Positions 1 to 64,000 of a stretch of 64,000 nucleotides of DNA are shown here, one piece after another. The DNA is from Eledone cirrhosa (lineage: Eukaryota). Each line of letters starts with the position of its first letter. The stretch's first letter is position 1. A program made the translations under genes and the position numbers. Location of the stretch: positions 303,924,001-303,988,000 of the forward strand of contig OZ024741.1 in NCBI GenBank assembly GCA_964016885.1. The letters run 5' to 3'. The notes below the pieces were generated by a model. That model searched no databases and was not told the origin of the DNA. It worked only from the letters and a program-made list of their open reading frames with translations.

Positions 1-465
1 TCTAAAACTCCAAACAGGGAATACCATGCAAAAAAGTGCTCCAAATGGGGAGAAATGAGACAAAATGGGGTGATTTTACATAATGAAAGCTATACCCATT
101 TTTACAAGAGAAGACATCACTCACCCACCCAAGAGTGGGGGAAGAACTCCCCGTCGGACGGGGGGAGTTAACATGTCTGTTATTATGTGGTTCTCGCCGT
201 AAATACTCGTGTGGACATTACAAACGTATGAGTATATTAACCACTAAGTGTTTGAGAAAACGTTCAAAGGTTAACGCATGTGTCTGTAGGTGCAACTGGC
301 CGTACACGCTTTCGTGTACGAATGTGCAAACATGGCTCGTTGATTCAAGTAGCTGTGATTGTCTGTGTTGTTTGTGTTCAGACATATATCCATTTCAGTT
401 AAATCAACCGGTGAAAAGATGCACGGATGGATGGTTGGTTGTGTAGGAGGAAAGTTGTTAGATAT

Positions 466-533
<68 letters not shown>

Positions 534-542
534 GAAGGTAGG

Positions 543-588
<46 letters not shown>

Positions 589-829
589 TATTTCTTTATT
601 AGCCACAGGGGCACAAAAGAAGGGGACAAATACAAAGGGGGAAGTTTACATACAATAAAAACGTGTAAAATGTTATCACAAATGGAATTTAAAAAGTTAG
701 TCGATTTTCCCCAATACAGGGAGACAGTTTATATGGGTAACACATACCCCCGAAAAAAAATGTGCAACCCTCATCTCCAGGAGTACGAAGAGTTTGTACT
801 CCTTTCCTCTCCTCCTTCTTTTCCTCAAC

Positions 830-3800
830 CTACAGGCTGATATAGAGAGAAGGCCCATTCACTCGGGCCATTCTCGCCACTTTCACCCACCTTTCATAAA
901 ACTTGCTGGGGTACAGCACCTCTCTCTCCATCCTGATTCTTCTTCCAAAGTGGTATTTGAAAAAAAGAATCAGTTGTTGGCCGGAGAGAAAGGTGTCTGA
1001 CCTCAGCCCTTTCAACCTTGTCCACCATACAACCTCTTTCGCCATAGCTATCACACAAAGGAAAACCGCCACTCCTTCGTTTTTGAAGGAGGGTGGCGGT
1101 TTGATCATGACAATGGACTCAGTGGTCAACTGGATTGGTCCCACCCGCGACAATAGTCGTTCTACATAGCCCCACAGGTCAGTGACGCCCGGGCAGTGTA
1201 TGAATGCGTGCGCGACGGTTTCTTCGTCTCGCACGCACCTCGGACAGATCTTTTTTGCAGGGTCCCTGCCCGGGCGCCCATGTCTGTAGAGCTTGTCTCG
1301 AACTGGTAGAGCTCCTCGGTAGCACTGCCAGGCCAGGGACTTTTGGAAGTTGTCCATCGGTCCCGGGTGGAAGGTCCTACCGAACAGACTGGCCAGTTCA
1401 TCTTCCTCTACGCCTAGAGTTTCACCGAGCGCGTCGTCGCACTTGCTGCGGACCAACCCTCTATAGAATGACGAAGTGGAGTCTCCACTGATCGCCGGGT
1501 CCGCCTGCCAGAGGGTTGTGAGCGCCTGAACACATTCGATGTGTCAGTCGCCCATTTTCCTCGGTCTTTGCTTGACCCAGGACTGCAGCTTGGTCAGCGA
1601 GACGAGTCGTGGGAAGGCTCGCCTCCCGAACGGGGCCCACACCGGTTGTCCGGTGAGGAATACGTAGAGATGCCGCAGCCTGAGCGCGTGTTTGCGCATC
1701 GTCAACCACGGCATCCCCAGCCCTCCGTTAGAAGGGTGTTGGCAGCAGATGGATCTTCTCACCAAAGGAGCCCGCCACTTCCAAAGGAATTGGAAGAGCG
1801 CGCGCTCCATTCTGGCGAGCGTTTTGGCTGGACAAGGCACGACGGTCAAGCGGTAGTAGATGGTGGAGGCTATAAAAGTGTTCGCCACCTCCGCTCGACC
1901 TTTCAAGGATAGTTTGCACTCGGCCCACTTCTGGGTGAATGCAAACACCTTGGCCGTCACTTCGTTCCAGTTCTTCTCCACCTGGAGGTCCGGACCAAAC
2001 CAGACCCCGAGCAGCTTTATCGGTCCTTCCGTCCAGCGTCCGACGACGCCATCGGAAGGCATCGGTCTGCCTCTCCACGATCCGAGTTGCAAACCGATGG
2101 ACTTGTCCCGGTTCAGCTTCGCTCCTGTGACACTTTCGTATTCCTTCAGTAAGGTGCCGACTTCCTCGATTTGCGAGGCGCTCGACACCATTACTGTCAC
2201 GTCGTCGGCGTAGGCCGACGCCGCTTTCCGCAGCCCCGGTTCCAGAGGGATGCCTTGCAATAGCTCCAGCTTCCGCAGTAGTGGCTCGAGAGTCAGTACG
2301 TACAGAAGGGAGGAGAGAGGGCATCCCTGTCGAATGGATCGCGTAATATGGAACGGCTCCGAGAGGTAACCGTTCACCTTGACCCTTGAGCAGATGTTGC
2401 TGTTGTGCATTGCAGCAATCCAGCCCCTGAACACGGGTCCGAAGCCTGCCGCCTCGAGCACCGCATCCAGGTAACGATGGTCAACCCTATCGAATGCCTT
2501 AGACTGATCCAAGTTGATCAGGGCCCCACCGAAGCCGGGTTTACACCCTACCCTCTCTATGATGTATCGCATGAGGTGGAGGTTGTCGTGTATGGACCTG
2601 GTCGGGATTGCGCATGTCTGCGCTTCTCCCACCAGGTTCTCGACGACAAGCGCCAGCCTCTTTGCCAACACCTTGGCCAAAATCTGTAACTCTGTGTTTA
2701 GCAGAGTTATGGGCCGGAAGTTGCCTATGTCATCCCCCTTATTCTCGTCCTTCCTGATTAGTGTGACCACGCCCCCGGTTACAGAACTGGGAATTCTCCA
2801 GTTCTGTTGCCAGTTGCAGTAGACCGCTTCCAGGAGACCGGAGAATAAGTCCGGCATTGCTACGTAAAATTCGTAGGGTAGACCGTCGAGACCTGGAGAT
2901 TTGCGTTTGCCGCATTGGCTCAGCGCGTCCCCTATCTCAGTGGCTGAAATCGGCTTTTCGCAGAAATTTGCCTCGCTGTCCGAGAGTCGCGGTAGGCCGT
3001 CGAGGTATGGACCGAAATCCATAGCCTCTCCCGGCGCGCCGCTCCCCCCGAACAGCCGAGCAAAGTGCCGCTGAAAAGCCGCACACATCTGCTTCGGCTC
3101 ACGTATCACGCGTCCGTTTTGGTCCTTCAAAGACCGAATTGTGGACTTGTTGCCACTTTTTGCCTCCGTCACTCGGGCCCAGCTAACAGCTTTGGCTCCC
3201 TCGTTTCCCAGAGCACGTATTTTGCTTCTGACAACGCAGCCCTCGTGCTTTGCGTCGAAGAACTGGTCCAAGGCCGTTCTCGTTGCTAGCATGCTGGCTA
3301 CGTTGCCACTTCTAATTGCCTCTTCTACTTTATCTACCAGTTCCTTCTCGGTTCTATTTCTATCTAACGCTAATTCTTTACTAAAAACTATCGAGTCTAA
3401 TCTAACTGCCCTCTTGAGAGAGTACCACCATCTGTTGTTGACAATGGCCCCTGTCAAGTGCTGTTTAACTAAAGTGCTAATCCGTCTACTGTAGGCTTTG
3501 CTTGTCGGTAACGACAAGTTCAGCTTCCAGTAGCCGGGTCCTTGTCTATGGGTTCTATCAAGGTTGGCCATGCAGGTCACTAGTTTGTGATCTGAATAGG
3601 CAACCATGAACATTTGTGGACAGCTTAACATGTCCCTATCCTTATTTCTAACTAGAACCCTATCTAGGTACGATCTAGATGTTCCGCTACGATTACTCCA
3701 CGTCCACAGTCGGAAAATCTAGTCGATATCTATCGGCCAGGTCAAATCGGTCGATTAACTGTTTGAGGCTGTTACACCCCCCTTTATCGGGACATGCTCC

Positions 3801-4261
3801 CACATAGTCCCAACGTGCATCTAGGATTCCATTCCAGTCCCCCACTAAAAGCAAGGAGCGGGACGTTCCCAGAAAAGTCTCTAGACGTTTGAAGACGTCT
3901 GGCCGCGGTGTCCCGGATGGGGCATATGCGGCCACCAGCCTGAAGGCTCCACCTTCACTACCGTCAACGTCTAGGACCACCAGTCGACCCTCCGGGTCCA
4001 GATGTACTGTCTGTGTTACGAGGCCCAGGTGTTTCCGCAGCAAAACGGCAACTCCGCCCCCCCCCCCCCCGGTTGACAGAGAGATGCGTAGATCTCAAAG
4101 TCATCGAAGATGGGGGCCAGCTGTCGCTCGCCGTGGATCCTGGACTCGCAAATGGCTACCACATCCATACTGTGCGACCTGAGGTCGTTTAAGAGTTTGC
4201 ACTGTTTCCAGGGCATCCCCAGGCCGCGTACGTTCACACATCCAACTCTTATATTGGCCAT
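830..4261 (-). pseudogene. Tx1/L1 ORF2: AP endonuclease, reverse transcriptase and C-terminal CCHC finger, with about 3 disruptions
   Basis: NVRGL, ICESR, VGDWN, SDH (APE); GPGYWKLN, KSPGLDG, FRPITLLN, LDQSKAFDRVDH, IRQGCPLS, YADD (RT); CPRC..H...C; breaks near 4060 (homopolymer), 3690 and 1500. Confidence 0.93.
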
Positions 4262-4294
4262 GTTGGTGCTGAAAAGTTAAAAGAGGAAAAGAGA

Positions 4295-6192
4295 TCACTC
4301 ACCCTTCGCCTCCTGGGGACCAGGCCGCACGATTTCCATGGGGATGTTGGAGGGGTTGTCTGGATGGGTGGTGGTTTCCGGCTGGGTGGGGATGCAGATG
4401 TTTGGTGGGGTGGGGTCTGGTGGGATGGGGGTGTCTGGGGTGGGGAGGTATTTGAGAAGGACGCGGTTGAGTGGTTTCACGCAGGAATTCCCCACATCCT
4501 TCTCAAATGTTTCTTTTAGGGACCTATAAGTTTGTATAGGGACCCTAATCAGTTTTAGGTTCAGTTTTTTGCTATTTTTTATAGAGTGGGCGAAAGTTTT
4601 CCCTTCGGTGAAAACCGAAGGGTCGTTCGTGATGGTCTCCATTAGTGTTTTGTTTTCAGTGTTTATGTAAGTGTAAGTGTAATTTTCTTGTGTTGTGTTT
4701 GTTTTTGTCTGTAGTTCTTGTGTGTGCTTTCGTTTTGTTGTAGGTATTTTGTTTTCAGGAGGTGGGGGTTTTGTTTGTGATATTTTGTTTGTTTGTGTTG
4801 GTGGTTGTATGTTTGTGGTAGTGTTTGCTGGTTTTTTGCTTTTGTGATGTCTTTTCTTTCTTTTCGAGCGATGGGGTTCTCCCTCGTCTTCACTGGGTGA
4901 TGGCGAGATAGCCTCATCTGTTGTATCGTCTGTGTGATTGGGGAGGGGTATGTCTTGGGGAGCTGTTGTGTCTGTATGTGATTTTGCAGTGGTTTTAGGT
5001 GGAGTGGGGTTGGGTGGGACTGTGTTTGTTGTGGTTATTTTTGTGTGTTGGTGTTGTTGTTGTTGTGGTGGTGTTGGTGGTTGTGTTGTTTTGATGGGTG
5101 TCGGCAGAAGAGCCTTTTTTTGGTTCATTAGTTTAGGACAGGAAGCCCTCAGGTGACCCCTGCTAAAGCAATGGTAACATGAAGGCCGCCTACCCTCAAC
5201 CGAAAGGTTTATGTAGGTGAGTCCGTCCAGGAGTACACGCTGTGGGATCATAGCCATTCGCTCTGGGCTCATTTGCACCAGAACTTCAATGCTAGTCCCA
5301 TTGAATACATCTCTGGGGGACTTTCCTACTGACAGTATTCTGTCTTCATCAAAATTGATGAATCCGCACAGTATCCACCATATGTTCACCTTTGGTGTGA
5401 CACTTGTGATTCTGATCTTTTGTGTCCTTTTTTCCCATGTATGTAGGGAAAAAGGTGTACAGGTTGGATACAATTGGCGACACAGAGTAATTTTGGGCCG
5501 TCAATTGATCCTTCATGAGTACTGAAATACTCCCAAAAAGTTTGCTTCTTTGAATGAATGCAATATCATTCATTGAATTTTTGAAAACCAGTTCAATTTC
5601 TTTCTGTGACAATTGGACTGGTTTTCGGGTAGAATTGGAAACTGTCCTAAAAACTATCGTTTTGAGAGCAGTTTCCTTGCGAATTTCTACCGGAGAATTG
5701 ATGCTGAAAGCACCATTTTTTTCGAAGGTGACATATCTCTTAGCATCCTTTAAAAGTTGTTCAGCATTTGTTATGTCGAGATATATCAATTCTTCTTTCT
5801 TTTGAACTTTCTCTGCAAAGGAGATTTTTGGTTTCTTTGTGGAATCCGTATTGGTGGTGTTGTCATTATTGTTGTTATTGTTGTTGTTATTCTTGTTGTC
5901 ACCGATGTTGGTATCATCCGTATTTTCCTTGGTGTTGTTGTTGTCTTTGATGCTGGTGTTATTGGCGTTGTCTTTATTTTTTTCTTTGTTGTTGTTATCA
6001 TTTGGTTTTGCTGTTATTTTTGTTGTCATTGAACTGTTTGGTGTCATTTGTGTTGTTTGGATATGAATTCGTTTTTTTATTTTCATTTTGTCTTTCCATC
6101 TCTATAGTATCTAGTGAAGAAGACGTTGTTGACTGCGAGCTTTGTAGTCTTACCGCCTCTCCACCACTATTATCGTTGGACGCAGCGTTCAT
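4295..6192 (-). pseudogene. Tx1/L1 ORF1 (gag-like nucleic-acid-binding protein), broken by frameshifts near 6050 and 5450
   Basis: ORF pieces 6192-5998, 6086-5349 and 5473-4295; SFAEKV motif; zinc knuckle CYHCFSRGHLRASC preceded by VEGRRP; N/T/P-rich low-complexity linkers. Confidence 0.8.
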
Positions 6193-6427
6193 AACGTAAT
6201 CAAAATTTTACAATATTTTTTCCAAGATTCGATAGAGAAAAATTTTTTAAATGGATATTCCGCCCCTGTAGGGGGCGAAAATGAGTTGACCCACCACCTG
6301 AAGGTCCAGACGGGTGGTCAAGTTACACAATGATATAAAATTTAACTAAAAACTCACGTTTTTTTCTTACATAAATTAACGGAAACTTCTCCGCGAAGTG
6401 ACACACGTCTGATAGAGAGATAGATAG

Positions 6428-6853
6428 ATAGATAGATTTCTTTATTAGCCACAAGGGCGCAACAAGAAAGGGGACAATACAAAGACATGCCGGGGATTTT
6501 ACATACAGTCGTGTAAAAAATATAAAAACAAACAATTTCAACAATCGAAATCCCCAATAGGGGGGAGGCGCCACAAATGGGTTGTTTAATACCCCGTCGA
6601 TAGAACAACCCTCAACTCAAGGAGCGTGTTGTGCAAGTGCTCCTTTCTTCCTTTTGCTCTCTTCCTCAACCTACAGGCTTATAAACAGAGAAGGCCCAAT
6701 CACTCGGGCCATTTTCGCTTCATTCACCCACCTTTCAGTAAATTTACTGGGGTGCAGTGCCTCTCTCTCCACCCTGATTCTCCTTCTAAAGTGATACTTA
6801 AATAATGGAATCAATTGTTGTCCGGAGAGAAAGGCATCTGTCCTCAGTCCTCT
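6428..6853 (-). mobile_element. 5'-truncated Tx1-like copy (diverged subfamily; ORF2 C-terminus plus 3'UTR)
   Basis: Clear similarity to 590-1010 (ctttattagccaca..., cctcaacctacaggct, agagaaggccca); (GATA)n on both sides. Confidence 0.88.
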
Positions 6854-6854
6854 C

Positions 6855-6952
<98 letters not shown>

Positions 6953-6980
6953 GAAGGTAGGTAGGTAGTTGGGTAGCTTA

Positions 6981-7053
<73 letters not shown>

Positions 7054-7117
7054 TAGATAGATAGAGGGGGGATACATACCTTTATATATATATATAAAGA
7101 AAGAAAGAGAGTGAGAG

Positions 7118-7182
<65 letters not shown>

Positions 7183-7587
7183 TTGTTATACTTGGCGGGA
7201 GGGTCATATTGTTATAATAATATTGCCAGAAATAATATCAGAACACTCTCACTGTTTGGTTGGTTTTCGCTTCTGTAACTTTTATATCTCCATAGTTAAT
7301 TTATTTGGCAATCAATGTTTATCATTGACTGACCAGCGGTTAAAAATACAGATATAAATATATATATATATAGTCTATCAAAGTTCCTTCGTCACACATT
7401 TGTGACATCATCAGTGGTACTATTATGTTTCCTCCTGTTGTATTGTATGTCTACGCCATTTTTTGTTCCGTTATTATTTCTGGCAATATTACAACACTAT
7501 GACCCTCCCCAAGTATATTTGTTTCGACACACGATTTCCTATCAAAAACCTTGCAAAACAAATTCATATATATTTATATCTCTCTCT

Positions 7588-7635
<48 letters not shown>

Positions 7636-7638
<3 letters not shown>

Positions 7639-7830
7639 AAATGTTCAACCCCGACGGCAGAGCTCAAGCCGTTTCGAGGCTATTTCTGGAGAGTCCAGAA
7701 ATAGCCGTCGAAACGGCTTGAGCTCTGCCGTCAGGATTGAACATTTTCCTATTACCCACTCTACTACCCTAAGTATTGAGTACTCTGGTTAGTTATGGTC
7801 CATCTGGTTCCTTACCACACTTCCTTCGTT
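7636..7830. mobile_element. Small hairpin-headed element in (TA)n; copies at 17048-17240 and 25640-25838, partial at 19860-19938 and 24275-24352
   Basis: About 50-bp-arm palindrome followed by a constant ~85-bp tail (attacccactctactaccctaagtat...ccttaccaca). Confidence 0.75.
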
Positions 7831-7876
7831 ATATGCATATATATATATATACAGACAGCGAGAGGGAGGGAGAGAG

Positions 7877-7925
<49 letters not shown>

Positions 7926-9439
7926 AAGAAAGACAGACTGGGAGAGAGAAAATGATAGAGAGAGAGCGAGAGAGAGAGAGGTAGAGGAATAGATGGAGCA
8001 CATGTCGTCGGATCCGCCGGGGTTCTACACAAATGTAAACCCGTGTCATTCTACATGTGTAAACATACGACATCTGTACAAAACTGACCAACTATTTGTC
8101 TATATATGTGAGCAGTTATCACACATCAGTAAATGGTTGGTTGACGTCCGTGTGTGTGTATGTGTGTGTGTCTATGTATGTCTGTGTGTGTCTGTGTGTG
8201 GGTGAAAGATGACTTCTCTTGTGAAAATGAGTATAGCTTTCATTACGTAAAAATCTCCCCGTTTTGCCCTTTTTATTCCCGTTTTGGGGCCCTTTTTTTC
8301 ATGGTACTCCCCGTTTGGGATTTTAGAGGTTGGCTGGTTTAGTGTGTGTGTGTGAGAGAGAGAGAGCGAGAGAGAGTCTGTTGGATTTGCGTCAGTTCCG
8401 ACAACGAGTATACCAGTAGTTTAATCACCGAAACTGCCTGCTCGCGTATTCTTAAAGCCATTCTCAGTGAGCTTCAGCGAGACAGGCTGGCCCTTTTTTT
8501 TACTTTTTACATTCATTTTAGCCAGCAGAGTGGAATAGAACAGCGTGAAATAAAGTGTCTTGTACAAAGATACAACGTACTGGTGGGAATCGAACTCACG
8601 ATGGTGCGAGCATTGACCAAACTCCGTAAAGACTAAGCCACGCGCCTTCACGATGTGTATCTTTAGGTGTATACACACACACACACACATACATACGTAC
8701 ATGTATGTGTATGTGTATATGTTTGTGTGTATGTACATCAATGTGTGTATGAGTGTGGGTTTGTGCAATTTGTACATTTGAATATATCTGTATGTAGATG
8801 TATATATGTGTGTATGTGTGCGTGTCTGTATATATATATATACACATATATATGATGAGGCTGTGAGTTCGATTCCCGGACTGGGTGATGCGTTGTGTCC
8901 TTAGGCAAGACACTTTATTTCACGTTACTCCAGTTCACTCAGCTGTAGAAATGAGTTGCGATGTCACTGGTACCTAGCTGCATCGGCCTTTACCTGTCCT
9001 TTGGACAACATAGATGGCGTGGAGAGGGGAGACTGGTAACTGCCAGTCTTCCACAAAAACATCTCGTCCGGACTTGAATAATCGTCGTCGCCCCTCCTAC
9101 CAGCTTATAAAATTTTCCGATTTTTGCACCTCCCACTCCCGCTTTTATTCCACCCCACCTCCATTTATTAAATTTTGCTGATCTTCCTCCGGCGAAATTT
9201 TATTGATTCCTATCGAAACAGCAACTGGAGAATCTAATAATAATTTTATTTTAAGTTAAAAATCATTATATATGACAAAAAAAGAACATTATAAGAAATC
9301 CCATATTCACGATATTACGACTAGTGACACCCCTTTTATTTCACATCCTCTACCTCCGTTCATAAGAATTTAAGCAAATGTCCCCCCACCCCCCGGCTTA
9401 TTCTATCCCCCGCATTATTTCATTATTTGGGATCCGAGA

Positions 9440-9487
<48 letters not shown>

Positions 9488-9655
9488 CTGTATTTTTAAC
9501 CGTTGATCAATCAATAATAAACATTGATTGCTTGATAAATTAACTATGGCGATATAAAAGATACAGAAGCGAAAACCAACCCAAAGGAAACACTGAATCT
9601 GTTCTGTTATTATTTCTGGCAATATTATAAGAATATGACCCTCCCCAAGTATAAC

Positions 9656-9715
<60 letters not shown>

Positions 9716-10667
9716 TAAAGTTAGTCCTTCATCAGTGATCTTCCAACCATCATTGGTATTTCATCGCTTTAAAGACCATATACCTCCGGTTGGTGCGAGC
9801 AGCGGCTAAAGAAAGTCGTTGGGACACGTAAATAAGGGGAACGAGCGAGAGTGTAAACAAACAAAGATGGTAAAGCAACGAAAAGTGAGGAAGAAAGAGT
9901 CAAGTCCCAGATTTCCATGAATATAAGTTCGGTGAAATCGTAAATAAGAGAGAATAAAGACCATCAAACCTAGTCGAAATGTGAGCAAGGAAGGAATTCC
10001 GCACAGGTCAAACGGGAGGAAGAAGGAGTCCAGTCCGTGAATTCGGACATAAGTTCTGTGAAATCGTAGACGAGAGAGAGAAAAGGGGAACCAGCCTGGT
10101 CAAGCGTGCGAGAGAAAAGAATTACGCACAGGTCAAACGGGAGGAAGTAGGAGAGGTAGTAGCAGAGAGTGAGTGAGTGAAGGGTGAGGAAGAGGCTAAC
10201 AGAGAGAGTGACTGTTAGAGAGGGTAAAGATACAGAGAAAGTGGAAGCAGTAAGAACGAAATAGACGGGTCACAGCGGGGGAAAATATATGTGTGAATAT
10301 GAGAACAAACGCGCTGCGTGGTTGCAAATGGGTTACATATGAATAAAGTTAGTCCTTCATATATATATATATAAATGAAAAGTATAGAAATTATTATGAG
10401 CAAGAAGCACACAGTATTTCATAATATATAAGTGACTATAGCGTCAAAATGGGAAAATAGTTAACGTAAGATGTGGGAAAAATAATTCAAACTCAATTCA
10501 AAAAATATATATATATACCAACACAAGAGCAAGAATGAAGTGTTCATTCTACTGACATGGCTCTAAAATTGAGGCTTGTTTACATAATTGCAAACGAATC
10601 GAACGTTATTATTAATATTCGAAAAAGAGAGCGGTAGATTGGCAGTATCGGTAGAGGGTTGGACGCC

Positions 10668-10750
<83 letters not shown>

Positions 10751-11477
10751 TTCTATGTTGTTTACTTGTCCCCCTCGCCTTACGCGAATTCTGGTCCCAA
10801 TAACTTTTTTTAGTTATTGCTCGCACCAACCTGAGGTATCTAATTTTTAATGCGATGAAATACCAATGATGGTTGGAAAATCACTGACGAAGGACTATTT
10901 TTATCATATGTAACCCATGTGCAAACCACGCAGTATTCGTCTTTCTTCTCATGTTTTTTATATATATTTACCTCGGCTGCGTTTGTCTGTTTCTCTCTTA
11001 CTGCTTCCCCGCTCTCTCTGTTTCTCTCACCTTCTTTTACCCCCTGTCAGTTACACTTTCTCTCGACTGACCTCTTCCTCACACTTCCACTCACTCACTC
11101 TCTGTTTCTCCCCTTCTCACTTCCTCCCGTTTGGCTTGTGTGGGTCTCTTCTTGCTCACATCTCACACACATCAACACGGTCTGTACCCCCCCTCGCTCA
11201 TGAAATCCTCCCAGCTTATGCTGACCGGACAACCATGTTGCCTGTTTATTTTCCTATCTTCGGTTTGCTTTTATCCTTGTATGTTGTTTACTTGTCCCCC
11301 TCGCCTTACGCGAATTCTGGTCCCAATAACTTTTTTTTAGTTATTGCTCGCACCAACCTGAGGTATCTGATTTTTAATGCGATGAAATACCAATGATGGT
11401 TGGAAAATAACTGACGAAGGACTATTTTTATCATATGTAACCCATGTGCAAACCACGCAGTATTCTTCTTTCTTCTC

Positions 11478-11508
<31 letters not shown>

Positions 11509-11651
11509 TAAAGAGTTAAACAAGATTCAATGAGTGCATCAAAGAATAAGTTTTACAGTAGATTGCAAGCACTCTACAGAAAAATATTTTCCAGAGTTAT
11601 TAATATTAAAATACAAATATTAATAAAATAGATGTTCTTTTGATCAATTCA

Positions 11652-11704
11652 ATTTTATTATACATATTTCAGAGGTACAACAGTACGTCCTCATCAGACA
11701 AAAT
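11652..11704 (-). ncRNA. Minimal type I hammerhead
   Basis: AUUUUGU CUGAUGA GGACGUAC-uguu-GUACCUCU GAAAUAUGUAUA|AUAAAAU. Confidence 0.7.
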
Positions 11705-11705
11705 A

Positions 11706-11897
11706 TAATTGTTTCTACTTTTGGACACAAGGCCCGCAAATACCCAGTACATTACTGGTACTTTATTTTATCGACCCCCGTAAGGGTGAAAGGCAAAGTT
11801 ATCCTCGGCGGGATGAACTCAGAATGGCAAGGGCCGTAACTCTATGCGTCAAAGCATGGCGTCCGACCCTCTACCGATACTGCCAATTCACCGCCCT
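11706..11897 (-). mobile_element. tRNA-derived SINE family B; further copies near 19215, 35520, 36290, 42895, 49375, 50965, 56660, 61145, 61305, 61535, 63605
   Basis: TGGCAGTATCGGTAG A-box, GAGTTCAAATCC B-box (intact in other copies), conserved TTTGCCTTTCAYCCTTACGGGGTCGATAAAATAAAGTACC body, AGTAGAAACAATTAT end. Confidence 0.8.
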
Positions 11898-11937
11898 TAT
11901 CACCGCTAACATCTCAGGGTATGTCATGTATCATTAT

Positions 11938-11990
11938 ATTTTGTCTGATGAGGACGTACTGTTGTACCTCTGAAATATGTATAATAATAT
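11938..11990 (+). ncRNA. Minimal type I hammerhead, inverted partner of 11652-11704
   Basis: CTGATGA 11945-11951, GAAA 11972-11975; helix I slightly mismatched. Confidence 0.65.
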
Positions 11991-12006
11991 TTTATTAATA
12001 TTTGTA

Positions 12007-12102
<96 letters not shown>

Positions 12103-12133
12103 AAAGAATAGAGGTGTAACACACGAGTTGTGA

Positions 12134-13515
12134 TATATTGGTAAAAGGAAAAGAAAATGCTGACAAATTGTTCCCAGTGAAAAATAGTTTAATTAGGAAT
12201 AAGTAAAAATTAGTAATAGTATTGGTTAGTATTCAGTTTTGGTTTTAAGTTTTACCGGTTGCGCATTTCTAATGCTTTTCAAAAATAATTTTGAGATAGA
12301 GCGCCCGTGATGTTTGCTCTAATCTGATTAGTTTTGGAAATTCTACCTGTTTTATGTAAAAAAAAAGTGGCTCCAGATGTATAAAAATTCTTGTGGTCAA
12401 AGCAATTTTGATAGGTCGGTAGAGGTCATGTGAATGTTAAAAATTGATTTTGCGCCAAATGTAGGTTTGTCTCGGCTGATTGTGAAGTCACTGAAAAATA
12501 AGTCTTTCAAGACAAATATGTGTGTGTGTGTGTGTGTGTGTGTAGTAGTAGTAGTAAAGAGGTTCGTTGTTGTGATAATGGTCAGCAGGGATGTGTGTGA
12601 GAACCGCAGCCTGCTGACAGTTCAAATGCCTATTAAGACAAGTGTGTGTAGCAGAGTAATTCGTGGTAGAGGGATGGTCAGTAGGAATGTGTCTGTACGT
12701 GTGTGGGGGATATTTTAACATGTTAAAAGATATTTTTCAGCTCTTGTCTTATACGGAGAAGTGTGTGTGTGTGTGTATATGTCTCTTTGTATGTTAATGT
12801 ACGCGTGTGTATGTGTGTGTGTATATATGTGTGTGTGTGTGTATATATATATGTGTGGGTGGGTGGACCAGTATTTTTGTGATACTGGTAAAAATGGTGT
12901 ACATTATTCGATGTTCTATTGAGAGAATCGTTTTTACTGAAAATATCGAATAATGTGCACCATTTTTACCAGTATCACAAAAATTCTGGTCCACCCCCAC
13001 CCCCCACCCACCCCCACACACACATATACACACACACACATATATATACACACACACATACACACGCGTGCATTAACATACAAAGAGACATACACACACA
13101 CACTTCTCCGTATAAGACAAGAGCTGAAAAATATCTTTTAACATGTTAAAATATCCCCACACACGTACAGACACATTCCTACTGACCATCCCTCTACCAC
13201 GAACTACTCTGCTACACACACACACACACACACTTGTCTTATCAATCAAAATTGTTTTGACCACAAGAATTTTTTCATACATCTGGAGCCACTTTTTTTA
13301 CATAAAACAGGTAGAATTTCCAAAACTTATCAGATTAGAGCAAACATCACGGGCGCTCTATCTCAAAATTATTTTTGAAAAGCATTAGAAATGCGCAACC
13401 GGTAAAACTTAAAACCAAAACTGAATACTAACCAATACTATTACTAATTTTTACTTATTCCTAATTAAACTATTTTTCACTGGGAACAATTTGTCAGCAT
13501 TTTCTTTTCCTTTTA

Positions 13516-13525
<10 letters not shown>
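12134..13525. repeat. Large inverted duplication, centre near 12930; probable Penelope-like remnant
   Basis: Arms are reverse complements except for a deletion of about 230 bp in the right arm; outer part recurs at 45797-45990; (TA)n flanks. Confidence 0.85.
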
Positions 13526-13558
<33 letters not shown>

Positions 13559-13792
13559 GATCGAGTATCGAAAAATCGGCGCACGAGTTCACGATAAACA
13601 ATATTCGAAATGAGCGGCAGAGGGCTCAATAATTCAGATGAATCAGAGCTATAACTATCGTTAAAATACCGTCACACATAGAACAAGTCTAAAATCAACC
13701 ATACGATAAAAAATCGATAATAGAAGATTCGGGACAATCAGATAAAAAATATCAATAAAACAATACATCAATAATTTAAATGAATGTAAAAT

Positions 13793-13882
<90 letters not shown>

Positions 13883-14092
13883 GAGAGCGAGAGAGAGAGA
13901 GAGAATTATATGTATGTATGTATGTGGGGTACGCAGGTATGTGTTTACATAGAAGAGGAATTCCTATGAGTCTGTTTCGTTAAACGTGGTGGGTGTTTAT
14001 GTGTAGCGCTTGAGTAACGTACAAACATCACATGTCTGTATATGTATTTTAATTGTCGTTGTGTTTATCCATTTACACATAAACACACACAG

Positions 14093-14201
<109 letters not shown>

Positions 14202-14644
14202 ACCACCACCACCACCACCACCACCACCACACACCACACACCACACACACACAAACGCGCGCTCGCACCACACATACACCACACACACAAACGCGCGCTC
14301 GCACGTGTACGCGAATATGAATAAATATATATATGTGCGCTTAAATGCGTGTATGCATGTATATATATATGTGTTTGTGTGTGTGTGTATGCATGTGTAC
14401 GTATGTATGTATGTAAAGATTGATAGATAGATATGTATGAGTGTGCGCGTATGCACATAAATGTATGTAAGTAAGTATGTATGTATGTATGTAAGTATGA
14501 ATGTATGTATGCAGGTATATATGTTTGTATGTATGTATGTGTGAATGTATATATTATGTATGTATGTGTGTATGTATGTATGTATGCAGGTATGTATGTA
14601 TTCATGCATTCATGTATGCAAGTATGAATGTATGTATGTACATA

Positions 14645-15203
14645 CCCATGGTCGGGTCGTTGACGACTAAACTGGCAACCCCACCAAGGTTTCTTGGTGA
14701 GGAGGGTGACTTTGGACATCCTGCAGGACTAAAAACAAAACCTGTCAAAGGGCAAAGGAGCTCTTAAGAGTCAATGGCCATCCAAAATCACCGGGAGAGA
14801 TGACCCCTTAGCCTTTGTCAAGGCAGAATTCTAGGAGAAGGAAAACTCTGATATAACACCTGCAACCCTGATGGTATCCAATGATGTTGACTTGTTCTTC
14901 TTTTTGGTAAATATCATCTTGGTTAAGAGAGTGGGACTGACTTTGTGCAGTGCCTTTGCTCACTATAAAAGCTTCACGGCACAGGCATTGCTTTATATCT
15001 GGAGATCTCTCTGCACTTGTCGTCACATGGTACCATGGGCCCAGCATTATGTGTCAATAATTGTCACAAGTGTAGTGTTTGTACCAGAGTTTTCAAGTCG
15101 CTGGCTGGACTAAAAAGTCACACTCGTTCAGCACATCGGTAGGGGTTCTCCTACATGGATATAAAGTAGTGGCCGTACTCGAAAACGAGTTGGCAGCCAC
15201 CAT
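14645..15203 (+). mobile_element. About 560-bp non-coding, non-autonomous element with an RTE-type 3' end, copy 1
   Basis: Near-identical to 41267-41840 and 43541-44117; ends GGCAGCCACCAT then (ATGT)n, like the RTE end at about 55130. Confidence 0.8.
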
Positions 15204-15321
15204 ATATGTAAGCATGTATGTATATATGTATGCATGTATGTATGTAAGTATTATGTATGTAAGTATGTATGTATATATGTATGCATGTATGAATATATGT
15301 ATGTATGTTTTCTCTTTCTCT

Positions 15322-16063
15322 TAATTTCGAGTATATTTTTTTGACCGGCCACCTTCCTGGTGGCAAGGTTGTAAAAGAAAAGAAATTGTCATCCCTTGAA
15401 TCGCAAGAATATTTTGCATATTTTGAAGGTGCCAGCTATCGCAGCCATTTGTAGACTATGAATTAGGGAGCTGTGCTTTTTGTCCGCAAATCCAAGTTCG
15501 GTCATACTTTGGTCCAAGCGGGTTGGTATATAACCCGTAGCACCAATAATGATGGGTATGAAGCTAAAGGTGTATCTTGGATACTGGATTTGTAAGCTCC
15601 TCATCAATGGTCCGTAGATGTCCTCCTTCTCCTGTATTTTTCTGACAACGTTTACATCAAGTGGGCAGCTGATCTCCACAACAGAACACGTTTTCAATGT
15701 GTGGTCCCAAACTACAATATCAGGCCGGTTGTGCTTTAATTTGGTGGCAGTTTTTATTTTCAGGTTCCACCAGTATTCCTTAGTGCCATCTGTCTCAATA
15801 TATTCTTCCTCGTTTGTTGTTAATTTTGTTTTCCGAAGTGCGTTCCAGATAGTTCTAGCTATCCCATCGTGTCTCATGGGGAGGTAGTAGCGAGATGACA
15901 TTCTTTCGCAGCTGGCAACAATGTGGCTACATCCTCGATCTTTGTTTTACATAGCCTACATTTATTGTCAGCTGCTGGCCCTCCTCTTTTGTGCAGCAGA
16001 TATTTGGTAGGGAGTTCTTGTTCCTGTATTGCATAGAGATATCCCTCAAGGTGTGATGTCATA
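15322..16063 (-). mobile_element. R4/Dong-like non-LTR fragment (zinc knuckle plus restriction-like endonuclease)
   Basis: EGYLYAIQEQEL, CRLC..H...C, RHD, HNRPDIVVWD...VEISCP, IPIIIGATG; (ATGT)n on both sides. Confidence 0.85.
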
Positions 16064-16086
16064 AATGTATGTATGTATGTATGTAT

Positions 16087-16552
16087 GCCTAAGCAAAGCT
16101 GGACTCGAAAGTCATCTTCGCAGTCATAAAGTAAGACCAGTGGTTGACTACCAGGCTGCTGTTGGAGATGCTACTCATCATGCTTGCCAAGCATGTGGTA
16201 GAGAATGTAAATCAGCAGGAGGGCTCAAACGACATGCAAAAGTACATGAACTCCAACCACAGCCGGCTATTCCCAGTGAATGTTTTGGTTGCCGACTCTG
16301 TGCAAGACATTTTAGATCATTGGCTAGACTAAAAAGCTACATTCGATCGCAGCGCTGTTAATTGCTATCGTGTGTGTGTGTATAGATATGTTTATGTGTG
16401 TGCGTATGTGTGTATATATATATATGTATATTATTATTGTTGTTGTTGTCGTTATTATTATTGTTGTTATTATTATTATTATTGTTATTAATATTTTTTT
16501 TCTCGTGCAATGGCCATACTCGATAACGAGAGGAGGGGGGGCAGCCATCATG
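16087..16552 (+). mobile_element. RTE-like 3' terminal fragment with about 3 C2H2-like fingers
   Basis: SKAGLESHLRSH, CQACGRECKSAGGLKRHAKVH, CRLCARHFRSLARLKSYIRS; ends GGCAGCCATC(ATGT)n; preceded by (ATGT)n. Confidence 0.7.
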
Positions 16553-17239
16553 TATGTATGTATATCTATGTATTGTATTGTATAGTGTTTATGTATTTAA
16601 CTGACGGCACAATGTCAAATATGTTTGTAATTAAGAACGGTTACTGTCAATCGAATGACTTCCGGTCGATTCCGGCCAAGCCACGCGCCACAGCTTGTAC
16701 AGTCACCCACCTACCACTGTCACTACTACTACCACCTCCATCTACCACTAGTTAGCCACACCCACTGTCACATTGCTATTTCATTGATAAAACATCAAGC
16801 CACAGTTTCCAGCTCGTCTTCACTCATTCCCTCCCTTGCCTAGTTGCCTTATATATTCTTTTCTTTACTCTCCACTACCGTAAGCATTCCATTGCCCACC
16901 TCACCCCAACCCCATTTTCTCAATTCTCACCCTAGGTCTCTCCCTCCCCCTCCCCCCTCTCTCTCTCTCTCTCTCTCACCTGCTTTCGCTCCCGCTTGCT
17001 CTCTGTCCTCCGTCTCAATGTATCTATTTGACTATCTGTATATATATAGGGAAATGTTTAACCCCGACGGCAGAGCTCAAGCCGTTTCGACGGCTATTTC
17101 TGGACCAGAAATAGCCGTCGAAACGGCTTGAGCTCTGCCGTCGGTGTTAAACATTTTCCTATTACCCACTCTACTACCCTAAGTATTGAGTACTCTGGTG
17201 CGTTATGGTCTATCTGGTTCCTTACCACACTTCGTTCGT

Positions 17240-17270
<31 letters not shown>

Positions 17271-17443
17271 CAACCCCACACCATATATATATAGAGATAG
17301 AGAGATAGATAGAGAGATATTCACACATATATATATAATTTAAATATCGTCTGTACACTCACACTCATGCGTGTATGTATATATATATATATATATATAT
17401 ACAATATATTAACAAATGGAAACTATATTTATAAAACCATATT

Positions 17444-17508
17444 TATTTCATTATACATATTTCAAGGACACCAAAGCAAATTATGGTGCGCTTTCATCAG
17501 ATAAAATA
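17444..17508 (-). ncRNA. Minimal type I hammerhead
   Basis: UAUUUUAU CUGAUGA AAGCGCACCA..UGGUGUCCUU GAAAUAUGUAUA|AUGAAAUA; 8-bp helix I. Confidence 0.72.
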
Positions 17509-17760
17509 TAATATAGATCAGTTTTATAAACAAATATTGACATACCCTTAAAGAATGCAACCATGTCGGTTGGAAGCTCCCGGATAGTATTGTATTGTTG
17601 AGTGCTTTATATCAGTTATAAAAATATTTGCGTGTTGTATCCCAACAAATTAAATATAACTTCTACATATTGGCTTCTTGCTACAATAATTTCTATACTT
17701 TTCATTTATTTATATATATATATACATACATATATACTCACATACGTATACATGCATATC

Positions 17761-17793
<33 letters not shown>

Positions 17794-17794
17794 T

Positions 17795-17889
<95 letters not shown>

Positions 17890-17891
<2 letters not shown>

Positions 17892-18663
17892 TGTTTCTTT
17901 TATTTGCCACCAGGGCATCAAAAGTGGGACAAGTACAAGGGGGGGGAGTTTACACAAAAAGGCGTCCTCAATAAGGAGGCAATAACAAAGTATAAAAATA
18001 AAATAAAATATAACAAAAAATAAAATTTATAACAAAATCCTCAATAGAGAGGAGGCGCCTTGGGGGTCGCACACACCCCCGAAAAAAGTGTGCAACCCTT
18101 TTCCTCAGGAGCACAGAGAGGGGGTGCTCCCTCGTTCCTTCCTCCTTTCCACCTACAGGCTTATGTAAAGAGAAGGCCCATTCACACGGGCCATTCTCGC
18201 CACTTTCACCCACCTTTCATAAAAACGACTGGGGTGGAGCACCTCTCTCTCCATCCTGATCCTTCTTCCGAAATGATATCGGAAGAAACGGACCAGTTGT
18301 TGGCCAGAGAGAAAGGTGCCTGACCTCAGTCCTTTCAGACGCGTCCACCATACAACTTCTTTCACCATGGCTATTACGCACAGAAACACCGCCTCTCCTT
18401 CATCTTTGAAGGGGGAGGCGGCTTGATCATTACAATAGACTCGGTGGTCAACCGGATCGGTCCCACCCTTGACAGCAGTTGTTCGACATAGCCCCACAGA
18501 TCGGCTACGCCCGAGCAGTGTACCAATGCGTGTGCAACGGTTTCCTCGTCGCACACGCATCTGGGACAGATCTTTTTGGCGGGGTCCCTACCCGGGCGCC
18601 CGTGTCTGTAGAGCTTTTCTCGAACGGGTAGAGCCCCTCGGTAGCACTGCCAGGCCAGGGACT
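17890..18663 (-). mobile_element. 5'-truncated Tx1-like copy
   Basis: Encodes MVKEVVWWTRLKGLRSGTFLSGQQL...NGPSLYISL, nearly the same as the 830-1340 region; (GATA)n on both sides. Confidence 0.92.
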
Positions 18664-18694
18664 TAGATAGATAGATAGATAGATAGATAGATAT

Positions 18695-18746
<52 letters not shown>

Positions 18747-18923
18747 ATATAAAGTGATTGCTTTGTTCCTTTGTCTTTCCTGTTCGAATTCTACTCCAGT
18801 TTCTCGTGATGTCAATAACAGGTGTATATTGTGACTTTGTCACTAAACGTACGACTGTCCTTAGATCAGCGAACTTCTTAACCATTCAGCCATTCTCTGG
18901 CCATCACACACACACACACACAC

Positions 18924-18985
<62 letters not shown>

Positions 18986-19099
18986 TAAAGTAATTCCTTC
19001 TGCAACCAACCAATCAAAACAAAGAACCGCAGAACACCTCAATGGAATGGGAAATGGTAATTTAAAGCTGTATACGGATATTTCCCGTATAAGGAACCA

Positions 19100-19172
19100 G
19101 GAGTCTGATGAGCTATTGATTCCTGCGTCGGGCGCGATCGAGGCTGATCAATCGCGAAACGTGCGTCACACG
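19100..19172 (+). ncRNA. Hammerhead-like motif with extended helix II
   Basis: GT CTGATGA GC..GC GAAACGTGCGTC|AC; CTGATGA 19105, GAAA 19156; AATAAA just downstream. Confidence 0.6.
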
Positions 19173-20007
19173 TGAATAAATAAAATGAGGATACTTTGAC
19201 ACCTTGTTCCTTCTCTGGTAGTATCGGTAGAGCGTCAGACAACATACTTTGCAGCATAGAGTTATGTCCCTTTACGTTCTAAGTTCAAATCCCGCAGAGG
19301 TTAGCTTTGCCTTTCATCCTTATGGGATATACATATGTATATATATATATAAGTTTAGGAATAACCAAAGAGTGCTTAGAAATACATTGTTTTATTTGCT
19401 AACAGTGTTTCATCCATACCCTAGGGCAGGAATCATCGGAGCCTATAAACAAAATATATCAAAGGTTGCAGGCTCCATCGAGCCTAGTTACCAGAACAAG
19501 GAAGAAGGACAAGTAGGGGGGCACACAATATATGATACATATAATGTCATAAAAAATTACATCAAACGTTTATCACATAAATGGTACAATAGATCATAAA
19601 GAGGTTGAGAGAGGAGAGCAAGAAATGAATGAGGGTGTTACTCAGCATGATCAAAAAACAAACCAAGCATAGATACATCAATTCACAAGCAGTGCAAGTA
19701 TATGATTTACAGGCAGAGTATGAAAGCTTGTAAGCAGGAGTCAGTAAACATAAAAGTTGGTTAGCTGTGGTGCAGCTTTACAGGACAATATATCTGTGTG
19801 TCTGTGCACATTAGTATAATTGTCAACGAAACTATGTATATATATATATGTATATATATTAGATAGGGTGTGGGGTAAAAACCATCTAGACCTTAACCCA
19901 CCAGAGTACTCGATACTTAGAGTAGTACCCCGACCGTATTTATATATGCATACATATATATATATATAAATATGTGTGTGTGTATGTATGTGTGTATGCA
20001 TGTATAA

Positions 20008-20086
<79 letters not shown>

Positions 20087-20155
20087 ATCAAGGTTTAGCA
20101 AATAAGAAAAAGTTTCAAAATAAATTTCAAAAAATTCACTGTACTTACTATGGTT

Positions 20156-20242
20156 ACCTTTACCGAAACGGTTTCGAGTCTCAAAAATAAATGGACAGTC
20201 CTTGCGGCCTTCCATTGAAAAGATAAACTCTCGTCAGAAGGT
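20156..20242 (-). ncRNA. Type I hammerhead ribozyme, intact core
   Basis: Minus strand: ACCUU CUGACGA GAGU..long loop..ACUC GAAA CCG UUU CGG UA|AAGGU; helices I, II and III all pair. Confidence 0.85.
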
Positions 20243-20618
20243 TCTTTTCACTCGGAGAATATAAAATTCCCGAGTTCGAATTACGAACTAACGCTATTCA
20301 AAATTGTTCCCGAGATGAGAATGAATGATGTGGAAGCAATTCTGTCCAGTCCCGTGTGCAAAGATAGAGACAGAGGCAGGGAGGTCAGTCTACAAAACGA
20401 CCAAATTTTATCTCGACTAGGGGGAAATTAATAATAATAAAGTATATATCCCTACACGCAAAAAACATATAGGGACACATGTATTATCCAATCATATGCC
20501 AATGTGGTTCTATGGCAGGTTAATAAATTAACGAGCCAGAACATATATAATCAAGGTTTAGCAAATAAGAAAAAGTTTCAAAATAAATTTCAAAAAATTC
20601 ACTGTACTTACTATGGTT

Positions 20619-20705
20619 ACCTTTACCGAAACGGTTTCGAGTCTCAAAAATAAATGGATAGTCCTTGCGGCCTTCCATTGAAAAGATAAAATCTCGTCAG
20701 AAGGT
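20619..20705 (-). ncRNA. Second hammerhead copy, 463 nt from the first
   Basis: Same core; one substitution in helix II (GAG to GAU). Confidence 0.8.
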
Positions 20706-20767
20706 TCTTTTCACTCGGAGAATATAAAGTTTGAATTACGAACTGGCGCTATTCAAAATTGTTCCCG

Positions 20768-21585
<818 letters not shown>

Positions 21586-22975
21586 CTGCTGCCATTCGTC
21601 TGTTCGTTTTTACCCTTTCTAGCAGTCTCTCTCTCTCTGTTAGCCTCCTCCTCAACTTTCACTCACTCATTCTCTGTCACTACCTCTCCTCCTCCTCTTT
21701 CCTCCTCCTCCTTCAAGTTTGACCTGTGTGTAATTCTTTTCTCGCGCGGTCTTGACCAAGCTGGTATGGAAATTTTTTTCTCTCTCTCTCTTTCGTCTGC
21801 GACTTCACAAAACTTATGTTTACCGAATTCGTAGACCAGACCCCTTTATCTTCTTCTTCTTCTTCTTCTTCTTCTTCTTCTTCTTCTTCTTCTTCTTCTT
21901 CTTCTTCTTCTTCTTCTTCTTCTTCTTCTTCTTCTTCTTCTCTCCTTTTTCCCCCCTGTCAGACTTGTGCGAAATTCTTTCCTTGCTCACATTTCAACCA
22001 GGTTTGATGGTCTTTTGTCTCTTGTTCACGATTTCACCGAGTTTATATTCATAGAGATCTGGGACTTGTCTATTTCTTCTCACTTTCCGTTGCTTAAACC
22101 TTTTTGTTTGTTACCCTGGCGTCCCCTTTGTTTACGTGTCCCAACGACTTTTTTTAGCCGTTGTTCGCACCAACCTGAGGCATATGGCCCTTAAAGCGAT
22201 GAAATGCCTGGGACGGTTGGAGGGTCACTGATGAAGGACTTACTTTTTCATATGCCCAACCATTTGCAACGGGCAGCCTATTATTATCATATTTACACAT
22301 AACTTTTCTTCTGCTGCCATTCGTCTGTTCGTTTTTACCCTTTCTAGCAGTCTCTCTCTCTGTTAGCCTCCTCCTCAACTTTCACTCACTCATTCTCTGT
22401 CACTACCTCTCCTCCTCCTCTTTCCTCCTCCTCCTTCAAGTTTGACCTGTGTGTAATTCTTTTCTCGCGCGGTCTTGACCAAGCTGGTATGGAAATTTTT
22501 TTCTCTCTCTCTCTTTCGTCTGCGACTTCACAAAACTTATGTTTACTGAATTCGTAGACCAGACCCCTTTATCTTCTTCTTCTTCTTCTTCTTCTATTTC
22601 TTCTTCTTCTTCTTCTTCTTCTTCTTCTTCTTCTTCTATCCCCCCCCCCGTTAGACTTGTGCGAAATTCTTTCCTTGCTCACATTTCAACCAGGTTTGAT
22701 GGTCTTTTGTCTCTTGTTCACGATTTCACCGAGTTTATATTCATAGAGATCTGGGACTTGTCTATTTCTTCTCACTTTCCGTTGCTTAAACCTTTTTGTT
22801 TGTTACCCTGGCGTCCCCTTTGTTTACGTGTCCCAACGACTTTTTTTAGCCGTTGTTCGCACCAACCTGAGGCATATGGCCCTTAAAGCGATGAAATGCC
22901 TGGGACGGTTGGAGGGTCACTGATGAAGGACTTACTTTTTCATATGCCCAACCATTTGCAACGGGCAGCCTATTA
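21586..22975 (+). repeat. Tandem duplication of a ~700-bp pyrimidine-rich element; relatives at 9711-10360 (minus) and 10750-11485 (plus)
   Basis: Units start at 21586 and 22311; shared GCACCAACC.GAGG, GCGATGAAA and CACTGAYGAAGGAC; all within (TA)n. Confidence 0.85.
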
Positions 22976-22976
22976 T

Positions 22977-23057
<81 letters not shown>

Positions 23058-23074
23058 ATATATATATATGTATG

Positions 23075-23144
<70 letters not shown>

Positions 23145-23146
<2 letters not shown>

Positions 23147-23731
23147 ATCAAACTACACACACACCAGTACACCACACTCCCTCCATAGAACCACACACAC
23201 CCTTCTCTCCCCGCTCCACCCACACCCTCGCTCAACACTCACTCATCCCACTAACACCCCTACTAATACTCACACACACACCCTCCTCACTCCAACTTTC
23301 ACACCTACCCATCCTCGCCCCTTTACCATTCCACCGACTGCTGCTATGCCCTCTGACCACCTCCCAGCACAAATAGACCACAGTACTCCCACTGCTGACC
23401 ACTTCCTGTTGCGCGCGCACCCCACATCTCTCCTCTTCCGACCATCGCTTCATGGAATACCCACACGCAGAAATTGACCAGCCACCAATCCACTATACAT
23501 CTTTGGACTTTACCAACTTTTCAACCATCCTTCTTACGTAATCACCTATATAACTCACCCACACACACAACCCCAAAAAAATTTTTTTTCTCCACACGCC
23601 ACCTACACCCACAACACGCTTAAACCCCACACACGTGCTTTTCACCACATATCTACACCCTCAGCCTCCTGATTCCTCTCCCCCCCACCCCTCTATCCAC
23701 ACACGCACAGACACTCCGACCCACAAACTTA

Positions 23732-23762
<31 letters not shown>

Positions 23763-24245
23763 CTCTTCCTGAACATGCAACCCCGTTCTTCCCCCAACCC
23801 TTACTTTCACATACACACACACACGCACACCTACACACACACACCACCTTCAGCCCTCCCCGCTCGGACACCCCGTCTCCCTCTCCCCACTCCACCCTCC
23901 ACCACCCCTACACACCCCACACCCTTCCACCACCTGTTTAACCCCCTTTTAATTTCAGTTTATTTTGATCATGCCTTTATTTTTAAATTTATCTCATTCC
24001 TTGTATTTTGATCATGCTTTATTTTCATTTTTATCTTTATTTTTTATTTTTTCATTCGCACCGTTTCCTTTCGCTATATGTCTCTCCACCACTCCCCTAC
24101 ACACCCTTTGAACTCTGTTCCCACACACTTCCCACCTGAGGAAGGGCTTATGCCCGAAACATCGTCCCCCACCAACACCCCACTCTCCAGAGCGTGAAAT
24201 TAATAAACATTTGTTGTACTGCCTCTCTGTTTTTTCCCTGTTCAA
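23145..24245 (+). mobile_element. Degenerate Penelope-like 3' fragment with a hammerhead-bearing terminal repeat
   Basis: C/A-rich degenerate body; hammerhead core at 24136-24166; AATAAA near 24202; (TA)n flanks. Confidence 0.55.
24130..24172 (+). ncRNA. Penelope-type minimal hammerhead core
   Basis: CTGAGGA A GGGC-ttat-GCCC GAAAC ATC GTC; helix I not evident. Confidence 0.55.
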
Positions 24246-24351
24246 ATTTTTCCATTATATATATATATATATATAACGAAGGAAATGTGGTAAGGAACCA
24301 GGTGGACCATAACGCACCAAAGTACTCAATACTTGAGGTAGTAGAGTGGTT

Positions 24352-24476
<125 letters not shown>

Positions 24477-24496
24477 AAGTCCCACATAAAATGCAA

Positions 24497-24529
<33 letters not shown>

Positions 24530-24639
24530 TAGCCACAGTAGAACCAGTAATATTGTCCCGGCATAACCATAGTTCATGCGCTCGAAATAGATAAAAGGAC
24601 ATGTGCATGTATGTGAATGTAAATATGTATATATCATAA

Positions 24640-25484
24640 TCTATAAAGCCCAGTGTATGGTCATGCTCCTTTGTTATAGAAATCTACGATATAGAATTTC
24701 TTCAATGGAAATTTACAATTCAGTATTCGAAATAGCTTCGATTGGGTATTGGCACATATAATTTTTTCTATTTCACCCACAATTACGCAAAAAATCGATA
24801 AAACTTAATATTTCAAAACGATATTCCTCTCTCATTTCAAGTGCTTCCCTCTTACCATTCAAAATCTATATAACTTCATACTTTCTGCTACTTTCTCTTT
24901 CCAAGCTTGATGGTCCGTTTTACTCTCTCATGTCATCTGCTTTCCTCTATCTACAACCCACACATTTTGCTACTTTCTCTTTTATACTTCAAACTTACTG
25001 ATTTATTTTCAAACGCATACAAACACACACTCACTTCAAATGATAAAAAAAACATTTAAAGCAATTAAACAACGTGCGTGATTTATAACCACACTAACTT
25101 TTACTTAATTCCCCTCTTACCTACATAGGGCATCGAGTCTCTTTTAACACACCATGAAGTTTTGAAACAGCACATCCGCTGCCGTTCGTGGAAAACGAAG
25201 AGGCCCTATTCACCTGCGAACGTTTTACACCCCTTCCACGACTATTAAATTCTTACAATTATGAGAACAATAACATGGCCTTTTTCAAGGCAACCTCACA
25301 TTCAATTCTTACACCATTCTACGAGGGGGTAGGAACCCCTTTACAGGGCTTTCTATACACTTACAAATAGATTCATTCGGTGTAAACTTATATCAATCTT
25401 TGCCTGAATAATCATAATTCAGTGCAATCATTAACAGTACTTTCAAGCAATTCAGCCCCGAGCAACGCCGGGCACTTCTGCTAG
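24640..25484 (+). mobile_element. Non-autonomous Helitron
   Basis: 5' A|TCTATAAA at 24640 (tentative); 3' GC hairpin CCCG-agcaacgc-CGGG at about 25457-25472 followed by CTAG|T at 25481-25485; no TSD. Confidence 0.65.
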
Positions 25485-25555
25485 TATATATATATATATA
25501 ATTGCATTCGTTGGCTTAGCTGCGGCTCGAGTTTCGACTATGCTGTACTTCCATT

Positions 25556-25618
<63 letters not shown>

Positions 25619-26048
25619 TATATATATATATATATATATATAACAAAGAAGATGTGGTAATATACCCGGTAGACCATAACGCACCAGAGTACGCGATACT
25701 TAGGGTAGTAGAGTGGGTAATAGGAAAAGAGTCAGGACCCCGACGGCTGAGCTCCGGCCGTTTCGACAACTAGATCTGATCAGTTCGTATCTAGCTGTCG
25801 AAACGGCCGGAGCTCAACCGTCGGGGTCCTGACTCTTTATGTATATATATATATATAATATTTTAAAAAGTGTCCAACACAGAGATGCAATAACAATAGA
25901 GTTTCATGTTTGTGAGATAAGAAAAGTAAAGTTCAACGTATCGGACGTTTGTCCTTTATCGGGAGTAGAGGAAACCTAAAGATGAGATTCAGTGATTAGA
26001 AAAGGATAAAAAGTGAGGACATGTGAGTGTGTGTGCTACGTATAAGTA

Positions 26049-26690
26049 TGCGCATAGCGAGGTCCTACCGATGTCTATGTGCATAGCGAGGTGCCGCCGA
26101 TGTCTATGTGCATAGCGAGGTGCCGCCGATGTCTATGTGCATAGCGAGGTGCCGCCGATGTCTATTCGCATAGTGGAGTGCCGCCGATGTCTATGTGCAT
26201 AGCGAGGTGCCGCCGATGTCTATGTGTATAGCGAGGTGCCGCGGATGTCTATGTGCATAGCGAGGTGCCGCCGATGTATATGCGCATAATGGGGTGCCGC
26301 CGATGTATATGTGCATAGTGGGGTGCCGCCGATGTCTATGTGCATAGTGGGGTGCCTCCAATGTATATGTGCATAGTGGGGTGCCGCCGATGTCTATGCG
26401 CATAATGGGGTGCCGCCGATGTATATGTGCATAGTGGGGTGCCGCCGATGTATATGCGCATAATGGGGTGCCGCCGATGTATATGTGCATAATGGGGTGC
26501 CGCCGATGTATATGTGCATAGTGGAGTGCCGCCGATGTATATGCGCATAATGGGGTGCCGCCGATGTATATGTGCATAATGGGGTGCCGCCGATGTCTAT
26601 GTGCATAGTGGGGTGCTGCGTGTGTATGTGCATAGTGGGGTGCCGCCGATGTCTATGCGCACAGCGGGGTGCTGCGTGTGTGGTGCTGCG
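26049..26690. repeat. 29-bp GC-rich minisatellite, about 22 copies
   Basis: Unit GTGCATAGYGRGGTGCCGCCGATGTMTAT; period 29 (tgtctat at 26101 and 26130). Confidence 0.95.
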
Positions 26691-26819
26691 TATATGTGCA
26701 TAAGTGTATATGTGTATTCGTTTATTGGTTATAGCCTCAATAGATTTCTAATCATTTGTACAGTCCTATCGATGAATAAATACTTCGATTAGATTAATTT
26801 AGTCTCATATGTATGTTTG

Positions 26820-27140
26820 TTGGACCTCCAGCGCTTCCGATGACGAGTATTCTAGATGTCTGATCAACGATACAGCCTGCACATGAAGTTAATGTGCAAG
26901 TGGCTGAGCATTCCACAGACACATGTACACTTAACGCAATTCTCAGGGCGATTCAGCGGGACAATACGTGTGACAAGGCTGGCTCTTTGAATTTACAGGT
27001 AGAACTTACTTTTGCCAGCTGAGTGGGACTGGAGTATCATGAAATAAAGTGCCTTGCTCAAGGACACAGCACGCCGCTAGGAATCGAACTCATGAACTTA
27101 CAGTCATGATCCGAACACCCTAAACACCAAGCCACGCGCC
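26820..27140 (-). mobile_element. tRNA-derived SINE family A with a CORE-like domain; other copies at 8370-8648 (minus), 8855-9075 (plus), 52458-52650 (plus)
   Basis: GGCGCGTGGCTTGGTG A-box, GAGTTCGATTCC B-box, then TGTGTCCTTGAGCAAGGCACTTTATTTC. Confidence 0.8.
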
Positions 27141-27499
27141 TTGTCACAACATACATGTATCTGGTTAAAATGTGTGTTTGTGTGTGTGTGCGCACGCATG
27201 TGGGTGTGTATGCGTGTGTGTGTATCTATTTCTCCCTCTCTATCTCTCTCGCTATCTCTCTCTATCTTTCACCCCCCCCCCCCTATCTCTATCTCTCTCT
27301 CTCTCTCTCTTTCTCTTACACACTCTCTCCAATTCCACCTCTCCTCCGTCTATCTCTCTCTTATTCGATGTCTTTATATCACTTCTTTATCTCTCTCCTC
27401 CTCCTCCCACCAGTTTTCTCCTCCTTTTTTTTTATTTCTTACCACACCTTAATGTTTATCTTGAAGTTCGTGTTCCAATAGTAAACATCTATTGCCGCC

Positions 27500-30400
27500 G
27501 CCACCACCACAAACACCACCACCACAAACACCACCACCACAAACACCACCACCACAAACATCACCACCACAAACACCACCACCACAAACACCACCACCAC
27601 CACAAACACCACCACCACCACAAACACCACCACCACAAACACCACCACCACAAACACCACCACCACAAACACCACCACCACAAACACCACCACCACAAAC
27701 ACCACCACCACCACAAACACCACCACCACAAACACCACCACCACCACAAACACCACCACCACAAACACCACCACCACCACAAACACCACCACCACCACAA
27801 ACACCACCACCACCACAAACACCACCACCACCACAAACACCACCACCACAAACACCACCACCACAAACACCACCACCACCACAAACACCACCACCACAAA
27901 CACCACCACCACCACAAACACCACCACCACCACAAACACCACCACCACAAACACCACCACCACAAACACCACCACCACAAACACCACCACCACAAACACC
28001 ACCACCACAAACACCACCACCACCACAAACACCACCACCACAAACACCACCACCACCACAAACACCACCACCACAAACACCACCACCACCACAAACACCA
28101 CCACCACCACAAACACCACCACCACCACAAACACCACCACCACCACAAACACCACCACCACAAACACCACCACCACAAACACCACCACCACCACAAACAC
28201 CACCACCACAAACACCACCACCACCACAAACACCAACACCACCACAAACACCACCACCACAAACACCACCACCACAAACACCACCACCACCACAAACACC
28301 ACCACCACAAACACCACCACCACAAACACCACCACCACAAACACCACCACCACCACAAACACCACCACCACAAACACCACCACCACAAACACCACCACCA
28401 CAAACACCACCACCACAAACACCACCACCACCACAAACACCACCACCACAAACACCACCACCACCACAAACACCACCACCACAAACACCACCACCACAAA
28501 CACCACCACCACCACAAACACCACCACCACAAACACCACCACCACCTCAAACACCACCACCACAAACACCACCACCACCACAAACACCACCACCACAAAC
28601 ACCACCACCACCACAAACACCACCACCACAAACACCACCACCACCACAAACACCACCACCACAAACACCACCACCACCAGAAACACCACCACCACAAACA
28701 CCACCACCACCACAAACACCACCACCACAAACACCACCACCACAAACACCACCACCACCACAAACACCACCACCACCACAAACACCACCACCACAAACAC
28801 CACCACCACAAACACCACCACCACCACAAACACCACCACCACAAACACCACCACCACCACAAACACCACCACCACAAACACCACCACCACAAACACCACC
28901 ACCACCACAAACACCACCACCACAAACACCACCACCACAAACACCACCACCACAAACACCACCACCACCACAAACACCACCACCACAAACACCACCACCA
29001 CAAACACCACCACCACAAACACCACCACCACAAACACCACCACCACAAACACCACCACCACAAACACCACCACCACCACAAACACCACCACCACCACAAA
29101 CACCACCACCACAAACACCACCACCACAAACACCACCACCACCACAAACACCACCACCACAAACACCACCACCACAAACACCACCACCACCACAAACACC
29201 ACCACCACAAACACCACCACCACCACAAACACCACCACCACAAACACCACCACCACAAACACCACCACCACAAACACCACCACCACCACAAACACCACCA
29301 CCACAAACACCACCACCACAAACACCACCACCACAAACACCACCACCACAAACACCACCACCACAAACACCACCACCACCACAAACACCACCACCACAAA
29401 CACCACCACCACCACAAACACCACCACCACAAACACCACCACCACAAACACCACCACCACCACAAACACCACCACCACAAACACCACCACCACCTCAAAC
29501 ACCACCACCACAAACACCACCACCACCACAAACACCACCACCACAAACACCACCACCACCACAAACACCACCACCACAAACACCACCACCACCACAAACA
29601 CCACCACCACAAACACCACCACCACCAGAAACACCACCACCACAAACACCACCACCACCACAAACACCACCACCACAAACACCACCACCACAAACACCAC
29701 CACCACCACAAACACCACCACCACCACAAACACCACCACCACAAACACCACCACCACAAACACCACCACCACCACAAACACCACCACCACAAACACCACC
29801 ACCACAAACACCACCACCACCACAAACACCACCACCACAAACACCACCACCACCACAAACACCACCACCACAAACACCACCACCACCACAAACACCACCA
29901 CCACAAACACCACCACCACCACAAACACCACCACCACAAACACCACCACCACAAACACCACCACCACCACAAACACCACCACCACAAACACCACCACCAC
30001 AAACACCACCACCACAAACACCACCACCACAAACACCACCACCACAAACACCACCACCACAAACACCACCACCACCACAAACACCACCACCACAAACACC
30101 ACCACCACCACAAACACCACCACCACAAACACCACCACCACCACAAACACCACCACCACAAACACCACCACCACAAACACCACCACCACCACAAACACCA
30201 CCACCACCACAAACACCACCACCACCACAAACACCACCACCACAAACACCACCACAAACACCACCACCACAAACACCACCACCACCACAAACACCACCAC
30301 CACAAACACCACCACCACAAACACCACCACCACCACAAACACCACCACCACAAACACCACCACCACAAACACCACCACCACCACAAACACCACCACCACA

Positions 30401-30668
30401 AACACCACCACCACAAACACCACCACCACAAACACCACCACCACAAACACCACCACCACAAACACCACCACCACCACAAACACCACCACCACAAACACCA
30501 CCACCACCACAAACACCACCACCACAAACACCACCACCACAAACACCACCACCACCACAAACACCACCACCACAAACACCACCACCACAAACACCACCAC
30601 CACAAACACCACCACCACCACAAACACCACCACCACAAACACCACCACCACAAACACCACCACCAACA
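27500..30668. repeat. Satellite of AAA(CAC)4-5 units (15/18 bp), about 3.2 kb
   Basis: Direct reading; produces the spurious poly-H/K, P/Q/T, V/F and W/C ORFs. Confidence 0.98.
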
Positions 30669-30826
30669 TAAACGAAACCCACTTTCTCTATCTCACCTCC
30701 TACAACTGTTACTCAATAATTGTTTTCCTCTTTCTGGCGTTATGCCTATCTCACCCCACCCCCACAGTATCTCTACTGCCACCTCCTCTACCACGATACC
30801 ACGCCTTTCATTCTTTCTCTCTCTCA

Positions 30827-30858
<32 letters not shown>

Positions 30859-31143
30859 ATTTATCTATCTTTATCTATAAACACCACCACCACCACAAAC
30901 AAACACCACCACCACTCTCTCACTCGCTCGCTCTCTCTCTCACTCTTGCTCTCTTGTTCTCTCAACCGCTTTCTCGCTCTCTCTTACTCTCTCGCTCGCT
31001 CTCTCCCTCTCTCTTTCTCTCAACCGCTTTCTCGCTCTCTCACTCTTGCTCTCTGTCTCTCAACCACTCTCTCTCTCTCTCAGTCTTGCTATCTCTCAAC
31101 CGCTCTCTCTCTTTCACTCTTTCAAACATCTTCATCTCAGCAC

Positions 31144-31190
31144 CACGTGGCCTGCTGTGACGACAGGAGCGGCACGTGCCGGCTATAAAA
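31144..31190 (+). promoter_or_regulatory. Candidate ptf1a core promoter: two CACGTG E-boxes and a TATAAAA box
   Basis: CACGTG 31144-31149; palindrome GGCACGTGCC 31171-31180; TATAAAA 31184-31190; a GC-rich unique island between repeats, 1.3 kb upstream of the ATG. Confidence 0.5.
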
Positions 31191-31474
31191 ACCACAGTTC
31201 GACCCGAGTCGCGTGCCACACGCTTGTTAAGACAGGCTGGAATCGCGTTACGAAACTGTCGTGATAGGATATAGTAAGAAACATGTAAATGACACTCAGA
31301 CACACACAAAGAGCTATATACACATACATACACAACATACATACATTACATACATACATACATACATACATACATTACATACAAACGTAATACATACATA
31401 CATACATAATATATACATACATACATACACACACACATATATACATAATACATACATACATACACACATCCATC

Positions 31475-31544
<70 letters not shown>

Positions 31545-32487
31545 TACAGACACACGCGAGCGCGCACACACACACATACGTATGCGCGGCTTTTCTCCCT
31601 GAAGGTGTCCGAATCAAAGTACTCTTACCTGGATTTGAACCCAAACATTTGTAATTTGTTTATTTTTTAGTTTTGTTTTCTCCTCTTATTTTTTTTAGTA
31701 TTTTATTATAATTTACCAATGCTATAAAAACAAAATCACAAAACGTGGAACAATCCTTAACTATATACGACTTAAAAAAACAAAGAGAAAAAGAAAATAC
31801 TGGAAAACAAAAATACTGGAAAAAAAAACATTCTGAATAACGAAAGATGGGAAGAAAGCAAAGGAAAATAGAAAGAAAATAAAAATAATAAAGCAAAAAT
31901 AAAGAAATTGGAAAGGAAAGCAAACATAAAACCATATTTAAAACATTATTTAGCATATTTAAATTTCTTATTGATTATTTTAATGATTTTTTTTTTATTT
32001 ATTTAAATATTTAAATATTTGATAGATTTTAAACATTATTACTTAAGTATCGTCTGCTGGTAATTTTTAAGACAAATCGCTTCCAAATCGATATTTCAGA
32101 TAAGTTACACCTTTATTTTAATTATTAATACTGTATCAATACACACATACACCTACATATACACATACACACCTACATACACACACACATACATACATAC
32201 ATACATACATACATACATACATACATACATACATACATACATACATACATACATACATACACACTCTGATACACGACATATACCTGTAACTTTATATATA
32301 TATATATATATATAAGTGTTTGTGTGTATATATATATATATATAAAGTGTGTGTGTATATATATATACACACAATAGGTATAATAAGTATATATTATATA
32401 CATATTCATATACAAAGGGGAAATAGGTTTTTATTTAAAAAGAAAGACAGTGAAACGTATAAAAAAGATATCAGAACATCATCAAAT

Positions 32488-33163
32488 ATGTCGATGATGG
32501 AAAACTACTTATGTGGTTTCGAAAAAGAACTGCTTGACTTTTGCTATGAGAGTGTCGGGTCATACGACACAGGCTTTGAAGAGGATTTCCTTGACGATTC
32601 TCCCTTCGGCTCCAACGGAGAGGAAAATGACTGTTCCGATCTGGAAAACAGTTTGCAGACGTATGTCTCATTGGATGATGGATACTCGGCTTTCATTGAT
32701 AGGACTATCGATCTTGGTATGGGCGTTGGTGACGTTGGCGTTGGCTGTGTCGGCAGCGTTGGCAGTGGTGGAGGCGGTGTTATTGATGGAGGAGAGGAAG
32801 AGGACGAAGATGAATACGAAGAAGAAGAAATATCTGGCCGGAGAAAAGCTGGATTCGGGCCAATACGAGGAAAACCGGTGAGGAAAGCCTTACAGAGACG
32901 GGCGGCGAACATGCGCGAGAGGCGACGTATGAAATCCATCAACGATGCATTCGATAAGCTGCGCACGTGCATACCGGACACGGTGACCACGGAACGGCGT
33001 CTCTCCAAAGTGGACACGCTCCGGTTGGCCATACGCTATATTGAATACTTGAGCGATCTAGTACAAAGCTGTAACGAGTACGGGGCAGACAAAAGGATGA
33101 CGAAAAGCCCAAGACATCAGGAGAAGGTGATAATGTGGTGCCACCTGACGACACAAACCGAGG
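32488..33163 (+). CDS. ptf1a: Ptf1a-family bHLH transcription factor, coding exon 1
   Basis: b[31 protein letters not shown]...[22 protein letters not shown]; acidic N-terminus; post-helix KVIMWCH matches the PTF1A KVIICH motif; donor G|GTAAGT at 33163/33164; start could also be a following ATG. Confidence 0.9.
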
Positions 33164-33257
33164 GTAAGTGTTACCAAATTACCATTTTCTAATTCGTCCT
33201 GTCTTTATTTTAATTTCGGCATTTTTCTTATTTTTTATATATATGTGTGTGTATGTG

Positions 33258-33343
<86 letters not shown>

Positions 33344-33384
33344 CACACACATATATATAAAAAATAAGAAAATATATATATATA

Positions 33385-33564
<180 letters not shown>

Positions 33565-33567
33565 TAT

Positions 33568-33659
<92 letters not shown>

Positions 33660-33711
33660 GATTTACACCTGAATAAACTTAATGATTATTTGACACCTCG
33701 TCCCTACTTAT

Positions 33712-33745
<34 letters not shown>

Positions 33746-33784
33746 GCACACACATATATGTATATATATATATATACACACACA

Positions 33785-33837
<53 letters not shown>

Positions 33838-33845
33838 CGCTAACA

Positions 33846-33935
33846 AAAGTCTGATGAGCTTTTTATTCTTGAGCCGGGCCTGATCGATACAGATCGAACC
33901 TTGAGCTGATCAATCGTGAAACGCGTGTCACACAC
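33846..33935 (+). ncRNA. Hammerhead-like motif, same family as 19100-19172, in the ptf1a intron
   Basis: GT CTGATGA GC..GT GAAACGCGTGTC|AC; CTGATGA 33851, GAAA 33918. Confidence 0.58.
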
Positions 33936-33978
33936 ACCTAAATAAACGTAATGAAAATTTGGCACCTCAACCATATCC

Positions 33979-34054
<76 letters not shown>

Positions 34055-34099
34055 AATATGGATATGGTTAACGTGCCATATATATTATATATATATATA

Positions 34100-34181
34100 C
34101 ACAGGGTATTCCAAAAAATGTATACATATTTTTATTAGAATGTTGTTGAAGTGTGTATACACCTTTTGGGGACACCCTGTG
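34100..34181. mobile_element. 82-bp Tc1/mariner-type mini-MITE
   Basis: TA-CACAGGGT...ACCCTGTG-TA with imperfect arms of about 30 bp. Confidence 0.65.
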
Positions 34182-34270
34182 TATAGATATGTATATATAT
34201 ATATATATATTAGAAAGTGAGGTTTTTTTACAAAATGAAAAATAACCGAGGTGTCCTACATGAATGAAAG

Positions 34271-34482
34271 TATAAAGAAAAAAAGATGAAATCGAAAATG
34301 CAACTGGAGTCTTATTTTTAAAAATATATATATATTTATTTGGTTTTTAAACCACAGACCCTCCATCTCAACTCTACTTTTGAAAAGCAGAAGAACTGCG
34401 AAACCGGTAAAGGAACCAAATAAATATATATATTTTTTTTTAAAATAAGACTCCAGTTGCATTTTCAATTTCATCTTTTTTT

Positions 34483-34488
<6 letters not shown>
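34271..34488. repeat. Inverted repeat, arms about 75 bp
   Basis: tataaagaaaaaaagatgaaa...ttatttggtt versus aaccaaataa...tttcatcttttttctttata. Confidence 0.85.
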
Positions 34489-34534
<46 letters not shown>

Positions 34535-34574
34535 CTATGTAGCTATGTATCTATGTAAGTATGTATGTATGTCT

Positions 34575-34850
34575 TCTGGGAGTGAAGGACCCCTAGCCTT
34601 TGTCAGGGCATTCTTCTTGGAGAAAGCAAGTCAGTAAACTGGGATAACTCCGACATAAAACCTGCGGCTCAGTAGTTACCGATGATGTTGATTTTTTCTT
34701 CTTTTCGGGTTATAGCTACTGTCGCTCAGAGAGTGGGATTGGCTCAGTGCACAGTCTTTCCTCACTTTAAAAAATCTTCACGCACAGGAATTGCACGTGA
34801 GAATTAATTAATAATTATTAATAATGTTATATTGTGCAATGGCCATCATG
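34575..34850 (+). mobile_element. Related RTE-tailed non-autonomous element, second subfamily
   Basis: Shares GAGAGTGGGATTGGC...GTGCA...TTTCCTCACT...CTTCA.GCACAGG and ends GGCCATCATGTATGT; sister copy at 38722-38965 (minus), diverged one at 43150-43450 (minus). Confidence 0.7.
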
Positions 34851-34989
34851 TATGTCTTATGAATTATCGAAGCCAGCCCAGTAACATGATAACAGCTTAA
34901 ATCACCCATAGTGAAACTCATATGTTTATTATACTACTTCTCGGAATTGAGAGATCACAGCTCCGATACTAATGGATACATATGGTTAG

Positions 34990-35323
34990 AAATGTCTCAG
35001 TAAAGAATCGTTGGACAGATTTTTATACGGGCAAAAACCAACCGACAGGAGATCAAAAGGCAGATCTCTCCGAGCAAGATGGTTGGATAACATCCATCAG
35101 CTTGGCTGGTCTCGCTTGGGGGGATCCAACCGGCGGATCAGTTGGAGACGGTTGCTTCTGGCAGGAACCGCTGGAGGGAGTGTTTGCGGACTCTGTCCCT
35201 CCACGTCTCTCTCAAGAAGAAGAAGAAGAAGAAGAAGAAGAAGAAGAAGAAGAAGAAGAAGAAGAAGAAGAAGAAGAAGAAGAAGAAGAAGAAGAAGAAG
35301 AAGAAGAAGAAGAAGAAGAAGAA
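34990..35323 (+). mobile_element. Short LINE 3' remnant with a (GAA)n tail; relatives at 36064-36280 (plus) and 61705-61880 (minus)
   Basis: KGRSLRARWLDNI...A..RNRWRECL, GRPRTRWLDII...WKAL, typical of RTE-group C-termini. Confidence 0.55.
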
Positions 35324-36769
35324 GGGAGTGCCTTAATATCCAGCTCTATTATGAATCACGTTATGTTAGTGCTACTAGCAATAATACTGATCTCTAGGTT
35401 GTTTTTCTGCTAGATGTGTGTTTCGTAATGTATCTATCAATATATACAGATGTATGAAAACTACATGTTTGACATACGCGTGGCCCAGTGGTAAGAGTGT
35501 TGGACATACGATCATAATTGTTTCTACTTTTGGCACAAGGCCAGCAATTATTCCAGTGTATTACTGGTACTTTATTTTATCGACCCCGTAAGGATAAAAG
35601 GCAAAGTTAACCTCGGCGGGATTTTTATATTCATAATATATTGTATATTATATGTATAATATCATTATATATATATTATGATATATACAATATTATTATA
35701 TATTATATATATATAATATATCATATATTATATATATAATATATCATATATTATATATATAATATATAATATATTATTTATTATATATTATATATTATAT
35801 ATATTATATATTATATATATAATATATTATATATTATATATATAATATATTATATATATAATATATTATATATATAACATTATACATAGGATAATATAGA
35901 GTGAGGCATACTATTTCTGAAAAGACGCTGGAATGCATTTTATCTCATAGGTCTGCTTGATCAGGGACTTCTTGGGGTTAAATAACAGTTTCTAATTTTG
36001 GTCCAATGCCAGCAATTTAGGGGAAAGGGGAAAATCGATTTAAATCGACCAAGGTAATTGACAGGCAGGCCCCGCACTAGATGGCTGGATATCATCAAGG
36101 AAGATCTCCAGAGGCTCGACATCGCCATGGAGGATGCAGAGGGTTGGCACGGGACCACCAGTGATGGAAGGCACTGATGTACTTGGTCGGCTCTATACAT
36201 GATGATGCTTCTGTAATCACTGACCTAGGATGACCCCTGTCTCATAGAGCAAGAACAAGAAGAAGGAAGAAGAAAGAAGACAAGTAAATGACTGGTACTT
36301 TATTCTATCGACCTCGGAAGAATGAAAATCAAAGTTGACCTTGGCGAGATTGAACTCAGAACATAGAAACCCGGAAGAAATAACCCAAATAATATGTATA
36401 AAACCTTTCAAAATACAATGCAGGGTGGCGATTTTTTTAAGATTCACCCAGCCCGCCGCCCTCTTGCGGCTAAATAACAATTACATCATTCTCATTATTC
36501 TTTCGTCACCGAATATAGTTGTCTTTCTTGTCAACTTAAATTGCACAGATCGATTTGCAGCCGGTCAAGCATTTTTTATTTATGTATTTTATTGTTGCTG
36601 CTTTTTTCTTTCTTTTTTTTTTTGGCATATCTTACACTGCTTATATGTGTGTATGTGTATGTGTCACTGGTTTTTTTTTTCGTGTGTATGTGTCTATGTG
36701 CGTATATTTGAGTGTGTGTGTGTGTGTGTGTGTGTGCATATATGCATACATACACAAATACATGATGGC

Positions 36770-37990
36770 TGCATCTCGATTTCAAGACTTGCCACCACCT
36801 GATCCCTCTCTCACACATGTGTGGCACAAATATGACTCTTTAGCTCTAACAAGGGTTTACATTCCTTTCTGCATATATTGAAGTGATGAACTTACTTCCA
36901 CTTTAGCTCCCTGTTTTGTTTGTTGAGTTTTCAAATGTCGTTGGCGTCCGCCGGCCGAGACACAGTGTTTTCCGCACATCCGACAGGAAGAAATACCAAA
37001 GAGACCATAATTAACAACATATTGTACGTGACATCTATGATGACTTCTAAGACCATCTTTACTGAAGCACATCCGGCCACACTCATTGCACATAAAGTCA
37101 TTTGGGGCATCTGAAAATCTAGATAAAGTAATATTGTGTAGACTCTTACTCAGACCCTCTTTGACTTTTCCTGCTCTGCACGAGATTTTTCAGATTCATA
37201 TTTTCCATTAAAAACAATTTTCCTCTAGGATGATCAATTTAAGACAATGCCTTTCCAGTTATCTTCTCTTATTTTTGAGTTTATCAGCTCTTTGATGCAG
37301 TTTTTATACCTGAGTTTTGGTTTATGCCTTGGCCATTTGCCTTTGACTATCTCCCCGTACAGCAACTGCCTAGGAATACGATGGTCTGGCATTCCTACAA
37401 CATGGCCACTCCACCACAATCTTTATTGAATTGTTAGAGAATCAATACTTTCAACATGACTTCGTTCCAGCACTTCAACATCACTCATATGAGATTGTCA
37501 ATGGATACCAAGTATTCGGCGAAGACACTGTTGATGTTCAAGTATTTTTTATATTCAGTGGTATGTGACTCAAGTTTCACATGCATATATCAATAAAAAC
37601 AATATACATGATCTGTACACCTTTAACTTTGTATCAACGGAATTTCCACGTCGAACCCAGAGACACCTATATAATTTGCTCAAAGATTCACTTGTTCTCT
37701 TTAGTCGTAAAGAGATTTTATCACCAAGGGTGTTTGTTATGTTAACTGTGCTGCCTAAATACAGATTTATCCACAACCTTCAATGTTTTGCCATACACAT
37801 AAATGCTAATTACCACAAACATATTTGGAGTTTGTCTTTTATAAAACACCACCATCAATGCATCTTTCCAGTCTTGGGGAACGCTTTCTTTATCCAAACC
37901 TTACGTATCAGATTTCAGTACTCAGCACAAATACCATCCCTCCACGGCGATTTTCCATTATTGAGTTGTTTTCTAACCACTTTCATTTCC
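36770..37990 (-). mobile_element. Degraded RTE LINE 3' fragment with C2H2-like zinc-finger tail
   Basis: YLGST, TKLKVYRSC..LIYACET, WSGHVVGMPDHRIPRQLLYGE, CNECGRMCFSKDGLRSHHRCH; ends GCAGCCATCATGTAT. Confidence 0.8.
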
Positions 37991-38202
37991 TACAATGTAA
38001 GACTTTCTACTAGTACATCATTTGTAGGCCAACCCACAAACAAACATACATACATACATACATACATACATACATACATACATACATACGTACGTACGTA
38101 CGTACGTACGTACATACATACATACATACATACATACATACATACATACATACATACATACATACATACATACATACATACATACATACATACATACATA
38201 CA

Positions 38203-38715
38203 TCTGGAACCCACTTCGGAAAACAAAATTAACAACAAACGAGGAAGAATATATTGAGACAGATGGCACTAAGGAATACTGGTGGAACCTGAAAATAAAA
38301 ACTGCCACTAAATTAAAGCACAACCGGCCTGATATTGTTGTTTGGACCACACATTGAAAACGTGTTCTGTTGTGGAGATCAGCTGCCCACTTGTGTAAAC
38401 GTTGTCAGAAAAATACAGGAGAAGAAGGACATCTACGGACCATTGATGAGGAGTTTACAAATCCAGTATCCAAGATACACCTTTAGCTTCATACCCATCA
38501 TTATTGGAGCTACGGGTTATATACCAACCCGCTTGAACCAAAGTATGACTGAACTTGGATTTGCTGATAAAGAGCGCAGCTCCCTAATTCATAGTTTAGC
38601 TGGCACCTTCAAAATTTGCAAACATTCTTGCGATTCAAGGGATGACAATTTCTTTTCTTTTACAACCTTGCCACCAGGAAGGTGGCCGGTCAAAAAAAAT
38701 TTACTCGAAATTAAG
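38203..38715 (+). mobile_element. R4/Dong-like fragment, same family as 15322-16063
   Basis: Near-identical RLE-coding sequence and 3'UTR (ccaggaaggtggccggtcaaaaa); starts at a (CATA)n tract. Confidence 0.85.
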
Positions 38716-38721
38716 ATGATG

Positions 38722-38965
38722 ATGGCTGCCCCCTCGTTATCGAGTATGGCCATTGCACGATATACCATTATTAATAATTATTAATTAATTCTATCGTGCA
38801 ATGCATGTGCGTGAAGATATTTTTAAAAGTGAGGAAAGACTGTGCACTGAGCCAATCCCACTCTCTGAGCGACAGTAGCTATAACCCGAAAAGAAGAAAA
38901 TATCAACATCATCGGTAACTACTGAGCCGCAGGTTTTATATCGGAGTTATCCCAGTTTCCTGAGT
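38722..38965 (-). mobile_element. Second-subfamily RTE-tailed element joined tail-to-tail to an R4-like 3' end
   Basis: Reverse complement of 34640-34850; (CATA)n at its 5' side. Confidence 0.7.
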
Positions 38966-39047
38966 TACATACATACATACATGCAAACAAATAAACATAC
39001 ATACATACATACATACATACATACATACATACATACATACATACATA

Positions 39048-39161
39048 CATGGTGGCTGCCAACTCGTTTTCGAGTACGGCCACTACTTTATATCCATGTA
39101 GGAGAACCCCTACCGATGCGCTGAACGAGTGTGACTTTTTAGTCCAGCCTGCGACTTGAAA
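39048..39161 (-). mobile_element. 5'-truncated 3' end of the same non-autonomous family
   Basis: Matches 43541-43653; (CATA)n on both sides. Confidence 0.8.
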
Positions 39162-39196
39162 CATACATACATACATACATACATACATACATACAT

Positions 39197-39601
39197 TTAT
39201 GCCTGTGATTGTTGGGGCACTGGGATATGTTAGTAACTGCCTCAATACAAATCTTGAGAAGGTAGGCTTCACAGGAACAGAAAGAACACAACTAGTTAGG
39301 AAACTACAAGTACAATCCATTAATGGAACAGTAAAAATATGTAAAACATTCCAAAAATGTTGCATCTAATAACTGCATATACACATGTAGAGATACAAAG
39401 CATATACACATGCACACATACAACTCAAAACATCCACATCCACACATACAATAACACCCATATCTACACATGCATGCATGCAGACATGCAGACATAATCT
39501 ACCTAGTTGATGTGTAAATTCCAATGAGAGTCTTGTGTCTATGTTAGAAACCGACTCACTCTCTATTGGGAAAAAATTTGTGAAATTATAAAACCAGAAG
39601 A
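39197..39601 (+). mobile_element. 3' fragment of a second R4-like family
   Basis: FMPVIVGALGY...GTVKICKTF aligns with IPIIIGATGY...GTFKICKIF of the first family; distinct 3'UTR; (CATA)n on both sides. Confidence 0.7.
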
Positions 39602-39849
39602 ACATACATACATACATACATACATACATACATACATACATACATACATACATACATACATACATACATACATACATACATACATACATACATACATACA
39701 TACAGGTGTATGTGTATTTGTACATATTAGATATATATTAGATAGCTACTATACAGTTCGTCCAAACAAGAATCGATCTTCCAGAGTGCTTAGTTGTCAT
39801 AACAACACTACATTGTACTGGTTCGTGTTGAAGCTCAAATATAACGTAG

Positions 39850-41230
39850 CATAACCACATAAACACAACAACCACATAAATACAACAATGACCATATAAC
39901 CACAACCACATAAACACAACCACATACCACTTAAACACAACCACAACCACCCAACCACTACCACAACCACATAGACACAACCACATACCACTTAAACACA
40001 ACCACAACCACACAACCACTACCACAACCACACAACTACTACCACAAACAACCACATAGACACTACCACAACCATACAACCACATAAACACAACCTCAAC
40101 TACACTGCCACAACCACATAAACAAAAACACAACTACATAAACACAACCACAACCACTCGACCACAACCACACAACCATAACCACGTAAACACAACCACA
40201 ACCACACAACTACAACCACATAGACACAACCACAACCACAGCCACAACAACATAAACACAATCACAACCACACAACTACAACCACATAGACACAACCACA
40301 GCCACGGCCACAACAACATAAACGCAACCACAACCACACAACTACAACCACATAAACACAACCACAGCCACAACCACAACAACATAAACACAACCACAAC
40401 CACACAACTACAACCACATAGACACAACCACAGCCACAGCCACAACAACATAAACACAACCACAACCACACAACTACAACCACATAAACACAACCACAAC
40501 CACACAACTACAACCACATAAACTCAACCACAGCCACAGCCACAACAACATAAACACAACCACAACTAATAACACAAAAACAACCACAACCGCAACAACA
40601 TAAGCACAAGCACACGACCACAGTCACAGCACAACCACAACATAAACACAACCACAACAACCACAATACGACAGCCACAGTTTTACTATACAAACACAAG
40701 CACGACTACACAAACACAACCCAAACTACAATTATACCACTTCACAGTACACTACCCTCCTTAATCATAAACAGGCTTGACAAATATTTGATTTTCAATT
40801 AGCGATATGTATGTATGTGTGGATGTACGTATGTATGTATGTATGTATGTATGTATGTATGTATGTATGTATGTATGTATGTATGTATGTATGTGTGTGT
40901 GTATGTATGTATGTATGTATGTATGTATGTATGTGTATATGTGTGGATGTACGTATGTATGTATGTATGTACATATGTATGTATGTATGTATGTATGTGG
41001 CTGTGGTTGTGTTTGTGTGGTTGTAGTTGTGTGGTTGTGGTTGTGTTTATGTTGTTGTGGCTGCGGTGGTGTTTATGTGGTTCTAGTTGTGTGGTTGTGG
41101 TTGTTTTTATGTTGTTGTGGCTGTGGCTGTGGTTGTGTGGTTGTGGTTATGTTTACGTGGTTATGGTTGTGTGGTTGTGGTCGAGTGGTTGTGGTTGTAT
41201 TTATATAGTTATGTTTTTGTTTATGTGGTT
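39850..41230. repeat. Degenerate CAACCA-based minisatellite (39850-40730) with an inverted copy (40998-41230)
   Basis: Direct reading. Confidence 0.9.
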
Positions 41231-41266
41231 GTCAAGTCACCAGTTGGTGCTACTGGTAACATATAT

Positions 41267-41840
41267 CCCAGTACAACCTGTCCCATGGTCGGGTCGTTGG
41301 CGACTAAACTGGCAACCTCACCAAGGTTTCTTGGTGAGGAGGGTGACTTTGGACATCCTGCAGGACTAAAAACAAAACTTGTCAAAGGGCAAAGGAGCTC
41401 TTAAGAGTCAATGGCCATCCAAAATCACCGGGAGAGATGACCCCTTAGCCTTTGTCAAGGCAGAATTCTAGGAGAAGGAAAACTCTGATATAACACCTGC
41501 AACCCTGATGGTATCCAATGATGTTGACTTGTTCTTCTTTTTGGTAAATATCATCTTGGTTAAGAGAGTGGGACTGACTTTGTACAGTGCCTTTGCTCAC
41601 TATAAAAGCTTCACAGCACAGGCATTGCTTTATATCTGGAGATCTCTCTGCACTTGTCGTCACATGGTACCATGGGCCCAGCACTATGTGTCAATAATTG
41701 TCACAAGTGTAGTGTTTGTACCAGAGTTTTCAAGTCGCTGGCTGGACTAAAAAGTCACACTCGTTCAGCGCATCGGTAGGGGTTCTCTTACATGGATATA
41801 AAGTAGTGGCCGTACTCGAAAACGAGTTGGCAGCCACCAT
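41267..41840 (+). mobile_element. About 570-bp non-autonomous element, copy 2
   Basis: Same sequence as 14645-15203; (ATGT) tail. Confidence 0.8.
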
Positions 41841-41852
41841 GTATGTATGTAT

Positions 41853-42137
41853 GTTCTTCTGGTTTTATAATTTCACAAATTTTTTCCCAATAGAGAGAGA
41901 GTCGGTTTCTAACATAGACACAAGACTCTCTCATTGGAATTTACACATCAACTAGGTAGATTATGTCTGCATGTCTGCATGCATGCATGTGTAGATATGG
42001 GTGTTATTGTATGTGTGGATGTGGATGTTTTGAGTTGTATGTGTGCATGTTTATATGCTTTGTTTCTGTACATGTGTATATGCAGTTATTAGATGCAAAA
42101 TTTTTGGAATGTTTTACATATTTTTACTGTTCCATTA
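41853..42137 (-). mobile_element. Shorter copy of the second R4-like family 3' end
   Basis: Reverse complement of about 39320-39601; (ATGT)n on both sides. Confidence 0.75.
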
Positions 42138-42317
42138 TGTATGTGTGTATGTACGTATGTATGTATGTATGTATGTATGTATGTATGTATGTATGTGTGG
42201 ATGTACGTATGTATGTATGTGTGTATGTATGTGCGGATGTACGTATGTATGTATGTGTATGTATGTATGTATGTATGTATATGTGTATGTACGTATGTAT
42301 GTGTGTGTGTGTGTGTA

Positions 42318-42350
<33 letters not shown>

Positions 42351-43540
42351 ATGTATGTGTGTGTGTATGTACGTATGTATGTATTATGTGTATGTATGTG
42401 TGTGTGTGTGTGTGTTTGAATGCATGCAGAGGCCTCGTTTGCCTTAAAAACGCGGGGGGGGGGGGGGGGGCAAACCAACATTTGTTGATTCTTAAAGGAG
42501 CATTAATTGCTTATGGTGCCTTTCCCGGACCCTACATAAGTAAAACTTTACGCTAATTAAATTTTATATATTGAAATGAAGTTCGGATACAAAAAAATAA
42601 GCTTAAAAAGAATTTATTATATCAAATAAACAAAAATCAAAAGATGGTTTGTTGCCCATTCCTGAACAAGTGTGTGTGTGGGGGGGGGGGGGGGCTTGTC
42701 CCCTAGTACCCCCTGAAACAAGGTCCTTGAATGTATGTATGTATGTGTATGTGTATGTATGTTTGAATGCATGTATGTGTGTGCATGTATGTATGTGCAT
42801 GTATGTATGTGTGTATGTATGTATATGTATGCATTTATGTATGTTTGAATACATCTATGTATGCATACATACATACGTACGTACATACATACATAATTGT
42901 TTCTACTTTAGGCACAAGGCCAGCAATTACCCAGTGCATTACGGGTACTTTATTTTATCGACCCCGTATGGATGAAAGGCAAAGTCAACCTCGGCGGGAT
43001 TTGAACTCAGACCGTAAAGGGACGTAACTATGCTGGAAAGCATGGCGTCCGACCCTCTACCGATACTGCCAATCCACCATACATAATGACTGCATCTCAG
43101 TTTCGAGAATTGCCATCCCTTGACATTTTTCTGATACATGGATGGCCCTACCAAGAACTTAGAACCCTTTCTGCATATGCTGTAGGGAAAGAAAAAAAAT
43201 AAAGGGCCATGCTAACGTAACACACGTGAAAGTCGATTAGATCAAGTGATGCCTGTGCTTCAAGATTTTTTAAGAGAAGAAAGGCTTTGCACTGGGCCAA
43301 TCCCACTCTCTGAACAACGGTGACAGGTATCCAAAAAGAAGAACAGGTCAACGTAATTGGTTGCCATCGAGTCGCTAGTTTTACATGAGAGTTTTCCTTC
43401 TTCTAGAATGATGTACTAACAAGGACTAGGGTTCTCTCACTCCTGGTGGGCTAACCAAACCAAGTATACATACATACATACATACATACATACATACATA
43501 CATACATACATACATACATACATACATGCATACATACATA

Positions 43541-44117
43541 CATGGTGACTGCCAACTCGTTTTCGAGTACGGCCACTACTTTATATCCATGTAGGAGAAC
43601 CCCTACCGATGCGCTGAACGAGTGTGACTTTTTAGTCCAGCCAGCGACTTGAAAACTCTGGTACAAACACTACACTTGTGACAATTATTGACATATAGTG
43701 CTGGGCCCATGGTACCATGTGATGACAAGTGCAGAGAGGTCTCCAGATACAAAGCAATGCCTGTGCCGTGAAGCTTTTATAGTGAGCAAAGGCACTGCAC
43801 AAAGCCAGTCCCACTCTCTTAATCAAGATGATATTTACCAAAAAGAAGAACAAGTCAACATCATTGGATACCATCAGGGTTGCAGGTGTTATATCAGAGT
43901 TTTCCTTCTCCTAGAATTCTGCCTTGACAAAGGCTAAGAGGTCATCTCTCCCGGTGATTTTGGATGGCCATTGACTCTTAAGAGCACCTTTACCCTTTGA
44001 CAGGTTTTGTTTTTAGTCCTGCAAGATGTCCAAAGACACCCTCCTCACCAAGAAACCTTGGTGGGGTTGCCAGTTTAGTCGCCAACGACCCGACCATGAG
44101 ACAGGTTGTGCTGGGAT
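43541..44117 (-). mobile_element. About 575-bp non-autonomous element, copy 3
   Basis: Reverse complement of copies 1 and 2; (CATA)n on both sides. Confidence 0.8.
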
Positions 44118-44213
44118 ACATACATACATACATACATACATACATACATACATACATACATACATACATACATACATACATACATACATACATACATAAA
44201 AACATACATACAT

Positions 44214-45417
44214 TTGGTCTGCTGAACTTGTCATTGCAAGAACTAAGTGAGATGGATGTAAGAGCCCACAAGCTTCTCAGTGTTACTGGAAACTTTAACA
44301 TCAATGGTGAATAGGTTATACTTCTCACGCAAGGAAGGTGGCCGTGGTCTAAAATCCATATTAACATCATACGACACCCGAATAGTAACACTGAAGCAAC
44401 ATCTTCAGCAGAAGAAAAAGGTCAGCAACCATCTTTCCCAGGTCTATGAGCACGAAGAAAATAATATCATTAGGATAGCCACTGATCTGGAGGAGAGATA
44501 TGGAATAAGGCCTGATATAAATCTCTCTCCCAGGGACATTGGAAGATCCTATTCAATGTTCAAACAAGATTAAAAAAAAATGGACCGATTTACAGAGAAA
44601 GTTGTGCATAGGTACCTGAGACGAAAAACACAGACCATAGAGGGGATAAATCATTTAAAAAGCCTGGCATGAAGTTCCGACAAGTTTATGACATCCCACC
44701 TTGAAGGATATCTCTATGCAATACAGGAACAAGAAATGCCTACCAAATATCTGCAACACAAAAGAGGAGGGCCAGCAGCGCCAATATATGTAAGCTATGT
44801 AAAACAAAGATCGAAGATGTTAGCCACATTGTTGCCAACTACGAAAGAATGTCGTCTCGCTACTACCTCCCTATGAGACACGATGTGATAGCTAGAACCA
44901 TCTGGAACGCACTTAGGAAAACAAATTAAAAACAAATGAGGAGAAATATGTTGAGATAGATGGCACTAAGGAATACTGGTGGAACCTCAAAATAAAAACT
45001 GCCACCAAATTAAAGCACAACCGGCCTGATATTGTTGTTTGGGACCACACATTGAAAACATGCTCTGTTGAAGAGATCAGCTGCCCACTTGATGTCAACG
45101 TTGCAAAAAAAAATACAAGAGAAGGAGGACATCTACAGACCATTGATGAGGAGTTTGCAGATCCAGTATCCAAGATACACTTTCATCTTCATACCCATCA
45201 TTATTGGAGCTACAGTTTATATACCAACCCGCTAGGACCAAAGGATGACTGAACTCGGATTTGTGGACAAAGAGCGCAGCTCCCTAATTCATAGACTATA
45301 AATGGTCGCGATATTTGTCGCCTTCAAAATTTACAAAACATTCTTGGGATGATAATTTCTTTTCTTTTACTATTGCTGCCAGGAAGGTGGCCGGTCAAAA
45401 ATGTACTCGAAATTAAG
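44214..45417 (+). mobile_element. R4/Dong-like fragment, longest copy
   Basis: RLYFSRKEGGRGL thumb-region motif, EGYLYAIQEQE, NRPDIVVWD; frameshifts and stops; (CATA)n on both sides. Confidence 0.87.
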
Positions 45418-45520
45418 AGAAAGAGAGACATACATACACATGTCATATATACACACATACACATATCATACATACATACATACATACATACATACATACA
45501 TACATACATACATACATACA

Positions 45521-45551
<31 letters not shown>

Positions 45552-46025
45552 CTAACAGGTGTTTCGTAACTAACACATATCATTTTTCCTAAAAATGATA
45601 GAGTGGTGATTATAACTGTGTATGCGTTTGTATATCTATTTAAACAAGTATATTTACACATAATCATATTCATTACACAAATGCATGCATCAATATATTA
45701 TGTGTGTGAATGCCTATATGTGTGTGTGAGTGTATGTAATATATACACGTATATATATATATTTTAAAAAAATATAGGTGTGACACTCGAGTTGTGATAT
45801 ATTAGTAAAAAGGAAAAGAAAATGGTGACAATTTTTCCCAGTGAAAAATAGTTTAATTAGGAATAAGTATAAATTAGTAATAAGTATTGGTTAATATTCA
45901 GTTTTAGTTTTAAGGTTTTACCGGTTGCGTATTTCTAATGCTTTTCAAAAATAATTTTGAGATAGAACGCTTCTGATGTTTGCTCTAATCTATCTCTCTC
46001 TCTCTATATATATATATATATACAT

Positions 46026-46060
<35 letters not shown>

Positions 46061-46096
46061 CATAGAATAGGGAAAATGCGAAGTTCGGTGTAGATG

Positions 46097-46132
<36 letters not shown>

Positions 46133-46321
46133 CATCTACACCGAACTTCGCATTTTACCTATTCTATGTATATATATATATATGTGTGTGTGTGTGTATG
46201 TATATATATATATATGTATATATATATAATAAGTGGTCCAGTAGATTGTGTGTGTGAGGGTGTGTAATATATATATATGAGTGTGTGTGTATATATTACA
46301 CATACTCACACACGCACACAA

Positions 46322-46391
<70 letters not shown>

Positions 46392-46611
46392 AGAAGTTAT
46401 ATTTAATTTGTTGGGATACAACAAGCAAATATTTTTATAACTGATATAAACCACTCAACAAATTATTGGAGTAAAAATACGATATATTAACAAATGGAAA
46501 CTATATTTATAAAACCATATTTATTTCATTATACATATTTCATATATCCTCGAGCTTCCAACAGAAATGGTCGCATTCTTTAAGGGTATGTCAATATTTA
46601 TTTATAAAACT

Positions 46612-46678
46612 GATCTATATCTGATGAAAGCGCACCATAATTTGACTTGGTGTCCTTGAAATATGTATAATGAAATAA
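46612..46678 (+). ncRNA. Minimal hammerhead, same family as 17444-17508
   Basis: CTGATGA 46621-46627 ...TGGTGTCCTT GAAATATGTATAATGAAATA; 5' strand of helix I eroded. Confidence 0.62.
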
Positions 46679-47016
46679 ATATGGTTTTATAAATATAGTT
46701 TCCATTTGTTAATATATCGTATATTTATATATGTATATTTATATAAAATTATATCTGTATACATATATAATAATATATATATACCCATTCGTGCATGTGT
46801 GTGCGTCTTTGTGTGTTTATTCATAGATTTTCTCTCTCTTAACCCACCCCACCCCACCTTAACCTCTCCCCTTCTCTCATACATTCAAACACGCACGCAC
46901 ACGCACACACTCACATACACACATACACACACACACATGCACGTACATACACATTAAGCAAACAAGTGTGATTTATTCGGTAAACCGACAAAACCACTTG
47001 GTGGAGTAAGCCATGT

Positions 47017-47019
47017 AGC

Positions 47020-47106
<87 letters not shown>

Positions 47107-47107
47107 T

Positions 47108-47154
<47 letters not shown>

Positions 47155-47158
47155 TGTT

Positions 47159-47202
<44 letters not shown>

Positions 47203-47225
47203 TGCAGTAGTAGTAGTAGTAGTAG

Positions 47226-47260
<35 letters not shown>

Positions 47261-47307
47261 GCAGTAGTAGTAGTAGTAGTTGTTGTTGTTGTTGTTGTTG
47301 TTGTTGC

Positions 47308-47382
<75 letters not shown>

Positions 47383-47385
47383 TGC

Positions 47386-47479
<94 letters not shown>

Positions 47480-47487
47480 GCTGTTGC

Positions 47488-47532
<45 letters not shown>

Positions 47533-47535
47533 TGC

Positions 47536-47567
<32 letters not shown>

Positions 47568-47574
47568 CAGTTGC

Positions 47575-47608
<34 letters not shown>

Positions 47609-47619
47609 ATAGCAGTTGC

Positions 47620-47675
<56 letters not shown>

Positions 47676-47682
47676 CAGTTGC

Positions 47683-47736
<54 letters not shown>

Positions 47737-47737
47737 T
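47017..47737. repeat. Compound (AGT)n/(TGT)n microsatellite
   Basis: Direct reading. Confidence 0.98.
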
Positions 47738-48173
47738 GCCGTGTTCTGAAGGAGCTGGTCAACATTTTGTTGGAAGTAACCCGAGATGAGTGAGCTCGGG
47801 GCCTAGGAGGTATTAACGACATCAAGTACGGGTACACAGTATTTCGGGTGGTGTGGGGGAGGGGGCTCAGAATCTTTCTTTAATACGGGTACAATTGATT
47901 CAAATGGACTTTCTTTGTTCCCCCTAGATACACAATAGTCAAACAGCTTCTTGTCTTGTTTTTACATGTGTTCCTTCTTTTGTATAGTTTGTTGTTTTTA
48001 CCTTTTATTTATTACATTAAAGCAAACATAGTTCTTTGGTTCTATGTCCGTACGTATGAATGTTTGTCTATATATATATATATATATGAGTGTGTGTGAG
48101 TGTGTGTGTGTGTGTGTATGTGTGTGTGTAGTCGAACATATATGCATAAAGTGGGTACGTAATACACACACGC

Positions 48174-48250
<77 letters not shown>

Positions 48251-48335
48251 CATACATATTCATGAGGAAATATGCATATACATACATATAGTGTGTGTGC
48301 GTGTGTCTGTGTGTCTGTGTGTTTGTGTATGTGCG

Positions 48336-48447
<112 letters not shown>

Positions 48448-48509
48448 CGTGTTTGTATATGTGCTGGTGCGTGCCTATGTGTGTAAGTGTGTTTGATTTT
48501 ACAAACAAG

Positions 48510-49230
48510 TGGAAGATTATAGTGAGTGCAAATATATGTTTATTGTAATAGTTAAATCAGTGAGTGAGCGTGTTGGTGAAATGGTTGTGCACGTGTGTTG
48601 GTGTGACACTGAATGGCAGGTGGGTGCTGAAAACTGTGAAGTTGTGGATGGAGTGTCCGGTGGAGCAGAAATATCGGGCGACTGGAGACTGGTTGCCGAG
48701 CCGAATGTCCCGGAGTTGCTTGGTGAACCAGTCTGCTAAAAGTTGACAACCAGTTTGTCCAATGTAGATGGCTTCGCATAGCATGCAACGTAGCCCATAG
48801 ACAAGATTTAATAGGTGCAGCGGAACACGTTTCTGACCCAGAAGATCTGACCGTTGTATCTAGTGATGGTTGTGGTGTTGTTGATGAGGTTGCGCGTGTG
48901 GCAGCGGAGTCGGGAGCAGAAGAGGGATTAGGGGACGGTGTTGGGTAAGGAAAGAAGCGGCGAACGAGATTACTTGAAGGAGAGAAGCGATGGGAAGGGG
49001 GAATAGGGGAGGTGGAGGGATCCGACTGGAGATGACGGAAGAAACAGAGGATCGTCCTCTGGAGGGGCAAAGGAGGGGGTAGTAGGTAAAGGATAATGGG
49101 AGTCGTTTGTTGGTGGCGATGGTATTGTGAGAGGGTGGTGGTGCGGTGAGACTTCAAGGAGGCAGTGACTGCAACTTGGACCAGAGTGGGGGTAACCTCA
49201 CCAAGTGGATAGTTTAGCCCTGTATTGAGT
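48510..49230 (-). mobile_element. Penelope-like element remnant (GIY-YIG endonuclease region)
   Basis: CEAIYIGQTG..LADWF..QLRDIR....SPVARYFCSTGHS; upstream FRHLQSDP linker typical of PLE RT-endonuclease junctions. Confidence 0.75.
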
Positions 49231-49782
49231 CTACATGGGTAATGTAGTAAATATGTATCACAACTCTTTCTTCAGATTGAGTGCTCTCCCAACTTGGGGT
49301 ATTATTTATCAAACTACACTACAATATACTACAATATATATATATATATATATATAGTAGTATAGTTTGATAAATAATTGTTTCTACTTTTTGGCACAAG
49401 GCCAGCAATTATCCCAGTACATTACTGGTGCTTTATTTTATCGACCCCGTAAGGATGAAAAGCAAAGTTAACCTCGGCGGGAATTGAACTCAGATCGTAA
49501 AGGGACGTAACTATGCTGGAAAGCATAATCCAACCCTCTACCGTTACTGCCAATTCACCGCCCTTTTGTAGTTTGATAAATAATATCCCATATATATATA
49601 TATACGTAGGTTCTAATAGTGACTATCTGTAGAACTTTGGTGGTTAACCTATACTTTTGTCAGACAATATGATTAATTACTTTATGAATCGATATTTTAA
49701 TACATATATATGTGTGTGTGTGTGTCCTAAACAAGAACTTTCATGAAAATTAATAATTTGTTTCCTCTTTTTGTTCTTTCAG

Positions 49783-49952
49783 ATTTATTCAGTGACTGTT
49801 GGCCGGAGACAGAGCTTGTGGGACATTCTCTTTCGTGGGAAAATGAAAGCGCCCCAAAAGTCTCCCACGACAAAAAACATACAGCTCGTACATGGCACCC
49901 AGAAATCCCAAACGCATCGGATTTTGTAAACCTAGCAAGCTATGGAAGCTGA
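49783..49952 (+). CDS. ptf1a: Ptf1a coding exon 2 with RBPJ/Su(H)-binding tryptophan motifs
   Basis: Polypyrimidine tract plus TTTCAG acceptor at 49782; phase matches exon 1 (G+AT = Asp); encodes GHSLSW (C1) and TWHPE (C2-like); TGA ends at 49952. Confidence 0.9.
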
Positions 49953-50090
49953 GAATGTATCTCGATTCCGGGAACTGTGTAAGGAATTGCTTCCCAATTG
50001 CTCTGAAATTCGCGATTGATGATGATAATGATTGACGCTGGTGATGATGAGGGTAACGTTGATCGTGAATATGACGATGACTAGGAAGAA

Positions 50091-50148
<58 letters not shown>

Positions 50149-52654
50149 GTAGTGGTGGTGCTGGTGTTGGGGATAATGATGGTGTAGGTGATGAAATAAC
50201 GCCGATGATGATAATGATTGATGCAGGTGATGACGATGAATAGGAAAATGACAATGAGGGTGATGATGATGGTGATGATAATAATGATGATGGTGGTGGT
50301 GGTGATGATGATGATGATTATAGTCATAATGTTGCGATGACGAGGATGATAATGATGATAATGATGATGATGTTCGTGAAAGACACTATGGTAAATATAA
50401 TGATGTCCTCAATTTAACCAAAATGGCCAATTGAATAACATAATGGATCAAATGACGTTCATATCCCGTGCCAGCCATTCCTGTTTTGATGTTTATTCTT
50501 TAGCGCCAACCTGATCAAGCTAACCTATGATCAAAGACATTCTAGATGTGACCATCACATCTTTTCTTCTCAGAGTTATGCTTCTTTTCTTCAGGCGACA
50601 AGATGTAATTTCAGGGAAACTTGGTGCGTTTTATGTGAAAGAAGCTTCGTTGATTGTGGACCCGAATAGCTCTGTTTCCACCGATCTTTTTAAATATGTG
50701 TGAACCATTGTTTCATTGCATAAGTGCTGTATAACCAGCATTTCATTACCTTATCCAACTCAGATCCTCTTATACGTCAAATTCTGGCTCATAGACTACT
50801 GCCATCCTCGGGATTAAAAGTATCTCTCATCACTTGAAAATATCCAATACGCCGTAATATTCCATAATAACGCAAAGAAATATATTCTTCACGGAACTTC
50901 TTTTTTTGTTTTTTTTAATGTCCTATATTATTATGGTCAGCATCTTACGAATCAACTCAGCACTTTTCAACTGGTACTTTTTAATAAACATCGAAAGGAC
51001 GAAAGACAAAGTTGACTTAGCGAGATTTAGACTCAGAAAGTGTAGAGAGCCGTTAAAAATACCGCAAAGCAATCTATCCGACGTTCTAACGACTCGGCCG
51101 ATTCGCTGCCATTTAATATGAACTACGAGGCGCCCAAACGTTTACCTGTCAAAAGGGTTTATTAAGATTATACATAAACATCGCACAATCAAATTTCTTC
51201 GAACTTGATGAATTCAAGTTTTGTATGTTAAATAAATATATTTTATGTGATTTAAAATGATATTATGGTGATTCCAAATGATAAATATATTCATCTTACG
51301 CGATTTAAAAATATAAATAGAATTATGAATTTTTAATGTATGTTAGCTTCAAAACAAGTTTTTTTCCTGGTGTAATGGTTGTGCAGCCGTCCGGCATACC
51401 ACAGGAGTGTGAACAAGCCCCACGGTAGTTACTGTCTACTTTACCTGACTCTAGAGGGTTTATATATCCAGTTTGCTCGACCATTTTACATTCAACTAAC
51501 AAACATTCAAAATTCAAAATCTGTTCAACACTTCATGAATACGATTGTTTTTCGTTTTTTTTTTTTTGTTTTTTTAATATAATTATATTTTGTGACTGGA
51601 CGTAAGAACGTAAGAGAAGTATGTACAATTTTTAAAGAAAAGACTGATGAATTAGAATATTTTTTTTATTACTTTTACTTTTACTATTGAAGTAAATTGT
51701 AGACAAAACCTTCATGACTTAAGACTAAAAAAATTAAACCAATTTATCCGAACCTTAAATATGCCATACTTACTAATGTTGCCAAACTACTTCGTATTTA
51801 CGATAAAAGTGAGCTTAATCGTTTTGCTGAATGAATAAATTTGTTTTAAAAACTGATAATATATTTCTTTTATTTTAACTGTTGTTGCGAGTCTTCCTTT
51901 GTATTGAATGTAGTGAATGTCAGATGGAGACAGAAAACAAAACCTACCGGTGAATGTTAACAAATTTCAAAGAAAGATCATTTGAAATTATTAAGAATAT
52001 ATTTTACAGGAATTATTTCCATGTTTAAAGGACAAATCTTAGTAAAAGTATTTCTAATAGTAAAAGTATTTCTACGTCCTCTGATCAAAGCAGACTTGTG
52101 AAGTCTGTGCTTCATTGATGAAATCAAATAAAAACCAAAACATGTCCATAGATGTCATCTCAGACATCTTCTTGGCTTTAACCTGCTTTCTCTTGGTTAC
52201 TTTTATATCTTAAATATTCATTTCCTTCTTCTGAATGGCTCTCACATGATCTGCATCAACACCAGCCAGGAATGAAGACACCCGATCTTCTCGCTGTGTC
52301 TCAAGGAAAGCTTCGTCTTTAGATGGGACATCTTTTCGTTCGGGACGTCTTGGCTTGCAATGTCAAAAGTTTCCTCGAGATCAACTTTATATATACATAT
52401 ACAAATATATACATATATGAACATATATGAACATATATATGTATATACACATATGAAGGCGCGTCGTTTAGCAGTTAGAGAATTCCACTCACAATCGTAA
52501 GATTGTGAATTCGATTCCCGGACCGAGCGATGCGTTGTGTCCTTCAGCAAGCCACTTTATTTCACGTGCTTCCACTTCACCCAGCTGTACAAATGAGCTG
52601 CGGCATCACTTTACCTTTCCCTTAGACTACATCGGCAAGGAGCGGGGAAACAGA

Positions 52655-55140
52655 TATGAATGGACGCCTGCTAGGTGAAATGTCCATGGTCATTCGTGAC
52701 TTGCCACATTTGTGGATTGCCAACAAAATGCCTTCAGTGAAAAAGAAATTATATTTGGATTGTAAACAAACTGTTCAACGGACCTTGAGGAAAATGAAAG
52801 ATGAGTGGTGGTCATCAAAAACAACCGAGTTTCAAGCTGCTGCTGATAGAACGGATATAAAAGTCTTCTATGAAGTCATAAAAGAGGTGTATGGCTCTCA
52901 GCAACATCACTCCTCACCGGTATTAGCATCGGATGGATCCACTTTGTTAGCAGATATTCTTAACCGCTGGAAAGAACACTTTAAGGCTGGAAATCCCTGA
53001 ATTGGACTTTGACATATCGACAATCGATCGACTTTTATCAAATCGGACCGAGGAAACAATGTTTTCGTTGGTCTTTTCAATTGTTAATACTCTCTATTGG
53101 TCGCAATTCCAGGTAGAACAACATATACCGAAGTTAAAACAGCTGTGTTACAAATGGTATCAGGTAAATGGTTGTGTGGTGATGCAACACCGAGGTGTAC
53201 AAATATAGAGGTAATGTACTTATGCATAAGCTTTTGGATTTGTTCATTTTGATTTAGAATGGTCAGGTTCCTCAGGAGTTAAAGACTCATCTTTCACTCA
53301 CATGTTTAAACGAAAAAGAAAAAAGAATTGTGCGATAACCATCAGTGTATATCATTGTTTTCTATGGCGAGCAAGATCCTTGCTCGAATTGTTCTGAACA
53401 GAATAATAACTCACCTGATAGATCATGTTTTTCTTGAATCCTAGAATGGCTTCAGGATCAGCTAGGAACCATAGACATGATGTATTGCTTGAGGCAGGTT
53501 GCAGAGAAAGTACGGAAGAACAGCGACTTGTCTTAATAAAGGCTTTTGACTCTGTCAATCGCGATGCTTTGTTGTCGGTGCTAAAGCAGGTTGGGATTCC
53601 CAAGATGCTCAGTATTATAACATCCTGCCATAAAAACATTCAAGGATCTGTTAAGTCAAATGGCGCTTCATCAGATCCTTTTCGCGTAAAAAATGGGACA
53701 AAACAAGGGTGTGGCCCCTGTTTTGTTTGCTATTTACTTTTCTCTGGTGCCTTCTTGTGGCGTTTTGTTTTAATTTAGAACATCAAGCGGGATCTGCAAT
53801 CATCAAAGATTTAAGGCGAAGATCCTTACTAGAACATAAATATTTTAGACTTCTTTTTTCCTGTTCCTGTAGCTAGTTCTATCCGAAAAGCACAAGAAGT
53901 TCTAAGCCGGTTTTCGTCTGTGGTAAAGCATTTGGCCTAGCTATAAATGTGAAAAGGAAAGAGGTCGTATATCAGCACAAACCAACACTTATTCAAAGAA
54001 GAGACATAACACTACCTAGGCCCTAATACAGTGCACCATCACGTCAAATTCTTGTGGACAACAAGCCTCTAAAGAACGTGAAATCCTCCCATACTTAAGA
54101 AGTGAAAGCAATTCTAGCGCTTCGTTAGATGATAAAATATTAAATAGGATCACCAAGACTAGTGAGGCATTTGGAAAGCCACGAGCAAGGGTATGGAATG
54201 AGAGAGGAAGGGGTTTGAAAACGAAAATATCAGTTTACTATGCGGATATCATCTCAATATTGCTGTATGGGTCTAGATCGTGGGCACCATATAAAAATCA
54301 TATGACACAGCTAGATAGTTTCCACAAGAGTTGTCTCAGATATATCAGTGGTTTCACATGGAAAGAGAAAGTCTCTAATGTACAGTTGTTTCATAAATGT
54401 GATATACAAAGCATAAAGGCCTTCTTAATAAAGTCTCAATTAAGATGAGCAGGTCATGTTGCTAGGATGAATGATGAAAGACTGCCGAAAATTCTCACTT
54501 ATGGGCAACTTCAAACGGGAGTGTAAAAAAATAGAAAGGCCCCTTCTTAGATAGAAAGATAGGCTAAACAATAATATCAAGCATATTGGAATACAACCAT
54601 CAGAATTTCAGGAATGTGCTGACCGTAATAGGTGGAGGAATATCTATTTAAAAGCCACCAGGTGCCCTGTCAACGCAAGGATTGAGCACCTAGCTGATCT
54701 AAGGCAAGGTCAAAAGAATCCAGCTTCTGTTCAACGATTTGTGTGTAAAGGATATGGTCTGGTTCGCAAAAGCAAAGCAGGTTTAGTGTCTCACAGAAGA
54801 CACAAACATTAATATGTGGAGTAAATGGAAAGTAAAATCTTTTGACCGTCATGCGTCGAACACGACGAGAGAGTTCATCATATATAACTCTGAAAAAAAC
54901 CTGCGGCTTCGGAAGCATCCGATGATGGTGACCAGTTTTCGGGAAGTATTTTCGATGCTCAGAGAGTGGGATTGGTCAAGTGCACGGCCTTTCCCCACTT
55001 AAAAAAACCTTCAAAGCACAGGTATTGCATGTTTAGGATATATTACAGGTTCGTGTGGCTGGCCGTAGCCTAAAAGTGCACTAAACTCTATAATCTGACA
55101 AACGATTGCAATACTCTTAGAGTTTGAAGCCATCATGTAT
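52655..55140 (+). mobile_element. Heavily degraded RTE (BovB-like) LINE
   Basis: LRKMKDEWW...QAAAD, ILNRWKEHF, KAFDSVNRDAL, NGTKQGC, LLYGSRSW, QLR*AGHVARM; 3'UTR ends GCCATCATGTATGT. Confidence 0.85.
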
Positions 55141-55999
55141 GTTGTATGTATATATATATATATATATATATAAATTAGCGAGAAAATCGTATTTTGGCCT
55201 AGGAATTAACGAAAAACAACTTCCGAGGTGTGTGGCAAGCGCTCGATGATTCAGATGAACCGGAGCTACAACATACGTTAAAGGTCAATCACACTGAGAT
55301 GATGGTTAAACAAACATCCGCACAGCCAAAGAAACGACCAGGTAATTCGGGTCAAACAAATAAAAATATATGTGATTGAAATATATATCAAATGAGGCAA
55401 CGGAGTAAAGGACCCGCGTTGTTCCCTGTAATATGTCTTTCACTCTAGTGGTAACATAAACCCTGTAATGAAAAAAATATATTTTGTGTGTGTGTGAATG
55501 CGTGTGTGTACATGTGTGAGTGAGTGTGCGTGTGTGTGTGTCTGTGTACATGTGTGAGTGAGTGTGCGTGTGTATGTATGCATTCCCATAGTATACAGGT
55601 GTGTGTTATGAGTGCGATTGTTTATAAAATATTTGTTGTCTTCAGTTCATTGTCCTGATACGTACATCATGAGCAAACTGACTTTTTTTTCCATTAGCTT
55701 CTCTTTCCTTCTCTTCTCTTTGTTTCTCTCTTTCTTTCCTTGTCTTCTCTTTTCTTCTGTCTATCTTTCTCTTTTTCTTTCTGTCTATCTTTCGTGTTGT
55801 CCGATAAGAAGCGGGAATATTAGCATATGTTAATATATCATCATAGATATATGGACAGATGAAGTAGGTGGCGATGGCGATGATTAGAGAAGGGGTGATG
55901 AGTGGTATGGGAGGGTAGGATGTAATGGGTAGATGTGGGTGGAAGGTATGTTGAGGTAAGTGGGAAGGTGAGTCGGTATCTATGTTGTTGACTTGATAA

Positions 56000-56032
<33 letters not shown>

Positions 56033-56268
56033 TAGCCCCAGGTAAGCCTTTACCGAGCTGTTCTAAAAAAATTCCAACCGTTACCATACATTTTCTAGTG
56101 TGTATGTATGTCTGTATGTGTATTTGAGTGTGTGTATTCGTGTGTGCGTGTGTCTGTTTTGTGTGTATGTTTGTGTATTTTTGAGTTTGTATGTGTTTGT
56201 GAGTGTTTGTGTGTGTGTGTGTGTTATTGTATATTTGTTTGTGTGTTTGTATGTGGGATGGACTCTAC

Positions 56269-56580
56269 CAGGGCCTGATTTAATAGGGGGCAAAAGGGGG
56301 AATTGCCCCGGGCCCCCTACAGTAGGGCTCCCCACCAGCGACGGCCGTAACAATGATTTGTGCCCTCAGCTGGGCTTTTTAGTTTTAGGATGGTTAGAAT
56401 TTTTTAATTTAATACCTGTATGTATAACTTTTCAATTCCAGTTACTTGCGCCAGCTGACTTTGATATGTTAAATTAGAGGATGGGGGCAGTGTATTCAAT
56501 TTTTTTTTTTTTTTTTACGTATATGGGGCCCTCCAAACCTGAAATGCTCCTCCCCCATCGAAGGTCTAAACCCAACCCTG
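56269..56580. mobile_element. hAT-type MITE
   Basis: TIRs CAGGGCCTGATTTA / TAAACCCAACCCTG; 8-bp TSD GACTCTAC / GACACTAC (7 of 8 match). Confidence 0.75.
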
Positions 56581-56901
56581 GACACTACCAGTGTTAAAAT
56601 GTGCAAGAGACATCGTATGTCACTACGGTGACCCTACAACTCCACAACATTATTCAAGTCGGACACCATGCTTTGTAGCATAGAGTTATGACCCTTTATG
56701 ATCATAGTTCAAATCCCGCTGAGGTTAACTTTGCCTTTCATCGTTGCGGGGTTGATAAAGTAAATTACCAGTAATGTACTGGTGTCGATTTAATCGACTT
56801 CCCCCTCCCCCCAAAATTGCTGGCCTTGTGCCTATATAAGAAACCATTATTCATACAACTGCTAACTAAAGAGATCTATGACCAAAACATTGTAATCATG
56901 C

Positions 56902-57096
56902 CAGTGCCGGATTTACAATTCTACTTAGGTGTGTTTAAGCACAGGGCCTCGTTGGCCAGGAAGTGGGTGGGCATCTTCCTGTCGAAAAAATTGTTTACCT
57001 CCTTAGCGGTTGCTTTTTTTACTTTATTAGAGCGAAAAGTAAGGGGTCTCATAACTTAACTAGCACAGATCCTCATTTGTCCAAAATCCGGCACTG
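56902..57096. mobile_element. hAT-type MITE
   Basis: Perfect 13-bp TIRs CAGTGCCGGATTT / AAATCCGGCACTG; TSD eroded. Confidence 0.65.
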
Positions 57097-57704
57097 TGTC
57101 GTGTGCATCACCTCTTTTTCTTTTTTTTTTTAGTCCTTTTCTATAAGTTTACTCAGCTGTAGAAATGAGTTGTGACCCTGCCAAATCAATGGGTGGCAGT
57201 AGTTCCAGCTGCACGCATTGAAAGACTGGTGTAGTGGTTCTGAGAACAATGCGGCTTTGCAGATGATCAATGCAAATTGACAATGGAAAGGCGCTCCTGC
57301 TCGAGTTAGAAGAGAACTATTGACCTTCAGGAGAAGCAGTGACCCCTGATTGTATTCAGCAACAGAAACAAATATGAAGTACACCAAATCCAATGCTCCT
57401 AGGAGCGGCCCTAGTTCTTCTTATTTGGGAGTGTAAACTCGGCCAGATTAGATTAGATTCTATAAGTGTAGGAATCTGGTTTGAGGGAGAATTGTCTGTT
57501 GTTTCTAGCAAGTCGTTAGACAATGTAGAAATACCTTAACTGGGGTTTTCTTCAAAAGAGTTCAGAGGAATGGATGGATATGTGAAAGTACCTTTATGAG
57601 CATGTTGACTTTTTTTGTAGGGTGCGGGATGGCGGTGGAGATAATATAAACACACTTTTATAGTATTGTGTGCTTATCGGGAGTACTTCTGATAGTGTGG
57701 CGTA

Positions 57705-58960
57705 GTGTGTGTGTGTTTGTATATGTGTGAGTGTGTGTGTGTGTGTATTCATCTATGTCTGTGTATGTTTGTAAGCGTATGTATGGGTGTGTATGTGCGT
57801 CAATGTGTATGTATATGTTTGTGTGTGAGTGTATATGTGTATATTCATCTATGCGTGTGTATGTTTTTATGCGTATGTATGGATGTGTGTGTATGTATGT
57901 GCGTCTATGTGTATGTATATGTTTGTGTGTGAGTGTATGTGTGTATATTCATCTATGCGTGTGTATGTTTGTATGCGTATGTATGGGTGTATGTGTGTGT
58001 GTATGTGCATCTATGTGTATTTATATATTTGTATGTGCGTGTGCATGTTTCTATGCGTATCTATGTGTGAGTGTATGTGTGTATATTTGTATGTGTATGT
58101 ATGTGTGTATGTGTCTGAGTGTCTATGTGTGTGCATATGTTTGTGTGTACGTGTGCGTATGCGTATGTATAGGTGTATGTGTGTGTGCGTACGTGTGCGT
58201 GATTGTGTGCATATGTATGTGTGTGTATGTATGTATGTATATGTTGTGTATATGTGTGCGTGTTTGTATGCGTAGGTATCTGTGTAAGTATATGTGTGTA
58301 TGTGTCTATGTGGGTGTATATATTTGTGTGTGCTTGTATACGCATATATGAGTGTGAGTGTATGTGTGTTTATTCATGCATGTCTGTGTATGTTTGTATG
58401 AATAAGTATGGGTGTATGTGTATGCGTGTATGTGTGTGTATATGTTTGTATGCGTATGTATGGGTGAATGGGTATGTGTGTGTCTACGTGCGTGTATATG
58501 TGCGTTTGTATGGGTATGTCAGTGTGTGTGTATGTATGTGTGGGCCTATCTGTGTGTCTATGTGTGTGTCCTTCTATGTTTGTGTGTGTCCTTGTATGTA
58601 TGTGTGTCTATGTGTGTGTCCTTATATTTGTGTGTATGTGTGTGTCCTTGTATGTATGTGTCTGTGTGTGTGTCTATGTGGGTGTCTTTGTATATGTGTG
58701 CCTATGTGTGTGTCTATGTGTGTGTCCTTGTATATGTGTGTGTGTCTTTGTATGTGTATGTGTGTGTCCTTGTACGTGTGTGTGTGTCTTTGTATTGTGT
58801 CTATGTGTGTGTCCTTGTGTGTGTGTCTATGTGTGTGTCCTTGTATGTGTGTGTGTGTCTTTGTATGTGTGTGTATGTGTGTGTATGTGTGTGTATGTGT
58901 GTGTCTATGTGTGTGACCTTGTATGTGAATCTGTGTGTGTGTGTGTGTGTGCTATTATGT
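57705..58960. repeat. Degenerate (GT/AT) low-complexity array with higher-order units
   Basis: Recurrent gtatattcatctatg and tgtgtccttg units. Confidence 0.9.
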
Positions 58961-59168
58961 CAATGTGTTATGTAGGTGTTAATATGGAGAAGTAGAAAAA
59001 GAATGGCGTCGGATAAAATACCATTGTGGAATTTGATCTACTTCTTTATAATCTGAGATCAAATCCCAGGTTAACTTCTCCTCTACCTTGTACCTTTGTT
59101 CCAGGCCTTAGTGTATCGCGTGGAATTATTGACCTCTATCAGTTCTTCTCTATGACGTTGTTCTAGAC

Positions 59169-59331
59169 CAGGGTTTCCCAAACTTTTTCAAATGCGGAAC
59201 CCTTTTTGGTTCAGAAACTTTTGGGGGAACCCCAAAATCTAATTCTGGTTGTGATATAAATATACTTCTCTACTTTTTTTTTTCACGGATCTCCAGGCAC
59301 TCCTTTGTGGAATCCACTTTGGGAACCTCTG
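59169..59331. mobile_element. hAT (Charlie-like) MITE
   Basis: TIRs CAGGGTTTCCCAAA / TTTGGGAACCTCTG; flanks TTCTAGAC / GACTAGAT share the CTAGA core. Confidence 0.7.
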
Positions 59332-59429
59332 GACTAGATAAAGTGAGGTGATTTTGATGGAATACCAGCTTTTGCTCATACATGCCAGTTTCCCCTCTCC
59401 GTACCACCGATATTGCCCAAGACAATGGC

Positions 59430-60820
59430 AGTAACTATAACAACAATAACAACAACAACAACAACAGCAGCAGCAGCAGCAAAAAAAACAACAACAACAA
59501 AAACAATAACAACGACAGCAGCAACACCAAAATCAAAAACAATAACAACAACAACGTCAACGACGACACCAACAACAACAATAACAATTACAACTACAAC
59601 AAAAATGTCATCAGCTTTAACAGAGAGCAATAACAATACAACAACAACAATAATAACATCATTATCATCATTAACAATAATAATTACAATAAAAGCATCG
59701 CCATCAACAACAATAACAACAACAACAACAACAACAACAACAAACACAACAGCAACAACAACAACAACAATGACAACAGCGCCAACAACAACAAACACAA
59801 CAGCAACAACAACAAAAATGACAACAGCACCACCAACAACAGCAACAACAACAACAGCAACAACAACAACAGCAACAACAACAATGACAACAGTGCCAAC
59901 AATAACAGCAACAACAACAACAGCAACAACAATGGCAACAGCAACAACAAAAATGACAACAGCACCACCAACAACAACAACTATAATAACAACAGCACCA
60001 CCAACAATTACAACAGCAACAACAACACCAACAACAATAACGACAACAATGACAACAGCAACAACAACACCAACAACAATAACGACAACAATGACAACAG
60101 CACCACCACCAACAACAACAACAACACCAACAACAACGACAACAGTAACAACAACACCACCAACAACAGCAACAACAACAACGACAACAGTAACAACAAC
60201 ACCACCAACAACAGCAACAACAACAACGACAACAGTAACAACAGCACCACCAACAACAGCAACAACAACACCAACAACAACAACGACAACAGTAACAACA
60301 GCACCACCAACAACAGCAACAACAACACCAACAACAACAACGACAACAGTAACAACAGCACCACCAACAACAGCAACAACAACACCAACAACAACAACGA
60401 CAACAGTAACAACAGCACCACCAACAACAGCAACAACACCACCAACAACAGCAACAACAACACCAACAACAATAACGACAACGGTAACAACAGCACCACC
60501 AACAACAGCAACAACAACACCAACAACAACGACAACAGTAACAACAGCGCCAACAATAACAGTAACAACAACAAACAACAGCAACAACAACAACAACAAC
60601 AGTAACAACAACAAACAACAGCAACAACAACAATGACAACAACAGCAACAACAACAATGACAACAACAGCAACAACAACAATGACAACAACAGCATCAAC
60701 AACAATGACAACAACAGCAACAACAACAACAACGACGACACGACGACAACAACAACAACGACAACAGCAACAACAACAATGTCAACAGTGCCAACAACAA
60801 CATCAACAACAACAATAACC
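59430..60820. repeat. (ACA)n-derived compound minisatellite with a 54-bp higher-order unit
   Basis: Repeats translating as TTVTTAPPTTATTTPTTT near 60230-60420. Confidence 0.9.
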
Positions 60821-62080
60821 ACAGATGGGATGTTATTAAAGTAGCCAGCCCCAACCGTCTGCTGTGTTCCCATATAGTACTGATAAGTAAGTATGTGTTT
60901 AAATGGCGAGGCAGACACTTGTTGAAGTCATCGCCACAATGACATGTGAGATACTTGTAATATTGAGGTGCTGAGTACTCTCAGCTCCCATATAATGGGG
61001 GTGGGGAGAAGTCGGGTGCGGGTGGAAAATCGATAATATTTCTAGCTATCCTAAGGTATCTTCTTCTCCTTCTTTTCTTCTTTTCTTCGACTTTCCCCTC
61101 TCCTTCAAATTTCTGGCCTTGTGCCTCAAGTAGAAACAATTGTTGGTTGATTGGCAGTATCGGTAGAGGGTCGGACGCCATGCTTTGACGCATAGAGTTA
61201 CGGCCCTTGCCATTCTGAGTTCAAACCCCGCCGAGGTTAACTTTGCCTTTCATCCTTAAGGGGTCGATAAAATAAAGTACCACTAATGCACTGGTGAATT
61301 ATTATGGATTGGCAGTATCGGTAGAGAGTCGGACGCCATGCTTTGCAGCATAGAGTTATGCCCCTTTGTGGTCTGACTTCAAATCTCACCGATGTATGTG
61401 GGGCCCTCCAAACCTGAAATGCTCCTCCCCCATCGAAGGTCTAAATCCAACCCTGGACACTACCAGTGTTAAAATGTGCAAGAGATATCGTATGTCACTA
61501 CTGTGACCCTACAACTCCACAACATTATTCAACTCGGACACCATGCTTTGTAGCATAGAGTTATGACCCTTTATGATCATAGTTCAAATTCCGCCGAGGT
61601 TAACTTTGCCTTTCATCCTTACGGGCTCGATAAAATAAAGTACCAGTAATACACTAGGATAATTACTGGCCTTGTGCCAAAAGTAGAAACAATTATTATT
61701 CCCTTCTTCTTCGTTTTCTTTATCTTCTTCTTTGACCACTTATTCCTGACAGGGTCGTGGGGGCAGGGCCCTCAAACACTCCTTCCAGCGAGTCCTGTCA
61801 GAAGCAACCACCTCCAACTGATCCGGCTAGATCGCCAAGCGTGAACAACCATCTTGTTCGGGGTCTACCCCTTGGTCTCCTAAAGGAATCCACAAACTGT
61901 ATAAAACCTGTACCACATCAAACTGTATTAACATAACATAACTGTATTAACATAACATTCTTGAAAAGTACAAAACAACATATGACTTCATCACATACTC
62001 TCGGGTCCCAAATAGGGATTTGAACTCGGAGGGATTTGAACTCAGAATATAAAAAAAATACAGAATAAATACTGCAGTTG

Positions 62081-62202
<122 letters not shown>

Positions 62203-62300
62203 CCTATTTTTTAGAAGAAATCGGTTGTGTTCATACCTGGAGAGGGATAACGCCAATATGACCCATAAATACATACATACATATATACATACATACATGC

Positions 62301-62331
<31 letters not shown>

Positions 62332-62556
62332 CATACATACATACATACATACATACATACAGTGGCGGACTGGCCAGGTCGTCAGCTTGCTTGATGGCAA
62401 GTGGACCCCTCAGGGGTCCACGGTAGTACTTTAGGAGCCAATACAAAAACGTTACTTTCAAAGTAAATATCAGAAGTCTTAAACAAAGAATAAAAAAATT
62501 AAGAAAAACAAATACAATAATTAAGCATATTATGGTCGACTTTTACATGAGTTTTA

Positions 62557-62631
<75 letters not shown>

Positions 62632-62762
62632 GATAAATCTACCAAGAGTTTACGGTAGTGTCCAATCCGTATGAAGAACTCAATGTATTCCGGATATCAT
62701 GGAAAGAAGAGATGCAATGAAAAATCACTTTCGGTGAAAGATAAACGGAATACAGAGTCAAG

Positions 62763-63117
62763 ATAAAATATTAAAAAAATAATGAATAAAACAATGAAAC
62801 AGTTCCTTATATTAAACAAAAAAAGTTCATTATTTAACGATCGTTTCTAGGATATATATGTGTTAGAATTGGCATGCATATTCAACTATGTACAAAATTA
62901 TACAAAATTATACAAACTATCAAGATGGCATATATGTGTGTTTGGTATGTATATTTAATCTTGATAGTTTGTATAATTTTGTATAATTTTGTACATAGAT
63001 CTGTTGAATATGCATGCCAATTCTAACACATATATATCCTAGAAACGATCGTTAAATAATGAACTTTTTTTGTTTAATATAAGGAACTGTTTCATTGTTT
63101 TATTCATTATTTTTTTA

Positions 63118-63126
<9 letters not shown>
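62763..63126. repeat. Inverted repeat, arms about 165 bp with a 31-bp spacer
   Basis: 62763-62926 versus 62958-63126; contains GAAACGATCGTT. Confidence 0.9.
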
Positions 63127-63156
<30 letters not shown>

Positions 63157-63302
63157 AATAGGATTTATCTTCAAGCATAGCTTTATACAATATGTATAAA
63201 TATTTCGTATCTCCAAAGAAATACGGTTTTAGGAAGCCGTAGCTATGCAAACAACGGCGGGCTAACGCCCTCCGGTGATGTCCAGCAGAAGCACGGGGGA
63301 CA

Positions 63303-63346
63303 ACCGTCTATGCATTTCAGGCTTAACTGGCCATCGTCAGGACGGT
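63303..63346 (-). ncRNA. Minimal type I hammerhead ribozyme
   Basis: ACCGUC CUGACGA UGGC-caguuaa-GCCU GAAAUGCAUA|GACGGU; 6-bp helix I; palindromic AUGCAU helix III. Confidence 0.8.
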
Positions 63347-63459
63347 CCCTCCCACAGCTTGCGACTGCTGGACTAGAAGACAAGCGAGAATATATAGTTT
63401 TCTCGTCTGTGTACATATTGTATAAAGCTATGGTTGAAGCGAAATCCTATTTCTTTTAT

Positions 63460-63496
<37 letters not shown>

Positions 63497-64000
63497 TGTT
63501 ATACTTTGGGAGGGTCATGCTACCAATAAAAACACACACACCTGTTGGTTTTCACTTCAATTCATTATAAATGTATGACAAAGTTCCGGTTGGTTGGCTG
63601 GTTCGTATTACTGGTACTTTATTTTATCGACCCCGTAAGGATGAAAGGCGCAGACCGTACATAGAAAATGCGTGCAGAATATATATAAAAAAAGAAGGAA
63701 TGTGTATGCATATGAGATAGTCCACAAAAGAAGTATGAGATACACACGTGGGTCTGTATACGGAAAATACATGAGGTGTTACAAAATGGAATGCATGGAG
63801 AGTATGCACTCTCTGCTGAAAAGATACACATGCAGGGGGGTGCGTGGACAGGCCATACTGGAGTATGTCACTGTGGTTGAGGTATAGTGTCTTATTGGTG
63901 TAAGGCACTGAACTGAATATCAATGGAATCCAGGTCAACCTGTCCCGGCTCAGACGATGTTTTTGCCTAGGGTGACGTGCAGAGTCGGGTAGGCATCCTG

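Follow-up and report, generated by a model that had tools for sequence, protein, structure and literature searches.

R4/Dong-like and RTE-derived elements adjoin (ACAT/ATGT)n tracts in opposite polarity within an intron of Eledone cirrhosa

Two groups of retrotransposon fragments in a 64,000-nucleotide window of the Eledone cirrhosa genome (GCA_964016885.1, contig OZ024741.1, positions 303,924,001 to 303,988,000) adjoin the same kind of tetranucleotide tract, each with its own polarity. Read on their own strands, R4/Dong-like copies carry (ACAT)n and RTE-type copies carry (ATGT)n. Tract contact was on the predicted strand in 15 of the 16 copies scored and on the wrong strand in none, counts that come from one window in which copies share tracts and are not independent, so that binomial P values are given no weight. 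We put at roughly two in three the probability that R4/Dong-like elements and RTE-derived bipartite elements both insert into (ACAT/ATGT)n already in place, each group in a fixed polarity opposite to that of the other.

Anatomy of the nest

The nest (38040-45550) lies inside a 16.6-kb intron (33167-49782) of a bHLH gene that we take, from its HSLSW and W-x-P motifs, to be ptf1a (Table 1). Five RTE-type and four R4-like fragments are set between (CATA)/(TATG) tracts. The first-pass annotation had described about 7.5 kb of the intron as a chain of retro-fragments separated only by such tracts; the nest is real, but a quarter of it is other DNA. Of 7,511 bp, R4-like sequence makes up 2,418, RTE-type sequence 1,878, tract 1,338 and other DNA 1,877, the last made up of 1.1 kb of unique/minisatellite sequence, an inverted copy of it (235 bp), a further, unassigned 300 bp and a SINE-like repeat. 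Nor is the nest one continuous chain, since tract polarity switches twice, near 40800 and 42860. All four window occurrences of the variant G[TC]GGATGTACG fall within the tracts at 40806-40997 and 42138-42420, around block 40998-42137. A simple inversion of 40806-42860 is possible; inverted duplication of the left block as the source of the whole middle block was rejected, as order and truncation points differ.

Table 1. Features of the nest, its host gene and comparison copies (window coordinates)
Feature	Position	Strand	Remarks
Second nest	14645-16549		Family A +, 14645-15201; family B -, 15311-16064; RTE-type C +, 16089-16549
bHLH gene, exon 1	32488-33166	+	Pfam HLH, E 1e-20; GT donor, phase 1
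Isolated RTE-type copy D (34576-34847)	34565-34858	+	Exact 11-bp target duplication, starting with an ATGT run
Old, heavily broken RTE-type coding remnant	36764-38040	-	Ends GCAGCCATC-ATGTAT; translation; weak C2H2; 3' stem-loop z -2.7
(CATA)n tract	38040-38203		TACG variants
R4/Dong-like family B, 5'-truncated	38204-38716	+	Endonuclease region and 3' UTR; final ~10 nt absent
RTE-type bipartite element D/C, 5'-truncated	38717-38965	-	(ATC)3 tail runs into B end; 94.5% to 34576-34847
(CATA)n tract	38967-39050		Flanked by two RTE-type copies of like orientation
Family A, last 110 bp	39051-39160	-	(ATGT)n both sides; 98.2% to other A copies
R4/Dong-like family B2, 5'-truncated	39196-39602	+	(ACAT)n both sides; 3' side without RTE end
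(CATA)25 tract	39603-39703		
Unique DNA around CAACCA-type minisatellite	39704-40805		Matches no retro-fragment
(TATG)n tract	40806-40997		Flipped polarity; rare variant G[TC]GGATGTACG common to 42138-42420
Inverted copy of minisatellite 40110-40372	40998-41232	-	Joined to family A 5' end; blastn 85%, E 1e-89
Family A, about full length	41233-41838	+	RTE 5'-UTR domain, C2H2 coding relic, stem-loop, GCCACC end
(ATGT)4	41839-41854		Between A at 41233 and B2 at 41855, tail to tail; leading candidate for an R4 copy within an RTE tail
R4/Dong-like family B2, 5'-truncated	41855-42137	-	97.5% to 39196-39602
Degenerate (TATG)/(TG) tract	42138-42420		Second half of 40806 tract
Other DNA	42421-42728		No self-match in window, no terminal inverted repeat found
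Tract with polarity flip	42729-42895		TATG to CATA near 42860
SINE-like dispersed repeat, family E	42896-43130	+	Tract contact in 1/12 window copies
RTE-type bipartite element D2, older	43141-43465	-	(ATGT)n on 5' side; 74-77% to A and D
Family A	43544-44115	-	(ATGT)n both sides; orientation as D2
R4/Dong-like family B, longest copy	44214-45428	+	Frameshifted, complete 3' end; 3' side without RTE end
(CATA)n tract	45429-45550		Degenerate first, pure after
bHLH gene, exon 2	49783-49950	+	Reading frame continues from exon 1; HSLSW and WHP motifs inside

The 5' end of the remnant at 36764-38040 adjoins the first tract of the nest. We assign it tentatively to the RTE clade on the strength of its motifs, and homologue searches with it gave no match. 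It shares GCAGCCAYC and a stem-loop with A, C and D/C, a likeness to be read with that motif-based assignment in mind. The 5' regions of D, D/C, D2 and D3 are 69-77% identical to that of A. The A copy at 41233 has a read pile-up at 41230, a Pfam zf-C2H2 match and a fold z of -3.7. Its positions 41467-41489 are an exact 23-nt match to an OegopSINE stretch annotated RTE5' in the PMC5786205 supplement, where the core word of this domain occurs 76 times. Rfam gave no small-RNA head on A at gathering score, nor did A feature in the top 150 of 193 weak matches, and the RTE 5' motif was not found in viral contigs.

The R4-like copies in the window, all 5'-truncated, broken and without an RT core, retain CCHC, RHD and RPD..E motifs; a 185-aa B fragment gave no Pfam or PDB match. 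Full-length relatives add Pfam RVT_1, with RT and a C-terminal restriction-like endonuclease in one ORF, and their nearest PDB entries are R2 proteins. The relatives form one clade (100/100) in a tree built without named R4, Dong or Rex6 references or a named outgroup, and no such relative turned up among viral or prokaryote contigs. Two full-length metagenome relatives (L002 and L003), 50-53% identical to B in amino acids, have (CATA)n on both sides, and six other related loci have (CTTA)n on one side; among the 15 related loci, 7 have ends that adjoin no tract, several of the contigs concerned stopping near the ORF.

Polarity, flanks and insertion order

RTE-type ends do read GCCAYC followed usually by ATGT(A), and R4-like ends a purine-rich ...GA followed by (ACAT)n on their own strand, as first described. 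A tract forms the 5' flank of 8 of the 11 RTE-type copies, three being without one, and of four of the five R4-like copies, the fifth flank being 92% pure. At R4-like junctions in the window (ACAT)n was present at 4/5 5' ends and 4/5 3' ends. The ACAT/ATGT tract background is 1.5% across the whole window and far above that inside the nests.

Neighbours had been said always to lie in opposite orientation. This applies to all seven mixed RTE/R4 pairs, those of the second nest included, but 3 of the 10 pairs (38721/39051, 43141/43544 and 52620/54884) are RTE/RTE and of like orientation. Both patterns follow from fixed tract polarity in each group, by which mixed neighbours face opposite ways and like neighbours the same way, so orientation does not reveal the tract maker. 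Adjacency above copy-number expectation is likewise predicted both by common tract use and by a feeding loop, and therefore does not discriminate between them. The joint at 38716-38721, cited earlier as direct tail-to-tail contact, contains no ATGT; there the R4 copy stops ~10 nt short of its 3' end, and (ATC)3 forms the tail of the RTE-type copy.

A clear target duplication, 11 bp long, was seen in 1 of the 11 RTE-type copies, the D copy at 34576; the others lie within repeats, where duplications are unreadable, or have none. No tail unit stands between the element end and this duplication, so the copy lacks the intervening repeat by which Tay et al. (PMC2887409) recognize tail-born repeats; it is the sole scorable copy, the other 10 of 11 being unscorable.

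Order of insertion is a matter of inference, and divergence does not rank the members of each pair clearly. In private substitutions, the A copy at 14645 diverges by 0.5% (CI 0.1-1.6) and the B copy at 15311 by 1.6% (0.7-3.2), intervals that overlap, and the variant ATGTAAG is common to the tracts on both sides of that A copy. The A copy at 43544 is less diverged than its neighbour B at 44214, whose 7.8% may reflect subfamily.

RAD data cover just those copies that lie close to a restriction site, count reads rather than loci and may come from another species. Runs X1-X17 (shares 0.05-0.23) contribute nothing to this evidence. In them, loose 5' ends of full-length A gave an (ATGT)n consensus (5716 and 5976 reads, agreement 0.60 and 0.58), compared with an agreement of 0.35 at a restriction-site artefact. 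The 3' ends of B2 ran into (ACAT)n (agreement 0.77 and 0.79; median loose length 116), and A-A tandem, B2-B2 tandem and A/B2 head-to-head joints occurred in raw reads. In contigs from one sample (X18/X19; 24 and 21 contigs) the 5' flank of A has a mixed, TA-rich consensus, and one joint places A inside A at a non-ATGT site; A is thus not confined to ATGT tracts and can carry ATGT elsewhere. Loose ends at 42102/42103 (X21, 5726 and 3651 reads), at first suggestive of a randomly flanked subfamily, fall at an AATT site, where molecules end, and were set aside as an artefact of the restriction library. The joints at 41682-41697 are likewise suspect as restriction-library artefacts.

From these polarities we infer a chemistry in which an R4-like endonuclease would nick the ATGT strand and prime reverse transcription, giving a sense strand with (ACAT)n, and the (AUGU)n at the end of an RTE-type RNA would anneal to a nicked ACAT end, giving a sense strand with (ATGT)n. 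Each insertion likely leaves two tracts, one on either side, and slippage would lengthen them, so that targets could multiply locally and the nest could grow, with a possible effect on intron size. Feedback between the groups would be mutual, and the founding tract could come from ordinary microsatellite birth.

Which group makes the tract

The first-pass annotation had proposed a loop in which the RTE clade creates and extends the microsatellite that both groups then use. Its common tract and ATGT-type RTE ends are supported, and tract on both sides of each insertion lets targets multiply locally; the RTE clade as maker of the tract on which R4 depends is not supported. In its one-way form, which we regard as unlikely, RTE-type tails would found most (ATGT)n, for example via (TA)n arrays, and would be indispensable to the R4-like lineage. 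ATGT-like sequence does occur within a few bases of the end in 9 of the 11 RTE-type copies, D3 ends in ATGT and then (TA)n, and the TA-rich contig flanks of A, A inside A and the geometry of A at 41233 and B2 at 41855 fit such a course. RTE tails are known founders of microsatellites (PMC2887409), and in an unselected 18-row part of a table of Octopus bimaculoides RTE insertions (PMC9115989, supplement file 1 part 3), which as far as known concerns a different family, 3 of 4 non-null targets are TA/TACA repeats. However, the 5' flanks, the duplication at 34576 and the shared tract variants place RTE copies mostly within older tracts, and the RAD 5' consensus of A is itself ATGT. Of the 25 ACAT/ATGT tracts in the window, 11 adjoin no element end of either group and just 5 an RTE 3' end. 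Of the five R4 copies only two have an RTE tail opposite them on the far side of a tract; two have no RTE end on the 3' side and one joins the (ATC)3 tail. R4-like relatives elsewhere have an identical flank, (CATA)n, or a related one, (CTTA)n, although the hosts of L002 and L003 may also carry ATGT-tailed RTEs. RTE seeding of ATGT into (TA)n is possible. Doubtful, in our judgment, is cross-clade niche construction on a genome scale, with RTE in (TA)n giving the (ATGT)n that supplies most (ACAT)n-specific R4/Dong targets and both groups doubling targets and driving the microsatellite-rich growth of introns in this genome.

Improbable to a further degree is an absence of real RTE targeting, with wide insertion and with nests arising by survival in a neutral intron, by local duplication, inversion or deletion, or by assembly collapse. 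RTE sites are apparently not sequence-specific (PMC2887409), and local rearrangement is seen in the inverted minisatellite at 40998-41232, the two polarity flips and the deleted R4 end at 38716. None of the aligned contigs spans 41200-42140, leaving the locus without independent confirmation. Against this, 5' truncation points vary from copy to copy and each has substitutions of its own, as in independent insertions, and every truncation point joins a tract of the right strand directly. Family E, a control in the same DNA, shows no tract bias (1/12 copies), and the mixed joints recur in raw reads.

A reverse dependence, in which R4-like 3' ends add (ACAT)n and extend tracts for RTE-type use, agrees with the long (ACAT)n after B2 3' ends in reads, with D/C seemingly having run into the B end at 38716 and with the ages of A at 43544 and B at 44214, but is very improbable given that decay has gone much further in the remnant at 36764-38040 than in the adjoining B at 38204 and that (ACAT)n is also present where R4 copies are truncated at the 5' end (4/5 strictly), which makes the tract older than the R4 copy.

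A wider partition of microsatellites among element classes had also been suggested. Tx1 was in GATA in 3/3 copies. Hammerhead elements in TA were not borne out: a hammerhead-core regex found none in TA-flanked repeats, and Rfam gave no hammerhead or HDV family. Over the window Rfam had no match at gathering score and, in the top 150 of the 193 matches below it, only miRNA-type matches to simple repeats.

Comparison with known systems

R4/Dong-type microsatellite targeting and RTE microsatellite tails are already known. Like the R4/Dong clade (Dong of Bombyx, DongAg, DongBg), the full-length relatives have a single ORF of ~1150 aa with RT, CCHC, RHD and PD..E..K, lack an N-terminal C2H2 and have a microsatellite target on both sides. 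PMC7998251 describes the clade as having no N-terminal C2H2 zinc finger and a diverged N-terminal Myb/SANT-like domain. A regex for the former found none in P0001-P0009 or in the longest ORFs of L001-L015 (~10 of them full length), relatives only, the window copies having no N-terminus; Pfam found no Myb/SANT-like domain in P0001, L002 and L003. The targets given for R4/Dong in PMC3812793, PMC7998251 and PMC2887409 are (TAA)n or rDNA; Dong in the strict sense uses (TAA)n, whereas here the targets are (ACAT)n and, in sister lineages, (CTTA)n. Dong-R4 is among the recently active LINEs of Octopus vulgaris (PMC13282606, Table 1). The locus adds an R4/Dong-like lineage with tetranucleotide targets kept across ~50%-identical proteins, and sister lineages with different four-letter targets offer a natural comparison of how an endonuclease reads DNA.

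The RTE-type copies share the 5'-UTR domain and lack of a long ORF, and apparently an RTE-type 3' end with stem-loop and microsatellite tail, with bipartite non-autonomous RTEs (RTESINE1/2, WALLSI3, Bov-A type, and Ceph-SINEs with an RTE 5' domain, PMC5786205). Target duplications of 6-12 bp also mark that group, the 11 bp at 34576 being the one clear case here. Family A differs in keeping a relic of C2H2 coding sequence, and Rfam revealed neither a tRNA nor a CORE head on it. Described RTE sites are not sequence-specific (PMC2887409) or weakly tail-guided, tail-target pairing having been proposed as the guide (PMC6007223); in contrast, the copies here lie mostly within pre-existing tail-like repeats. 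Simple-repeat 3' ends are common to RTE-born microsatellites (Tay et al. 2010, PMC2887409) and tail-guided insertion (PMC6007223), but the ATGT run at 34576 is the target duplication itself and not a new repeat before it. What the locus adds is RTE-derived elements that use the R4/Dong-like tract on its opposite strand. With the polarity rule, insertion order and microsatellite-retrotransposon feedback in intron growth become open to a simple test across a whole genome. In this animal, markers and assemblies involving (ACAT)n will frequently fall within multi-copy flanks.

Other microsatellite-specialised non-LTR elements are Waldo/Mino of the R1 clade, with ACAY/AC targets, and Kibi/Koshi, with TC/TTC targets (PMC3812793). 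The Waldo motif ACAY is the same, but those are other lineages, whereas here two different groups within a single genome share a tract and lie in it with opposite polarities.

Make-up and polarity of the nest

The nest sits within a bHLH gene, recognized by a Pfam HLH match, in an intron of 16.6 kb (33167-49782). Exon 1 has a phase-1 end; the exon at 49783, which continues its reading frame, carries HSLSW and WHP motifs that point to ptf1a as a tentative name for the gene. Self-comparison and alignments separated two groups of retro-fragments, R4/Dong-like (families B and B2) and RTE-type. The latter comprises family A together with C, D, D/C, D2, D3 and two old coding remnants. At 52620-55134, an old RTE-like coding remnant (weak RVT_1) continues at its 3' end into a like-oriented D3. 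The copies of B and B2 encode, on translation, CCHC, RHD and PD..E..K endonuclease motifs. Their full-length relatives lack a C2H2 finger at the N-terminus and have a single ORF of ~1150 aa with RVT_1, with R2 as the nearest solved structures. For family B, the closest relative that bears a name is an Argonauta hians protein (60%); the best unnamed matches are equally close or closer. Taken with the microsatellite-rich character of the DNA, this match hints at an octopod host. Family A has an exact 23-nt match to a stretch annotated RTE5' in the PMC5786205 supplement, which is the conserved RTE 5'-UTR domain. Since this domain is fused to a C2H2 relic and a stem-loop end (z -3.7), A is, judged by its sequence, a putative bipartite non-autonomous RTE type.

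Repeat features of the window
Family	Position	Strand	Basis or remark
R4-like B	15311-16064	-	alignments; B copies 85-93% alike
R4-like B	38204-38716	+	as above
R4-like B	44214-45428	+	as above
R4-like B2	39196-39602	+	97.5% to 41855-42137
R4-like B2	41855-42137	-	97.5% to 39196-39602
RTE-type A	14645-15201	+	alignments; A copies 96.7-98.6%
RTE-type A	39051-39160	-	as above
RTE-type A	41233-41838	+	as above
RTE-type A	43544-44115	-	as above
Tx1/L1-like	590-6410, 6438-6854, 17893-18663	-	RVT_1 and zf-RVT in long copy; Tx1 label from first-pass annotation
(TA)n-flanked repeats	9715-10358, 10751-11483, 21586-22976		called hammerhead in first-pass annotation
SINE-like E	11705-11898, 35511-35624, 42896-43078, 49373-49567, 61108-61699		among 12 in window
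Palindromic/foldback	7638-7829, 17046-17239, 25645-25837, 12139-13518, 34275-34485, 46065-46164, 62799-63090		self-comparison; mainly (TA)n-bordered
29-bp tandem repeat	26047-26672		upstream of bHLH gene
CCACCACCACAAACA array, 3.2 kb	27501-30665		upstream of bHLH gene

The nest is real and orderly. Across the window, 15 of 16 scored copies contacted the (ACAT/ATGT)n tract on the predicted strand, (ACAT)n for R4-like and (ATGT)n for RTE-type elements, and none on the wrong strand. The first-pass annotation had neighbors always in opposite orientation, which held for mixed R4/RTE pairs (7/7, four of them head to head) but not for RTE/RTE pairs, all three of which share an orientation. It also had the fragments spaced by tracts alone; however, the 7,511 bp of 38040-45550, partitioned at boundaries drawn by us, hold 2,418 bp of R4-like, 1,878 bp of RTE-type, 1,338 bp of tract and 1,877 bp of other DNA. 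The direct tail-to-tail joint proposed near 38715-38722 exists, B meeting D/C at 38716-38721, but without ATGT: B stops ~10 nt short of its full 3' end and D/C has an (ATC)3 tail, which fits D/C having run into B or a deletion afterwards. Tract polarity reverses at about 40800 and again at about 42860. The segment 40998-41232 repeats the 40110-40372 minisatellite in inverted form, possibly as a templated insertion at a 5' junction or a piece of an inverted 40806-42860 segment. This inverted DNA directly joins the 5' end of A. Given the polarity flips, the inverted copy and the (ATC)3 joint, 38040-45550 consists of two or three separate nests with rearrangement at a local scale.

Elsewhere in the window, the proposed association of Tx1 with GATA was borne out, with (TATC)n at both own-strand flanks of all three copies so labeled; those at 590-6410 and 6438-6854 stand in tandem, in the same orientation. 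The association of hammerhead elements with TA was not, since those repeats gave neither an Rfam hammerhead nor a core-motif match, although (TA)n flanks are present.

Origin of the tract

Had the tracts been founded by RTE tails, ordinary DNA would be expected on the 5' side of RTE copies. Instead, these flanks were ATGT in 8 of 11 copies versus a window background of 1.5%; the flanks were tested over 14 bp and the background over 12 bp, and we attach no P value, since copies have tracts in common. As a control, SINE-like family E contacted tract in 1 of its 12 copies. The isolated D copy (34576-34847), the one scorable case among 11, has an exact 11-bp duplication that itself begins with an ATGT run, with no tail unit ahead of it, so by the criterion of PMC2887409 the repeat there is older than the insertion. 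The variant ATGTAAG is common to the tracts on both sides of the A copy at 14645, and all four window occurrences of G[TC]GGATGTACG fall within the two tracts bordering the 40998-42137 block; young copies therefore split older tracts. Among 25 merged tracts, 14 adjoin an element end, 5 adjoin an RTE 3' end and 11 adjoin none. Two of the five R4 copies face an RTE tail across the tract, one joins the (ATC)3 tail, and two lack any RTE end on their own 3' side. Divergence by private substitutions was 0.5% for A at 14645 versus 1.6% for B at 15311, with overlap, and 2.2% for A at 43544 versus 7.8% for B at 44214, a gap that may be a subfamily effect; these ages do not settle the insertion order.

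The proposed niche-construction loop, in which RTE tails create the tracts on which R4-like elements then depend, is thus mostly not supported as a one-way process. A mutual feedback, for which RTE founding is unnecessary, is plausible. Polarity, flanks, one target duplication and the conservation of flanks in relatives were observed. On the model of target-primed reverse transcription, the nuclease of the R4-like elements would nick the ATGT strand, and RTE-type RNA ending in (AUGU)n would pair with the nicked ACAT end, a pairing of the kind proposed for RTE tails in PMC6007223. Tract would remain at both sides of every insertion, so that targets would multiply and nests grow.

Reads, contigs and relatives

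Four of 23 listed runs were compared with 41200-42140: two contig sets from one sample (X18 and X19) and two RAD read sets under the same species label. The organism of these runs may differ from the window's species. A and B2 are high-copy there, and full-length A begins near 41230 in reads. The loose 5' ends of A (5,716 and 5,976 reads, a count of reads rather than of loci) gave an (ATGT)n consensus with agreement of 0.60 and 0.58, versus 0.35 at an artefact site, and B2 3' ends ran into (ACAT)n (0.77 and 0.79). RAD reads start at GCATGC-like sites, a possible bias to degenerate tracts; there are none in 3,186 bp of window tracts versus 8 in 64 kb. A second A subfamily, with a different, shorter 5' end at 41247-41251 preceded by TATG-like sequence, occurs in 52 contigs in each of X18 and X19. 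Among the 15 joints listed of 171 were A-A tandems (at least 1 start), B2-B2 tandems (at least 5 to 6), and A/B2 joints head to head (at least 1) and tail to tail (at least 2), the last possibly alleles of the window's own locus. Counting against shared targeting, at least one listed joint (2 starts) placed A within another A where the site is not ATGT, and the contig 5' consensus for A was mixed and TA-rich (24 and 21 contigs). The TA-rich flanks leave room for a less likely reading, that RTE elements seed ATGT into (TA)n, as do three of the four non-null target entries in 18 rows of an O. bimaculoides RTE table (PMC9115989).

A metagenome scan gave 15 related loci. Two full-length ones (L002 and L003; protein 50-53% identical to B) have (CATA)n at both flanks and, like B and B2, purine-rich 3' ends in ...GA followed by tract. 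Six others, from two separate tree branches (L001, L004, L005, L009, L011 and L013), have (CTTA)n at one side, which appears to be a second tetranucleotide target of R4/Dong-like elements; 7 of the 15 have no such flanking tract. In a tree built on 180 columns, all from the C-terminal region, the B copy at 15311 groups with L001-L007 and ten stored proteins in a single clade (100/100).

Comparison with known elements

In the literature as sampled, we found no R4/Dong element targeting (ACAT)n or (CTTA)n and no case of two clades on one tract; subscription papers, Repbase, Dfam and further supplements may contain either. PMC5786205, PMC6007223 and PMC2887409 deal with RTE elements. The sections seen of PMC9115989 describe RTE with a 3' microsatellite, plus a Dong, and those of PMC13282606 count Dong-R4 and RTE among the elements with recent activity in O. 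vulgaris, with no targets stated there. The R4-like elements here are a known element type with what appears to be a new target. PMC3812793 lists TAA for Dong, ACAY for Waldo, TC for Kibi and TTC for Koshi, and PMC7998251 gives R4/Dong features and a (TAA)n target. Whereas Dong targets TAA or (TAA)n, the R4-like elements here use (ACAT)n, and relatives also (CTTA)n. Waldo, of another lineage, uses the same ACAY motif; here the R4-like and RTE-type elements are both found on (ACAT/ATGT)n, with opposite polarity.
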